Source: Octopus bimaculoides (taxonomy: Eukaryota). Taken from it: a stretch of DNA of 64,000 nucleotides. The notes under the pieces are model-generated. The model was not told where the DNA came from. It searched no databases and saw nothing but the letters and a program-made list of their open reading frames with translations. The stretch is from the NCBI RefSeq assembly GCF_001194135.2, contig NC_068991.1, forward strand, positions 47,586,724 through 47,650,723. The letters are read 5' to 3'. The translations under genes and the position numbers were made by a program. This document shows, piece after piece, positions 1 to 64,000 of the stretch (within the stretch, counting starts at the first letter, position 1; each line of letters opens with the position of its first letter).

Positions 1-72
1 TCTAAAGTTAAAAATCAAAGTAAAGATTTACTTTTTCTTGTAATTTAAAGGTTACTCTCTGTGTCTCCCTAT

Positions 73-89
73 ATGTGTGTGTGTGTGTG

Positions 90-132
<43 letters not shown>

Positions 133-210
133 GCACTCACACTCACATGTATACATGCATATATATACACATTCATATACATGTGTTTGTGTGTATATAT
201 ATATGTGTGG
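73..210. repeat. Compound (TG)n/(TA)n/(CA)n microsatellite
   Basis: Direct inspection; similar tracts at 5730-5800, 9780-9880, 47382-47428, 52700-52795, 54840-54935. Confidence 0.95.
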
Positions 211-391
211 GTGTATGTGTTCAAAATGTAGATTAATTTGTAAATTTGCAAAGCTCTTTAAAAAAAGCCTTTCCAAATATATAATGTATAAAAAATTTCT
301 CAAGAAATAGTTTAAAATGAAACTAAAAATTACAGCAGTTAATTCAGTTAAACTGTATTATTAGAAAAAAAAATTTTTTTTTTTCCCCAAG

Positions 392-3300
392 AATTAAATG
401 AAAAATTCAAAAGGTTAGTCTTCCAAGCAATATCTTGACATTCTGCTCTTGGAGTATCTAACTGCCAATACATTGCATTGGACTTTTATTCAAGGAATTT
501 ATCAAAACGTTTTCATAATCAGAAAAGTGTGTTGTAAGAGAAAAAACTCTGATTGTGATTAATTTCACCTTTCTATTTGTGAAATTTTGTAGAATTGGTT
601 AGAGATAAGATATGACTTAGATCAACTCATAGTTTTTTCTTGGATCACTGATACAACCATTGTTATATTTCTGGAAAATTGTTGCATAAGTTGTTGATAT
701 TGTTCTTTTCTCTCTTTTTTTTTTTTTGTGAATAAAATAATGGAGAAAAAAATTAAACTTGTGTTCAGTTATTTCAGCGATCTCTATTATTAAAAAGGCA
801 GTAGGTTGGCAGTTTGTGATTGAAGGTCATGCAGTATCTAGTTACAACTATTTGTAAGAGAAGTAAAATGGCAGTGCATTGTGTTCTTCAATAAAACATG
901 TCTTTTTCACTTTGCTCCAGTTCACTCAGCTATAAATAAGTAACCATATGATGGATTGGTGTCTCATTTAGGGTGAAATGTGATCTCAGTCATTTATATA
1001 TCATGGAAACTAGGCAACTGGCACTGTCCAAAGTCCCAAAACATTGGAAGTCAATTAGGCTCTTCCATTTACCCTTTTACTAGTTTCAGTCATTGGACTG
1101 TGGTCATGCTGGAGCACTTCCTTGAAAAATATAGAATCTACCTCTCATTCAGTTTTTTTTTTTTCTTTGGTTCAAAATTTCAAATTTAGAATGAAAGTTA
1201 GGAATCGTCATTTAAAGAAGTAAATTCTTGGTGAGCCAAAACTATTATTTTGCTTTGGTTTCTTCTTATGGCCATTGCACATCAAATACATTTTATCTAG
1301 GATGCCATATGCTGAACCACTAAGTTTGGGTACGTAAACAAACCAGCACATTACCAAGGGGTGGTGGGGGACAAATAAAAGGACACATACACAATGGGTC
1401 TCTTTCTGTTACCAAATCCACTCACATGGCCTTGGGTGACCAAGGCCTATAGTAGAAGATACTTGCCCAGGGTGCCATGTAGTGGACTGAACCTGAAACC
1501 ATGAGGTTGGGAAGCAAACTTCTTACTACACTTGATGGTTTTAACATAGAGGGTTTGCACTATATAATCTTTTAATCTTAAATATAAAAGGCTAGTGCTT
1601 CTACAAGTAATATTTTGTAAGTACTGTTTGTACACATTTGTCAATTGAAATTTTCATATGATTTTAATAAGGGCATTGCTTTCAGCATGGGCCTGGTTCT
1701 ATGGTTAAGAAGCTTGCTCCCCAGCCATATGGTTTTGGGTTTGATAAATGTTTTTGAGGCATTGTTTTACTGCTGGATGCCATTACAGTTGCTAGTTCTT
1801 ACCTGATTTTCAAGTAAGGAGTCTATTATTCTTTGTGGCTTCCAAGTTGCAAAGTGAGTGGATGATTTGACAGAAATGATTGCTGCACTGCCAGTATATT
1901 GCAACTTTTGTACAAGTGAGTGCAGATGTAAACAAGCACATAAATATAAGCATGTGTAGTGACTTCACTGGTGCCACAAAAAGCACCCAGTACACTCTGT
2001 AAAGGTGTTGGAGTAAGGAAAGGTAGCCAGCTGCAAAAAACAAGCCACAGCAAACTTTGGAGTTTGGTACAGTCTTCTGGCTTGTTTCCTGTAAAACACC
2101 CAACTCATACTAGCATTGAAATTAAATGATATACAAGGTATTTGGGCTAGATTTGACAATTTTTTTATGTCTCCTTTTTTCAAGAACAGCTTGACATATT
2201 GGCGAATGGTTAATGGCATTGGAGAGCATAAATATTAAAGTGGTAGTTAAGAAAAAGTTACCTGACATGGAGTACTGGAAGTCATCTAAATAATGAAATA
2301 GAGTTACCAACATCACAATGATTTGCACTGGTTATTAAAATGCCAACATCATGAATACTGCTCAATGTTCAGTGAACACTGTGAAGACTAAGGCATAACA
2401 TGGATAGCTGCAAGGGAAACTTCAAAGCTACAGCTAGCAGGAAGGGACACAACAGTCGCTCTGATTGTGTCTGCACACCAGAACTCATCCAGCAACTTCA
2501 GGACAAGGTGATAGAAGATCTGAGCAAGGGAATCTGGGCTTTAGTGAAAGATGGATGTTGAAGTCACCACCATGAAACTGGCTTTCTACCGTTTGTACAA
2601 GAGGCGAATTCTGATGGCCAAGGAGAACTGCCTGATGAAGGCAATGATGCTTCTGAACAATCTTGTTTAGTTAGAGATGGTCTGGTTCACAGATGAAAAG
2701 AACGTTTGCCAGGATCAGTTGCACAACACCCAGAAAAACAAGTGGCTTTCCTACAATCCATGTGATATCACACATATCATGAAACCAAGTTCCCCCAAAC
2801 TGCAATGGCTTTTGGGTTTATCTCCAGTGAGGGTGATGTCAGGCCACTCCACATCTTTGAACAGGGCTTTAGGCTCAATTCAGACAGCTATGTGAAGCAG
2901 CTGGAGACTGTAGTCAATCCTTGACTCGAGATGGTTGCTGCTGAAAGCTTTATGAGTGGCAGCAGGATTTATCTCCTTGCCATACCTCCAGAAAGAGTCA
3001 GAAATGGTTGTCAGAGAATTTCCTTGACCTCAGAAGTAATGTTTATCACCACATCAATATGGCTGTCCTGTAGGAATTGACATTACTACTATTTTTAACC
3101 CCAAGAGGAGCCTCCTCCAGCTGGTTATTGATGCAATCTGCACCTGGTGCAAGCAGGTGAGCAAACCCCTACCATCTTCAAGCAGATCTTATTTTTATAT
3201 ACATTGTGAGCTGGAGCGGATTACTGCTGCCTCTAGCGGATGGGTGTCCATCACTGAAGATAAGCACAAATAGCTCAAAACTGTATGGTCTGGTGGTCTT

Positions 3301-4043
3301 GTCATCTGCTAGGAGTTAGTAGGGATTTGCTCCCTTGCTTGCAATATATATTGGGTGCAGATTGCATCGATAACCAGCTGAGGTTAAAAACAGTAGTAAT
3401 GTCAGTTGCCATGAAACAGACATATTGAAGTGGCAATAAACATTACTCCTCAATATAATTACTACTTTTGTCTCTTATAGATATTTTCTAACTAGCTACT
3501 TTGCTTGTTCTTTGACTTCACTAACTCTAATTTCTAGTCTCCTAATTCCCCCAATTGTAATCCCATGGATTAGTATATGTGGAGTGCAGTCAAAAAAGAC
3601 AGCAACATCAGGGTCAAGATGAAGATATTCAAGGATATTTCTAGGAACGCAATAAGGAATACAGGTGCCAGGTTCTGGAGCCGTCTTGAGGCCATGGTGG
3701 AGGAAGTTGAGGGCAGCTACTTTGTTCCATTGTAGCTATCATATAAGAGTTTTGTATATAAACATGCTTTTTTCAACCCATCTTGACTTCAGTATACACA
3801 AACACAAGAAATTATTGCAGACTGCATTACTTCATCCTCTGTAGTTGCTCTGAATACTCTTTTATAACAAGACCAAAACAAACTTATAACATTCTGTGAC
3901 CAACACAGCAGAATAGCCATGTTAGATTATATTTTCACATAACAATGCTGGAAGCACTAAGTTCAAAGTGCATCTGACTATGCAATGGCTACTTGTACAT
4001 TTTTTTCTTTAATGTTAGAGGGGGTCAACAGAAAGACAGCTGA
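392..4043 (+). CDS. Possible last two exons of an upstream plus-strand gene (392-413 xLNEKFK; 4019-4043 RGGQQKDS*)
   Basis: 22 nt exon with poly-T/aag acceptor and gttagt donor; phase-2 join to an acceptor at 4018. No homology recognised. Confidence 0.25.
2250..3710 (+). mobile_element. Decayed IS630-Tc1-mariner transposase, split by a MITE
   Basis: Frameshifted fragments WFTDEKN..QDQLHN, KSQKWLSENF and SPNCNPMD..WSAV (3545-3600) are typical DDD/E catalytic segments. Confidence 0.65.
3074..3408. mobile_element. MITE-like foldback with about 110 bp imperfect inverted arms
   Basis: 3074-3186 (ttgacattactactatttttaacc...cagctggttattgatgcaatctgcacc) is the reverse complement of 3302-3408. Confidence 0.75.
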
Positions 4044-5725
4044 AAATATCTTGCTGGTTTCTGCTATAGAACAATCTAACAAGATGTCGCTTTGTTGGTG
4101 GAATATCTAAAGAATCAGTTTCCAAACTGAATATATAACATTCATAGAATTGTTGCAAAATGCCTAAGTTATAGGCATAGTGATTCTGAAGTAATTCTAA
4201 CAACTTTGGAAGAATTTAGTTAAATCATGCAACACCATGAGAGTGCAAGAATGCAGGTGATTTTGGAAAGGTACTCATAAGATCATTGGTGGGAAAAACA
4301 AAACATGTCTCACTTGTGGTAGCATACCGAAGATTTAATTTGAAAATGATTAAATGCTCAAAAATCTACCAGGAGATTGAAACTGATTAGTGATCTATCC
4401 ATAATGTACTTCAAGGGTGGATTTTAAGAGAGTGAAACTGTTTGTAGAAAAAAACTGCTAGAGCAGACAACTTTCAATCAAATTTCCTACAGGTATTTTA
4501 ACTGCACCAAATTTCTCTATCAAATTGTGAGTTCTAACCAATTACCAATTTCAAGTTCCGTTAATCTTTAGAAATTGTCTATTAGATTGTCACAGTAGTA
4601 ATGCAAAAGAAAGGAAATGGTATCAGGGTTGTCATTTTACGTATGTTTCCCATGCAGGTATGGATTAAACAGGTTGCTATGGTCTGAGTCACTTCTTATT
4701 TAGAGCTTATTGGTTTCCCAGATGAGTTGGGGACCACGTCTCAATAATATTTTCCTTTATTGGCATGGTTTCTATAGCTGGATGTTCTTCTTAATACAAA
4801 CTAATTTACAGAGTATATTGAATGCTTTTTATCATGGTACTAATACTAGAAAGGTTATCTTCTCTGTGTTGTCTCTATTCATTCAATGCAATGTGACAGA
4901 GAAGATGAACAAATGAAAATAAGAGCAAAGATGATGGTAAAAGAGATTATGAAGGAAGAGTTGATGATAGAGAAGTGGAGGTAATGGAAGAGCCTCAGAG
5001 ATAGACAGCTGCACGTTGGTTGTTGATATGGAGAATAAATAGAAAAACAGCATGAATTGGATGGTGAAGAGAATGATAGAAGGGTGACAGGTTGTTGGAA
5101 GTGTGAGAGAAACAGGAGGGAGTAATATGGGAGAGAGAGAGAGAGTGATGGATAGCAGTAAAGATGGATGATGGTAACAGAGAGAGAGAGAGAGAGAGAG
5201 TATTGATGTCAATAATGAATGATAAGCAGGGAGAGTGAGAGAGAGAAGGCTAGCAATAAAGAAGGATAATAGACATCAAAGGATGATGATGATGCTAGCA
5301 GGGATTCATTGTTGTCATCATACATTTTATCATACTTTCTAGTGTTGACGGAATTTGTTACGTAGATATTCTACAGCCAGATGACACACCTGTTGCCCAC
5401 ATTCATGTTTCCAAGTAAGGTAATCCTCACTTTAGCTGGACATGTTTTCACAGAAGGCTAGAAAAGAACAAACATTGTTTGTACTGCAGTGATTCTCACT
5501 TACAATTATAATATAGCCATACACACATACATGTGACAGGTTTCTTACAGTTTCTATCTATCAAATCCATTAACAAGGAAGATACTTGCTCAAGGTGCCA
5601 TGCAGTGGAACTGAACTAAAAACTATGCCATTATCAAGCAAAATTCTCAACCACACAGCTATGCCTGTACCAATACTGTATTTCAGAAATCATACAGAAT
5701 TACCATTTACTAGCACCAATGCAAA

Positions 5726-5796
<71 letters not shown>

Positions 5797-5798
<2 letters not shown>

Positions 5799-6033
5799 GT
5801 GGCACATAAAAGACACCATTTCGAGCGTGGCCGTTTTCGTGCGGGTGACACGTAAAAGCACCCACTACACTCTCTGAGTGGTTGGCGTTAGGAAGGGCTT
5901 CCAGCTGTAGAAACTCTTCCAAATTGGATTGGAGCCTGGTGTTGCCATCCGGTTTCACCAGTCCTCAGTCAAATCGTCCAACCCATGCTAGCATGGAAAG
6001 CGGACGTTAAACGACGATGATGATGATGATGAT
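5797..6033 (+). mobile_element. SINE/short repeat family B ending ...GGAAAGCGGACGTTAAAC(GAT)n
   Basis: Copies at 7735-8095(-), 9388-9775(-), 17868-18078(+), 19607-19975(+), 23385-23655(-), 57488-57768(-), 59350-59590(+), 61215-61500(+). Confidence 0.9.
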
Positions 6034-6266
6034 ATATAGCGATGGTATTATTAAAATATCATCACGAGTGGTAAGTGAATTATCAGCCATACAAGCAAAT
6101 TAATAAAATATATACATACAATATTAGATATGTACATATATATATATATAAGGATACTACATGAGAACCTATATCGCTAAAAAATAGAAGTCAAAAAGTA
6201 CTTCTATACCACCGAATAGTCACAAATCTATTTCAGACATGATAGGAAAATATATATATATATATA

Positions 6267-7108
6267 NNNNNNNNNNNNNNNNNNNNNNNNNNNNNNNNNN
6301 NNNNNNNNNNNNNNNNNNNNNNNNNNNNNNNNNNNNNNNNNNNNNNNNNNNNNNNNNNNNNNNNNNNNNNNNNNNNNNNNNNNNNNNNNNNNNNNNNNNN
6401 NNNNNNNNNNNNNNNNNNNNNNNNNNNNNNNNNNNNNNNNNNNNNNNNNNNNNNNNNNNNNNNNNNNNNNNNNNNNNNNNNNNNNNNNNNNNNNNNNNNN
6501 NNNNNNNNNNNNNNNNNNNNNNNNNNNNNNNNNNNNNNNNNNNNNNNNNNNNNNNNNNNNNNNNNNNNNNNNNNNNNNNNNNNNNNNNNNNNNNNNNNNN
6601 NNNNNNNNNNNNNNNNNNNNNNNNNNNNNNNNNNNNNNNNNNNNNNNNNNNNNNNNNNNNNNNNNNNNNNNNNNNNNNNNNNNNNNNNNNNNNNNNNNNN
6701 NNNNNNNNNNNNNNNNNNNNNNNNNNNNNNNNNNNNNNNNNNNNNNNNNNNNNNNNNNNNNNNNNNNNNNNNNNNNNNNNNNNNNNNNNNNNNNNNNNNN
6801 NNNNNNNNNNNNNNNNNNNNNNNNNNNNNNNNNNNNNNNNNNNNNNNNNNNNNNNNNNNNNNNNNNNNNNNNNNNNNNNNNNNNNNNNNNNNNNNNNNNN
6901 NNNNNNNNNNNNNNNNNNNNNNNNNNNNNNNNNNNNNNNNNNNNNNNNNNNNNNNNNNNNNNNNNNNNNNNNNNNNNNNNNNNNNNNNNNNNNNNNNNNN
7001 NNNNNNNNNNNNNNNNNNNNNNNNNNNNNNNNNNNNNNNNNNNNNNNNNNNNNNNNNNNNNNNNNNNNNNNNNNNNNNNNNNNNNNNNNNNNNNNNNNNN
7101 NNNNNNNN
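6267..7108. other. Assembly gap (N run)
   Basis: 842 N flanked by (TA)n. Confidence 1.
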
Positions 7109-7159
<51 letters not shown>

Positions 7160-7492
7160 GAAATAAAGAACTAATGTTAATTGATATGTTCTACAGTCAC
7201 AATGAAGAGTATGTCAGTGTGACACTAGATTTGAACTTATAGCTTTACGTTTGTCCCTTTCCCATCGTGTTTTTAGTGGAATTGTTGTGGAACAGAAATG
7301 GCTGCTATAAGCCTCAAAATTAAAAATGTTGTTTTTTTGCGTGATATAAAATTATTTGGTTTAGGAAAAAGTTTGTGTTGTGTTAAAATAATGATTTTTT
7401 TATATATTTTTTTTAGTGTATGTGTTCATTAAGTTCATTATTTTAACACAGTGCACAAACTTTTTCCTCAACCTAGTATATTCAAGATTCTT

Positions 7493-7614
7493 TCACCAAA
7501 AATTCATTCTTTTGCGGGTTCTTTCGAGAACGTCTGATATCAAGCTACCACTGGTATCCAAGGACTCAGAAATAGCATGTTCATCTAAAGAGCTTTTTCG
7601 ATGAATTGAGTTAT
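7493..7614 (-). CDS. MDM1: MDM1-like terminal coding exon (YNSIHRKSSLDEHAISESLDTSGSLISDVLERTRKRMNFW*)
   Basis: attttctttcag acceptor in phase 1; TGA at 7495-7493; resembles the MDM1 C-terminus. Confidence 0.85.
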
Positions 7615-9775
7615 CTGAAAGAAAATAAATTGTAACTGTTATGCAGACAAAAATTAAATATTTCAGATTAGTTTACAAAAGATACATATTGCTTTTATTT
7701 TTATTATTAAAATTTTTTTTTCCTTTCCTCCTCCTCATCATCATCGTCGTTTAACGTCCGCTTTCCATGCTAGCATGGGTTGGACGATTTGACTGAGGAT
7801 TGGTGGACCAGGAGGTGACACCAGGCTCCAATCTGATTTGGCAGAGTTTCTACAGCTGGATGCCCTTCCTAATGCCAACCACTCCAAGAGTGTAGTGGGT
7901 GCTTTTATGCACAAGGGCCAGTCAGACAGTACTGGCGACGGCCACGCTCAAAATGGTGTATTTTACGTGCCACCTGCACAGGAGCCAGTCCAGTGGCACT
8001 GGCAACAATCTCGCTCAAATGTCTTACTGGCAACGGCCACGCTCGAAATAGTGTATTTTACGTGTCACCTGCACAGGAGCCAGTCCATCGGCACCATCAA
8101 TATTAATAGTAACCCTTGGTTCTTCTCTCTCTCCAAATGTTGCCATTTCAATCTTGCTTCCTCCCACTGCTGCCACCATCATCATCAGCTAACTGTCTAT
8201 GCAATGGTACTGAATTCGTAATCATGGACAAACTTCTTAACCACAAAGGCTTGTGCCTATAATTCACTCACACACACACATGCACAAATATCTGCTAGTA
8301 TGTGTGTGTGTGTGTCTATATTCATGTTTATTAATGAGTTGTATGTGAAAGTAAAAAAAAACATAAAATGGTAACTTAGGCTTTCAACAAACAGAAAATG
8401 ATAAAATAAGTGAGAGATTGGGGTGGTGGTGAAGATAATTTGACTAAAGCCCATCTTTCCATCCAACCAAAATCAATAAAAACTCTTGATTTTTCCTAAT
8501 TCTTAATTAAACTAGGATTTCAGTCTGTCACAGGATTAACCATTAGCTGGTACTGATTTTTAGCTGAGTTGACTGGAGTAATATGAAACAAAGTATCATG
8601 CTCAAGGAAATAACGTGTGACCCAACTGATATTTGAACCCATCATTTTGAGTCAAACAATCTAACTACTAGGCTACATATCCTTCACACACACACACACA
8701 AACAAACAAAACAAATGGATAGAAACAGGGTAGTATGTAAACAAATGCAACAAATATTAAAGTTGTGCTACATTCATTCTTCGTCTTTTTCCTTATCTTA
8801 TATGTTACTCAACAAAATTCTTACACACTTGTTTCATCAATGAAAGACATCTCAAGTTCCTACACCAGTGGATTTGTAAATTATCTAAATTCCAGTACTG
8901 AAGTGTAGATAGCCAGGAGTTCATGTCAAGTGCTGCATTGTGAATATAACATATTTTTACCCAATCCAAACCTACACTATATCTATATGCATACACTCAC
9001 ATGTGTGTATGGGTGTGTGTGCATGTATCATCATTCAACATTCCTTTTTCCATACTGGCATGAGCTGGACAGTTCAACACAAACAGATGAGCCAGAGGGC
9101 TTGGTTTCTACAGCTGGATGCCCTTCTTAATACCAACCAATTCAGAGAGTGAACTAGGTGTACGGCGATAAGAAATACAGAAAACATGTTTATAAATGCA
9201 TTTATTGCTTTATAATGTGGCTGCTCAAACTCTGCCTGCCAGTGATAACATGGCAGTTTTTAAATTGCTTGAAATATCTGAGTAGAGAGTAGAACTCTTT
9301 ACCAACCCCCCAAAATTTGGTAATGTGTTATGCCAATGCACCTATACTTATAAATTGTATATACATATGCATGTATGTGTGTATATATCATCATCATCGT
9401 TTAACGTCTGCTTTCCATGCTGGCATGGGTTGGATGGTTTGACTGGGGACTGGTGAGCCAGATGGCTGCACCAGGCTCCAATCTGATCTGGCAGAGTTTC
9501 TACAGCTGGGTGTGCTTCCTAACGCCAACCACTCCGAGAGTGTAGTGGGTGTTTTTACGTGTCACCTGCACAGGAGCCAGTCGAGCGGCACTGGCAACAC
9601 CCTCGCTCGAATGTTGTTTTCCATGTACCACCAGCACAAGTGCCAGTAAGGCAACGCTGGTAACGATCACACTCGAATGGTGCTTTTTACGAGCCACCAG
9701 CACGGGGGCCAGTCAGCAGCCCTGGCAAAGATCATGCTCGGATGGTGCTCTTAGTGCTCCACTAGCACAGATGCG

Positions 9776-9867
<92 letters not shown>

Positions 9868-10390
9868 TTGTATGTATGTATATTATATTAACCTCCTAAT
9901 TTAGGGGGAAAAAATTCACTGACCATTTAGGTTCCTGCTAAAATACTTATCTCAAACACATTTTCACAGTATGAAGTGATGTTAAGACAGATGGCGTACT
10001 TACACTTTGAGTGAGGGTGTACATTGTAAGTGTCACTCAAATGTTCATAGTGTGGCTTGAGGGCACTAATTATGTTTGATCTGGCGAAATTCTTGAAAGG
10101 TAAATTTTCTTGAGATTTCAAAGGCTTTGTCCTTTTACTGGAACTATTTTTGTTAGCTAGAAACAGATTGAAAGATTAAAGCATGATGATGATGATGACA
10201 ACAATAACAACAACAATAATATTTTTTCCAAATTTGGGTATCATTTCCCCATGAACAAACATATTTTTGAGGAAGATGGGAAATTAGGAATTCCACTTGT
10301 GTGATGGTGATGTTTGTTTATAATTATCCTGTAATGCCAAAACAAGGAGACTCAAGATATACATATATAAATGTGTGTGTGTGTGCATGC

Positions 10391-10441
<51 letters not shown>

Positions 10442-12701
10442 TTGTTCCTTCTCGAGCCATGCCTGGTTCATAAGGGCTGGTTTTCTGGTTTCATTGACAT
10501 ATAGGTTCCCCACCTGGATGGGACGCTGGTCCGTCGCAGGTGAGCTGCTAGATGCAGGAGAAAGTTGTGGTGAAAAAGTCAGCAGAAGTTTGCCATTAAC
10601 TTCTGCTGGAGCCACATGGAGCTTAGGTATTTCACTCATAAACACACATATTGCCTGGTCTGAGATCTGAACCTGCAATCTCTCGACTGCCAGTTCGCTG
10701 CTATAACCACCAGGCCATGTGCCTCCATGGGAATAGTATAACTGAAAGCTCACACATAAAGCTATGTAATGGGACTGAACATGAATGCCTGTGGTTGGGA
10801 AGCAAACTCCTTAACCACACAGCCATGCTTGCAAACACCATTAACCCTTTAGCATTTAAACTGACCACATCCAGCCCAAATATTCTTCCTGTTTTATGTT
10901 CAAACCAACCATATCCAGCCTCTCAAACCTACCCTACAATGTCATTCTAAAAATAAACAATCACATTTTCAAAATCTTGAAGCTACAAGACACTACATAA
11001 TTAATTTTGAAAACTGTGGATAAATAAGCATTACATTGGATAAATGAATCTGAATGCTAAAGGGTTAAGGAATAAATAGATTTACAAAAACATAAGACAG
11101 TGATCACTTTTCACCTTTGAAGACGTGTGAAATAAAAGATCTCTTATTAGAAAAACAGGTAAGGGTTTGTAACATGAAGGGCATCCGGCAGTAAAAGATT
11201 GTCTTAATAAGGCCTAACCCATGATAAAACTGATAAAAATGAATAAATTACTTACATTTAACTTCTTTGGTGGAAGCAATTGGATTATACATGGATAGGA
11301 AAGAGTGATAAGATTTCTTTGAGGGTGCAGAATTTGGCAATGCTTTTTGCTGCTGTTGCATAATCACAGGTTTATTTTTGCTTGATTTACCAAACAATGG
11401 AGCTCTAGTAAACATACTGTCACATGACTACAATGAAATTATAAAAAATGAGATATTCTTGTTAACGAAACAAACTACGAACTATGTAGATTTATCTGGT
11501 TAATATTTTGATTTTATCATCTGTTCAAACCTTACTACAGTTATTGTGCTGTGAGTCTCAGCCTGCACCATAGACAATAAAATCATAACCTGCAAGTTAA
11601 ACAAAGAAGCCTCTATGTTGTCTCTCAAACTGCTAGAAATAGTAGTCAAATGCCCTGCAAATTACTCCAGGAAAACATCGATTGTGTTCACCACATAGAT
11701 ATGAATGAGAGGCAACTGATTATAAATCAAATAGCCAATGCTATTAGCATATCCTGTGAGAAAGTTGAGAACAGTCTGCACAATGAACTTGGCATGACAA
11801 AGGTTTATTTCTACTCAGTGGGTGCCTTGTCTTCTGAAACTTGATCAAAGCATACCAGGTTGATCATATCACAAGAAAATCTGACATTGTTTGAGGCAGA
11901 TCCTGCTGGTTTCCTTGATCATTTCCTAACCCAGGATGAGTGTTGACTTCATTACTCTGAGCCAGAGACAAAGAGACAATCCACGCAGTGGAAACATCCC
12001 TCCTCACCTGCTCCAAAGAAGGTGAGGGTCATTTCATCTGCAGGGAAGGTGATAGTGTCAGTTTATGGGGATGCAAAAGGCATTGTAATTATTGACTGTC
12101 TTCAAAAGGGCCACACCATCAATGGAGAGTACTATACTAACTTCCTGAGGCAGTTATGAAAGGTTATGAAGACCAAACGCCCAGGGACTGACAAAACAGT
12201 CTTGTTTCATCAGGACAATGCTCCAGCACACAAGTCCTTGGTTTCAATGGCTGCTGTGCATGACTGCAGCTTTGAAATAGTTGCTCACCCTCCCTATTCT
12301 CCTGATTTTGCCCAGTCTGATTATTATCTGTTCCTTAACATGAAAAGACAATTGGTTTATTCTATCAGTCTCTCTTGACAAACTGCTAAGTTATGGAGAT
12401 GTAACCACACCAACACAAGTTGTCAAGCAGTTGTGTGGAACAAACACAGACACAAAGATACACATACACATATATATGACAGAGTTCAGCAATCATTCGA
12501 TACAAGTTCTCTAAATGCCAAATCAGTAATCAGCTGATTGCCAAGCAGCGATAATTGCCAAACCAGTAGTCAGTTGATTGCCAACCAGTAGTCAGCTTTG
12601 CCTGCTGATTATCAACATGGTCAACATGTCTTTGTTTACATCAATTCCGCAAGAAAGAGGGAAAGGGCGTTAGTCAGCAGGTAGCAGACAGCAATCACTC
12701 G

Positions 12702-12734
<33 letters not shown>

Positions 12735-13107
12735 ACACTTTCATTTTCTACAAACCTTTAAAAAATAAACATAAAGACTTTAAATAAACATACTCTTTAC
12801 TCTTTTACTTGTTTCATTCATTTGACTGCGGCCATGCTGGAGCACCGCCTTTAGTCGAGCAAATCGACCCCAGGACTTATTCTTTGTAAGCCTAGTACTT
12901 ATTCTATCGGTCTTTTTTGCCGAACCGCTAAGTTACGGGGACGTAAACACACCACCATCTGTTGTCAAGCGATGTTGGGGGGGAAAACACAGACACACAA
13001 ACATATACACACACATACATATATACGACGGACTTCTTTCAGTTTCCCAGCATACACCTCTCTCTAGAGAGAGAGAGAAAGCGAGTGATAAGTGACATGT
13101 GTTTTTA

Positions 13108-13144
<37 letters not shown>

Positions 13145-16100
13145 GTGATTGCTGTCTGCTACCTGCTGACTAACGCCCTTTCCCTCTTTACGGAAATTGC
13201 CGAATTGATGTAAACAAAGACATGTTGGCCATGTTGATAATCAGCAGGCAAAGCTGACTACTGGTTGGCAATCAGCTGACTACTGGTTTGGCATTTAGAG
13301 AACTTGTACCGAATGATCGCCCAGAGTTCTTTTCAGTTCCCATCTACCAAATCCATTCAGAAGGCTTTGGTCAGCCTGAGGCTCTAGTATAAGACACTTG
13401 CCCAAGGAGCCACACAGTGGAACTGAACCCAGAACTATGTGGTTGGGAAGCAAGCTTCTTACCACAAAGCCATGCCTAAATATTAATTCATAGCATAAAC
13501 AGATCCCACACATTCTCTATGTGGGTAAACACCAATAAATCAACTGGTACTTTATTGTACTGAGTCCTAGGGGGATTAAAGACAAAGTAGATGTAGGAAT
13601 GATTTGAACTCAGAACATAAAAGAAAGAAAGTAAAATACTACAAGGGGTTTAATGTATAGTTCTTCTATTTCTGCTGTTCACCACCTCTTAAATATATTA
13701 AATTCAAATATTAAAAATCCTTGTATTATTAACTTACTTTAAAAATTTGCTTTGGTCTTCGATAATTTTCTGATACCTTGGAAACCAAATCTAGATGATA
13801 AACTGGAAGAATAAAAAGGAAAAGTTGAAAGATACTAGAATGTATAAATTCCAATACATTAATTAACAGCAATTGTCTAGATAAGAATAATTTATTAAAC
13901 GATACTTACCCTCATTATCAGCATCAATATGGCACTTATCATCTTCAGTTGTGGTTTCAATTTTTGATGGATCTGATGTAGTTTTATTAAAATATCTAGA
14001 TTCTGTGATGGGATCTTCATCTATTTGTTGAATCTGATCATTCAATTTATTATCACTGACTGGCACTGTAGGCGAAGGTTGATATTTGATTGATAATTCA
14101 GAGTTATTTCCTTTGGGTAACTGTAAAAGATTTGTCTTCATAATTCTTCTCTTTGTTCCATTTGAACAATCTGAATCATTCTTATTCATCATTTCAGTGA
14201 TTGATTCTACCACACGTATATCAGCAGTTTCTTCCTTATCAGTTACTAGATTTTTATTTTCATTTCCAACTAAATTCTGTTCCTCTTCTATGTTGATTGT
14301 TATTGACTCAGTTTTCTCAACATCATCGTTACTTTCTTGATCTTTTATATTCTGGTAATTATCGTCATCTTTCACTGATTTAGAATGCTTATTATCAGCA
14401 ACTAATGCTTCTTCAACCTCTTCTAACACAATTTTACATTCATTATTGACACTTGGTGATAAACTTCTTAATTTATTGTTTTTAAAAGAAAACATTTCTG
14501 GCCTGGAAGAACAGAATAACTGGTATAAGAACATGAAGTTGTCACAAAATAATACTAAAGAATATTAATTTATATTTTCCTTTCTCAGGAACTTATATCT
14601 AAGACAATAAGCCTGTTTCAGCTTATTCATGAATTTAAGCTCTGTGACTCAATCCTTTTATTAATTACTAAAGTTTATTTATGCTTCCCCAAATCTGATG
14701 ATTCTACACTAATCCCAGTCAAAGTGTTCCATTAGACCAATCTCTATTTTTTCTTTACTGCCATGAATCTACTCCTCTGATACACTTAACAGAAAATGTA
14801 TAATGATTTCTTGCAAAAACTGCTTCACTTTAGAACTTACTCTTCTTGTCAATTCTCATAATATACTATTCTAAAGCCCATCAAAGTCTAACACTCAGTA
14901 TGACCTTTGTAAGCCAGTCACTAACTACCTGTTAAAACTGTATATGGCTACGGCAGGTCCACATTTACAGTTTGCATCTCCAGTCTAGAACACCCCCCCC
15001 CCATCTTCTTCAGAATATCAATCCAGAGGTGTGCAACCAGATGAATATCCTCCAACAGTCACCATATCTTGAACATATTGCTTCTCTGGGCATTGATACA
15101 CTAAAGTTTTGATGCCTGGCAGTTGACTTGGTAGAAGCCCATAGAATTATCCACCATCCTTCCAACAACACTTTACCCATTTTTTAAAATTCAATACCTC
15201 TACCTCTCTTAGACATGCTTATAAAATCAAAAACTATTGTAGCATTCATGACTTTCAGAAACATTTCCTTGCTTTCAGAATTGTCAAAGAATGGAATAAA
15301 CTACCTATATCAGGTGTTAGCTGACAAGACACGGCATTCTTCAAAAATTTCATGTTTCCTGAAATTTGCTAACACAGTTTTTGATGTACTTCTATACACT
15401 TTTCTCTTTATGAATCTATAACTCTTTTACTTGCTTCAGTCATTTGACTGTAGCCATGCTGGAGCACCGCCTTTAGTCGAGCAAATCGACCCCAGTCTCT
15501 TTTGCCGAACGGTTAAGTTACGGGGACGTAAACACACCAGCATCGGTTGTCAAGCGATGTTGGGGGGGACAAACACAGCACAGACACACAAACACATACA
15601 TATATATGACGGGCTTCTTTCAGTTTCCGTCTATCAAATCCAAGGCTTCGGTCGGCCCGAGGCTATAGTAGAAGACACTTGCCCAAGATGCCATGCAGTG
15701 GGACTGAACCCGGAACCATGTAGTTGGTAAGCAAGCTACTTACCACACAGCCACTCCACTGTTCACTTTTCTGTCTTTTTGCATTTTCTTTTGCATGCTA
15801 TGCACGCACTTTTGCCTACCATTGCTATCTTTCTTTACTCAACTTATTGCTGCTTTCTGTCTCCTCTTTTACACTTCTCTGTATTATACAGTGATTAAAT
15901 TAATAGAACCTTCTTCACCAGCTAACTTACTTCATAGCAGCAACAGCAGAGGAAACAGAAACAGACTGACTTGTAACAGAATTAAAATAACTGGAGACTA
16001 TTGTACAGGTTGAGTTATTTTCATTGTTAAGACACAGAGTAGAATAGAAAAGAGAAATATAAAGGCAGAAAATAGAATCCATAATAGATGTGTAGGTCTA

Positions 16101-17545
16101 GCGGTTTAATTAACATGTCTGCTTTGCAAGCATGTGGTTTCAGGTTCAGACTAACTGTATCACATCTTGGACAAATGTCTTCTATTACTGCCCAAGGCCA
16201 ACCAATACTCTGGGAGTGAAATGGAAGTCAGAAACTGTAAAAGGCTTATTATGAGTGGATTTGGTTGACAGAAACTGAATGAAGCCAAGTGTGTGTGCAG
16301 GGTTTGTTTGTGTTTATCCTTGTCTTGACATCATGTGATGATTGTAAATGAACATTACTATCATACAAGCAATGCTGCTCATTTCTTGACTTCTATGGTA
16401 AAATATTACCTAGCAGAGAAACAAGTAAGGGTTGGCAACAGAAGGTCATCCAGCTGTAGAAAATCTGCTTCAACAAATTCTGTCTGGCCCATGCAAGCAT
16501 GGAAAAATGGATGTTAAACATTGATGATGATGATAAGTATATGGCTGTATAAGTGCGTGCATGTGTGCGTTTGTGTCTTTGCTTAGTGTTGACACTTGCA
16601 TGCTGATTGTCCACCTATTGAGCTCTTTGTTGTTCAAAAGGACTAAAGGCAATATTACATTGCTTAATAACAGGTAATGGTTGGAGATAGGAAGAGTATC
16701 CAGAGGTAGAAAAACTGCTGCAACATGTTTTGTCTGAACCATGCAAGCATAGAAAAGTAGGTGTTCAAATAACAATGAAAATGTGATAAACAGTGATATC
16801 TGTATGAGGATGTAATTAACAGGGATATTTGTATGATGATTTGATAAATACAGATATCTGTATGATGATGCAATAATAAAGGGATATCCATAAAACAATT
16901 CACTTACGGATAATAAGTTATTCCTGCTGGTTTCATCTGAGAAGGATCAATTGCTGTAGTTAACAATTTTCTAGAATTTTCCCATTTTTCTGTCTCCTTT
17001 GATATCAGCTGTACCATATGTTTTGAACAAAAGTGAGAGTCAAGTGCTCTCTGCCGGTATTTTGCTGCCTTATCACGTAACTCTAGCACCTGCTTGTACC
17101 AGTCTTCATATGATATATTTTCAGTCGTTACCTTATTAAGATGGAAGAAGCAGTTTCTTGTGAAAGATGATACACTCAAACATATGTATAAATATCTGGC
17201 TTAGGCATTGCAATACTAATAACATGGTGTAGCACTCAATATACATAAACTTCTGAATAAAACATTAGTCAAGCACAGAGCAGTAATAATAAAAAAAAGA
17301 GATGACAAAGGAATAAATGATTATTTTATGAACTTCAGTACCAAACAGTTCTTCCCGTATAAGATATTGTGGACTCATAGCAGTGTGCCTGAGTAACACC
17401 TTATAGCTTCATCAGAGCCTCAAACATGAGGTGATAAGGAGTTACTCAGACACTCAACTATGAGTCCACAGCGTCTTATAGCAGAAATAGTTGTAAGCTA
17501 ATGAAGTTCATAGGATAAGCATTTATTCCTTTGTCATCTCTTTTT

Positions 17546-17578
<33 letters not shown>

Positions 17579-19198
17579 NNNNNNNNNNNNNNNNNNNNNN
17601 NNNNNNNNNNNNNNNNNNNNNNNNNNNNNNNNNNNNNNNNNNNNNNNNNNNNNNNNNNNNNNNNNNNNNNNNNNNNNNNNNNNNNNNNNNNNNNNNNNNN
17701 NNNNNNNNNNNNNNNNNNNNNNNNNNNNNNNNNNNNNNNNNNNNNNNNNNNNNNNNNNNNNNNNNNNNNNNNNNNNNNNNNNNNNNNNNNNNNNNNNNNN
17801 NNNNNNNNNNNNNNNNNNNNNNNNNNNNNNNNNNNNNNNNNNNNNNNNNNNNNNNNNNNNNNNNNNNTTCGAGCGTGGCCGTTTTCGTGCGGGTGACACG
17901 TAAAAGCACCCACTACACTCTCTGAGTGGTTGGCGTTAGGAAGGGCATCCAGCTGTAGAAACTCTGCCAAATTAGATTGGAGCCTGGTGTTGCCATCCGG
18001 TTTCACCAGTCCTCAGTCAAATCGTCCAACCCATGCTAGCATGGAAAGCGGACGTTAAACGATGATGATGATGATGATATAGGTGTGTGTATGTGTGTGT
18101 GTGTGTGCAAGCGCATGCCAAAGCAGACATTGGAATTTGGGGCTTGTCACAGCCTTCTGGCTCAGTGGTTTCTGTCTCAAACTGTCTCAAATGGGTAGGA
18201 AGTTAATGAAGATATGCATATTACATATGTATCTCCATTAACTATGGCCAATAGAGATGCTGGTTGGTCACACTTTACATATTGGTTGTTTCCAGTCATT
18301 CTTTACATTGTATAGAGATGGGGGAGAGAGAGAGAGAGAGAGAATAAAAGAGGTACAGAGTGAGTTAACATAAGAGGTGCATGATGAGTGAACATACTAG
18401 GCTTGGTGGTAGGCAATGGCTAAAAGAATGCTACACATACTCAGAGAAAGAATCATAGAGACAGAGGAGTAGGAGGAGGAGAGGAAGTAAACAACAACAA
18501 ACTGTTCAAAATGAATATAATTGCTACAATAATATTAATATACTTTTGCCATCATGGCTAATATCAGGAAATATAGCGCACATAAAATAATTATAATTTA
18601 ACTTTTATCAAATTACTTATGGTGACAAAAGTATACTTTCGAAATTACTCAAGTTGCTAATATTAATAGATGATATAAGATGGTGAGCTGGTAGAATCAT
18701 TAGGACACTAGACAAAAATGCCACTAGGCATTTCATCTATCTCCATGTTTTGAGTTCAAATTCCACTGAGGTCAATTTTGTCTTTCACCCTTTCGGGATC
18801 AATAAAATAAGTACCAAATGAGTACTGGGGTTGATGTAATTGATTTACCCACTCCCCTGAAATTGCTGGCCTTGTGCCAAAAATTGAAACCAGTGTAAAT
18901 GGATGATACATTAATGGTTAATTAGAATAATTTATCTAATTATCTTGTCAAGGAATAAGTATTCCAAATTTGACATTAAAACGAAAATAGTTTTTAATAC
19001 TAAAGTTGTGATCTTATATAATACAAGAAAAATTAAATACACCAACATATTGAAGTATTTAACAGTAGAGAAGGCTACTTTACCTGTGGGTCCTTATTTA
19101 CCCAGGCATTTTTAACATAAGCAAATTTTGAGGGTGAGTTGAAGTTTTTCTGGTATTCAGACATTAAAACTCTAAAGGAAAGCAATAATAAAAATAAC

Positions 19199-19234
<36 letters not shown>

Positions 19235-22184
19235 GGATTGTATTTAAAGCATGTGTAAATTTTTTTTATATTTAATATTTCATTTTAAATGAAAAATAAA
19301 TTCAAGTATGAACAAAAATTACTTCCATATGAAAATAAATCAAGAGAAAAAGTGGAATTTGAGAATACAAGGAACCAGTAAGTCTCCAGATGAAGTAGAG
19401 CCAGTGATCAAATAAACCAAGGACAATAATCATGTTTTTTCAAATTCTCCATGTTACATAAATATGAATATCTCAAATCAAAAGAAAACAACACTGATTC
19501 CTTTGGTATAAACACCAGATTTTGATCAAATGAAATAGTTTATTAGCAAAGAGCACCAACTCTTCAAAAATACAATTATATTAAATAACCCTTTAGCATT
19601 CAGATTCGTGATGGCACCTGCGCCCAGCGTCGCCTCTCTGGTACTTGTGCCCGCAGCATGTGTAAGGACTTTCGAGTGAGATCGTTGCCAGTGTCCCTGG
19701 ACTGGCTCTTGTGTGGGTGGCACATAAAATACACCATTTTGAGCATGGCCGTTGCCAGTACCGCCTGACTGGCCTTCGTGCAGGTGGCACGTAAAAGCAC
19801 CCAGTACACTCTTGGAGTGGTTGACGTTAGGAAGGGCATCCAGCTGTAGAAGCTCTGCCAAATCAGATTGAAGCCTGGTGTAGCCATCTGGTTTCACCAG
19901 TCCTCAGTCAAATTGTCCAACCCATGCTAGCATGGAAAGCGGACGTTAAACGATGATGATGATGATGATGATGATTTCTGTCAAGTGTAATGCTTATTTA
20001 TTCAAATTGATATGAATTAGTCATGCCTTATTTTGTAGCTTTGAGATTTCAATGATGTGATTGCTAATTTTTAGAATAATATTGTAGGGGTGAGAAGCTG
20101 TATCTGGCCAGTTTGAAATATGAAGTAGATAGATTATTTTGGTTGGATATGGCTGGTTTAAATGTTAAAGGGTTAAGGAATAAAGTCAATAAATAGTTTT
20201 TATAGAAAAAAATCAAATGACATTTTACTCACACAGGGGGACTTTTATCATTCTTGAGTTCGGGATGTGAAGTAACAGCTGTAAAATAAAATTGTCAAGA
20301 ACGCACATGAGGATATTTAAACAGGTGAGCATATTTAAACAGTCAAATATCCACATCTGGATAATCCTAATGATTTCTTATTTTGGTACATCTTCTCTAT
20401 TATAAAGTGATTAGACATATAACTCATCTCCAACAAAAAATCTCTTCTATTCTGGTTCCTTCTTTCACACTTTAACCTCTCATCCCCAAGCATAAAGCTA
20501 CCTTCTTCTACTGTAGCCCCACTCAGTCAGAGCTATGAGGCAACCTCACAGGTGCTGGTGCTATAATAAAAGTACTCAGTATATTCTGTAAAGAGACTGG
20601 TCTTAAGAAGGGCATCTAACCCTAGAAACTAAAGTCATTAGAACATCCAACAAGATGCCTTGTAGCATCTGTTCAGGTACTTTGCATTCTAAGTTCAAAT
20701 GCCACCTTCCATCAATGACCTCCTTGTGTCGTGAAATTGGCTCTTTCAGGATCTGGATAATGATGATAGGTCCCTAACATTAGGTGAGCAATGTGTCAAT
20801 TAGAACATCTCAGATACATCAAAGCCACAAATGCACTCTCCACAAAAGGGAATAAATGCTTAGAAAAAAGAAATAGGGTACAAATTAGGGAATTAAGATA
20901 GAAAAAGTAGTTACCTAACTTTGACATTCTTTGACAGAATTTGATAAAAAAAAACCAAAAAAAACATGACTATAATTAATTGAATATTTAATTAAGAAAG
21001 AAATCTCTTACATTCAAGACTTTTGGCTCTTTTCATCTGTAAAGATAAAAAATACATTTTCACTTGTAACAAACAAAAGAAAAGAATCGCGTGACATGAT
21101 CATAGTGACTTCAAATTTTGGCACAAAGCCAGCAATTTTGGTACGGCATAAATCAATTACATCAACCCCAGTGTTCAATTGGTACTTATTTTATCAACCT
21201 CGAAAGGATGAAAGGCAAAGTTGACCTTGGCAACATTCGAACACAGAATGTAAAGTCGGAAGAAATACTGCTAAGCATTTTTCACAGTGTGGAAACAATT
21301 GTGCCTGCTTGCCACCTTGTAATATGATACTATCACAGTGTAATGTTATCTAATATATATATTTCATTTATAAGGCACAACAATGTAATGCCCATGCCTT
21401 TTCCAAGAGTATTAGTAGCTGTATTGTGGAGGCGCAATGGCCCAGTGGTTAGGACAGCGGACTCAAGGTCATAAGATCGCAGTTTCGATTCCCAGACCGG
21501 GCGTTGTGAGTGTTTATTGAGCAAAAACACCTAAATCTCCATGAGGCTCTGGCAGGGGATGGTGGCGAACCCTGCTGTACTCTTCCACCACAACTTTCTC
21601 TCACTCTTTCTTCCTGTTTCTGTTGTACCTGTATTTCACAAGGCCAGCCTTGTCACACTGTGTCACGCTGAATATCCCCGAAAACTACGTTAAGGGTACA
21701 CGTGTCTGTGGAATGCTCAGCCACTTGCACATTAATTTCACAAGCAGGCTGTTCTGTTGATTCGATCAACTGGAACCCTCGACGTCGTAAGTGACGGAGT
21801 GCCAACAACAACAGTAGCTGTATCAAAGTAAAAGTGTTTCAATTAGGAATTGAAACTGTTTCATGGGCTCATTGCTCAAGATTATCCTTCTTCTACATGT
21901 AGCACTGTCTAATACATTTAGAGTATATATTAAATATCTTAATTATGATTTGATACTTCATAATATATCATGTAATATTAAAACTATAGTAGTATTACAT
22001 TACGACAGGCATGGTTGGGTGGTTAAGAAGTTTGCTTCCCAGCCATGTGGTTTTGGGTTCAGTCCCAATGCATGGTACCTTGAGAAAATGTTTTCTGCTT
22101 ATAACCTCAGGCCAACTGAAGCCATGTGAGTAGGTTTGTAGATGGAAACAGAAAGAAGCCTATTGTGTGTGTGTATATACATAC

Positions 22185-22221
<37 letters not shown>

Positions 22222-25200
22222 GATAGATAGATCAGATTGGAGCCTGGTGCAGCCATCTGGTTCGCCAGTCCTCAGTCAAATCGTCCAACATATGCTAACA
22301 TGGAAAGTGGACGTTAAACGATGATGATGATATATATATCAATCTATCTGTGTATCATAATTAATGTGTAGATACATCACAAAAAGCCAAATTAACAGCA
22401 GCATTTGTCCTGAGACAACACCTCTTATAAATATACACTGTTAAATAACACTAAAATAAATCAGTAGCAAGTGAAAATTATCCGGCTACAGTGGTGGTAT
22501 TGGTAGATGCACATTTCTGTCACTTGTAGCTTCATCAGTAGCAAGTGCTCACTGGCAACTGCATGCAGACAAAATCCATCATCATCAATATAGGAAGACA
22601 GTAGCTGAAAAATCACTGATGTTGCATTTAGCCAAGCAGCTGAATAAAAATTTGTTATGTGCATCAGAAGCAGTATTAGTTTCAAATATCGAACTGCATG
22701 TCATACTTAATGCAGATACAGAATGCCAAATTAACTGCAATATTTAGCCAGAGATAATATTTTATTCATGTTATCTGGTACAAGGAGGAGGAAAGGAGGA
22801 AGTTTTTCCAGAGTAAAATTGAAAAGCAGCTAGATTAAGCAACCAACCTTATGTTTTGGCTCAGTTTTGTCACTGTCTTCAGTTCTTTTTGATGATGTTG
22901 GTCCATTGGTTTCTAATTTTGTTGACAAACTTTCTGTAGTCTTAACAGGTTGTGAGGATGTCTTTTTCTTTATGTATTTTTCTTTATTCTTAACAGGTTG
23001 TGAGGATGTCTTTTTGCTGGGGCATACATCTTCAGTTGACACTGATTTTGCCAATGCACCTATCCTTTCAGTTCTCTTAGAATTCACTGACCTGCTTCTA
23101 CGTGGATGCTTTATTTTTTTCACACAGGAATATTCATTTTCTACTGTAGATGTATTAGAGCAGACATCTTTCTCAGGTAGTGGGCTGCAAAAGTTCCTCT
23201 GATACTCTGACTGTTTTACTGCATAATCATTTTGAGAAGGGGCTTGAGTAAAATGGCTGCCTGAGTGAAAAAGGTTCTGAATGAAAAAAGAATTGGATTA
23301 AACAAGTAATATGATTATAAACTACGACTGCTACTGATCTGAAAGATTTTAATTCTCCATGTGAAAGGTGAGCAGGTTGATGCCGCCGTCGTCGTCGTTT
23401 AACATCCGCTTTCCATGCTAGCATGGGTTGGATGATTTGACTGAGGACTGGTGAAACCAGATGGCTACACCAGGCTCCATTCTGATTTGGCAGAGTTTCT
23501 ACAGCTGGATGCCCTTCCTAACGCCAACCACTCAGAGAGTGTAGTGGGTGCTTTTTACGTGCCACCGGCACAAAGGCCAGTTAGGCGGTACTGGCAATGG
23601 CCATGCTCAAAATGGTGTATTTTATGTGCCACCCGCACAAGAGCTAGTCCAGGGGCAATACAATAAAATGATAACAACCTTATTGTATACAGCACTTAGG
23701 TGCACTACAACATTTTACCAGGTAATGTGGGTAGAGCATAACACCTGCTGCTAGTTGTTAAAAATTATACCTCCAAAATCTTGATTGTGATTCTACCCAG
23801 AAGCTTGCATATCAATGACTGGGTTCCACTGATGTCAAAGACCCAACTGTAATATGCTATGTGTTTCAAGCCCTATTCATATCAAGAAAACACCACTGTA
23901 TCACAACTCCTGTAAACATGTGCAGCATTCAGCTAGAACCCTCATAGTCACTTTAAATGTCACTAAGGATTTCTCTGGGTAAAAACACATAATTACCATA
24001 GCTAAGAACACATTCCACAAACTGGTCCTTCTCTTTAGGGGCAAAAATATTTCAGTCCCCAACATCCTATAAAATTCAAGTGAGGCCTGAAATGGAGTTC
24101 TGACCGCTAGATGGTGCTGCTACTACACACACACACAGATATCTTGGATAGTGTCCAGACAAGGTCCACTTAACAGATTGGAATTCAATCACTAATGGGC
24201 ATGTTGTCTCCTCTTTCTGTCTTTTCTATTGCTACTATATTGCTTCTGCTTCTTGGAACTGGTTGGTCTCATTCCTTCACCACTCAGGCACCCCCTGACC
24301 CCTTCATCTCTCTTGTTGCATCTAATTTTTCTGGCCCAGTACCAACCCCTAAGTCCAATTCTTACTCCCTAATATTGTCAATCCTTTGGAATCACCTCCC
24401 CATTCATGTCTTTCCTGCAGGTTTTGACCTGTAACAATTTAAACAGAGCAAAATTAATGGCACAATGGTTATGAGCACTGTCGCTTTCTCCAGACTCAGC
24501 CAGGAAAAGGAAAAAAAAAAATTTATAAGTCAAGAATTTGAAGGAATTTATAAAAATAACTGACTTTGGCATTAGTCTGGTATTGGATTAGGATTTAAAC
24601 AAAATGACACTCCCTTAAAATTATGATGCTAATGATGCTTGTCCATGCTTACATGGGTCAGATGGGATTTGTTGAGGCAGGTTTTCCTTTTATCAGATGC
24701 CTCTCCTGTCACCAACCCTTACATGTTTCCAAGGAAGGTATTATTTCTCCATGGCTGGACATTTTCACAAGTGACTGCAAATGAAGGCTATCATTTATAT
24801 CATAGTGGCACATTTTTTACACATATTAATTTGCTTCCCAACCCATGTGGCATTGGGTTCTGTCCAACTGCAAGGCATCCTAGGTAAGTGACTTCTGCTA
24901 TCGCCTCAGGTTGACCAAAGCCTTATGAGCGGATTTGGTAAATGGAAACTGAAAGAAGTCTTTCCTAGATGTGTGCATGTGTGACATATATGTGTGTACA
25001 TGTGTTTGTGCTTCCTCATTTTGACATCACATCAGAGTCGTAAGCAAGAGTCTATGTCATACAAGTGGTGTCATTTATTTCCACTCTTCCATATAAACAT
25101 ATCCAGCCAGGGAAAAATACTACCTGGCTTGGAAACAAGCGAGGGTTGCCAACAGGAAAAATCTGCCTCTGACCCATGCAAGCATGTAAAAGTGGATGTT

Positions 25201-28200
25201 AAAACAATAATGATAATAATGATGATGATAATGTTGTTGATGATGATGATGATGATTTATTTAAAAGCTATAAAACAATGAAATAGTTGAACAAGTTGAA
25301 ACAAGGGAAAAGTTACCTTAGGTTTTTGTACCAAAGAATCTGTTTTTAAAGGTTTCTTCACTGTGAAGTTTTTCTGATATTCTGTAAACCTCATTGCAGA
25401 ACTTCTAGGCGGACCTAAGCCAGATCTATAGAGCAATCCGAGTAATTTCTGGTGGGGGGAAAAACAAAACAAAACAAAACTAAACTAAGGAATAGAAAAA
25501 ACATGAATGTGAAAAGAACATTTAGTTTCTCAATTGGTTAATTCTGGTCCCTGTCATTAAAAAATGTAATTACATAAGAATTTCCCCTTCTCTCTCCTTT
25601 CTTCCTTCTTTTTTCAACTCCTCTTGCACTCCTTTTATAGTGTTGAAAATTAAATTTAATATAATGTTACATTTAATAAACCTAGATTTCTGACCAAGTC
25701 GTACTGATGAGATCCAGCTAGATTGAAATAGCAGCTATATATATTAAATACTTATAATTAAATGAAAGAAAATTTAATACTTTATAAAGAAATTTAATAC
25801 TATACACCTTTCACTTTGCTAAACAAAAAGAACATGAATTCTTAGCAAGAAGATTATCTCTTTTACTCAAGAGTACACCCAATAAACAGTTCAAAACACC
25901 AGCTGTCCCAGAATTCCTTGTACTAATGAATTGAATACATTATAAACACATATCTGCCATAAAGGACAAGCTGTTCTCCTGTGATGAATACAACAATGAT
26001 TAGTATATTCGCATTGAAATCTATCAGAAATATTAAGAATAAATATGTAAGTTATCACTTTGAATCTCTTTGTTCACTGTGCACATGACAATTTATTATA
26101 AGTTAGCAGATATCAGCATGGATCAGCAAACAGTTAGCTGAAATTATAAATAAGACCATCAGCTCTTGTTAGATTCATAGGTCTGAAGGTGCTTCTGGCT
26201 GACAAGCTATAAAGATGTCAAAACACTGGCTGTCCTAAGAATCTTATGTGCTAATGAACTGAGTGTGTTATGAACACATATTTGTCATAAAAAAGGTGTT
26301 CTTCTGTGACAAACACAACAGTGGTTAGCTTATTCACATTTGAATCTACTGGAACATATCAAGACTAAATAAATATGCAAGGCATTGTGTACGTGTGTAT
26401 ATAATTATTACTTAATAAACACAATATATGTTTCTTTGTGCTACTATTAGTTTCATGTGAGGAAAATATACCAACAATATTTTTAACATGTCTGGTGCCT
26501 TAGCACAATCTTCAGGCACTGCCCACATGGCATAACAAGCTAAAAATAGGACAATAGGATAAGAGAAAAAGCGAGAAAAGGTGAGCAAAAATCGCTATGC
26601 TAATCACATACCTTCATTTCAACACAAGGACAAAAGTAAAGCTACTAAGTTGGCTAGCCATGTATGGGGTTTGAAGGCGAACACCATACTACATATGATA
26701 AACTGGAAAATACAGTTCTATATTTGAGAGATGAGGAATTATGTACATTCTTTACATTTGATGGATATTTCTCCTGATCTTGTTTGTTGTTAACACAACG
26801 TTTCAACTGATGTACTCTCCAGCCTTTATCGGGTGTCCTGGGGGTAATTTTGAACCTGGGTTCTCATTCCTAAGGTATTTTTCTGATGTTATTACTATTA
26901 TTATTATTCCCACAGTCATATGGCATAGTGGTTAAGAGCATGGGCTACTAACCCCAAGATTCCGAGTTCGATTCCAGGCAGTGACCATAATGATAAGAAT
27001 AATAACATCAGAAAAATACCTTAGGAATGAGAACCCAGGTTCAAAATTCCCCCAAGACACCTGATGAAGGAGAGTACATCAGCCAAAACGTTGTGTTAAC
27101 AACAAACAAGATCAGGACAAATATCTGTCAAATGTAAATAACGTAAATAATGGAAACTAGAAAATCGCTGAAAAATCCACACCATAGGTCAACAGATCAA
27201 AATAATGTAAACTATGCGTAACTGAAAGAACACAGATCCTTTCCAGATCAAAGAACTCTACCACACTGCTGAATTCTAGATCTGAAATTTTCAGCAGTTG
27301 TAAACTGGGAGTAAGAAATATGATAGAGGAGAGATTAAAAATAAGGTTACTAACCTCCTGATTGTCTGAATGTTTTGTTGGTGAGGAATTTTCTGATATC
27401 ACAGATTTCTTGACTGGCGATTTCACTGAGTTTACTATTTGTTCAACCTTAAATACATAAATATTAAATGAGTAACCCTTTTTGTTACCATATTTCTTTT
27501 AACATACACTGTTGTTGTTTCAATTAATTTGGAATTTAGTAATATAACTTTGTCGTTACTAAGCTGGTGTTTGGAACATAAATTAATGTGAAATCATGAT
27601 TGAAGGTTTTAATTTAGATCAGTTTAAAACAAGAAGTTTGTATTAAACCAGGGTGGTCTTGGGTACGTCTGTATCAAAAGAGCTAATCATGAATTTAAAC
27701 ATGGTAGGCTTACAGAAAAAATACTAAGTTTTAATCTTATGAATTTTAAGTTCTTAAGAAAACAACATTCTGAAAAATGTACACATATGCACACACTCAC
27801 ACACACACACAAAATGTTTTACTGTTCTAATCTTTACTGAATCAGAATCATTGTTATTTTGTGCTCCTCCATGCAGGCACTTATCCAAGAGTTTGTCCTC
27901 AGATAAGGCTACAAACACAGGCTTCATTTTATCCAGCACAAATTTTGGCAGGGAGTTTTTGTTTGGATTACATTTGTCATCCACCTTTTTTTGATGGACA
28001 CCAGTCACCATAGTCACTATGGTCCATGGACCTGTGCTTGAAAATTCCCCACATGGCTCTCTTCATGGAAGCTTTGTCATTAGGGTGGTTCCTGATGGCA
28101 GTTCCATAATGACCCCGTATGGATAAGATGGCTTTCTGTGTGAGCCTACCCACACCTCCAATACCAGTATACTTTTTGCCATCATCACTGGTGAATGGTT

Positions 28201-31200
28201 TTCCTCTATTTGTCTGTACCAGGTCCATCAGTCTGAGCCCCATCCTCTTCTGCACATGACCACAGCATTCATATTTTTCAATTTTGATCAGCATTGGCTA
28301 CAGCAGAGAATACTTTGGAATCTCCATCCCCTAGGTATCCAACATACCTTGCAGACCGAAATGCTTCTGACCGTTCAAAGATATACTGCATTCCCACTGT
28401 TTCCATATTCCCAGCAGCTCCAGTGTAGTTTTTAGAACAAACAAGTTCATGTTCAGTTTTCCATTTCTCTAGCTCTTTACTTTTCTTTGCACCAGCAATA
28501 TTACAGGCACTGTGCAGTAATTCATCATTACTTCTACATCGATGACTTTAGAGACTCCAGCTGGTCCTTGCACAGTCAATGTTGTTGCTATTTCATTCTT
28601 GCTGGAGAAACCCCGCTTTTGCCATGAGCCATCACAGGATACAAGGAGATCATCAGAATTTGCTATATCTTTTGCTTCCTGAGTAATATCCTTTGCGTGT
28701 TGTAGCTTATTGTAGCATGGCCATATCTGCTTCCTGAGCAGCAGTGTGACTCTGCTCAGCAATTATTTTAGTCTCTGTCAGCAAGATGTTGGGATGAGCA
28801 ATCTAAGACGGCTCTGCTGATGCTGGAGGTGAGTCCATATTTGCACAAAATCTCCCACCCTGTTTGAAATATTTTCCCATAGCAGACATTGCCATAATGA
28901 ATTGACAGTTGACTAAGTAGTGTCGACTTGCATCACCCAGCTTAGATGTCTGAAAAACGTGAGCAAAGTTACAGTCAAGTTCACATCAGATGGTGAAATT
29001 CAACGCAAGACCATGCTTCATTTCACTCTCAACCGACACTGTATATCTTATACATTTCAGGCAGGAGAAGACACTAATCAAGGATGATAAAAGCTTCAGA
29101 TCTATTGACCTATATCCATCCAAGCAATATTCTTCCTCGAGTTTTCATATCTTGGTTGATGAGCCGAGTTCTGCAGCAGATAAACTTGGAGAAGAAAAGT
29201 CATCAAATTACCTCTTTTTGGCATTTTTTGAATGTTTATTCCTATAGAATTTATGCCTCTTGTTCTTGTCTGTGTGGTTGATCCTTTTATTACTCATAAT
29301 GAAAGGTTTTGAGCACTTTTCCATGTGTATTTTGTGACAGAAATGAAGAAAATGGAAGAAAACAATTTTCAAGTGTCTTCACTGAGAATTGATGTTGGAT
29401 GTAAGGTGTGCTCTAATTAGTCAAGAGGCCTGCTACATCACAAAATGAGCGACATTTGCCCAAGGTGCCACACAGTGGGACTGAACCTGGAACCATGTGG
29501 TTGGGAAGCAAGCCATGCCTGCACCTATATACAAACATGAGAAGGAAACAATAAAGAAATTATGTTTCTACAAATTTACAAATTAATAAATAAATAAAGT
29601 TTATTAACCTCTTCATTGTCTGAAAGGTTTTTTGGTGAGGAAGTTTCAAACATTACAGATTTCTTGACTGGTGATTTTTCTGGACACATTATCTCGTCAC
29701 CCTTAAATATATGAACATCAAATGATTGATTGTGAGTTTAAACATGATGGATTCACAGATTCACAGAAAAATTACTAACTTTACTGAGTGTACTAGATGT
29801 ATCTGATCACAGTACCAGCACTAGATAGATTGTCACAACCTCAAGCAAACTATATTTGCCAAGTATGATACAATATGTACAAGATGTATTTTATTATGGC
29901 ACTGTCACAAATGAGGTTACTGTGTATCCTGCAATACTAAAGAGTCCATGCTACTTTATGTTGTCTCTGTTCATTTAAGGCTAGTTGAGAGAAGTGGCGT
30001 CTCAATGTCTTCTACCTTCATAATTTGAGACACATCTTGGATATCAAATGGACTGACCACATCACCAACACTAGTCCTCAACTACACCAAGACACCCAAT
30101 TTATTCACCCTGCTCCAGCAGTGCCATCTGTGCTGGCTTGGTCATGTAGATCGCATGCCAGATGGGAGGATTCCAAAAGACCTCTTGTATGGGGAATTGG
30201 CCACTGGCACACGAGCATGAGGATGACCTCATCTTCACTTCAAGGACATTTGCAAGAGAGATGTGAAATCAATAGATCTGGACGTCCTGAGATAGGAGGG
30301 GGTCGTAAATGATCATCCATGCTGGAGACAAATACTATGAAAGAAGATGAATTGCGGGGAAGAGAAAGAGGAACTTGCCACCAAAGAAAAGCGCAGTTGA
30401 CAAAAAGAAAAAACCAGTAGTGCCGGCAGAGAGCTGCTTCAAATGCAGATGCTGTATACACGATTGCCAACCCTGTGTGGGTCTCTACAGCCACAGGAGA
30501 CTCTGCACCACCATCAGCAGCTGACACAATTTCTTTGAGCACAGATCCATGGTCTCTTGAGACTCACAGATGCCTACTCTTTCAAGGTAATACGACTAAG
30601 AGGGTGAATAGGAGACAACACAATGACAGAAGATGAACTAGAGAAAGAAGAGAGCATGAGGTGCAAAAATAGGGTAAAGGTGGTGAACGAGGTTACCTTG
30701 CTCCCAACAAGGCTAAGAATCCTTACTACCTTACAGCATTTTCATTTGTCCAAGGTAACAGTGTTATTAGGAAACAGAGTGAATGACAAAAGAATTAGAA
30801 TGAGAGAGGAAAGAGAGCAAAAATAGGAAGGGGGAAATTAGAGTAGGGAGAGGTAATGAAAGACAGACAGTGGTGGCAGTAACATGCATATTAGTATAAA
30901 ACAGAGATCAAGTGAGGGATAATAGTAAGGAAGGGTAACAGTTAGAGATAGAGTTATATTTCTAACAATAATAAAAATATTTAAATACATTCATTATTCA
31001 GAATATTGAAGTTACAATTGTAAATCATTATGATTGTTTCAATGTTCATTTTTTAAAGCCCAGAATTCATAGAGGCAAATATTTTTTCTACAGCCCTATG
31101 CTCTTCTTGTCACTAACCCTCAACTGTTACCAAGCAAAGTAATGCTTTCCCATGGTTAGACATGTTTCTCAAGCAAGACTGGAAACAAAGAAGCCTACTG

Positions 31201-34200
31201 TGTGTATGCATTTGTGTGTGTGTGTGTATTTCCTTGTCTTGACATCATGTGACGCTTGTAAATGAGTGCCACTGTCATACAAGCAGTGTTGTTCATGGTC
31301 AGACATGCAGAAACATCTCTGGTCATAGGGAAATATTACCTTACATGGAGACAGATAAGGGTTGGCAATAAGAAGGGCATCTGTCCAAAGAAAATCTGTC
31401 TCAATAAATTCTATCCCCAATGCATACAAGAATGAAAAAGTGGACATTAACCCTTTAGCATTTAAACCAGCCATATCTGACCCAAATATTCTACCTGCTT
31501 TATGTTCAAATTGACCAGATTCAGCATTTTACAATGTCATTCTAAAAATAAACAATTATAGCTTTGAAACCTCTACACTACAAGATGATACATGATTAAC
31601 TTTTTTAAAAATGTAAATAAATAAGCGTTATATTTGATAGAGTAATCTGAATGCTAAAGGATTAAAATGATGATGTACAGGAACATAACTAAATATTACA
31701 AGTCATTTGGTTTGCAAATCCACCAATTCCACCTTCCACTGAAAATACTGATCTGTTTCTTCTTATTTTGCATTATATAATTACCTCAAACTCAGAGATT
31801 TCTTTCTCAGCATGATTGTTCACTACACACCTGCTGCCTTTATCTGTAATCCCCTTTGTATGCCGTAAGATCAAAGAAAAAATAGGTATGATAACAAGGG
31901 AGAAGATAAATGTTGGAAGGAGGAAGAAAACAGCCAAGTGCTTCTGCAGATGTGAAACTAGTTCACAAAACAAAGATTTGCAAATATTGGAGAGAAAAAA
32001 GAGAGGCTGTCATTAAGTTTCCAATATGGTCAAATCTGCGTTAACCTTTTAGCATTCAGATTATTTTGTCAAACATAATACTTATTTATTCATATTGTTT
32101 TGAATCAATCAAGCATTATCTCACAACTTCAAGATTTCAACGATGTGATTGTTTATTTTTAGAATAATATTGTAGAGATGGTGTAAGAGGTCCAATCTGG
32201 TCAGTTTGAACATAAAACAGGTGGGATTTTCAGGCCAGATATGGCTGGTTTGAATACTAAAGGATTAATAATGATGTAAATTTAATTACAAAGATGTACG
32301 GACATACTGCTATGAATAAAATGGAAGTGTAAAGGTGCTGGTGGCATGAAAAATACATCCAATACATGTTGTAAAATTGTTCACATTAGGAAGGGAAGTC
32401 AGCTATACAAACAGTGCCAAAGCAGGCACTAGAACACAATGTAGTTCTTGGACCCATCAAACTGTCTTAACCATGTAAAGCATGGAAGATAGACATTAAA
32501 CAGTAATGCTAATGATGAAATGGAATGCAAGGTGTCTGCTCTCAGTTCTTCTTAAAGAAAGCATAACAAATGTTAAAGAAAGATGCAGGTATGACTGTGT
32601 GGCCAAGAAGTTTGCAAGCGTGCAGTTTCAGGTTAGAACCAACTGCACAGTACCTTAGATGTCTTCTACCGTAGCCTCAAGCTGATCAATACCTTGTGAG
32701 TGATTTGAGAGAAAGAAACTGAACAAAACAGGTAACATACATACATAGCTACATACATATATATATGTGTTTGTATACACACACACACACACACACACAC
32801 ATACAAGGGGTGCTGAAAAGTTCCTGGCTTTGGGTAAAAGAAAATACAGGAGAATCAGTTAATTATGATTTTATTCAACGTATTCCCCTTTTTGATCCAC
32901 ACACTTATTGCAGCGTTCCTTCAGCTTTTCTAAACACTGAAAAGAAACCTTGGAAGGTTGGACCTCCAACAAGGCCTTTTGCAATATCCTTAAAGCCAGG
33001 AACTTTGCAGCACCCACTCATTATTACCTACACACGCACACATATCATCACCATCATTTTTACATCCACTTTTCCATGCTTTCATGCGTTATACAGAATT
33101 TTGTTGAGGCAGGATTTTCTATGGCCATATGCCCTTTCTTTCAGCGACCTTCACCTATTTTCAAGTAAGGAAATATTTTCCCATAACCAGGCAGAAGACT
33201 CGGGCCAAAAGGCACTACTTGTATGATGATAGCATTTGTTTACAATTATCAAGCAATGTTATGGCGAGGAGACAATAATTATAATCTACACACACACAAT
33301 GGAATGTAGATGTACTATCAGTTTTCAGTATATATTATACAATTTATCTCACTGTTTCAGTATGTATTATGTGTAAGTTTGCTATTTCAGCTAGTTCGTT
33401 TCTGCACCTGTATTGTACAAATGGAAGGAAGTAGAGACAGACACCAAATGATTTTAATAGAAAAATACGATATAAATAATACCTTTTCATTTGATTTCAA
33501 ATTGTCCAACATTATAGCCTTAGACGATTTTGTAAATTTGCTTGTATCAACAACAGGGGCTGGTTTTAGATCCTTTGTAGCAGGATATTGGTCTTCATTT
33601 TTGTCCTAAAAAAATGCAAATAATTTTGAATATTTATAAACACATTTTCTAAAATATAACAACTGTAATGTGTAAATAGAGTTATGAAAATGGCAGAAAA
33701 CAAGCAACAGAAAGAGTGACTGTGTATGTGCAGGCATTAGTGAGTGGTTAAGAAGTTTACTTCCCAACCACATGGTTTCAGGTTCAGTTTTACTGCATGG
33801 GACTTTGGGCTACAGTTTTCTACTATAGCACCAGACCAACCAAAGCATTGTGAGTGGATTTTGTAGATGGAAACTAAAAGAAACCCATTGTGTATATAAT
33901 GTGTGCATGTGAGTGTATGCATGTATATGTGTGTCTATGTTTCTGTCTTGACATAGTGTGACTGTTGTAAATGATTGTCACCATCATACAATTGGTAGCC
34001 TTCATTTTCAATCTGATTTGGAGAGAGAGATTATAACCAACCTGTGAGATGAAAATATTATTACTTGCATAGGCACAGGTGTGGCTATGTAGTAAGAAGC
34101 TTGATTCCCTACCACATGGTTCCAGGTTCAGTTCCACTGTGTGGCACCCTGGGCAAGTGTCTTCTACTATAACCTCAGGCCAACCAAAACCCAAAGCCTT

Positions 34201-37200
34201 GTGAGTGGCTTTGGTAGATGGAAACTGAAAGAAGCCTGTTGTGTATGTGTGTGTGTGTGTGCGTATCTATGTTTGTTCTCCACCACCACTTGACAACTGG
34301 TGTTGGGTGTGTTTATGTCCCTGTAATATAGCAGTTCAGCAAAAGAGACTGATAGAATAAGTACCAGGCTTTAAAAGAAAATTCCTTGGGTCAATTTGTT
34401 TGACTAAAACCCTTCAAGGTGGTGCCCCAGCATGGCTACAGTCAAATGACTGAAACAAGTAAAAGCTAAAAGAACCCAGTTCTTGCTTCTTTCAACACTT
34501 ACAAAATCATGTTCAGTTTCAGCACTTTTGCTCAGCATATTGTTCATTCTTTTCTTTTGTTTGTAGACAACATTTTCAGAAAACTTTGCTTGATTTCCAA
34601 GAAGTATATATTCTTCCTCATCAGGTAGTGCCCCTCCATAGGAATGTACAGGAACTGTTCTATTTGTATGATTTTTTTCAATGTTTTCCATTTGCATCTG
34701 AGAAAAAAATTATAAAACCAGAAGAATAGACATAAACTATTGTTAATAAATCACTCACTCTAAATCAGAGACATTAATCAATCATAGACTATCAATCAAT
34801 GAGTGAGAAATACACTGCCAGTATGTTCTTTCCTAATGTAAGACACTTGGGTGAAATATAAGGGAAAATTAGCTGCTGTTTGTAATAGATTGAATTACAA
34901 TTGTTTGTACAGAGAGTGGATATGAGTTACTTACAGCAGATGTGATAGGTAGAGGGTCAAAGGGCTAACAAGGTTTAATTAGACACATACATTACAAATG
35001 TGTGTGTGTGTGTGTATGATGAGCTTCTTTCAGTTTCCATCGAACAAATCTGGTCACAGGACTGTTGTTAAAATCATTATTGTTAAAATAGCATTATTAA
35101 TGATGTACTGAGGGCAGTGGATTGTCAGAATCATTAGATTATTGATAAGAATGCTTTGTGGTTTTTCTTCTGACACTTTATGTCCCTGGTTCAAATCCCA
35201 CCAAGGTCAACTTGTCTTTCATATTTTCAGGGTTGATAAAATAAAGTACCAGTGAAGTACTGGGGCTGATGGTATCAATTAATCCTCTTTTCTCCATCTG
35301 CCTAAGTTAGAAACCATGAATACTGATGTTATTCATTAATTGAATTAGTTGAATTATTTCACTTCATGATAGAGCTTTGATATGGTCCCTTGTTATGTTA
35401 GAAATTGCAAACAAATCTCCTTATAATTATATCCTATTCTTTCAAACAACAAAAATGTCTTAGATGGTCTGATACAATCACACACTCCTGTATTAAACAA
35501 CACTAACATGAACGGAAGTAATAACACAAAACAGAAAAAGAATTCAACAACACAAACATGTAGTTTTGTGTGAGTGTTTTGTAAAATCAGGAAGTGAAAA
35601 AAGAAGTGAATAGAGTTAAAGATGTAGACATCACAGTGAATAACAATCATTGCTTGATTTAACTGAAAAGGGATAATAGTCATGTTGAAACTTTCAAAAC
35701 AAATCATAAATATTATATTATGAAAATATATCCAGACTAGAATTAAGATTGTACAAATCATTTCAAACTGAACAAAAAGGTTATATAAATATATATATAT
35801 AGTTCAAATTTACAGAAAACAAAAGACAAAGACAGATGAAGGAACAAGCAGGTGTATTAGTTTGATGCTCAGGAAGAATAGAAAAGTCTTTGATGTTTCA
35901 AGCCTACGCTCTTCAACAGAAAGAATTGAGAGCAAAAAAAAGGAGAGAAAACACAAAACAACAGAGAAAGAAAAAAATGTGTAGGAATCAAAGGTTCAAC
36001 ATGATGAAATAGCTGGAAGAAAGAGGCTGAGTGAAAGGGAGATAGTAACAGTGACTTGGCCAAACTCGGGTGTGCAAGCACATATGTGTATGTGGAAAGG
36101 GTGTGTGAGTGTGTATGTGTGGATGGGGGCAAGCGTGTATAAATATATGTGTGGGTGNNNNNNNNNNNNNNNNNNNNNNNNNNNNNNNNNNNNNNNNNNN
36201 NNNNNNNNNNNNNNNNNNNNNNNNNNNNNNNNNNNNNNNNNNNNNNNNNNNNNNNNNNNNNNNNNNNNNNNNNNNNNNNNNNNNNNNNNNNNNNNNNNNN
36301 NNNNNNNNNNNNNNNNNNNNNNNNNNNNNNNNNNNNNNNNNNNNNNNNNNNNNNNNNNNNNNNNNNNNNNNNNNNNNNNNNNNNNNNNNNNNNNNNNNNN
36401 NNNNNNNNNNNNNNNNNNNNNNNNNNNNNNNNNNNNNNNNNNNNNNNNNNNNNNNNNNNNNNNNNNNNNNNNNNNNNNNNNNNNNNNNNNNNNNNNNNNN
36501 NNNNNNNNNNNNNNNNNNNNNNNNNNNNNNNNNNNNNNNNNNNNNNNNNNNNNNNNNNNNNNNNNNNNNNNNNNNNNNNNNNNNNNNNNNNNNNNNNNNN
36601 NNNNNNNNNNNNNNNNNNNNNNNNNNNNNNNNNNNNNNNNNNNNNNNNNNNNNNNNNNNNNNNNNNNNNNNNNNNNNNNNNNNNNNNNNNNNNNNNNNNN
36701 NNNNNNNNNNNNNNNNNNNNNNNNNNNNNNNNNNNNNNNNNNNNNNNNNNNNNNNNNNNNNNNNNNNNNNNNNNNNNNNNNNNNNNNNNNNNNNNNNNNN
36801 NNNNNNNNNNNNNNNNNNNNNNNNNNNNNNNNNNNNNNNNNNNNNNNNNNNNNNNNNNNNNNNNNNNNNNNNNNNNNNNNNNNNNNNNNNNNNNNNNNNN
36901 NNNNNNNNNNNNNNNNNNNNNNNNNNNNNNNNNNNNNNNNNNNNNNNNNNNNNNNNNNNNNNNNNNNNNNNNNNNNNNNNNNNNNNNNNNNNNNNNNNNN
37001 NNNNNNNNNNNNNNNNNNNNNNNNNNNNNNNNNNNNNNNNTGCATCAACTTGCTATAAAAGCAGGTAGTAATTTTACCTTGTACTTATTCTTAGTGCAAG
37101 TTTTAAAGAGTGCAGTTCGATTTTAACAGTTATTTTCTCAAAGCTATAATGGAAGTGACAAAGGAGCATATTCGGCATATTTTGCTTTATGAGTTCAATA

Positions 37201-40200
37201 AAGGCAACAACGCAATGGAAAGTGCGAGGAATATTAATGAAGTATATGGAAATCAGACAATAAGTTTAAGCCAGTGTTAATGATGGTTCCAGAAATTCTG
37301 AGCCGGAAACTACAGCCTAGAAGACAAGCCTTGTCCTGGAAGATCTGTAGAGCTTGGCGAGGATGTCCTGCAAACCCTGGTGGAACAGATCCTATTGTAA
37401 CTGTTGAGGAACTAGCAGAAAAACTTGGATTTGGTCATTCAACCATTCATTGACACCTGCGTGCCATTGGGTTCCTCACAAACTTTCCGAGTCTAATCAT
37501 GTGCAGAGAGTAAATGTGTGCTCCTCTTTGCTGTCACATCTCATGAATGAACCTTTTTTGGAATGAATAGTGACTGGTGATGAGAAATGGGTTCTCTATA
37601 AAAATGTCAAATGCTGAAGACAGTGGGTAGGGAAAGGAAAAACACCAGCACTCCAGGCTAAAGGTCTTCACCTGCGTAAAGTGTTGTTATCTGTTTGGTA
37701 GGATATGAAAGATTTAGTCCACTTTGAACTTTTAAGCTCAAACCAAATGATAACAAAGGAGATCTACTGCGAGCAGCTTAAGTCAGCACTAGAAGAAAGA
37801 CGACCATCTTTGGTTTCAAGACGAAAGGTGTTATTCCATCAGGATAATGCTCAACCACATACAGTGAGGATGACATTCTAAAGGCTGGAGCAGCTTGAAT
37901 GGGAAACAATGCCCCACCCACCATATTCGCCAGACATTGCCCCATCAGATTATCATTTATTCCACAGTATGAGGCTTGGAAGAGGCATTCTTGATTCAAC
38001 TGTCACTTCCTAGCCAAAGGAGAGAAGGTGATATTTCAGTCAGGACTGTCTAAATGAAGAAAGTACAAAGCTAGTCAGCTCTGAAGAGCAGCTGTTACTG
38101 TAGTGGTATTAGAAAAGTTAGAGTGGAGACAGTATGTTTTTTGGTCAGAAGATGAAAGGTGATGATAAGTGACTTTATGTTAATCAACTAGGTGGCAGAT
38201 TTGGGGTGCGGTCAAGAATGTTTGTACATGTATCAGCAACACCATCCTAGATGTAGGAGTCATACTCCATTGTGGGTCTTACCTGAGCTTTATAAAGGAT
38301 TTCTAGTTTTTTTGTTCAAGTAGAGGAAGGCCAGTCTTTCTCATGAATTTTTTTCCATCTTGAGGATATGTGTTTGCCACAAGATACTCAGTGAGGGTGA
38401 AACTTAGCAATGAGTGACCTCAAGAGATCTTCATGCCTGTTGTTCATGTAAAAGATACTAATGTCTAATCTAAAATTATAGAATAACTTAAGACCAAGAC
38501 AGAGCAAGAATTGTTGATTTTTCAAGTAATCTATATTACTTCCAGATACATCAGTGTCAACCTCCCAGTTATGTCTTTTATGGAGAGTCTAATTCTAAGA
38601 GTGGAGGCGCAATGGCCCAGTGGTTAGGGCAGCGGACTCACAGTCATAGGATCACGGTTTCGATTCCCAGACCGGGCGTTGTGAGTGTTTATTGAGCAAA
38701 AACACCTAAAGCTCAATGAGGCTCCGGCAGGGGATGGTGGCGAACCCTGCTGTACTCTTTCACCACAGCTTTCTCTCACTCTTACTTCCTGTATTTCAAA
38801 GGGTCAGCCTTGTCACACTGTGTCAAACTGAATATCCCCAAGAACTAGGTTAAGGGTACACGTGTCTGTGGAGTGCTCAGCCACTTGCACGTTAATTTCA
38901 CGAGCAGGCTGTTCAGTTGATCGGATCAACTGGAACCCTCGACGTCGTAAGCGACGGAGTGCCAACAATTCTAAGGATATACTGAATTAAATATTGCTCA
39001 GTGACTAAACCGAGAACTCATGACATGGAAAGATTATGACCAACCAATAAGGTGAACATATTACTTAAAGGAACCCAGCAGTTTCCTAAACAGTTCTTGT
39101 TTCTTTCAACACTTACTAAATCATGTTCAGTTTCAGCACTTTTGCTCAGTATATTGTTCATTCTTTTCTTTTGTTTGTAGATAACATTATCAGAAAACTT
39201 TGCATGATTTCCAAGAAGTACATATTCTTCCTCATCAGGTGGTACACCTCCACAGGAATCAGCAGGAACAGTTCCATTTGTATGATCTCTTTCAATCTGA
39301 GTAAAAAAAATTAAAACCAAAATAGTTCAGATATTAAAATCATTCACTATAAATCAGAGACATTAACCAATCACGGTTAATCAGTTAACGAGATTAGCTC
39401 GGCTCTTTATTTCCATATTATGATTCTGTTATGATATAAGAAACAAGCATTACGCGTCCCAAGGTGAAGAGAACACTGCTTCAATTCTAAGAGAGAATAC
39501 ACACATACACACACGTTTGTTTTTATATACAGTTATACCTAAAAACAGTTGCCATTCTTATCACTAAAACTTGTCTGTTTTTCAAATAAGGAATCTTTTA
39601 CTTTACATGACTTCCAAGGTGTGAGATGATCAGCTGACAATAATACTGTTTGGAGTGAGCAACTTTTGCAGAGTGCGTCTGTGTGTGTGTGTGTAAAGCA
39701 GGCTTCTTTTAGTTTCCATTTACCAAATTTGCTCATATGGTTTCAGCTGTCCTGGGGTTAAAGTAGAAGACGTTTGCTCAAGATTGTACACAGTGGAAGT
39801 GAACCATAAACTACGTGGTTGAGAAGCACAATTCTTAAACACACAGACATCAGTATTATGCAGCAAATAGTTACATCATCAATACATAGAAATGACATTT
39901 CCACATTAAAACATCTTCAGGTAGACTCTCTGACCTGGTGATGTCATAATTTTCTAGGTCAAGGGGGAAAAGACAGAATCCAAGAACACTTGTTATTGAA
40001 ATACTGCATTCATTTGGTCATTCAGTTTCTACTACCGCAACAGTTGGTTATCTATATATTTCTGTCTTGATGTTGATGCAGTCTTTGTCCTTCATATGGC
40101 ATGCACAAGAGAAAATAAACTCATTTATTTTCCTTTTTAGATGACATGCACAGGTAGGAAATAAAAACTAGAAAGGCTTACCAAATATTTGACATTATCA

Positions 40201-43200
40201 GAGTTTAGATAATAATGCCAACACACCCTTGGGTGGTAAATGGTATTAACTGAGAACCTGATATTGCTTCCAAGAAGTATGTACTCGTCACTTACATGTG
40301 GATCACAGGAGTCTTCTGAATGAATCTGGTTATCATCATTTTCTTTCTAATTAAGATAAAAACAAAAACAAAAAAAGCAGCATTTAGAAGTCACCATTAA
40401 AATATATAATTACAAAGTTTTTCCTACAAAAAAAAAAGGCATAGTTAATATTTAATTAATTCTGGAAATAGTTATAGCAAGGGTATGAAAACAACATAGA
40501 TACTCTTTTACTTGTTTCAGTCATTTGACTGTGGCTATACTGGAGCAACGCCTTTAGTCGAGTAAATCGACCCCAGGACTTATTCTTTGGATGCCTAGTA
40601 TTTATTCTATCGGTCTATTTTCAGTAAAAGAACATGACTGTAAAACAATGTCTCAACAACATATTTGTTTAATCCATGCAAGCATGGAAAAACAGACACA
40701 AAAACAAATGAAGAATACATAGTTTTACTTATATTTTAATTAATATTGAATAAATAAATGTACAAAAACTTTAAAACAAGCAATACCTTTTTTATACTGA
40801 AATATCTTTTTGGTTTGTAACAGATATTTCCTTCAAACTTTTCGTTTTTTCCCAGCAGCATATAATCCTCATTCAAGTCATGTTCTTTTACTGAAAAGTC
40901 ACTTGATAAACAAGTAACAGGGCCTTCACGTCTCTTCTTTCTTTGTAGACATGGTTCAAACAACACACCTAAAAATTTAAGTGTTCAAATTTAATCCTTC
41001 ATTCAAATATATGAACAGCAAGAAATAGAATAAATGATTTCTGTTGGGGTTAACAATGAGCATTCAGTTATTTGATCAACTGAACTACCTGCTTACTGAA
41101 TTATTGAATTAATGTGAAAGTGGCTGAGTATTCCACAAGCATGTATCCCTTAGTGTAATCATCAAAATGAATCAGCATGACACAGCACAGATGAAGCTGT
41201 GTGGTAAGAAGTTTGCTTCCCAACCACATGATTCTGAGTTCAGTCCTACTGCATGGAACATTGGGCAAGTGTCCCCAGGTCCACTGTGTGGAACATTAGG
41301 CAAGTGGCCCCAGGCCGACCTATACCACATAAGTGAATTAGGTAGATGGAAACTGAAAAAAGGCCCATAGTATATGTATGTGTGTGTGTGTGTCTGTTGT
41401 GTATCCCATGTGTATGTGTGTGTTTTTGTGTTTGTGTTTGCACTCCACCACCACATGACAACTGGTGTTGGTCTGTTTACCAACACCAGTTGTCTCTTTA
41501 ACTTAGTATTCAGCAAAATAAAAACCTGACAGAATAAGTATCACCATTTAGGCAAGTATTTTAGCCCTTAACCTCTGGTATAAGTACTGGGGCTGAATTG
41601 TTTGACTAAACCCTTTAAGGCCATACCACCAGCTTGTCCACAGTCCAATGACTGAAACAAGTAAAAGGTCACAGACAGTATGTGACAAGTCAGGAGGTTT
41701 TAAACATAGATAGTCTATCTGATGAGCTGTCATAGAGTTTCCATCACCTTGATTTCACTCAGAAAGGCTCAAGTTGTGACCTGAAGCTTTGGTAAAAGAA
41801 ATCTTCTCAAAATGCAACACGAGAAGTAACCAACTCTTTACTCTTTTACTTGTTTCAGTCATTTGACTGTGGCCATGCTGGAGCACCGCCTTTAGTCGAG
41901 CAAATCGACCCCAGGACTTATTCTTTGTAAGCCTAGTTCTTATTATATCAGTCTCTTTTGCCGAACTGCTAAGTTACGGGGACGTAAACACACCAGCATT
42001 GGTTGTCAAGCTATGTTGGGGGGACAAACACAGACACACAAACACATATATACATACATATATACGATGAGCTTCTTTCAGTTTCCGTCTACCAAATCCA
42101 CTCACAAGGCTTTGGTCGGCCCGAGGCTATAGTAGAAGACACTTGCCCAAGGTGCTACGCAGTGGGACTGAACCCAGAACCATAATATTTTCATGACTTG
42201 TGAAATTTTGAAAAGTTTACAGTATATCTTAGTAACAAGAAACTGTAGGGAGAGCTGAACAGGAGAGGGTCTTCAGAGAAGAAGCCCACTGCCATGCAAG
42301 TATTTTAGCCCCTAATCTATTGTATATTTTGTCACATACACACAGACATATCCATATGGCTAAAGACTTTTTATTTCACAAGGATGACTTGGCAGTTTGT
42401 TTCATGCTTTTGTTAATTGTTTTAGATGTCTGTGTAGTTGCAAGAAGACGTAGACACCGTTTTGGCTCTCCCATACAAAGAGAGGGAGAGTGGTGGTGGT
42501 GGGGTGGGGCTATATAATACTTGGTTAGTACTCAGTTTCAACTGAGCAGATTGGAGCAATGTGAAATTAAGTAGCTTGCTCAAGAGCACAACACACTGCC
42601 CGATCAAGGAATCAAGCCCAAAACCTTATGACTGGGAAACCAACACTCTAACCACTAAGTCACATACCTTAAGATATTTAAGGTTTGAAAAACAAAACGA
42701 CAACAACAAGAAAAAATAAGGTACCAGTTATATACTGATTTTAATTCAACTGAATCCATCCCTTCCTGAAAAGCAAGTGGCAATATATTAATCAACATTC
42801 TACCAACTAACAAAATGCACTAAATTACTTTAAGAATACAGGACAGAGAAGATTGTTGAAAACACACGTTTTTACATGCGTAATCCTGTCACAACCTGTT
42901 GCAGCATTTTTAATATTTATCAGTCTTTATGAGCACCAGTGTGTTACTGAAAACAAGTTTTTTGGTCTCAATAGAGCTACAATCCTAACAGAATTTTTTA
43001 TTAATTCCAATCACATACTTTTGAATATTTTTTTTTTCTCAATACTTCCAGCTTTCATTTAGATCTCCCTAGGCAGAATTCTTTACTTTTTTTTTTGTTA
43101 TATTAAGTCGGGATGAGTGAGCATTAATTAAATAGCATCTTTTAACTTACTTGCTTCAGTCATTAGATTGTGGCCATGCTGGGACACCACCTTGAAGAAT

Positions 43201-46200
43201 CTTTAGTCAAATGAATCAACCCCAGGATTTATTTTTTAAAACTTGGTACTTATTCTACCAGTCTCTTTTGCCAAACTGCTAAGTTACAGGGACATAAACA
43301 AACACCAATTGTCAAATGGTAGTGGGGGACAAACACACACACATGACAGGCTTCTCTCAGTTTCCATCTACCAAATCCACCCACAAGGCTTTGGTTCGCC
43401 TGAGGCTATAGTAGAAGACACTAGTCCAAGGTGCCATGCAACAGGACTGAACCTGAAACCATGTGATTAGGAAGCAAACTTCTTACCACACCGCCACACC
43501 TGCACCTATAACATGTTAATATTTTTTCCTCCCAGGGCGGCGAGCTGGCAGAATCGTTAGCACGCTGGGCGAAATGCTTAGCAGTATTTCGTCTGTCTTT
43601 ATATTCTGAGTTCAAATTCCACTGAGGTCGACTTTACCTTTCATCCTTTCAGGGTCGATAAATTAAGTATCAGTTGCATACTGGGGTCAATCTAATCGAC
43701 TGCCCCACCCACCTGCCAAAATTTTGGGCCTTGTGTCTAGAGTAGAAAAGAATTTTTTCTGCCCAGGGTGGCGAGCTGGCAGAATCGTTGGCATGCCGGG
43801 CGAAATGCTTAGCAGTATTTCGTCTGCTGTTATGTTCTGACTTCAAATTCCGCCAAGGTCAACTTTGCCTTTCATCCTTTCGAGGTCAATTAAATAAGTA
43901 CCAATTACGCACTGGAAGGGATACAGCTGTACTGACCTCAATTCATAACTAGTTTTTATCGAAGTAACATGGATGTGGGAATGGCTGTGTGGTGTAGTGG
44001 ATCTTGCAGGCATGAAGTGGATTTGATCCACCATAGCCAAATTTAAATTAACACTTCAACAGAACTTTTCTCAGTGGAACAATAGTTTTTCCGTGGCAGT
44101 TTATATTTGCCAGATTGCCTTAGCTAGGCCAAAATAATGTCTTCACCACTTGACCTTTCTAACCTTTCCTAGACCACTAAAAGCTAGAATTAAGATAACA
44201 AGACCACCAACTAAATCCATTGTTCTCAACAATATGTCTATCCTTCTGGATAGTTATAAAAGCAAGAACCCCAAGCAAAAATCAGTTAGTCACTTGGTGA
44301 CAACTCAATCAGTTAGTCAGTTGGTGACAACTTGTGAGTTGACAGAGAGAGCTAACATCAGTTAGTGAACCGACCACTAGAATCATGGCCACAAGCAGGT
44401 AGACAAACAGCCAGAGGGAAAAAGAAATTTAGAATTAGCAACTCTACGAGACTTTTCCCATACTCTCTCACTTTCACTAACTCACTTTGTCTTCTCTGCA
44501 CATTACCATATCTCTCTCTATGGTTTACTATTACAATAAGAACACACAGGCCGGAATTAACTTTTTTACTTTGCACGCTCTAGGATTTTATCACCTGCCC
44601 ATCGAGGCAAGGTATATTTGATGTAACGGTAAATAGATATTTTTCTTCACAACTTCAATCACTGTTCTTTCATCTTTACATAATGGCAATCCATGAAGAA
44701 CCAATCCTTACAAACTGATTACGATGCCGACATTCCATCTTACTGTGTATCAACTATCGTATATCATATTATTGTTTACAAATCAAACTTCAACCATTAC
44801 AGTGGTTTAAGAAGTTCATTTAGCAGTGGGACCCATAAATGGGCAGTCTATGCTGTTGTTAACTCCTGGACAACCCTGACCAAGCAGACCTATGATCAAG
44901 GACATTCCAATCGTAACTGTCCCGTTTCTCCTATGTACTGGGACCCTAAGACCACACTATCCAATATGTAAAGTGTGATTTGAGGAAAATTTTTCTGCTA
45001 TTTCTAGCAAGTCTGGAGACAAAAATAGATCTCTTATTGGCTGAGATATCTTTTTTATTTTATCTATCAATGAGCGACTACATAAAACAAGAAAAGTTCT
45101 AAAGGGTTTCAAATAACACCCATTAATTCTAAAAAGAAATGGACGTCTTAGCCATAAATATACAAATTGGAATTCCCTTGATTATATAGGTCTGTTCCAT
45201 CAGATCTATGTGAACAGCAACAAGTTTAGACAGTAAATGGATATTTGTGCAGTTAAATATATATCACCGACACAATTGATCTCGTATTTTATTTATTTCT
45301 AACGTAAGTATATTTAAGAGATAGATACTGTCGATTATATTGGTCCCAGAACTTGACTGGTACTTATTTTATCGACCCCCGACAGGATTTGAACTCAGAA
45401 CGAAATACTGCAATACATTTTATCCGTTGCTGTACTGGTTCTGCAAATACGTCGTCTTGTGATTACAGAAGACAGAGAAGCAGGTGAGAAATAGAACTAC
45501 ATTCTTAAAAAATGGAAGACCTGTTGAGTAATATGGTCCTTGATAAACTGTCTGGAATTACTGTGATCATAGGTCAACTCGGATCAATTGTTGTTATGGT
45601 AGTTGTTTAGCCGCAACGCTGATCTGGGGGCGAAACAACAACCACAGCGATAATTTCTTTATTTGCTAAGGTCATCAAAACTAACAACGAAGTAACTAAG
45701 TAGGGGAATGTGATGGTGATTCCAAGGAACAGAGAAGGCGAGACGTCTGCTGCAAGCGTATAATGCAGGATAAGTTATTACTATCTTCAATGAGGACACT
45801 TCTACATGGTCGCTAAAAATAACAGTCAAAGCTCTCTTGAATCACACCCTGCCGTCGAGGTTGATTTACTCAATCAGGGCTAACTTAGGGTTAAACAACA
45901 ACAACATTACTAGGCTATTCATCACAATTATAACTTGTTACCTGTTTATCATAAAAATATTAAGTGGCCGTTATCCCATGGAGATAAAACGAAAGATCAC
46001 TAAACACCTAAATTTTTGTATATAAACTTCACCTTCCTGCTCGAAAATAAATAAAAAACAATTAAATAACTTAATAACAAATCAATTTACTACCAATTCA
46101 CAAAATGGAAACAGCCAAAATATTCTTTAAGTCAGCAATAACTTTTAAGAGACGGTGAGTTGTCTTATTCATATAATGCAACACTTCAAGTATAACCGTT

Positions 46201-46910
46201 TAATACGATATTTAAAATTATAATTGTTGTTTATCTGATAGCAATATCGTGTAATTAAAGTGGGTTACAACCTACCACCTGCAGTAAATAGCATATTTAA
46301 ACACAAGTAAATATTCTAAATAAGCGAGGATAATATACATACATGTATATCTTCGATGAAATTAGTTCGATCGAGGTCGATTATTTTCATATGTAGTATT
46401 CAATACAAAATACGAGCATAATTTCATTTTTTTTAAATAGTTCGTACTGCGATCGTCCCGACCCTAGTTGTCTTCGATATATACATATATATTTTACTTG
46501 TTTTAGTTTAGTGGTCTGTGCCCATTCTGGGGGCACTGTTTTGAAGGGTTTAGTCGAAGAAATCGACCCCGATATTTAGCTTTTTTAAAAGCCTGGTATT
46601 TATTCTATCGGTCATACATACATACAATATATATGAGCATGTTCAGATATGCAACTATATGCATGAGAATACATACATACAAACAAATAAACAGACAAAA
46701 AACCCTGTTGTTGATGTTGAAATTCCAATGAAGGAGCCATGAATCTAGGTTTGCAAGAAACCGGCTCTTACTCTATTGGCAAGAAACCTTGAAATAAAAC
46801 TGAACAATGACATACATACACCTTGCATTATTTTAAATTCGAGTAACTAACAGATGCATACAATAAATGTGTTAAGTATTATTACCTTGCACTTGGCTGG
46901 TGTCCTTCAT
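7493..46910 (-). CDS. MDM1: MDM1 (SAXO6)-like nuclear/centriolar microtubule-binding protein, 19 predicted coding exons, about 991 aa
   Basis: Exons 46886-46910, 40787-40968, 40227-40346, 39117-39296, 34503-34697, 33483-33605, 31785-31853, 29609-29701, 27355-27447, 25317-25448, 22848-23276, 21012-21036, 20233-20278, 19084-19171, 16908-17131, 13910-14502, 13738-13802, 11256-11427, 7493-7614 all have AG/GT ends and phase-compatible joins (2976 nt). Motifs FTEYQKNF, QSEYQRNF, MSEYQKNF, DWYKQVLELRDKAAKYRQRALDSHF, YHLDL and C-terminal ERTRKRMNFW* resemble recalled human MDM1 (SEYQRQF, TEYKRNF, VKELREKAEFYRKRVQGTHF, THHDL, ARAKKRKENFW). Confidence 0.85.
7735..8095 (-). mobile_element. Family B copy with internal tandem units of about 65 bp
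   Basis: ggccacgctc(a/g)aaat(g/a)gtgtattttacgtg is repeated. Confidence 0.85.
10841..11068. mobile_element. piggyBac-type MITE (TTAA-CCCTTTAGCATT...AATGCTAAAGGG-TTAA)
   Basis: TTAA ends and short TIR; further copies at 19586-20176 (SINE-interrupted), 31447-31665 and 32041-32268. Confidence 0.8.
11256..11427 (-). CDS. MDM1: MDM1-like exon 18 (SCDSMFTRAPLFGK...STKEVK)
   Basis: tttcattgtag acceptor, T|gtaagt donor, phase 0 to 1, open frame. Confidence 0.75.
11600..12350 (+). pseudogene. Mariner transposase relic
   Basis: WVP-like, FLTQDE, QWKHPSSP, VLFHQDNAPAHKS and HPPYSPDFAQSDYYLF motifs, with stops and frameshifts. Confidence 0.9.
12488..13321. mobile_element. MITE with about 230 bp TIRs and 8 bp TSD (cagagttc), possibly hAT-type; carries an internal SINE at about 12792-13048
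   Basis: About 12490-12730 and 13120-13320 are near-identical inverted repeats; TSD at 12480-12487 and 13322-13329. Confidence 0.85.
13738..13802 (-). CDS. MDM1: MDM1-like exon 17 (VYHLDLVSKVSENYRRPKQIFK)
   Basis: tttattcttccag acceptor, AAA|gtaagt donor, phase 1 to 0; follows a 107 nt intron. Confidence 0.8.
13910..14502 (-). CDS. MDM1: MDM1-like exon 16, 593 nt low-complexity acidic region
   Basis: Within ORF 13863-14534; ttcttccag acceptor (phase 2), G|gtaagt donor (phase 1). Confidence 0.85.
14750..15200 (-). mobile_element. Highly decayed CR1/L2-like LINE fragment
   Basis: Degenerate RT C-terminal-like translation; many stops. Confidence 0.35.
15421..15758 (-). mobile_element. SINE family A (tRNA-like head, CTTGGGCAAGTG core-like segment, (AAGAGTA)n tail)
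   Basis: Repeated across the window: 34071-34465(+), 41833-42183, 43143-43505, 48053-48455, 54634-55092, 62030-62400 and many fragments. Confidence 0.9.
16908..17131 (-). CDS. MDM1: MDM1-like exon 15 (VTTENISYEDWYKQVLELRDKAAKYRQRALDSHFCSKHMVQL...)
   Basis: Within ORF 16904-17179; taataag acceptor, CC|gtaagt donor; most conserved MDM1 block. Confidence 0.9.
17290..17550. repeat. Long imperfect palindrome (about 115 bp arms)
   Basis: aagagatgacaaaggaataaatg...tgtggactcatag...ctgagtaac is mirrored at 17430-17548. Confidence 0.85.
17579..17867. other. Assembly gap (N run)
   Basis: 289 N. Confidence 1.
17868..18078 (+). mobile_element. Family B copy, near-identical to 5820-6033
   Basis: Direct sequence match. 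Confidence 0.9.
19084..19171 (-). CDS. MDM1: MDM1-like exon 14 (VLMSEYQKNFNSPSKFAYVKNAWVNKDPQ)
   Basis: ttcctttag acceptor, CAG|gtaaag donor; resembles MDM1 SEYRAKFLSPAQYLYKAGAW. Confidence 0.85.
19586..20176. mobile_element. piggyBac-type MITE copy interrupted by a SINE
   Basis: taaccctttagcattcaga ... aatgttaaagggttaa with a (GAT)n-tailed SINE at 19607-19975. Confidence 0.75.
20233..20278 (-). CDS. MDM1: MDM1-like exon 13, 46 nt (SVTSHPELKNDKSPPV)
   Basis: ttttattttacag acceptor, GT|gtgagt donor; phase 1 to 2 bridges exons 12 and 14 exactly. Confidence 0.7.
21012..21036 (-). CDS. MDM1: MDM1-like exon 12, 25 nt (MKRAKSLE)
   Basis: ttttttatctttacag acceptor, T|gtaaga donor, phase 0 to 1. 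Confidence 0.65.
21426..21812 (+). mobile_element. tRNA-derived SINE (family C) with (CAA)n tail and 11 bp TSD
   Basis: A box TGGCCCAGTGG, B box GTTTCGATTCC; TSD agtagctgtat at 21414-21424 and 21813-21823. Confidence 0.9.
22848..23276 (-). CDS. MDM1: MDM1-like exon 11 (NLFHSGSHF...QSEYQRNF...TEPKHK)
   Basis: ttttttcattcag acceptor, AAG|gttggt donor, 429 nt open, phase 0-0; matches MDM1 FHNKSQF...TEYKRNF. Confidence 0.85.
24040..24430 (-). mobile_element. Decayed CR1-like LINE fragment
   Basis: Residual *GLVLG resembling QGSVLGP. Confidence 0.35.
25317..25448 (-). CDS. MDM1: MDM1-like exon 10 (KLLGLLYRSGLGPPRSSAMRFTEYQKNFTVKKP...KPK)
   Basis: ttttccccccaccag acceptor, AAG|gtaact donor, 132 nt; contains a TEY-x3-F repeat. 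Confidence 0.85.
25892..26381 (+). repeat. Diverged direct repeat, two copies of about 160 bp (25892-26051, 26219-26381)
   Basis: caaaacaccagctgtcccagaat...aaatatgtaag versus caaaacactggctgtcctaagaat...aaatatgcaag. Confidence 0.75.
26751..27138. mobile_element. Foldback element: inverted arms with minimal hammerhead-like motifs around a tRNA-like core
   Basis: 26751-26898 is the reverse complement of about 26998-27138; core 26915-26986 has A-box-like TGGCATAGTGG and B-box-like GAGTTCGATTCC; each arm has a decayed CTGATGA-stem-GAAACGTT. Confidence 0.75.
27355..27447 (-). CDS. MDM1: MDM1-like exon 9, 93 nt (VEQIVNSVKSPVKKSVISENSSPTKHSDNQE)
   Basis: atttaag acceptor, GAG|gttagt donor, phase 0-0. 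Confidence 0.75.
27760..29290 (-). mobile_element. Mutator-like (MULE) transposase relic
   Basis: ORF fragments with SCDGSWQKRGFSSKN, YLGDG-D-SK, KYECCGHVQKRMG, GRLTQKAI and LDKCLHGGAQNNN, characteristic of animal Mutator-like transposases. Confidence 0.8.
29609..29701 (-). CDS. MDM1: MDM1-like exon 8, 93 nt (GDEIMCPEKSPVKKSVMFETSSPKNLSDNEE)
   Basis: atttaag acceptor, GAG|gttaat donor; paralog of 27355-27447. Confidence 0.75.
29995..30600 (+). mobile_element. 3' fragment of an RTE-clade LINE
   Basis: LRHILDIKWTDHITN..., WLGHVDRMPDGRIPKDLLYGEL, HFKDICKRD and a C-terminal Cys/His region (GLYSHRR). Confidence 0.85.
31447..31665. mobile_element. piggyBac-type MITE copy
   Basis: ttaaccctttagcattt ... 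gaatgctaaaggattaa. Confidence 0.75.
31785..31853 (-). CDS. MDM1: MDM1-like exon 7, tentative (GITDKGSRCVVNNHAEKEISEFE)
   Basis: GAG|gtaatt donor; only the AAG acceptor after a pyrimidine tract gives phase 0; skippable without frameshift. Confidence 0.45.
32041..32268. mobile_element. piggyBac-type MITE copy
   Basis: ttaaccttttagcattcaga ... gaatactaaaggattaa. Confidence 0.7.
32802..32960. mobile_element. Mariner-type TIR end / MITE fragment
   Basis: TACAAGGGGTGCTGAAAAGTTCC resembles mariner TIR starts after a TA. Confidence 0.5.
33483..33605 (-). CDS. MDM1: MDM1-like exon 6 (DKNEDQYPATKDLKPAPVVDTSKF...KSNEK)
   Basis: ttttttag acceptor, AAG|gtatta donor, 123 nt open, phase 0-0. Confidence 0.75.
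34071..34465 (+). mobile_element. SINE family A copy, abutting MDM1 exon 5
   Basis: Head gtggctatgtagtaagaagcttg, tail gactgaaacaagtaaaag. Confidence 0.85.
34503..34697 (-). CDS. MDM1: MDM1-like exon 5, 65 aa repeat exon (MQMENIEKNH...DEEEYILLGNQAKFSENVVYKQKKRMNN...TEHDF)
   Basis: tttttttctcag acceptor, TTT|gtaagt donor, 195 nt, phase 0-0. Confidence 0.8.
36158..37040. other. Assembly gap (N run)
   Basis: 883 N, between MDM1 repeat exons 4 and 5. Confidence 1.
37149..37970 (+). pseudogene. Mariner transposase relic
   Basis: MEVTKEHIRHILLYEF...IVTGDEKWVLY...VLFHQDNAQPH...HPPYSPDIAPSDYHLF with in-frame stops. Confidence 0.92.
38601..38966 (+). mobile_element. tRNA-derived SINE (family C) with 9 bp TSD
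   Basis: Close paralog of 21426-21812; TSD aattctaag at 38591-38599 and 38967-38975. Confidence 0.9.
39117..39296 (-). CDS. MDM1: MDM1-like exon 4, 60 aa repeat exon (IERDHTNG...DEEEYVLLGNHAKFSDNVIYKQKKRMNN...TEHDL)
   Basis: ttttttactcag acceptor, TTA|gtaagt donor, 180 nt, phase 0-0; paralogous to 34503-34697. Confidence 0.8.
40227..40346 (-). CDS. MDM1: MDM1-like exon 3 (KENDDNQIHSEDSCDPHVSDEYILLGSNIRFSVNTIYHPR); alternative internal donor gives 40296-40346
   Basis: taattag acceptor; two in-frame donors, CAT|gtaagt at 40295 and AGG|gtgtgt at 40226; the extension encodes the EY-LLG repeat. Confidence 0.65.
40787..40968 (-). CDS. MDM1: MDM1-like exon 2 (GVLFEPCLQRKKRREGP...EDYMLLGKNEKFEGNICYKPKRYFSIKK)
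   Basis: tttttag acceptor, AAG|gtattg donor, open frame; EPCLQRKKR resembles MDM1 EPSFISKRR. Confidence 0.8.
41833..42183 (-). mobile_element. SINE family A copy
   Basis: High identity to 15421-15758. Confidence 0.9.
43535..43917 (+). mobile_element. Two tandem copies of tRNA-head SINE family D (GGCGGCGAGCTGGCAGAATCGTTAGC...)
   Basis: 43535-43745 and 43766-43917; relatives at 18682-18890, 21115-21315(-), 35113-35290, 49205-49372(-), 58144-58330. Confidence 0.85.
46886..46910 (-). CDS. MDM1: MDM1-like coding exon 1 (MKDTSQVQ-G, ends phase 1)
   Basis: ttgtttag|aaATG...CAAG|gtaata; phase 1 joins the exon at 40968 to give QGVLFEPCLQRKKR. Start codon is tentative. Confidence 0.55.
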
Positions 46911-47039
46911 TTCTAAACAAAAGCATAGAGTGAAGAAAAAACAATAGATAAAATAATATAAATCAATAAAACGATCCTACTTTAAATGGTAATATTAACA
47001 AAAAGGGGCAAAAAAAAAACAACGGAATTCTTGTCAAAA

Positions 47040-47260
47040 CTTGAATGAACAAAAACAACTGCCGCAAAAGCGTCCACAGTAACAACGCATGCGCACTTTG
47101 TCAGCTGGTCCGAAGTTGACTTCGGTCAATTATTTGAATTTATTTGTGGTGTGTGTTGCATGCTTGTCTGTGTCAGTGCTCGTTTTTTTCTTTCTTTTTT
47201 TTTTCTATTTTAAATCGGTAGAAGTTGCGCCCACGCGCGAAACACTCGGTCCTTTATTCA
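47040..47260. promoter_or_regulatory. CpG-retaining probable MDM1 promoter/5' region
   Basis: Local CpG cluster (gcatgcgcac, gcgcccacgcgcga) just upstream of the first coding exon, in an otherwise CpG-depleted window. Confidence 0.45.
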
Positions 47261-47381
47261 CTTTGTAACTTCAACGATTATTAATAAGAAACATATTTGC
47301 TCATGTTTTTTGAGTTCTATTTTCTTGTTTACAACACCAAGCCTATGTGTTATATATGTCGGTATGTTCGACATTGTATCC

Positions 47382-47429
<48 letters not shown>

Positions 47430-48052
47430 TGGGGAAGCTGAGAAAAAAGTATAGAGAAATTAAGTTGACAAAAAAAGGAGATGAAGAGGAATAAGAGAGG
47501 AAAAGGAATAGAGAGATAAGATCGGAGCACCTGTTCTGCTAATGAACTTGAGATAGTGGTATGGGGAGGGTTTTGGTCATCTTACGGAGTCAAAACCTAT
47601 GCTACGCCCTTCCTTAAACTTGACATACCCTCTATGAAAACAAACATACATATGTAAAGTCACTGCACTGTGTAGCATACACACTCCGAGCTGGACAGAC
47701 AAGTTAATGGATGGATTAGTGAATAAACAGATAAATACAGAGAGGCACAAAGAGGCTGAGTATAGTTGTAATTGTGGTGTAGCAACAAATCAGTACGTTT
47801 GTGCATCGTTCTGCTTTCTTTGCTGTCTTCTGTGTATGCTGTGCAGCACTGGATTAACCATAAAGCAAAATAATCATGTGCTTAGGGCATCAAGGAAAGT
47901 GGTGTAGCACAGAAATAGTAAACGGTTTATGACACAAAAGATTTCCCTTTAAAATAATACTTGGGATGCCTTATCTCTACTAAGTATAGAAGCAGATGTG
48001 TTACATAAGATTGATTTTGAGGATCTAATCAAAGACTTTGCAAGTAAAAAAG

Positions 48053-48455
48053 TACTCTTTTACTCTTGTACTCTTTTACTTGTTTCAGTCATTTGACTGT
48101 CGCCATGCTGGAGCACAGCCTTTAGTTGAGCAAGGACTTATTCTTTGGATGCCTAGTACTTATTCTATTGGGCTCTTTTGCCAAACCGCTAAGTTACAGG
48201 GGACGTAATCACACCACCATCGGTTGTCAAGCGATGTTGGGGGGACAAACACAGACACAAACATATACACAACCATACACACATATATATATATACATAT
48301 ATATGACATGCTTCTTTCAGTTTCCGTCTACCAAATCCACTCACAAGGCTTTGGTCGGCCCGAGACTATAGTAGAAGACACTTGCCCAAGGTGCCATGCA
48401 GTAGGAATGAACCCGGAACCATGTGGTTGGTTAGCAAGCTACTTACCACACAGCC
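48053..48455 (-). mobile_element. SINE family A copy
   Basis: High identity to the other copies. Confidence 0.9.
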
Positions 48456-49028
48456 ACCAAATATAAATAAAGTGAAAATATATAAAAATGCATATTATTT
48501 TACATTTTGCTGTTTTGTTGCATTTTGAAAAATAAAAATTGATTTTTATGGTTTATTATTGTTAATATTTTGAATTACAAATATATGGGGGCAGCAAAAT
48601 CTTTCAAGTGCTTAGGGCCTTTGTGGGTCTTAATCCAAACCTGATGTTGTGTATATTGTGGAGGTGTTATATGAAATTACAAGTATTGTGTGTGTGTGAT
48701 ATTTATATTGTCTACTGTGTTTGTTGGTATTTGTTCCAACTCCCTACACACTGAGTTCAAATTCCAAAGTCAACTTTGACTTCCATGATTTTGGCATTGA
48801 TAAAAGTTCACCAATACAAGGTGATGGATTGGGAGAACCATTAAAAGCATGGGGTAGGATGCCTTGCACTATCTGTGCAAGCACTTTGTAGCATGACAGT
48901 AACTTCTGTACCAAAACTGGTGACTAAAAGACATCAGCCCTTCTTTTGGACAACAATTTTTTACAAGCTAGAGTGGATCATATATCTGCAGGTGTAGATA
49001 TGTGGTCTGCCCTAATCTGTGGGGGTTT

Positions 49029-49067
<39 letters not shown>

Positions 49068-51172
49068 ACTTGCAACCTTTATCCACTCACCTTTCATCTT
49101 ATCTCTAATCATTCTCTCATCTACTGTGCTATTCTTATTCTTATTTCTTTATTGCCTACAAGGGGCTAAACATAGAGGGGACAAACAAGGACAGACAATG
49201 GGATTAAGTTGATTACATCGACCCCAGTGCATAACTGGTACTTAATTTATCGACCCCAAAAGGATGGAAAGCAAAGTCGACCTCGGCGGAATTTGAACTC
49301 AGAATGTAACGGCAGACGAAATACCGCTAAGCATTTCGCCCGGCATGCAAATGTTTCTGCCAGCTCACTGCCTTATCATTATTCTATAATTATGCTATTA
49401 TTATTCTGCTGGTCTACACCCATTCTGTACTACTAGTCACCATCTCTCCTCCACACTCCCTCTAACTCATGTTTATCATCGACTACCTCTCTACCCTCAT
49501 TACTATATTCACCCCAAACCCACCTCTAACCATCTCACATTATTGCAACCTCTACTCAAGCACCCTTCCCAATTTTCTGTTCTTACTCTCTCTTCTCTTT
49601 ACATTCCTGTGCTTTCAGGATATACTCTGACACCTTGTCACTGCCATCTTTATCTCTCTTTCCAGCTCCACCATAATTATTCCCAAACACCCCTATATAA
49701 TGCAACGTTGTCATGTATCTCCTCTACTACAACAAAAACCTGTTCCTGTCCCTTCTGTCATACCTTAACTTCTCATCACCTAGTACAAACCCACCTCTGC
49801 TATATTCTCACTCAGTTAAGGAAGTTCTTTGGACTTGTGAGTTATATGGTGACCGCCTTAAAGCTGGTGCTATGAAGAGGAGAATCTCGTAAACTCTGTA
49901 AAGAGGTTGATGCTGGAAGGGTATCCAGCCATAAAAATCATGCCACAACAGATGAGACAAGTGCTGTCTGACTTGTTGGATTCTGGGGAACCATCCCATC
50001 CACACCTGCTTAGAAGATGGTCATTAAATGATGATATATATATCAGTGAAAGAGACCAATATTTCGAAAATTTATTGAGATCTTTGTGCTAGGGCAGAGC
50101 TTATCAGAGTCTCAAGCCATAGTTTTACCCTTGTCATCACAGATTGCTCTAATTCTTCCTATATAGATGGAATTTGTTGTAGTAGATTTTTTATGGCTAG
50201 ATGCCTTTCACTAATATATATTTTTTAACAAGCTAACTAGCTAATCATAACTCCAGTTCCTGTACTGGCACTGATTTTCTATATATCACTAGCAGAGAGA
50301 TGAGTTGCTGCTATCCTTAGCAGTTGAGTGTTCATTGCCGATGAGATCAAAGAAAATCAAAATCATGTGATCTGGTGGTCTCAGCACTGGAGTTGGTGTG
50401 GAGTTATCTCCCCACTGGGGGTGCATTCTCCACCAAAAGCCTATATGAGAGTTTCTCTCATGGTAAACACCACAGAAAAGTTTGTTCTAACAGAACATCC
50501 ATGTGAGAATAAATATTACTTCTGAGTACTAATACTGCCTCTGTTGCTAATATATGTATGTATGTATGTATATACATATGTACGTAAATGTATGTGTGTG
50601 TACATATGTATGTATGTACATATTTATATTTTATACATACATAGGTGCAGGACAGCTGTGTGGTAAGAAGTTTACTTCCTAACCACATGGTTCTGGCTTA
50701 AACTTACAGTGCCCTGGGAGGATAGAAAACCAAATATCAGGATTTGGTTGACAAGGCACTTTTCAAGGAATGGCACATGGCCTCATTCCCAATTAAATTT
50801 GGCTGCCATGCTAGATCAGTGTGCTATTTTCTGCAGAAAATTGGTTACGAGTCCAGACAATTGTAAAAAGCTACCAAGGAAATAGGCATGGTAGCTAAAA
50901 CAGCTAAAGATGACTATGGTTCAGAAGAGACTACATATGAACAGGGGACAGCTAATTCACTCCTCATTGCTCCATGCATGTGAGGTATACAGGCTAAGTG
51001 ACAAAATACATGTGACATTGAGATGCCAGCTGATGATATGGAAGTGTTTCCAAGATGGCAATGAAGATCTTGCAACACCAATGAATAGCTCCTGTAGTTT
51101 CAGCATGTGGCAAAGTATCTGGTATCTATTTCACCAATATGCTTGCACCACACACACACACATGTATATACA

Positions 51173-51930
51173 CAGTTTATGAGGTTACCCTGGGTTTTCT
51201 TGCTTATAAGGGGTTTAACTTTATAGCATATCTTCAGACCCCAAACACTGCTGGCCTGAGACCTCTTTAAAATATAGAGGGGAAAAGGTCTCATTTTTAA
51301 GTGTAAAACCCTAGGTGATTATCTCCCGTTGCCATTGTCCATCGATTTTCAGCCACGCTGCCATCTTGCAGTTATCAGTCCTCCTTCAGAGACCTGGAAA
51401 GGAGATACGTGACATTGCTAGCCAGTCATATTTGGCAGTTAAGAGACAAAGAGATTCCGTACTTGATTGCATGGAAAATACTTGAGAACCCAGGCCCCTA
51501 CATCAGTGGGACAAAATAGTGCAAGTTATGCATTGCCAAACACACAAGGATCCTTAAAGACTTGCTCGTGCCAGAGGGCATCCTGAACTCCAGGACAGAA
51601 ATTTTCAGACCATACCTGCATTTTAGAAAATTCCTGCTGGCTTTTTGGAATCCACATGGCAGCACCGCATCTGGAAACCAATAGCCAATGCCAAAGGGAG
51701 ACAATCATTTACTTTCGTGGTGCCTTGGTGGACTGCAAGACGGCAGTGCAGCTGAAGATCGATGGACAATGGCGAAGGGAGATAATCACCTAGGGTTTTA
51801 CCCTTAAAAACGAGGCCTTTCCTCCTCCATATTTTAAAGAGGTTTCAGGCCAGCAGTGTTAGGGATCTGAAGATACACGATAAGGCTAAACCCTTCATGA
51901 GCAAGAAACCCATGGTAACCCCATAAACTG
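51173..51930. mobile_element. Foldback/MITE with about 200 bp TIRs starting CAGTTTATG
   Basis: 51173-51370 is the reverse complement of 51730-51930; no TSD visible. Confidence 0.8.
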
Positions 51931-52715
51931 GCCTACTCCAATACAATATAATATTAACTGCTCTACATTTTAGAGTGTGCTTCTCTTCCAGATTTCTGTA
52001 TTTCTACAAACGATCCTATGTATGTGCTCTTAGCTTAGTTTTTCCTTGGGGCTGGCCAGATTGGAGCAATATCGAGAATAACCAGCCAAAATTGCAAGGA
52101 TAATCTGGATCTCGATTGAGGAAAGAAAACTCCGAATGACCTGTCCTTGTTTTCTTTGTATCGTCTATCTGGATGTTTTGTCCCTTTCTTGTATCACCTG
52201 TCTGGATGTTTTGTGTTCTTGTCCCATTCTGTCTGTCTGTATGTATGCACGCATGCATGTATCAGAAATAGTTTCTATATTTAGCAAACTCTTCAACCTT
52301 CCTCTCTCAACTGGAAATATGTTAATTAGTCTTCTCGAAAAGGTTTAGTTTGTCTGAATCTACCACTTCCACCATCTCAGAGGAGCAAAAACGGTTGTGG
52401 ACTACCATTTTCTTCATTACTTTCAATCTTTCCTTTGTCATTGGCACCCATTAATTTGACTTTTGTAAAGCCAGGAAGCTACTTTGAGGTATCATCACCA
52501 GCATTTTCGACATCAACAACATTACTGCCACCACTATCACCTTCATCACAGCCCCTACTACATCTTTCAACCCATGCCTCCTAGCTGAGATTAGAAGAGG
52601 TTCCTGACGAGTTCTCGGGTGAAAGAGAATATATATTTGTTCGTCTCATTGTTACACGTGAACATATATACATATGTTGTGTGTCTGTATATCCGTCAAT
52701 ACACATATATATATA

Positions 52716-52785
<70 letters not shown>

Positions 52786-53065
52786 CATACATACACAAAA
52801 CGCTTAGACCCATAGACGAATCGTCAGACTCTAAAATATTGTTAAAGTACATGTAACTTATGATATAAAGTAACAAAAAATATTAAGCCTTATTTTCGTA
52901 TTCGATATAAATTATTGATAATAAATTTTGCAATTTTTTGTTTATATATATTTCATTGTTACAACGCAATTTATAGTTTTCCTTTCAATTTCTCCTTGTG
53001 ATATAATAGTTAAAAAAATATTATTTTCATTTTTTTTCGCCAGAAACCACTCTGCTTCAGCAGAA

Positions 53066-53092
53066 CAAATGGCGGCGAAAACAAGCATTTGA
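53066..53092 (+). promoter_or_regulatory. YY1-like motif (CAAATGGCGGC) overlapping a 7-codon upstream ORF (MAAKTSI*)
   Basis: ATG 53069 to TGA 53092, ending 62 nt before the LSM8 ATG; matches the AANATGGCGGC consensus. Confidence 0.45.
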
Positions 53093-53154
53093 AGAATTGG
53101 TTCAAAGATATCAAGTAAAAAGTCGTTATTTTGTGAACGACAAAGTTTTCAGAA

Positions 53155-53185
53155 ATGGCTTCAGCTCTGGAAAATTATATTAGTA
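53155..53185 (+). CDS. LSM8: LSM8 exon 1 (MASALENYIS)
   Basis: ATG at 53155; followed by the GTATCCTTT donor. Confidence 0.93.
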
Positions 53186-54879
53186 GTATCCTTTTCATAA
53201 ATATAATCTTGTTACACTCTAATTCGTACTTTGCGTCTTAAAATCAAAATGCTTTTGTTTCTTATGTGTGAATTATAAGCTCACGCCGGTTATTGCAACT
53301 AAGATTTAAAAAAAAATTTAATCTATTTTCAGGTTATTTTACTTGCTTGTTATCAACTCTATTACAAATTCTCATCGAATACTAAAAGCAAGATATATTT
53401 CGTTTTAAAAAATTCATGTATTCAATTGGACCGGTGTTACCTCTATCTATCTATCTATCTATCTATCACACCCTCCTCCGTTATGTACGTTGTGTAACAT
53501 TTATGTTGGGGTTTCGCTCTTTGCTCTCACCTAATCTTATTTTTTGTTTTATATAACTTACCCGCCGTTCTTGTTTTAGAATATTAATGTTTTCAAACAG
53601 GCTGGTTACAAATATGCCAAGGAAACGATGTCAGAACAGCGAAAGACATACAGAGAGCACGATTTATTTTGAAGGGTTTAGAGTTAGGTTTACGGTTAGG
53701 GTTTGCGTTAGGGAATTCCGTCCCTAACCGTAACGGCCGATATTTAGGTAATCGTACCGAAAGATCGCCGGAGTTTACAACTGCTTGTGAGACAACGGCA
53801 TTTAGTGAGCTAAACCAACTCTTATTTTATACAATGTTCATTAGGGAAAATACTCATAGTAGGCAGTGACATTTAAGGAAGCTAGGTTATCACGCGCGTT
53901 GCTGTTCAGGGGGTTTAACCTTCATTCTTGAAATGATTTTTTTAGGGAGCTTAGCAAACAATCTTTCGTTTCATTTTTTAATGGTCACTTTTCCATGGTT
54001 GCTTGGGTCGGACGGAATTCTTCCAGGTAGATTTTTTTTTATAATCGGATGCCCTTCCTGTCGCGCATCTTCACCTGTTTCCTAGCAACGTAATATTTTC
54101 CCTTGTCCAGATACGTTTTCATGAAAGATTGGAAATGAACCACACCACTTGTATGATGGTGACACTCGTTTACAATTATGCAATGTCAGGACAAGGAAAC
54201 AACCCACTCACACACGCACACACACACACACATACATACATGTGATGAGATTCTTTTACTTTCCTTCTACTCACAAGGCTTTGATCAGCTCAGGGTTGTG
54301 GCAGGAGACATTTGCTCAGGTCCTGCATTGTGAACCCAGAACCATTTCGTTAGAAAACAAATGTCTTAGCTACACAGCCATGCTTGAACTTAGATAATGG
54401 CGCTTAGAAATCTAGGTAAACTTAGCCCGAAATCAAGATTAGGATTGAGACTAGGGGAGCATGATATATAAAGTCTGTTGTCATGATGGAGGATTTACTA
54501 GTTATTTTTTAGACAATGATGTTTAGAGAACATTCTAAGTATCTCCAATTAACACCATCAAAATATCTTTGAGGTTGTTGCACTGACATGCTATGATCAC
54601 TCATAGCTTTGTTATTGTCAATAATGTGGTTCACTTACTCTTTTACTTGTTTCAGTCATTTGACTGTGGCCATGATGGAGCACTGCCTTTGGTTGAGCAA
54701 ATCGACCCCAGGACTTATTCTTTGGAAGCCTAGTACTTATTCTATCGGTCTCTTTTGCCGAACCGCTAAGTTACAGGGACGTAAACACATCAGCATCTGT
54801 TGTCAAGCGATGTTAGGGGGACAAACACAGACACACAAACATATACACACACATACATACATATATATAGATGTATATA

Positions 54880-54933
<54 letters not shown>

Positions 54934-57900
54934 TACGACAGGCTTCTTTCAGTTTCCGTCTACCAAATCCACTCACAAGGCTTTGGTCAGCCTAAGGCTA
55001 TAGTAGAAGACACTTGCCCAAGGTGCCACGCAGTGGGACTGAACCCAGAACCATGTGGTTGGTTAGCAAGCTACTTACCACACAGTCACTCCTACACCCA
55101 TAAAAAACAACAACAGATGTTAACTGTTTGATATTAGGGACAGGCATGGCAGTGTGGTTAAGAAGTTCGCTTCTTGACTGCTTCAGATTCAGCTCTACTG
55201 TGTAGCAGCATGGTAAGGGTCTTCTACTATAGCCCCAAGTCTACAAAAGCATTGTGAATGAATTTGGTAGACAGAAACAGAAAAAAGCTGGTTGTGTGTA
55301 TATTTCTCTATCTGTCTACTTTTCTATCAGTCTATGTATGTATGTGGATAATTGTGCTAACATTTGCATTCTGCAAAAATCACTACAAGTGGTGTTGTCA
55401 CTTCTGTCAACAAATCATCCATTCATTTCGTGGCTTTAAGATGAAATAAGAAATCTTACTTGAAAAACAGGTTAGAGTTAGTACTAGGAAGGGCATCTGG
55501 TTGTACAATAACACCTCAGTATTATATTTGTCTAACCCATGGCAGTATGGCAAAATAGATGTCAAAGAAACTAATTTCTATTTATAGATTAACTATTTTG
55601 AAATGTCGCAACTCAAGTGAAACAAAATAACATGGATTTTTGAAAGAAATAGTTTTACTGTAAAAACTCTAAAAGATTATTTGTTTAAAAAAATAGGACT
55701 TTTTGCAAATTCTGAATCTGATGTTCAGACATAAAAATATTTTGAGAACGGTTATAAAATAAAGACATAAGTTATAAATGATTGCATGCTTCAAAACTCA
55801 TATTTATGTAAAGTCTCATGTTTTATTCCTTGACACAATTCTACAAGAAACAGTGTCTATAGTGACTGCTGATGGACGAATCATTGTGGTAAGACAATGT
55901 TTTAATTAAATACACACACACACACACACACTCATGTGTGGGAGTCCATGGTTTGAATTCCCATACTAGTCTTGCAGTGTTTTCTTTGAACACCAGATGA
56001 CAACCCTTGCTGCCCATTACACTTATATGCAGATACAAGTCACTATTGGACACAGCACATAAGTGAAGTTGATTTTTAAAAAAATGATAATGTAGTAAGA
56101 GTTGAGAAAGATTTGACTGCTATTTTTAGCAGGACAAGTGTCTGCATAGAGCTATCCTCATTGGTGGGCTTGTAAGTAGACACTGTAGTGATATTAGGGT
56201 GTTCGGACCATCAAATGAGTGAACTTAGAAGGATCTGTTTGACAAATGGTGATTGAAATTGGATAAAAGCAATTTTATTTCTTAATAATCCTCAATATAT
56301 TTAAAGTGAAAATAACTAATTTTTGTCTTTCTTTTTCTGTTAGGTACATTTTTGTATGCGGGCATAAATTGATCTAATGTTCAGTTTAACATTTTTAGGA
56401 TTGGTAAATAGTTATTGATGAATAACATTTGGTGGGCTAGGTGTTGCTTTCATAATGACCACACTAGCAATAGTATTAGTTCCCATAAGTTTTTATTAAC
56501 CTGGAACATTTGCATTTACATATACACAATAGTTGAATAAATAGAACAGTATAAAAGAGATATTGAATGGAATGAATACAAGTTTTCAATGCATAATACA
56601 CTCAATTATAATATGAAGATAGTTTATATTTATTGAGAACAAATTAAGTAGAAAGACTGAGAATGACGTATCACAAAACTGACTGATATAACATCGAGTA
56701 GCACCACCTCTGTAAGGAAGTAAGTGAGAGACCATCTTCTAGAGCAGAGCAACATGGCCTAATGTATACTTTTGGATTGTTCTGCTTGTGTTCCTATTTG
56801 CCAGCTTTTTATAACCCCAATGGCAGTTCTAAAATGTTTGACCACGGTGTTTGGCAGGTGAAGTCCAGTTCTCTTGGTTACACATCAGCTGATCTGACTG
56901 GAAATATATCATAATTACACAGAAGTTCTAAGCTAGAATTCTGAGCAAAGCAGTTTCAAATCTTGGCAGAGGCATCGCTACAACATATCAATATACATAT
57001 ATATTTTTTAAAACTGAGATTCACAACTCCTTAACCAGCACTCAGTCACAAGAATAGGACACCTTTTTATTAACTGAGGCCATTTTCTGGGTTAGAATTT
57101 GGAAACCTGACTTACAAGTTCAGTGTTAACCACTTACACAGGAAAAATAATTTCATTAGATTTTTTCCATTCCTGGTCATTATTTATTACATTACGTGTG
57201 TTTCCCTTTACTCACGTGAACATATTAATAATGTTTGTTGACAAATTAATCACCATTGTTGTGTCTTGGGAGTGTCAATATACCAACAATAATAATATGC
57301 CCCAAGTTCAGATTTCAAACTAATTAACTAATCAATCATTTGTTTTACCCTTTTGATACCAACCCAGCTGAAACTGCCTCTGGCTCTGTAGTACAAATGT
57401 CTTGTTTTCAAAAGTTTTGAATTAAAATCTTCCACCAAACCTTAGTCACAATTTATGTTCCTAACACTAGCTTAATGATAACTAAATTCATCATCATCAT
57501 CGTTTAACGTCCACTTTCCATGCTAGCATGGGTTGGACGATTTGACTGAGGACTGGTGAACCGGATGGCTACACCAAGCTCCAATCTGATTTGGCAGAGT
57601 TTCTACAGCTGGATGCCCTTCCTAACGCCAACCACTCCGAGAGTGTAGTGAGTGCTTTTACGTGCCACCGGCACGAAGGCCAGTCAGGTGGTACTGGCAA
57701 CGGCCACACTCAAAATGGTGTATTTTATGTGCCACCTGCACAGGAGCCAGTCCAGCGGCACTGGCACGAATTCTTTGTTATATTCAAAATTAATTGAAAG
57801 AAACACAGAGCATCTGACCAGAAATATGGTAACAAAAGATTTAATGTGCTGGTTAAACAATCAGTTGGTTCTTTGTTAATCAAAGTTCTTTTGTCACTGT

Positions 57901-60900
57901 TCACAACCTTTCCACTGATTTAGTGACTTTCCTTCTTGGTACAAGGTCTTCAGTGACTTAGTGACTTCCCCCTCTCACTCCATAGGAGCAGACAAAAGAA
58001 CTTTGACTAACAAACAACCAATTGATTGTTTAACCAGCACATTAAACAAATGATCGAATAGTTAATTGGTTAGATATATAATCAATTGACTAACAAAGAA
58101 GTGGAATTGAACCTGTGCTTGTGTTATTATTATTGATTTAATGAGGCGGTGAGCTCACAGAATCATTAGCATGCTGGACAGAATGCTTAGCGGCATTTCT
58201 ATGTTCTGAGTTAAAATTCTGCCTAGGTTGACCTGGCTTTTCATCCTTTCGGAGTCGATAAAATAAGCACTGGTCTCGATGTAATTGACTAGTTTCCTTC
58301 CTTGAAATCTCAGGCCTCGTGCCTATAGCAGAAAAGATTATTATTGGTATAATGACTCTCCCAAGACACAATAGTTGTTGTTTCAACACATGAATTCACT
58401 TCAAGAATCTTGCAAACCAAATACAAATACCAAGTAATCATCATTGCATGTTAAGTAAAGTATGTATTTATATTTCAGGGTACTTTGAAAGGTTTTGATC
58501 AGACGATTAACTTAATCTTAGATGAAAGCCACGAAAGAGTGTTTAGCTCTACTTCTGGAGTTGAACAAGTTGTATTAGGACTATACATAATCCGTGGTGA
58601 CAATGTGTAAGTATAGCTTCTTTCCATATAAAAATTAAAGAAGTTTAACCATCCAATGATAAAATCAGTCTGTGTACCTTCAAAGGCCAGAGGTACAGCC
58701 TCAACCTCCAGACCATATATAAAAAAGGTTCAAATGTACAAAAAACAGAAGACAGACAGGTGAGGTAACAACAAACAAGGTGTATTAATCTCAGAAGTTT
58801 TGAGTCTATGTTCCTTGAAATAAAAGAATGAGGAGAGAAAACAGAGAGAGGAAAAACGTGTCTGGATTAACGGTTTCACATGTTGAATCGACTGATAAAA
58901 AAAACTTGTAAAAAGGCATTATACCAAAATTCTTTTTCCATTTGTGTTCATTCGTCTGTTTAGCCCTTCTATTCCCGTATTTCTGTTGAAATACACAGCC
59001 TTTACTTCACTTAATTTTGAAAATGAAGCATTTAGTAAAATAAATTTGTTATTATTAAGCTAGTATTTGGATTATAAAATAACATGAAATTTTGATGGGA
59101 GGTTTTAATTTAGATCAATTTAAGACAAGAAGTTTCTGTCATTGAATTAGGGGCGGGGTCAGGCAGGTTGCTATCTGTTTTCCTAATGCTAGTATTGGGG
59201 ATATATTTGAATCTGGATTTTATGGCCAGATGCTCTTCCTGTCACCAACCATTGCCTGTATTTTCAAGTGAGGAATTTTTCATTTATTCAACCATCTTTC
59301 ACTGTTTCACTCAAACAAAGTCGTGGGAGACACACTCACACATAATACATATATAAAGTGGTTGGTGTTTGGAAGGGCATCTAGCTGTAAAAACCATGCT
59401 AAAACAGGTCTCGCTGGTGCCACATAAAAAGCACTCAGTCCACTCTGTAAGGTGGTTGGTATCTGAAAGGCATCCAGCCAAAACGACTGCTGAAACTGAA
59501 GCCTGGTGCAGTCTTCCGCTTAGCCAGCCCCTATCAAACCATCCATCCCATGCCAGTATGGAATCCATATGTAAAATGATGATAATGATATATCACTGAC
59601 GCTGTCCTTTTAAGATATATATGGCATAAATTTCTCCATGATTCTCCACTTGATTGTATGTGGCATGCTATTAGTGTCCAAATCCCATACATGACTAGCA
59701 AACTTCATAACCATACAAACATATATGTACGTATTATGTATGTTTATATGTTAGTGTCTCCTTATCTTGACAATCAGGTACCCTTCCTGTTTCCAAGCAA
59801 GGTGTGCCAGACATGTTTTCACAGAATATTAGAAACTGATGATTCTGCTTATATGACAGTGACACTGCTTTACAACTATCACATGACATCAAGACTAGGA
59901 GACACAAACATAGACACTCACATGCACATGTATACATATGTATACATATGTATACATGATGGGCTTAGAGTTTCCATCTATCAAATTCACTCACATGGCT
60001 TCAGTTGCCCTGGGGCTATAGTAGAAGACACTTGTCCAAGGTGCTATGCAATTGGATTGAACCTGAAACCATGTGGTTGGGAAGCAAACATAACCATACC
60101 TGTGCTCAGCTACACCTGTTTACTTTGCAGTATTTCTTTTGGCTGTTTACATTTTGGGTCTGAGTTGGTTAAGCATTCTAACCCTTTTGATACCAATCCA
60201 CCAGAGACTACCCCTAGATTTTTGATACAAAAGTGATGTAAAGTAAAACTGTCTATCAAAATTACATGCTAAGTTAGTATGAAACACCAGTTTAATTATA
60301 ACAAAGCTCATCATCATCATCATCATCATCGTTGTTTAACTTCTGCTTTCCATGTTGGCTTGGGTTGAATGGTTTGATGTGGAGCTAGCTGGCAGGAAGC
60401 TGTCCAGACTCCAATTGTCTGTTGTGGCATGGTTTCTATAGCTGGATGGCGTTTCTTGTAAATTCTTCATTCTTTTAATTGAAACAAAGGCAGTGTATAT
60501 TAATAGAAATATAGTAACAAAAGGGTTTATCTAAAGTTAATTTTACTACAGAATAAAAAGTTTTGAATGGTACAACAATGCACTATATAATACAAAAAAA
60601 TGCACTATATACCTGTTGTAATTTAGTTATCCAAAGTCCAATGATATTTCGGAATACAATTCCTTCTTCAGATATTCATAGATGGAGTCGCTGTTTTCCA
60701 ACGGCTGTAGATCTATTTATTTTGTTCTGCATGATTATGTCTTCTATGTTACGATTGTTCACAGAATAATAGTTATGTAGTGTTGAATTAATCTGAAACT
60801 ATCTTATGTCTTTCAGGGCGGTGATTGGTGAAATAGATGATGATGCAGATTCTTACTTGGACCTAAACAGCATAAGAGCAGAGCCCCTTAACCCTGTAGT

Positions 60901-60907
60901 GCATTAG
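53155..60907 (+). CDS. LSM8: U6 snRNA-associated Sm-like protein LSm8, 4 exons, 96 aa
   Basis: Exons 53155-53185, 55848-55888, 58479-58606, 60817-60907 (291 nt) give MASALENYISKTVSIVTADGRIIVGTLKGFDQTINLILDESHERVFSSTSGVEQVVLGLYIIRGDNVAVIGEIDDDADSYLDLNSIRAEPLNPVVH*, close to recalled human LSM8. Confidence 0.97.
53186..55847 (+). other. U12-type (minor spliceosome) GT-AG intron, LSM8 intron 1
   Basis: 5' site GTATCCTTTT at 53186; branch site TTCCTTGAC at 55826-55834 with the branch A 14 nt before the AG; no polypyrimidine tract. Confidence 0.93.
54634..55092 (-). mobile_element. SINE family A copy with internal (TA)n expansion
   Basis: High identity to the other copies; lies in the LSM8 minor intron. 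Confidence 0.9.
55848..55888 (+). CDS. LSM8: LSM8 exon 2 (KTVSIVTADGRIIV)
   Basis: caag acceptor, GTG|gtaaga donor, 41 nt. Confidence 0.95.
57316..58075. mobile_element. MITE whose left TIR is split by a TTAA-type MITE (57344-57844), itself containing a SINE (57488-57768)
   Basis: 57316-57345 plus 57840-57895 together are the reverse complement of 57991-58075; the insertion point is TTAA. Confidence 0.75.
58479..58606 (+). CDS. LSM8: LSM8 exon 3 (GTLKGFDQTINLILDESHERVF...IRGDNV)
   Basis: tatttcag acceptor, GT|gtaagt donor, 128 nt; Sm1/Sm2 motifs. Confidence 0.97.
60817..60907 (+). CDS. LSM8: LSM8 exon 4 (AVIGEIDDD...PVVH*)
   Basis: tctttcag acceptor, TAG at 60905-60907. Confidence 0.97.
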
Positions 60908-61102
60908 GAAACTTAACTTTCATCATGTAAATTTTCATAACCATTTCAAAACAAAAAAAAACAAAAATTAAAAAAACAAACGTTTTATTTTTCTTTTATC
61001 ATCACAATATTTTTGTTCTTCATAAAATTTTTAAAGGATTTTAAAACTGATTTTCTTCATGTTCTCTTACCCACTACTCCACAAAAATAACTTCAAAAAA
61101 CA

Positions 61103-61108
61103 AATAAA
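61103..61108 (+). terminator. Candidate LSM8 polyadenylation signal
   Basis: AATAAA about 200 nt after the stop, with T-rich sequence downstream at about 61170-61210. Confidence 0.4.
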
Positions 61109-62934
61109 CACCTCTCCAAACTTATGTATCACATATAAAGAAAAATGCATTTTCTTAAGGTAAATATATTATTAATTTTTACTCATTTTTCATGTTATTT
61201 TTCTTTTTACTCTAATATTGCTGGTGCCACGTAAAAAAGTATCCAGCCCACATTGTGAAGTGGTTGGCATTTAGAAGGGCATCCAACTGTAAAAATCATG
61301 TCAAAATTGACATTGCCTGTGCTAGTGACATGTAAAAAGCTCTCAGTCCATTCTGCGGGGTGGTTGGTGCTAGGAAGGGCATCCAGCTGTAAAAACAATG
61401 CCAAAACAGACGCAATAGTCTGATGTAGTCTTCTACCTGGCCGGCTCCTGTCAAATCATCCAACCCATGCCAGCATGAAGGTGGATGTTAAATGATGATA
61501 ATGGTGAGTGCGCTTGTGTTACTGTGTAGCTTAAGAAGCTTGCTTTCCAAATATGTGGTCTCGGGTTCAACTCTACTGTGTGGTAGCTTGAGCAAGTGCC
61601 TTCTATTATAGCCCTAGACTAACCAAAGGTTTATGAATGGATTTGGTGGACAGAAACTGAGAGAAGTCTGTCGTGTGTGTATGTATGCTTACCTTGACGT
61701 TATATGATAGTCATAAATGAGCTTCACTGTCACACAGGTGATGTTTTTTCCCAGTCTTCTGTGAAAAACGTTATCAGGCCTTAGGGAAATATTACCTTAC
61801 TTGGAAACAGGTGAGGGTTTGTGACAGAAAGGGCATTCAGCTGTAGAAAATCTGCCTCAACAAATTCCATGTGACACTTGGAAAACTGGCTTTTATGTGA
61901 TGATGATTGCTTCAGAATTTATATAGTTTGAGATGTTACATATCAATACTTCATTGCATTCTATATAAGAAAGATGTTAATGCAGATGGCTCAGTGTTCT
62001 TTGAGTACTTGCGTTTGATTACCTTTTACCTTTTTCAGTCATTAGAATGCGGCCATGCTGGGGCACTGCATTGAAGAATATTAGTTGAACAAATCGACCC
62101 CAGTATTTATTTTTATTTCAAGCTTGGTACTTATGGGGGATGTAAACACACCAACACCAGATGTTAAGTGTGTTCATGTCTGTGGTGAGGGCCAAACACA
62201 GACACGAGGACATACACACATACACATACATCCATATATGATAGGCTTCTTTCAGTTTTTGCCCATCAAATCCACTCATAAGTCTTTGGTCAGCCAAGGG
62301 CTATAGTAGAAGATGCTTGCCCAAGGTACCATGCAGTGGGATTTAACCCAGGAGAATGTGGTTGGGAAACAAACTTCTTACTACACAGCTATGCCTACAC
62401 CTATTGTTTACTTCTTTCTCCTAAGAGGATGATTATTATGAGGGATGCTAATGCAACGTTTTGATTGGGTATTTCTAAACATCTTCTGGTGATGCATGTC
62501 TATACACATCATTGCTATCAGTGTCACTTTAATGTCCGCTTTCCTGTGCTTACACAGTTCAGATGGAATTTCTCAAGGTAGATTCCCCACAGGAAAAACC
62601 CTTTCTGCTCTTTAATACTTTTACTCCTCATCTCCTAGCATAAAGCTGCTTCTTTTGGGTTCGTAGTCTTGCAAGTGGCATGGCAACTTCACTAGTGCTG
62701 GCTACCTGCAAAAAGCTCCCAGTACATGTTGTAAAGTGGTTGGCATTATGAAAGACATTCAGCCATAGAAATCACACCAAACAAGACAGTGGAGCAAAGT
62801 GCTAGCCTTGTACCTGTTGGATCTTGTCAAACAGTCCAACCCATATCAGCTTGGAACACAGACATTAAATGATGATGAATGTATATGTGTGTGTGTGATG
62901 ACAAAGGAGGTGCCACTGTAATAATGGTCTTAAA

Positions 62935-63230
62935 ACAACCGAATGACCAACATTTCTATAAAAAATTAGAAACTAATGCAGATTAAAAAGACCCCCCCAA
63001 AAATAATGAACAAAATTGGTAAATCAAATTCAAAAACAATTTGATGGAAAAGGAGCTGGATTATCTTATGAATTTTGAGGTAAAAGCACATAACTTTTAG
63101 GGACAACTGAAAATTCATAAATCTAAAGAAATCTATAACAGCTAAAGGACCCCCTTACACCATATTCCCAAATCTGATTGAAAATTATACCCAATTGTTG
63201 CAGGACCAACATCAAGTATCTAATATTTAA
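62935..63230 (+). mobile_element. Penelope-like element reverse-transcriptase N-terminal fragment
   Basis: Decayed F*GQLKIHKSKE and PIVAGPTS, resembling PLE FYGLPKIHK and RPIVAGP motifs. Confidence 0.65.
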
Positions 63231-64000
63231 AGGAATTCACTGGACATAATTATGAAACTAATATGGGAAGTAAGCTTAGCACACAGCCATGTATACTACT
63301 TATTTATACATACATTTTGTGTATATTTTCATTTTTCAATAATGATTAATAATATTCAAGACTACTTACTAAAAAGTTCCCAAATACAAACCTTGTATCA
63401 ATAATAAGAGTGCTCCAGGATCAAAGAAAGTCCTTTTTTTTTTATAGCATAATGTGTATAGGTGCAGGAGTGGTTGTGTGGTTAAGAAGTTTGCTTCTCA
63501 ACCACATGGTTTCAATTTCAGTCCCACTGCATGGCACCTTGGGCAACTACCTTCTACTTTAGCTTGAGCTCAATCTAAGCCTTGTGAGTGGATTTGGTAG
63601 ACAGAAACTAAAAGAAATCTGTCTTGTATATACATACATACATTATATATATATATATATAGCAAGTGACCTGATCTGAGATTGTGTGCTAGAACAAAAA
63701 CAATTGCTGCATGGAAGGTGTTTATTAACCATTTAAGAAACACATAAAATCCGTTAGATTCACTTCAACATTTAAATTTAATTTACCAAAATATTTTCAT
63801 CGCTTTGAGACTGCGACCTATTCACCGACAAAATTCCGTGCTGCAGCTTGGAATTTTGTCACTGAACAGGTCGTGGTCTCAAAGCGACGAAAATATTTTG
63901 ACAAATTAAATTTAAATGTCGAAGTGAATCTAACGGATTTTGTGTGTTTCTTAAATGGCTTATAAACACCTTCCACACTGCAATTATATATATATATATA

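What the first reader, a model, noticed from the sequence alone, without database searches (positions are those of the whole stretch)
34503..40968. MDM1-like protein has gained a four-copy, exon-encoded repeat (EY-x-LLG-x3-(K/R)F-x2-N-x2-Y)
Seen: four consecutive exons encode EDYMLLGKNEKFEGNICY, DEYILLGSNIRFSVNTIY, EEYVLLGNHAKFSDNVIY and EEYILLGNQAKFSENVVY. The last two also share intronic flanks (39300-39390 vs 34700-34800), showing tandem genomic duplication. Exons 3-5 are phase 0-0 and so can be skipped modularly. I do not recall this repeat in vertebrate MDM1. Inference: a lineage-specific module, loosely like the S/T-EY-x3-F microtubule-binding repeats, that may change the periodicity of binding in the centriole or axoneme lumen.
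Basis: partly seen in the sequence, partly recalled or inferred. Interest (0 to 1): 0.7.

Follow-up and report, generated by a model that had tools for sequence, protein, structure and literature searches.

The report
Amplified short motif in octopus MDM1/SAXO6
The octopus version of the microtubule-lumen protein MDM1/SAXO6 carries three to four exon-encoded copies of a 22-residue motif that all other molluscs, annelids and their relatives sampled have at most once and vertebrates lack, so this is a real but modest lineage-specific expansion of an old motif, not a new invention.

Summary
The four peptides are real. All lie on the minus strand in one gene, and the strict pattern appears 0 times in 200 shuffles. 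The gene is Octopus bimaculoides LOC106870839, the MDM1/SAXO6 orthologue (exons 94-100% identical, most 100%; Pfam MDM1 67 bits).

The motif (D/E)(Y/F)xLLGx3KFx2N(V/I)xYx(K/R) is not a cephalopod invention. It occurs at most once (once in nearly all) in the MDM1 of gastropods, bivalves, a chiton, annelids, a brachiopod, a nemertean and a bryozoan. It occurs zero times in about 60 deuterostome MDM1 proteins. Only the cephalopod sequences carry 2-4 copies per isoform.

Copy 2 sits in an alternative 3' extension of exon 3. No O. bimaculoides RefSeq model includes it, but O. sinensis models do. It is 85% identical in DNA to Argonauta, against about 50% for the flanking introns.

Copies 3 and 4 come from duplication of a two-exon unit. 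Its small first exon (A', 18 codons in O. sinensis) maps by colinearity into the N gap at 36158-37040. The gap lies in an intron, so no reading frame crosses it.

AlphaFold2 predicts disorder (pLDDT 38.6), so the copies are linear motifs, not a domain. They do not fit the Mn (S/T)EYxxxF signature. Function (extra microtubule or partner contacts, number set by splicing) is inferred only.

The parts
46886..46910 (-). Exon 1 of the MDM1/SAXO6 orthologue: MKDTSQVQ plus the first base of a Gly codon, donor GTAATA. There is no N-terminal Mn motif.
   Evidence: Exact peptide match. Splice sites and an in-frame upstream stop.
40787..40968 (-). Exon 2 (R1). It carries the conserved box FEPCLQRKKRREGP...LSSDF followed by motif copy 1, EDYMLLGKNEKFEGNICYKPKR (40817-40870). 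Phase 1 to 0.
   Evidence: It is the positional orthologue of the single-copy module in other spiralians.
40296..40346 (-). Exon 3, short form ('A'): KENDDNQIHSEDSCDPH, ending at the internal donor CAT|GTAAGT. This is the form used in all O. bimaculoides models.
40182..40295 (-). Alternative 3' extension of exon 3 carrying motif copy 2 (VSDEYILLGSNIRFSVNTIYHPRVCWHYYLNSDNVKYL; motif at 40236-40289). Distal donor TTG|GTAAGC, phase 0.
   Evidence: It is included in O. sinensis X1, X2, X4 and X5. It is 85.1% identical in DNA, ungapped, to Argonauta hians, with both donors conserved, against 47-54% for the flanking introns.
39117..39296 (-). Exon 4 ('B', R3): IERDHTNG...EEEYVLLGNHAKFSDNVIYKQKK...EHDL. 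180 nt, phase 0-0. Motif copy 3 at 39177-39230.
   Evidence: It is skipped in the older models P0005 and P0018.
39297..39373 (-). Upstream intron flank of the R3 exon, paralogous to 34698-34784.
   Evidence: blastn and MAFFT alignment. The whole duplicated segment 39091-39373 vs 34477-34784 is 82% identical.
37110..38000 (+). Mos1/mariner-like transposase pseudogene inside the R3-R4 intron. It is not part of the gene product.
   Evidence: Pfam HTH_48 at 1.3e-15 and Transposase_1 at 1.2e-4. The orthologous O. sinensis sequence aligns at 88%.
36158..37040 (-). Assembly gap within the R3-R4 intron. It is predicted to hide exon A' (about 54 nt, NENDDI[EK]KHTEEDSCDPH, AG...GTAAGT) followed by a decayed fifth motif copy.
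   Evidence: The O. sinensis A' exon lies at L003 about 17805-17858. That falls inside the only unaligned stretch (17611-18093) between the two colinear blocks that abut the gap edges. A' is also in the O. vulgaris protein P0016. No A' is present in the readable window sequence.
34503..34697 (-). Exon ('B'', R4): MQMENIEKNHTNR...EEEYILLGNQAKFSENVVYKQKK...EHDF. 195 nt, phase 0-0. Motif copy 4 at 34563-34616.
   Evidence: It is skipped together with A' in O. sinensis X4 and X5.
33480..33605 (-). Next constitutive exon (DKNEDQYPATKDLKPAPVVDTSKF...). It is conserved in all cephalopod sequences.
25308..25451 (-). Exon with the first canonical Mn motif, TEYQKNF.
22845..23279 (-). Exon with the second Mn motif, SEYQRNF.
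19081..19170 (-). Exon with the third Mn motif, SEYQKNF.
16907..17134 (-). Exon with the conserved MDM1 box DWYKQVLELRDKAAKYRQRALDSHFCSKHMVQL.
7496..7612 (-). Last coding exon (...SLISDVLERTRKRMNFW, then stop).

Best explanation
The window holds the Octopus bimaculoides orthologue of MDM1/SAXO6, a disordered microtubule-inner and centriole-lumen protein. The gene runs on the minus strand from about 46910 to 7496.

Shown:
- Its N-terminal disordered region carries several copies of a 22-residue short linear motif, consensus x(D/E)YxLLGx(N/Q)xKFxxN(V/I)xYxx(K/R).
- In other spiralian MDM1 proteins sampled the motif occurs at most once (once in nearly all), about 25 residues after the conserved EPxLQxKKR box. 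It lies in the long gap between Mn repeat 1 and Mn repeat 2.
- In cephalopods it was multiplied by tandem duplication of symmetric (phase 0-0) exons. Three positional classes (R1, R2, R3) are shared by octopods and two cephalopod-like transcriptomes.
- In the Octopus lineage a two-exon unit [A with its R2 extension + B(R3)] was then duplicated to [A' + B'(R4)]. The R2-type extension after A' has decayed.
- Splicing sets the copy number per protein between 2 and 4. R2 is switched by a pair of alternative 5' splice sites conserved to Argonauta. R3, or A'+R4, can be skipped as cassettes.
- The cephalopod proteins lack the N-terminal Mn motif that other MDM1 proteins have.

Inferred, not shown:
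- Each copy is a binding peptide that folds only on a partner, most plausibly the luminal tubulin lattice, or else a lumen scaffold protein.
- More copies, spaced 47-85 residues apart, would give more or differently spaced attachment points. This may compensate for the lost Mn1.
For: Identity of the gene:
- Exons are 94-100% identical (most 100%) to XP_052827741.1 (P0003).
- Pfam MDM1 scores 67.2 bits against a cutoff of 27.
- There are three (S/T)EYxxxF motifs plus the C-terminal boxes.

Motif copies and chance:
- 4 hits in the window against 0 in 200 shuffles.

Distribution:
- A profile search of 1.84 billion representatives gave 66 hits. The named ones are MDM1 of molluscs and the annelid Owenia.
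- An HMM count over 228 proteins gave cephalopods 2-4 copies (two UniProt models that start at the R4 exon have 1), other spiralians at most 1, and deuterostomes 0.

Duplication:
- R3 and R4 share exon plus flanks at 82% identity.
- Both exons, plus A', are present in the gap-free O. sinensis locus and in the O. vulgaris protein.

R2:
- The extension is 85.1% identical to Argonauta with both donors kept, against 47-54% in the introns.

Transcription:
- Two uninterrupted mRNA-like contigs carry three copies in one ORF: P0006 on L004, and L001, whose near-identical relative P0002 is an intact 917-aa ORF.
- RefSeq isoforms differ by exactly these cassettes.

Disorder:
- AlphaFold2 mean pLDDT is 38.6, with no secondary structure across the repeats.

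Missing Mn1:
-.

Context:
- SAXO6 Mn motifs contact alpha-tubulin. The gap between the first two Mn motifs is unusually long, about 32 nm against about 8 nm per 40 aa in other SAXO proteins (PMC13087473).
- MDM1 with all four Mn motifs mutated still binds microtubules partly, so other sequences contribute (PMC4626064).
Against: - No binding data or complex prediction exists for the motif.
- No solved structure contains it.
- It does not fit the Mn signature.
- dN/dS between R3 and R4, and between orthologues, is about 1.2-1.7. The counts are very small (1-3 synonymous changes), so selection on the exons as a whole cannot be shown. Only the consensus positions are invariant.
- R2 is absent from every O. 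bimaculoides model retrieved. Its conservation could reflect splicing regulation rather than coding.
- RefSeq isoforms are predictions. I could not inspect octopus RNA reads.
- The species behind the three-copy transcript contigs is not known.
Confidence: 0.8

Rival explanations
1. The R3/R4 duplication is an assembly artefact. Two haplotype or overlapping contig ends were joined across the N gap, so the real gene has one copy fewer.
For: The two copies flank an assembly gap. Gap-flanking duplicates are a known artefact class.
Against: - Similarity is confined to about 300 bp around the exons. It does not extend toward the gap edges.
- The copies differ by 18% and by a 15-nt indel, which is more than I would expect between two haplotypes.
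- Both copies are present in the same order in the gap-free O. sinensis locus (0 N in L003), each more similar to its orthologue (92-94%) than to its paralogue (about 80%).
- Both are in the O. vulgaris protein, and two R3/R4-type exons are in Argonauta.
Confidence: 0.02
2. Copy 2 (R2) is not protein-coding in octopus. It is an intronic relic whose conservation reflects splicing-regulatory sequence next to the internal donor. The functional repeat number would then be at most three.
For: All six O. bimaculoides models use the internal donor and omit it. The Argonauta model also uses the short form. R2 is the most divergent copy (R for K; 'SVNTIY') and has an odd aromatic tail, VCWHYYL.
Against: - It stays open and in phase with a strong distal donor in O. 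bimaculoides, O. sinensis and Argonauta.
- Of 17 nucleotide differences between Octopus and Argonauta, counted by eye on the codon alignment, 7 of the 16 changed codons are synonymous and the replacements are conservative.
- The motif consensus Y, G, F, N, Y is kept.
- Four O. sinensis RefSeq isoforms include it.
- The cephalopod-like transcripts express an R2-class copy constitutively.
- By contrast, the paralogous extension after A' in O. sinensis has decayed and runs into a stop. This shows what an unconstrained copy looks like.
Confidence: 0.25
3. The copies are divergent Mn (SAXO/MAP6-type) microtubule-binding repeats, as the first reader loosely suggested. They would bind tubulin in the same way as (S/T)EYxxxF.
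For: - They share an acidic residue followed by Tyr and a downstream Phe.
- They lie in a protein whose known microtubule contacts are Mn motifs (PMC4626064, PMC10973386, PMC13087473).
- Cephalopods lost Mn1 while gaining copies.
Against: - The Mn signature, (S/T)EYxxx(F/Y) or [TS][TS]x4[YF] (PMC4626064, PMC10973386), is not met. The position before EY is D/E/N. The residue four after Y is an invariant Gly. The Phe is at +9.
- In other spiralians the motif coexists with four bona fide Mn motifs as a distinct conserved element.
- No helix is predicted.
- The motif profile finds no relative in solved structures.
Confidence: 0.1
4. The motif is a docking site for a non-tubulin partner, such as a centriole or cilium lumen scaffold protein or a modifying enzyme. 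Amplification would raise avidity for that partner rather than for the microtubule lattice.
For: - It is a short, strongly conserved linear motif in a disordered region, the usual form of docking motifs.
- It is present in Spiralia but absent in deuterostomes, which would fit co-evolution with a lineage-restricted partner.
- MDM1 is known to bind POC1A/B (PMC11564547).
Against: The POC1 contact maps to a C-terminal segment of MDM1, not the N-terminus (PMC11564547). No candidate partner was identified here. In human MDM1 the Mn motifs needed for microtubule association lie in the N-terminal half, and fragment 1-416 pellets with microtubules (PMC4626064).
Confidence: 0.3

Closest known systems
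MDM1 / SAXO6 (Pfam PF15501), the vertebrate centriole-lumen and ciliary microtubule inner protein
   Same: - It is the orthologous gene: Pfam MDM1 scores above its threshold.
- It has three (S/T)EYxxxF Mn motifs.
- It has the WYxxVLELRxKAxxYRxRA...HF box and the C-terminal ...VLERTRKRMNFW tail.
- It is predicted to be largely disordered.
   Different: - It lacks the N-terminal Mn motif.
- It carries 2-4 copies of an EYxLLG...KFxxNxxY motif that vertebrate and other deuterostome MDM1 proteins do not have at all.
MDM1 of non-cephalopod Spiralia (for example Aplysia, Crassostrea/Saccostrea, Liolophura, Owenia, Lingula, Lineus)
   Same: The motif has the same consensus and sits at the same place, about 25 residues after EPxLQxKKR...GPxTSLS.
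   Different: These proteins have at most one copy (one in nearly all), encoded together with the box, and they keep Mn1. Cephalopods have extra copies on separate, symmetric, alternatively spliced exons.
Mn repeats of SAXO/MAP6 proteins
   Same: They are short linear motifs repeated along a disordered microtubule-lumen protein. The spacing of tens of residues is of the order of one to two tubulin dimers (PMC10973386, PMC13087473).
   Different: The sequence signature is different and is not met. No helix is predicted and no structural relative was found.
Tandem exon duplication giving alternatively spliced cassette repeats (general mechanism)
   Same: Adjacent paralogous exons share intron flanks, have symmetric phase 0-0, and are skipped in annotated isoforms.
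   Different: The duplicated unit here is a two-exon block, and one copy is toggled by alternative 5' splice sites rather than by exon skipping.

Membership tests
MDM1 / SAXO6 | Match to Pfam PF15501 above the gathering score | tested here: met
   P0011 is isoform X1 of the window's gene; its sister isoform P0003 matches the window's exons at 94-100%. P0011 scores 67.2 bits against a cutoff of 27, E = 1.8e-18. The cephalopod-like transcript protein built from L001 scores 120 bits.
MDM1 / SAXO6 | At least two (S/T)EYxxx(F/Y) (Mn) motifs in the N-terminal half (PMC4626064) | tested here: met
   There are three: TEYQKNF, SEYQRNF and SEYQKNF, at residues 305, 350 and 498 of P0003. Their exons lie at about 25.4, 23.2 and 19.1 kb.
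MDM1 / SAXO6 | N-terminal Mn motif at about residue 9 (MPVxFKxxSEYxxxF) | tested here: not met
   It is absent in all cephalopod sequences. In-frame stops lie upstream of the start Met in the window and in both transcript contigs. No such motif occurs on the minus strand between 41 and 64 kb. It is present in other spiralian and vertebrate MDM1 proteins. This is a lineage loss and does not exclude orthology.
MDM1 / SAXO6 | Conserved C-terminal boxes (WYxEVxELRxKAxEYRxRAxGTHFSRxH; ...SLASEVLERAxKRxxFW) | tested here: met
   DWYKQVLELRDKAAKYRQRALDSHFCSKHMVQL at 17134-16907 and SLISDVLERTRKRMNFW at 7612-7496.
MDM1 / SAXO6 | Binds microtubules and localises to the centriole or ciliary lumen | not testable with these tools
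   This needs experiments. It is known only for vertebrate MDM1 (PMC4626064, PMC13087473).
Mn repeat (SAXO/MAP6-type), asked of the new motif | Sequence signature (S/T)EYxxx(F/Y) or [TS][TS]x4[YF] | tested here: not met
   The consensus is xEYxLLGxNxKFxxNVxYxxKx. Gly is invariant four residues after Tyr, Phe is at +9, and D/E/N stands where S/T is expected.
Mn repeat (SAXO/MAP6-type), asked of the new motif | Short helix that docks on luminal alpha-tubulin (S9-S10 loop) | tested here: inconclusive
   The AlphaFold2 monomer model shows no helix and has pLDDT below 50 across the repeats. Motifs that fold on binding would look the same. No complex prediction tool was available.
Tandem exon-duplication cassette | Adjacent paralogous exons with homologous intron flanks | tested here: met
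   34477-34784 aligns with 39091-39373 at 82% identity. The two-exon unit is seen in O. sinensis.
Tandem exon-duplication cassette | Symmetric phase, so that inclusion or skipping keeps the frame | tested here: met
   Exon lengths are 51/165, 180, (54) and 195 nt, all phase 0-0.
Tandem exon-duplication cassette | Alternative inclusion in transcripts | tested here: inconclusive
   RefSeq isoforms of O. bimaculoides and O. sinensis differ by exactly these cassettes. These are model predictions, and no octopus RNA reads could be examined.

The most novel reading that the evidence does not exclude
The 22-residue EYxLLG...KFxxNxxY element is a previously undescribed luminal tubulin-binding module of spiralian SAXO6, distinct from Mn repeats. 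Cephalopods replaced the lost N-terminal Mn repeat with an array of 3-4 such modules. Their number, and hence the protein's binding register along the protofilament, would be tuned tissue by tissue through alternative splicing.
Probability: 0.2. Interest if true: 0.6.

Novelty: new variant of a known kind. Interest (0 to 1): 0.4.

Why it matters
MDM1/SAXO6 has recently been recognised as a candidate microtubule inner protein and a human retinal-disease gene. Apart from its four Mn motifs it is regarded as featureless and disordered.

This analysis shows that outside deuterostomes the long gap between Mn1 and Mn2 holds a second, strongly conserved linear motif. I found no description of it in the two full-text searches I ran on MDM1. 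One lineage, the cephalopods, multiplied it by exon duplication and placed the copies under alternative splicing, while lacking Mn1.

That gives a natural series of 0, 1, 2, 3 and 4 copies for asking what the motif binds and whether valency or spacing matters.

On the practical side, the O. bimaculoides gene model is probably incomplete. An 18-codon exon appears to be hidden in an assembly gap, and a conserved alternative exon extension is not annotated.

The finding is a modest evolutionary and annotation result, not a new kind of system.

Tried and rejected
- The first homologue search, with the four concatenated exons, found only one Logan protein and missed the RefSeq octopus proteins. The word index is patchy, so that absence meant nothing. 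An alignment query recovered them.
- Pfam finds no family for the repeat region.
- PDB sequence searches with the N-terminal module profile, with the motif-only profile and with Aplysia MDM1 gave only chance hits: a designed TPR protein, MAR1 ribonuclease and Pumilio, all with E > 0.1.
- AlphaFold2 on the four-copy N-terminus (O. sinensis X1, 5-sequence alignment) gave pLDDT 38.6 and no structure. I therefore ran no fold search.
- The exact-protein look-up failed for O. sinensis X2 and X5. The longest isoform, X1, worked.
- dN/dS on R3 against R4 and on orthologues is uninformative: values of 1.2-1.7 from 1-3 synonymous changes.
- Searches for an A'-like exon in the readable R3-R4 intron by tblastn, blastn and regular expression found none.
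- The identity matrix of motif cores could not decide whether the R3/R4 duplication predates the Octopus-Argonauta split.
- The species of the Logan runs SRR21372861 and SRR27666058 could not be established.
- The taxon of the unnamed two-copy ORFs P0069-P0079 could not be established.
- The literature searches found nothing on MDM1 in cephalopods.
- The haplotig or assembly-artefact explanation was considered and rejected.

Full report
**Observation**

The four quoted peptides are encoded on the minus strand at 40817-40870, 40236-40289, 39177-39230 and 34563-34616. The strict pattern [DE]YxLLGx3[KR]Fx2Nx2Y occurs four times in the six-frame translation of the window, only at these sites. It occurs zero times in 200 shuffles.

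Each copy sits in an open frame with canonical AG and GT borders. The exons are:
- 40787-40968 (R1, phase 1 to 0)
- 40296-40346, or 40182-40346 with its extension (A / A+R2)
- 39117-39296 (R3)
- 34503-34697 (R4)

The last three are phase 0-0. R3 and R4 share exon plus about 77-87 nt of upstream intron and about 25 nt of downstream intron: 34477-34784 aligns with 39091-39373 at 82% identity, with a 15-nt indel.

**What the gene is**

tblastn of retrieved proteins shows the window is Octopus bimaculoides LOC106870839. Its exons match XP_052827741.1 (P0003) at 94-100% identity (most at 100%), from the first exon (MKDTSQVQ, 46910-46886) to the last (…VLERTRKRMNFW, 7612-7496).

P0011 (isoform X1) hits Pfam MDM1 (PF15501) at 67.2 bits against a cutoff of 27. 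UniProt names the protein 'Nuclear protein MDM1'. It has three canonical (S/T)EYxxxF motifs and the conserved C-terminal boxes.

MDM1 binds microtubules through these motifs (PMC4626064). They have since been recognised as Mn repeats (PMC10973386). The human gene has been renamed SAXO6, a candidate microtubule inner protein (PMC13087473).

**The assembly gap**

The gap at 36158-37040 lies in the intron between R3 and R4, so no reading frame crosses it. The gap-free O. sinensis locus (L003, 0 N) is colinear on both sides. Osin 16651-17610 matches window 37968-37041, and Osin 18094-19956 matches window 36117-34301.

The only unaligned O. sinensis stretch is 17611-18093. It contains an 18-codon exon (A', NENDDIEKHTEEDSCDPH, AG…GTAAGT) that is part of O. 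sinensis isoforms X1-X3 and of the O. vulgaris protein.

No such exon is present in the readable window sequence. The gap therefore very probably hides an exon, and the O. bimaculoides models that join R3 directly to R4 are probably incomplete.

In O. sinensis, A' is followed in frame by VSDQYILLSSNISGFW… and then a stop, which is a decayed motif copy. So the duplicated unit was the two-exon block [A with R2 extension + B]. The assembly-artefact explanation for R3/R4 is excluded. Both copies exist in O. sinensis, and each is closer to its orthologue (92-94%) than to its paralogue (about 80%).

**Copy 2**

The R2 motif lies beyond an internal donor (CAT|GTAAGT) in a 114-nt extension that ends at a second phase-0 donor (TTG|GTAAGC).

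All six O. bimaculoides models retrieved omit it. O. sinensis X1, X2, X4 and X5 include it.

In the Argonauta hians locus (L002) both donors and the open frame are conserved. The extension is 85.1% identical to Octopus, ungapped. The constitutive part of the exon is 78% identical, and the flanking introns are 47-54% identical. By my count on the codon alignment, 7 of the 16 changed codons are synonymous.

This points to a conserved alternative 5' splice-site switch that adds or removes one motif copy. Direct octopus RNA evidence is still needed.

**Where the motif comes from**

I built a profile of the R1 module (EPxLQxKKR box plus motif) and searched it against 1.84 billion representative proteins. 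It found 66 proteins. All the named ones are MDM1 of gastropods, bivalves, the chiton Liolophura and the annelid Owenia.

A further homologue search added Lingula, Lineus, Capitella, Dimorphilus, Watersipora, amphioxus, echinoderms, hemichordates and many vertebrates.

I then counted motif copies with an HMM of the 22-residue core over all 228 retrieved proteins:
- Cephalopod sequences have 2-4 copies per isoform; two UniProt models that begin at the R4 exon have 1.
- Non-cephalopod spiralians have at most one copy. The few with none include partial or N-terminally short models.
- About 60 deuterostome proteins have none.

So the motif is an old, single-copy element of spiralian MDM1. Only its amplification is cephalopod-specific.

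Two unnamed transcript contigs are cephalopod-like: they share the MKD…VQFEP start and also lack Mn1. One (L004, P0006) carries three copies in a single uninterrupted ORF; in the other (L001) the ORF is split by a 1-nt frameshift that its near-identical relative P0002 lacks. The copies fall into positional classes R1, R2 and R3/R4 shared with the octopods. This suggests triplication before the lineages split. The species of these contigs is not established.

The cephalopod proteins also lack the N-terminal Mn motif that other MDM1 proteins have at residue 9.

**How it probably works**

AlphaFold2 on the four-copy N-terminus gives mean pLDDT 38.6 and no secondary structure over the repeats. This matches the reported disorder of SAXO6 (PMC13087473). 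The copies are therefore short linear motifs, not a folded repeat domain.

They do not meet the Mn signature: an invariant Gly sits four residues after Tyr, Phe is at +9, and there is no S/T. No Pfam family and no solved structure matches them.

Copies are spaced 47-85 residues apart. In other SAXO proteins Mn repeats are spaced about 40 aa, or about 8 nm. The Mn1-Mn2 gap of human SAXO6 is unusually long (PMC13087473). Human MDM1 with all four Mn motifs mutated still binds microtubules partly (PMC4626064).

My best inference is that each copy is an additional attachment peptide for the luminal lattice, or for a lumen partner. Exon duplication would have increased valency after Mn1 was lost, and splicing would tune the number between 2 and 4. 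This functional step is inference only.

dN/dS on the duplicated exons is uninformative, at about 1.2-1.7 from very few changes. What is conserved is the set of consensus positions.

**Verdict**

The sequence observation is sound. The gene assignment is right. 'Gained a lineage-specific module' should be replaced by 'amplified an ancestral spiralian MDM1 motif'. 'Four-copy' is a genomic count, and annotated O. bimaculoides isoforms carry 2-3 copies. The resemblance to Mn repeats is not supported.

The gene is already annotated, but I found no description of the motif or its amplification in my searches. I class it as a new variant of a known kind, of moderate interest.

Noticed in passing
window 36158-37040: By colinearity with O. 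sinensis, the assembly gap should contain an unassembled 18-codon coding exon (A') of the MDM1 gene. If so, the current O. bimaculoides protein models lack it.
   Followed up: yes
window 37110-38000 (+ strand): A Mos1/mariner-like transposase pseudogene (Pfam HTH_48 and Transposase_1 hits, several stops) lies inside the R3-R4 intron. The orthologous O. sinensis sequence aligns at about 88%, so the insertion predates the species split.
   Followed up: partly
window 29609-29704 and 27355-27450 (- strand): The same gene has a second pair of paralogous exons: GDEIMCPEKSPVKKSVMFETSSPKNLSDNEE and VEQIVNSVKSPVKKSVISENSSPTKHSDNQE, 59% identical. The first is present only in isoform X1.
   Followed up: partly
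window 46886-46910, and minus strand 41000-64000: Cephalopod MDM1 starts at MKD… and lacks the N-terminal Mn motif (MPVxFKxxSEYxxxF) present in other spiralian and vertebrate MDM1 proteins checked. In-frame stops lie upstream of the Met, and no Mn1-like exon is found upstream in the window.
   Followed up: yes
related proteins P0166 (amphioxus), P0022 (Lymnaea), P0048/P0052/P0053/P0054 (unnamed): Other lineages multiplied the neighbouring EPxLQxKKR box instead. Amphioxus has three tandem boxes and no EYxLLG motif. Lymnaea and several unnamed ORFs have two boxes.
   Followed up: no
related ORFs P0069, P0070, P0072, P0076, P0078, P0079 (ENA/Logan, taxon unknown): These carry two tandem motif copies in one ORF (NFAVIGPNEKFASSQLYRLRQ … KEYAILGRNEKFQDNVVYPLRK); P0079 also has a TEYQRNF motif upstream. 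This may be an independent duplication in an unidentified, possibly non-spiralian, lineage.
   Followed up: partly
window 12022-12378 (+ strand): A DDE_3-type transposase fragment (…LFHQDNAPAHKS…PPYSPDFAQSDYYLF…) lies in an MDM1 intron.
   Followed up: partly
window 38590-38960 and 21450-21830: These two regions share near-identical spurious ORFs (MRESCGERVQQGSPPSPAGASLSFRCFCSINTHNARSGNRN…), which suggests a dispersed repeat; by eye it looks like a tRNA-derived SINE, which I did not test. (TG)n or (TA)n microsatellites flank the N gaps at 6267-7108, 17579-17867 and 36158-37040.
   Followed up: no
locus L001 (Logan SRR21372861 contig): The transcript contig has a 1-nt frameshift in an A run that splits the MDM1 ORF into two called genes. 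The 95%-identical P0002 is an intact 917-aa ORF, so this is probably an assembly error.
   Followed up: partly

What the first reader, a model, noticed from the sequence alone, without database searches (positions are those of the whole stretch)
53186..55847. Minor-spliceosome (U12) intron in LSM8
Seen: 5' GTATCCTTTT and branch TTCCTTGAC 14 nt from the AG, both textbook U12 signals, in a 2.66 kb intron full of SINEs. Established: LSm2-8 binds the 3' end of U6 and U6atac snRNAs. Inference: a spliceosome subunit that depends on minor splicing could form a feedback or rate-limiting switch. It also implies a functional minor spliceosome in this species.
Basis: partly seen in the sequence, partly recalled or inferred. 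Interest (0 to 1): 0.7.

Follow-up and report, generated by a model that had tools for sequence, protein, structure and literature searches.

The report
Conserved U12-type intron in octopus LSM8
The first intron of the octopus LSM8 gene is a genuine minor-spliceosome (U12-type) intron, but it is the ortholog of a minor intron already catalogued in human and mouse LSM8 and shared across animals, so it is correct but ordinary.

Summary
Window 53186-55847 (+) is intron 1 of a four-exon LSM8 gene whose 96-aa product is identical to Octopus LSm8. It starts with GTATCCTTT and carries TTCCTTGAC, with the branch A 14 nt from the intron end. Each motif alone is not above chance in 64 kb. Their placement at the only reading-frame-compatible splice sites is about 3e-8 by composition. 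With matrices built from 83 catalogued human minor introns, the donor ranks 1st of 127,978 positions and the branch site 7th. Introns 2 and 3 score strongly negative.

The same intron, at the same codon and phase with the same U12 signals, is present in Argonauta, oyster, amphioxus, frog, bear, sea urchin, horseshoe crab and a soft coral. An oyster transcript shows it spliced at exactly those sites. Human and mouse LSM8 minor introns are already listed in the Minor Intron Database supplement and in a 2007 survey.

Land plants have a U2-type intron at the homologous position, and a sand fly gene has no introns. LSM8 therefore does not need U12 dependence. The proposed feedback switch is untested. 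About 43% of the intron is interspersed SINE-like repeat. Verdict: real, already known, low interest.

The parts
53155..53185 (+). LSM8 exon 1, coding part (ATG ... AGT A; MASALENYIS plus the first base of codon 11)
   Evidence: Unique spliced-translation solution; tblastn match; sequence read
53186..55847 (+). LSM8 intron 1, U12-type GT-AG, 2,662 nt, phase 1 within codon 11
   Evidence: same position and type in 9 other animal loci
53186..53194 (+). U12-type 5' splice site GTATCCTTT
   Evidence: Scores 15.0 bits, rank 1 of 127,978 positions, 57th percentile of 83 human minor introns; the 12-mer GTAGTATCCTTT is identical to the catalogued human GBP3 minor 5' splice site
55826..55834 (+). U12 branch-point sequence TTCCTTGAC; inferred branch adenosine at 55833, 14 nt from the intron end
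   Evidence: Scores 12.3 bits, rank 7; distance; conserved in Argonauta as TTCCTTAAC
55846..55847 (+). 3' splice site AG (isoform X1, the 96-aa conserved protein)
   Evidence: the product is identical to P0121, Octopus LSm8 X1
55852..55853 (+). Alternative AG 6 nt downstream; using it reproduces exactly the annotated 94-aa Octopus isoform X2 (KTV replaced by M)
55848..55888 (+). LSM8 exon 2
55889..58478 (+). LSM8 intron 2, U2-type (GTAAGA ... TTTCAG), phase 0
   Evidence: U12 matrix score -26.4
58479..58606 (+). LSM8 exon 3
58607..60816 (+). LSM8 intron 3, U2-type (GTAAGT ... TTTCAG), phase 2
   Evidence: U12 matrix score -17.4
60817..60907 (+). LSM8 exon 4, coding part with TAG stop
54632..55103 (-). 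Full-length SINE-like interspersed repeat inside intron 1: head at 55100-54937, internal AC/AT microsatellite at 54825-54935, body at 54820-54635
   Evidence: a 455-nt colinear copy lies at 48069-48457
55135..55318 (+). Second copy of the SINE-like head, inverted relative to the first; together they fold into a long hairpin
53971..54380 (.). Older, diverged interspersed-repeat fragments inside intron 1

Best explanation
Window 53186-55847 is the first intron of the LSM8 gene of an Octopus species. It is a constitutive GT-AG U12-type intron removed by the minor spliceosome.

Shown here:
- The exon-intron structure.
- Orthology of position, phase and type across Cnidaria, Mollusca, Chelicerata, Echinodermata, Cephalochordata, Amphibia and Mammalia.
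- Precise excision at the orthologous sites in an oyster transcript.

Inferred from established knowledge of U12-dependent splicing, not tested here:
- The U11/U12 di-snRNP recognises the intron as a unit. U11 pairs with the TATCCTTT donor. U12 pairs with UUCCUUGAC and bulges the A at 55833; the G keeps pairing as a G-U wobble.
- The AG 14 nt downstream is chosen by its short distance from the branch site, not by a polypyrimidine tract.
- U4atac/U6atac.U5 then joins and U6atac replaces U11 at the donor.
- Two transesterifications join A|AA to make codon 11 (Lys).

Retention of the intron would end the reading frame after 28 codons. The intron was inherited from at least the cnidarian-bilaterian ancestor. 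It is the same intron as the one catalogued in human and mouse LSM8.
For: - Sequence at the borders and a unique spliced model.
- Protein identical to Octopus LSm8 X1 and 99% identical to Argonauta LSm8; LSM domain.
- Matrices from 83 human minor introns, LSM8 left out: donor ranks 1st of 127,978 positions, branch site 7th, both at the 57th percentile of real minor introns. Introns 2 and 3 score -26 and -17.
- Joint chance about 3e-8.
- Ten animal loci, nine genera, carry GTATCC plus a TCCTTRAC-like site 12-16 nt from the 3' end, at CDS nt 31, phase 1.
- Octopus-Argonauta similarity inside intron 1 is limited to the donor end and from the branch site onward.
- The oyster transcript contig L003 is spliced exactly at the predicted sites.
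- Human and mouse LSM8 minor introns are catalogued (Olthof 2019 supplement; Chang 2007 Table 1).
- Octopus sinensis is among the minor-intron species compared by Larue & Roy 2023, who report relative minor-intron enrichment in molluscs.
- Premature stop on retention.
Against: - No RNA from the window's own species was examined.
- No U11, U12, U4atac or U6atac gene lies in the window, and the rest of the genome could not be searched.
- Each motif alone is within chance for 64 kb.
- An annotated isoform uses an AG 6 nt downstream. The acceptor is therefore not unique, although the donor and branch site are shared.
Confidence: 0.95

Rival explanations
1. The intron is an ordinary U2-type GT-AG intron whose ends resemble U12 signals by chance.
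For: Each motif alone occurs at chance frequency in the window. The termini are GT-AG. The last 20 nt are 65% pyrimidine.
Against: GTATCC is a poor U1 match, whereas the gene's other donors are GTAAGA and GTAAGT. The joint chance is about 3e-8. The U12 signals are kept in ten animal loci that do not align elsewhere in the intron. In plants, where the intron at this position really is U2-type, the donor is GTAAGT or GTGAGT and there is no TCCTTRAC. The human and mouse orthologs are curated as minor introns.
Confidence: 0.02
2. Besides being a U12 intron, it is a selected regulatory device. Slow or limiting minor splicing of LSM8 couples the LSm2-8 supply, and hence U6 and U6atac snRNP stability, to minor-spliceosome activity.
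For: The U12 type has been kept at this site from cnidarians to mammals. The published model holds that minor introns limit expression because U6atac is unstable (Younis 2013 abstract; regulatory switch model summarised in PMC6865273). Several other Sm and LSm genes (SNRPE, LSM5, LSM12) also carry U12 introns. Alternative 3' site use around this intron is seen in Octopus annotation and in human tissues (category CAT8).
Against: No experiment or expression data here bear on it. Octopus and Argonauta share nothing in the intron beyond the core splice signals, and the gene holds no second U12 donor-like motif. There is thus no sign of an extra regulatory element like the U11-binding enhancers of SNRNP48 and RNPC3 (those enhancers are cited from memory). 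Plants use a U2-type intron at the homologous site and a sand fly gene has no introns, so LSM8 function does not need the dependence. The loop would be positive: less minor splicing gives less LSm8, which gives less U6atac. It would not be homeostatic. Larue & Roy 2023 argue that neutral processes explain much of minor-intron retention.
Confidence: 0.1
3. The principal mRNA uses the downstream AG (55852-55853) rather than 55846-55847, so the intron is 6 nt longer than stated.
For: A 94-aa Octopus isoform X2 is annotated in two Octopus species and is reproduced exactly by this acceptor.
Against: The 96-aa form keeps the K/R-T-V residues found in all animal orthologs. The branch-to-AG distance is 14 nt for the upstream AG, within the 12-16 nt seen in every ortholog, against 20 nt for the downstream one. 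Argonauta lacks the downstream AG (AAACTG). Either way the donor, branch site and U12 classification are unchanged.
Confidence: 0.08

Closest known systems
Minor (U12-type) intron 1 of human LSM8 (chr7:118184255-118185653, ENST00000249299) and mouse Lsm8, as catalogued in the Minor Intron Database supplement of Olthof et al. 2019 and listed by Chang et al. 2007
   Same: Same gene and GT-AG subtype. The donor is ACC|GTATCCTC in human and mouse, and TCAACC|GTATCCTC in bear at CDS phase 1 after ...ENYIN. The branch site is TTCCTTGAC in mouse. It is the first of three introns, and the other two are U2-type.
   Different: The octopus signals are closer to consensus (GTATCCTTT and TTCCTTGAC, against human GTATCCTCA and TTCTTTGAT). 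The intron is longer (2,662 nt against 1,399 nt) and carries octopus-specific SINE-like repeats.
U12-type GT-AG introns in general
   Same: Extended donor RTATCCTT, branch site TCCTTRAC close to the 3' end, no reliance on a long polypyrimidine tract, and a single minor intron among major introns in a housekeeping gene.
   Different: Nothing atypical was found.
LSM8 intron 1 of land plants (Brassica, Marchantia)
   Same: Homologous position and phase: after L-E-S-L-V/I-D, phase 1. The other two animal intron positions are also shared.
   Different: U2-type signals (GTAAGT or GTGAGT, no TCCTTRAC). The plant gene has one extra intron. This implies a change of intron type at a conserved position; the direction was not resolved here.
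U12 introns in other Sm and LSm genes (SNRPE, LSM5, LSM12)
   Same: Spliceosome core-ring subunits whose own mRNAs need the minor spliceosome (Chang 2007 Table 1).
   Different: These are different genes, and positional homology was not examined here.
Autoregulatory U11-binding splicing enhancers of SNRNP48 and RNPC3 (cited from memory, not checked here)
   Same: A spliceosome-component gene whose expression is tied to minor-spliceosome activity.
   Different: Those elements are tandem U12 donor-like motifs that drive alternative splicing. LSM8 here has a single donor motif and no second high-scoring U12 donor in the gene.

Membership tests
U12-type (minor spliceosome) intron, GT-AG subtype | Extended 5' splice site |RTATCCTT(T) | tested here: met
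   GTATCCTTT at 53186-53194. It scores 15.0 bits with a matrix from 83 human minor introns, rank 1 in the window.
U12-type (minor spliceosome) intron, GT-AG subtype | Branch-point sequence TCCTTRAC | tested here: met
   TTCCTTGAC at 55826-55834; 12.3 bits, rank 7 of about 128,000 positions.
U12-type (minor spliceosome) intron, GT-AG subtype | Short branch-to-3'-splice-site distance (about 10-20 nt) | tested here: met
   14 nt from the A at 55833 to the intron end; 12-16 nt in nine orthologous loci.
U12-type (minor spliceosome) intron, GT-AG subtype | No strong polypyrimidine tract between the branch site and the AG | tested here: inconclusive
   ACACAATTCTACAAG follows the branch site with no uninterrupted pyrimidine run. 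Overall pyrimidine content from -22 to -3 is 65%, partly from the branch motif itself.
U12-type (minor spliceosome) intron, GT-AG subtype | Poor fit to U2-type signals compared with the neighbouring introns | tested here: met
   Introns 2 and 3 have GTAAGA or GTAAGT donors and TTTCAG acceptors, and score -26 and -17 on the U12 matrix. No formal U2 matrix was run.
U12-type (minor spliceosome) intron, GT-AG subtype | Orthology to a curated minor intron | tested here: met
   Same codon and phase as the bear and frog introns. Their donor matches the catalogued human and mouse LSM8 entries.
U12-type (minor spliceosome) intron, GT-AG subtype | Excision depends on the U11, U12, U4atac and U6atac snRNPs | not testable with these tools
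   This needs knockdown or in vitro splicing. Only exact excision at the orthologous sites in an oyster transcript was shown.
U12-type (minor spliceosome) intron, GT-AG subtype | Minor snRNA genes are present in the genome | not testable with these tools
   None lies in this 64-kb window, and the Octopus genome is not in any searchable collection here. The literature analyses minor introns in Octopus sinensis.
LSM8 (U6 snRNA-associated Sm-like protein 8) | Sm/LSM fold domain and orthology to LSm8 rather than to other LSm paralogs | tested here: met
   Pfam PF01423, E=3.3e-20. The 96-aa product is identical to Octopus LSm8 X1 and 80-84% identical to named LSm8 of molluscs, hemichordates and vertebrates.
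Autoregulatory minor-splicing switch (SNRNP48/RNPC3-like) | Conserved tandem U11-binding donor-like motifs or another conserved intronic regulatory element | tested here: not met
   There is one RTATCCTTT in the gene and no other high-scoring U12 donor within 53-61 kb. There is no Octopus-Argonauta conservation inside intron 1 beyond the core signals.

The most novel reading that the evidence does not exclude
The U12 dependence of LSM8 is not a frozen accident. It would be a selected coupling, kept for more than 600 million years in animals, in which minor-spliceosome output sets the supply of the LSm2-8 ring. That ring stabilises U6 and U6atac, giving a positive, potentially bistable loop. 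In octopus the loop might be further modulated by the alternative acceptor 6 nt downstream and by the long double-stranded RNA formed by the inverted SINE pair inside the intron.
Probability: 0.07. Interest if true: 0.55.

Novelty: already known. Interest (0 to 1): 0.12.

Why it matters
As it stands the finding mainly serves as a positive control. A reader without tools correctly recognised a minor intron from sequence alone, and the call survives quantitative and comparative tests.

The biology is established. LSM8 is a catalogued minor-intron gene in mammals, and molluscs are known to keep many minor introns.

The comparative by-product has modest value. The intron position is shared by animals and land plants, but the intron type differs. 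The U12 type has been held from cnidarians to mammals and is lost together with all introns in a sand fly. This gives a clean single-gene example for studying U12/U2 type switching and minor-intron loss.

If the U12 dependence of LSM8 were shown to feed back on U6atac levels, it would matter for how minor-spliceosome activity is set. Nothing here shows that.

Tried and rejected
- Rfam at gathering thresholds over the whole window found nothing, so no snRNA genes can be used as evidence.
- Rfam at a permissive E-value on the intron returned only microsatellite artefacts far below the thresholds.
- ARAGORN found no tRNA-like sequence, so a tRNA origin of the SINE-like repeats is not confirmed.
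- Motif-only statistics do not show significance for the donor motif. I dropped that line in favour of joint placement, matrices and conservation.
No transcript from the same species could therefore be fetched.
- The rodent protein P0059 turned out to be an intronless retrocopy and was discarded for intron comparison.
- A literature search for the Arabidopsis LSM8 locus together with U12 gave nothing relevant. I fetched plant loci directly instead.
- tblastx of the Argonauta upstream region against the window did not identify the neighbouring MDM1-like gene convincingly.
- Pfam found nothing in the longest non-LSM8 ORFs.
- I considered whether ATATCCTTT at 28686 (+) marks a second, AT-AC minor intron. 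No gene model or matching branch site supports it, and it was not pursued.
Full report
**The observation**

Reading the window directly, GTATCCTTTT starts at 53186, immediately after ...GAAAATTATATTAGTA. TTCCTTGAC lies at 55826-55834, and the AG at 55846-55847 is followed by AAACAGTGTCTATAGTG....

A tblastn probe with an LSM8 sequence placed four coding blocks on the + strand. An exhaustive search for GT/GC-AG and AT-AC/AG splice combinations that translate to the full protein gave exactly one model:

- Exons: 53155-53185, 55848-55888, 58479-58606 and 60817-60907.
- Intron 1: 53186-55847, 2,662 nt, phase 1 in codon 11.
- Introns 2 and 3: ordinary GTAAGA...TTTCAG and GTAAGT...TTTCAG.

**The gene and the organism**

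- The 96-aa product has an LSM domain (Pfam PF01423, E=3.3e-20).
- It is 99% identical to Argonauta hians LSm8.
- It is identical to protein P0121, which sources name LSm8 isoform X1 of Octopus bimaculoides, O. vulgaris and O. sinensis.

The window therefore comes from an Octopus species. Which one cannot be told from this evidence.

**Is it more than chance?**

Taken alone, the motifs are not remarkable in 64 kb of AT-rich DNA. RTATCCTTT occurs twice against 1.6 expected. TTCCTTRAC occurs seven times against 1.16 expected, and two of those copies share a repeat terminus.

The weight comes from three other lines:

- **Placement.** Given exon borders fixed by the reading frame, base composition gives about 1e-4 for the donor and about 3e-4 for a branch motif in the right 9-nt window. 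The joint value is about 3e-8.
- **Matrices.** I built log-odds matrices from the 5' splice sites and branch sites of 83 catalogued human minor introns, leaving LSM8 out (Olthof et al. 2019 supplement). I scanned both strands with them. The LSM8 donor scores 15.0 bits, the best of 127,978 positions. The branch site TATTCCTTGACA scores 12.3 bits, rank 7. Both fall at the 57th percentile of the real human set. Introns 2 and 3 score -26.4 and -17.4 at the donor.
- **Conservation**, described next.

**Comparison with orthologs**

I fetched genomic LSM8 loci and solved their structures the same way. An intron sits after CDS nucleotide 31 (phase 1, codon 11) in all of these:

- Argonauta
- Pacific oyster
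- two amphioxus assemblies
- a frog
- a sea urchin
- the soft coral Xenia
- a horseshoe crab
- a bear, where the numbering is shifted by an N-terminal extension in the gene model

Every one has a GTATCC donor and a TCCTTRAC-like motif 12-16 nt from the 3' end. Xenia has the weakest branch site, GCTTTAAC. In all of them the other two introns are U2-type.

Between Octopus and Argonauta, similarity inside intron 1 is confined to two stretches. One is the donor end. The other begins just upstream of the branch motif, at 55825, and runs into exon 2. The interior does not align. That pattern is what purifying selection on U12 signals would produce, and it supports an active minor spliceosome in octopods.

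An assembled oyster transcript (L003) joins exon 1 to exon 2 exactly at the predicted sites. This is RNA-level evidence in a mollusc ortholog.

**What is already known**

- Chang et al. 2007 list LSM8 among human genes with U12-type introns, together with SNRPE, LSM5 and LSM12.
- The supplement of Olthof et al. 2019 (the Minor Intron Database paper) gives the human intron as chr7:118184255-118185653, with donor ACC|GTATCCTCA and branch site CTTTCTTTGATT. The mouse intron has donor ACC|GTATCCTCC and branch site CGTTCCTTGACT. This matches the bear locus solved here, TCAACC|GTATCCTC, so it is the same intron.
- Larue & Roy 2023 include Octopus sinensis in their minor-intron conservation comparison and note relative minor-intron enrichment in molluscs.

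The finding is thus an ortholog of a catalogued minor intron in a lineage known to keep minor splicing.

**Deeper history**

Using a plant-like LSM8 probe, I retrieved real plant proteins and two loci. In Brassica and the liverwort Marchantia, intron 1 lies at the homologous position and phase, after LESLVD or LESLID. There it is U2-type, with a GTAAGT or GTGAGT donor and no TCCTTRAC. The other two animal intron positions are also shared with plants.

So the position is very old, but the type differs between kingdoms. The direction of the change is not resolved here. A sand fly LSM8 gene is intronless. LSM8 therefore functions with a U12 intron, with a U2 intron or with no intron at this site.

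**Mechanism**

The structure and signals are shown here. The splicing pathway is inferred from established knowledge of U12-dependent splicing:

- The U11/U12 di-snRNP recognises the donor and branch site together.
- The branch adenosine at 55833 is bulged. The G of TTCCTTGAC keeps pairing with U12 as a wobble.
- The AG is selected by proximity to the branch site.
- U6atac replaces U11 at the donor, and catalysis follows.

If the intron is retained, the reading frame ends after 28 codons.

Octopus annotation also holds a 94-aa isoform X2. It is reproduced exactly by using the AG 6 nt downstream, at 55852-55853, with the same donor. That AG is absent in Argonauta, and the isoform removes residues conserved in all animals. 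I take it as a minor alternative. In human tissues, Olthof et al. likewise record low-level use of a cryptic 3' site at this intron, though one that extends the exon.

**The feedback idea**

The general notion that minor introns limit the expression of their host genes is published (Younis et al. 2013; summary). Nothing here tests it for LSM8, and several observations weigh against a specific device:

- No conserved intronic element exists beyond the core signals.
- There is no second U12 donor-like motif in the gene.
- The dependence is dispensable in plants and in a fly.
- The loop would reinforce rather than correct a drop in minor splicing.

I give it about 10%.

**'Full of SINEs'**

43% of the intron recurs elsewhere in the window. 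There is one roughly 470-nt element on the minus strand, 54632-55103, with an internal AC/AT microsatellite. A diverged head copy lies on the plus strand at 55135-55318, and older fragments lie at 53971-54380. The head occurs at 22 places in the 64 kb.

By eye the head has box A- and box B-like motifs, but ARAGORN and Rfam do not call it tRNA-like. The two inverted copies fold into one long imperfect hairpin, -162.6 kcal/mol with z=-10.3.

**Verdict**

The intron is already known in kind and in gene. The regulatory speculation is untested and somewhat disfavoured. Interest is low.

Noticed in passing
window 54887-55343 (+), inside LSM8 intron 1: Two copies of the SINE-like head lie in inverted orientation (arms 54887-55018 and 55212-55343, 72% complementary). 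RNA 54925-55325 folds into one long imperfect hairpin, MFE -162.6 kcal/mol, z=-10.3. It is a possible double-stranded RNA in the pre-mRNA, for example an editing substrate.
   Followed up: partly
window 55852-55853 (+): An AG 6 nt inside exon 2, used with the same U12 donor, reproduces exactly the annotated 94-aa Octopus LSm8 isoform X2 (KTV replaced by M). The AG is absent in Argonauta.
   Followed up: yes
L014:838-939 (Brassica) and L015:838-1521 (Marchantia): Plant LSM8 has its first intron at the homologous codon and phase, but with U2-type signals. All three animal intron positions are shared with plants, which have one extra intron.
   Followed up: yes
L012 and L013 (Phlebotomus) 1001-1291; L006 (Myodes) 1501-1791: The sand fly LSM8 gene is a single uninterrupted ORF, so all introns were lost. 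The bank vole hit is an intronless copy, probably a retrocopy.
   Followed up: partly
window 11064 (-), 20172 (-) and five other sites: TTCCTTRAC is over-represented in the window (7 against 1.16 expected). Two copies share the repeat end TTATTCCTTAACCCTTTARCATT, so part of the excess comes from an interspersed element and not from branch sites.
   Followed up: partly
window 53050-53112 (+): A block upstream of the LSM8 ATG is strongly conserved with Argonauta. It contains AAATGGCGGCG (a YY1-like core, judged from memory) and a short ATG...TGA upstream reading frame at 53070-53093.
   Followed up: no
window 28686 (+), 43924 (-), 6157 (-), 3638 (-): Other sites score well as U12 donors (12-13.5 bits), including GTA|ATATCCTTT at 28686. 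None could be tied to a gene model or to a properly placed branch site.
   Followed up: no
window 13863-14534 (-): A 223-aa acidic, serine-rich ORF with no Pfam match. It may be a large exon of the neighbouring minus-strand gene. In Argonauta the upstream neighbour is MDM1-like, head to head with LSM8.
   Followed up: no
L002:1-1642 and L004/L005:1-578: In oyster and amphioxus the gene head to head with LSM8 encodes a ribosomal protein L2-domain protein (Ribosomal_L2). In Argonauta the neighbour is MDM1-like. The oyster-amphioxus arrangement may be old synteny.
   Followed up: no
window 7838-8221 (+), 17476-18006 (-), 19526-19897 (-): Repeated ORF fragments share LAEFLQLDALPNANHSKSVVGAF. They belong to another interspersed repeat family, unrelated to the SINE-like element. 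The assembly gaps (N runs) at 6267-7108, 17579-17867 and 36158-37040 are flanked by microsatellites.
   Followed up: no
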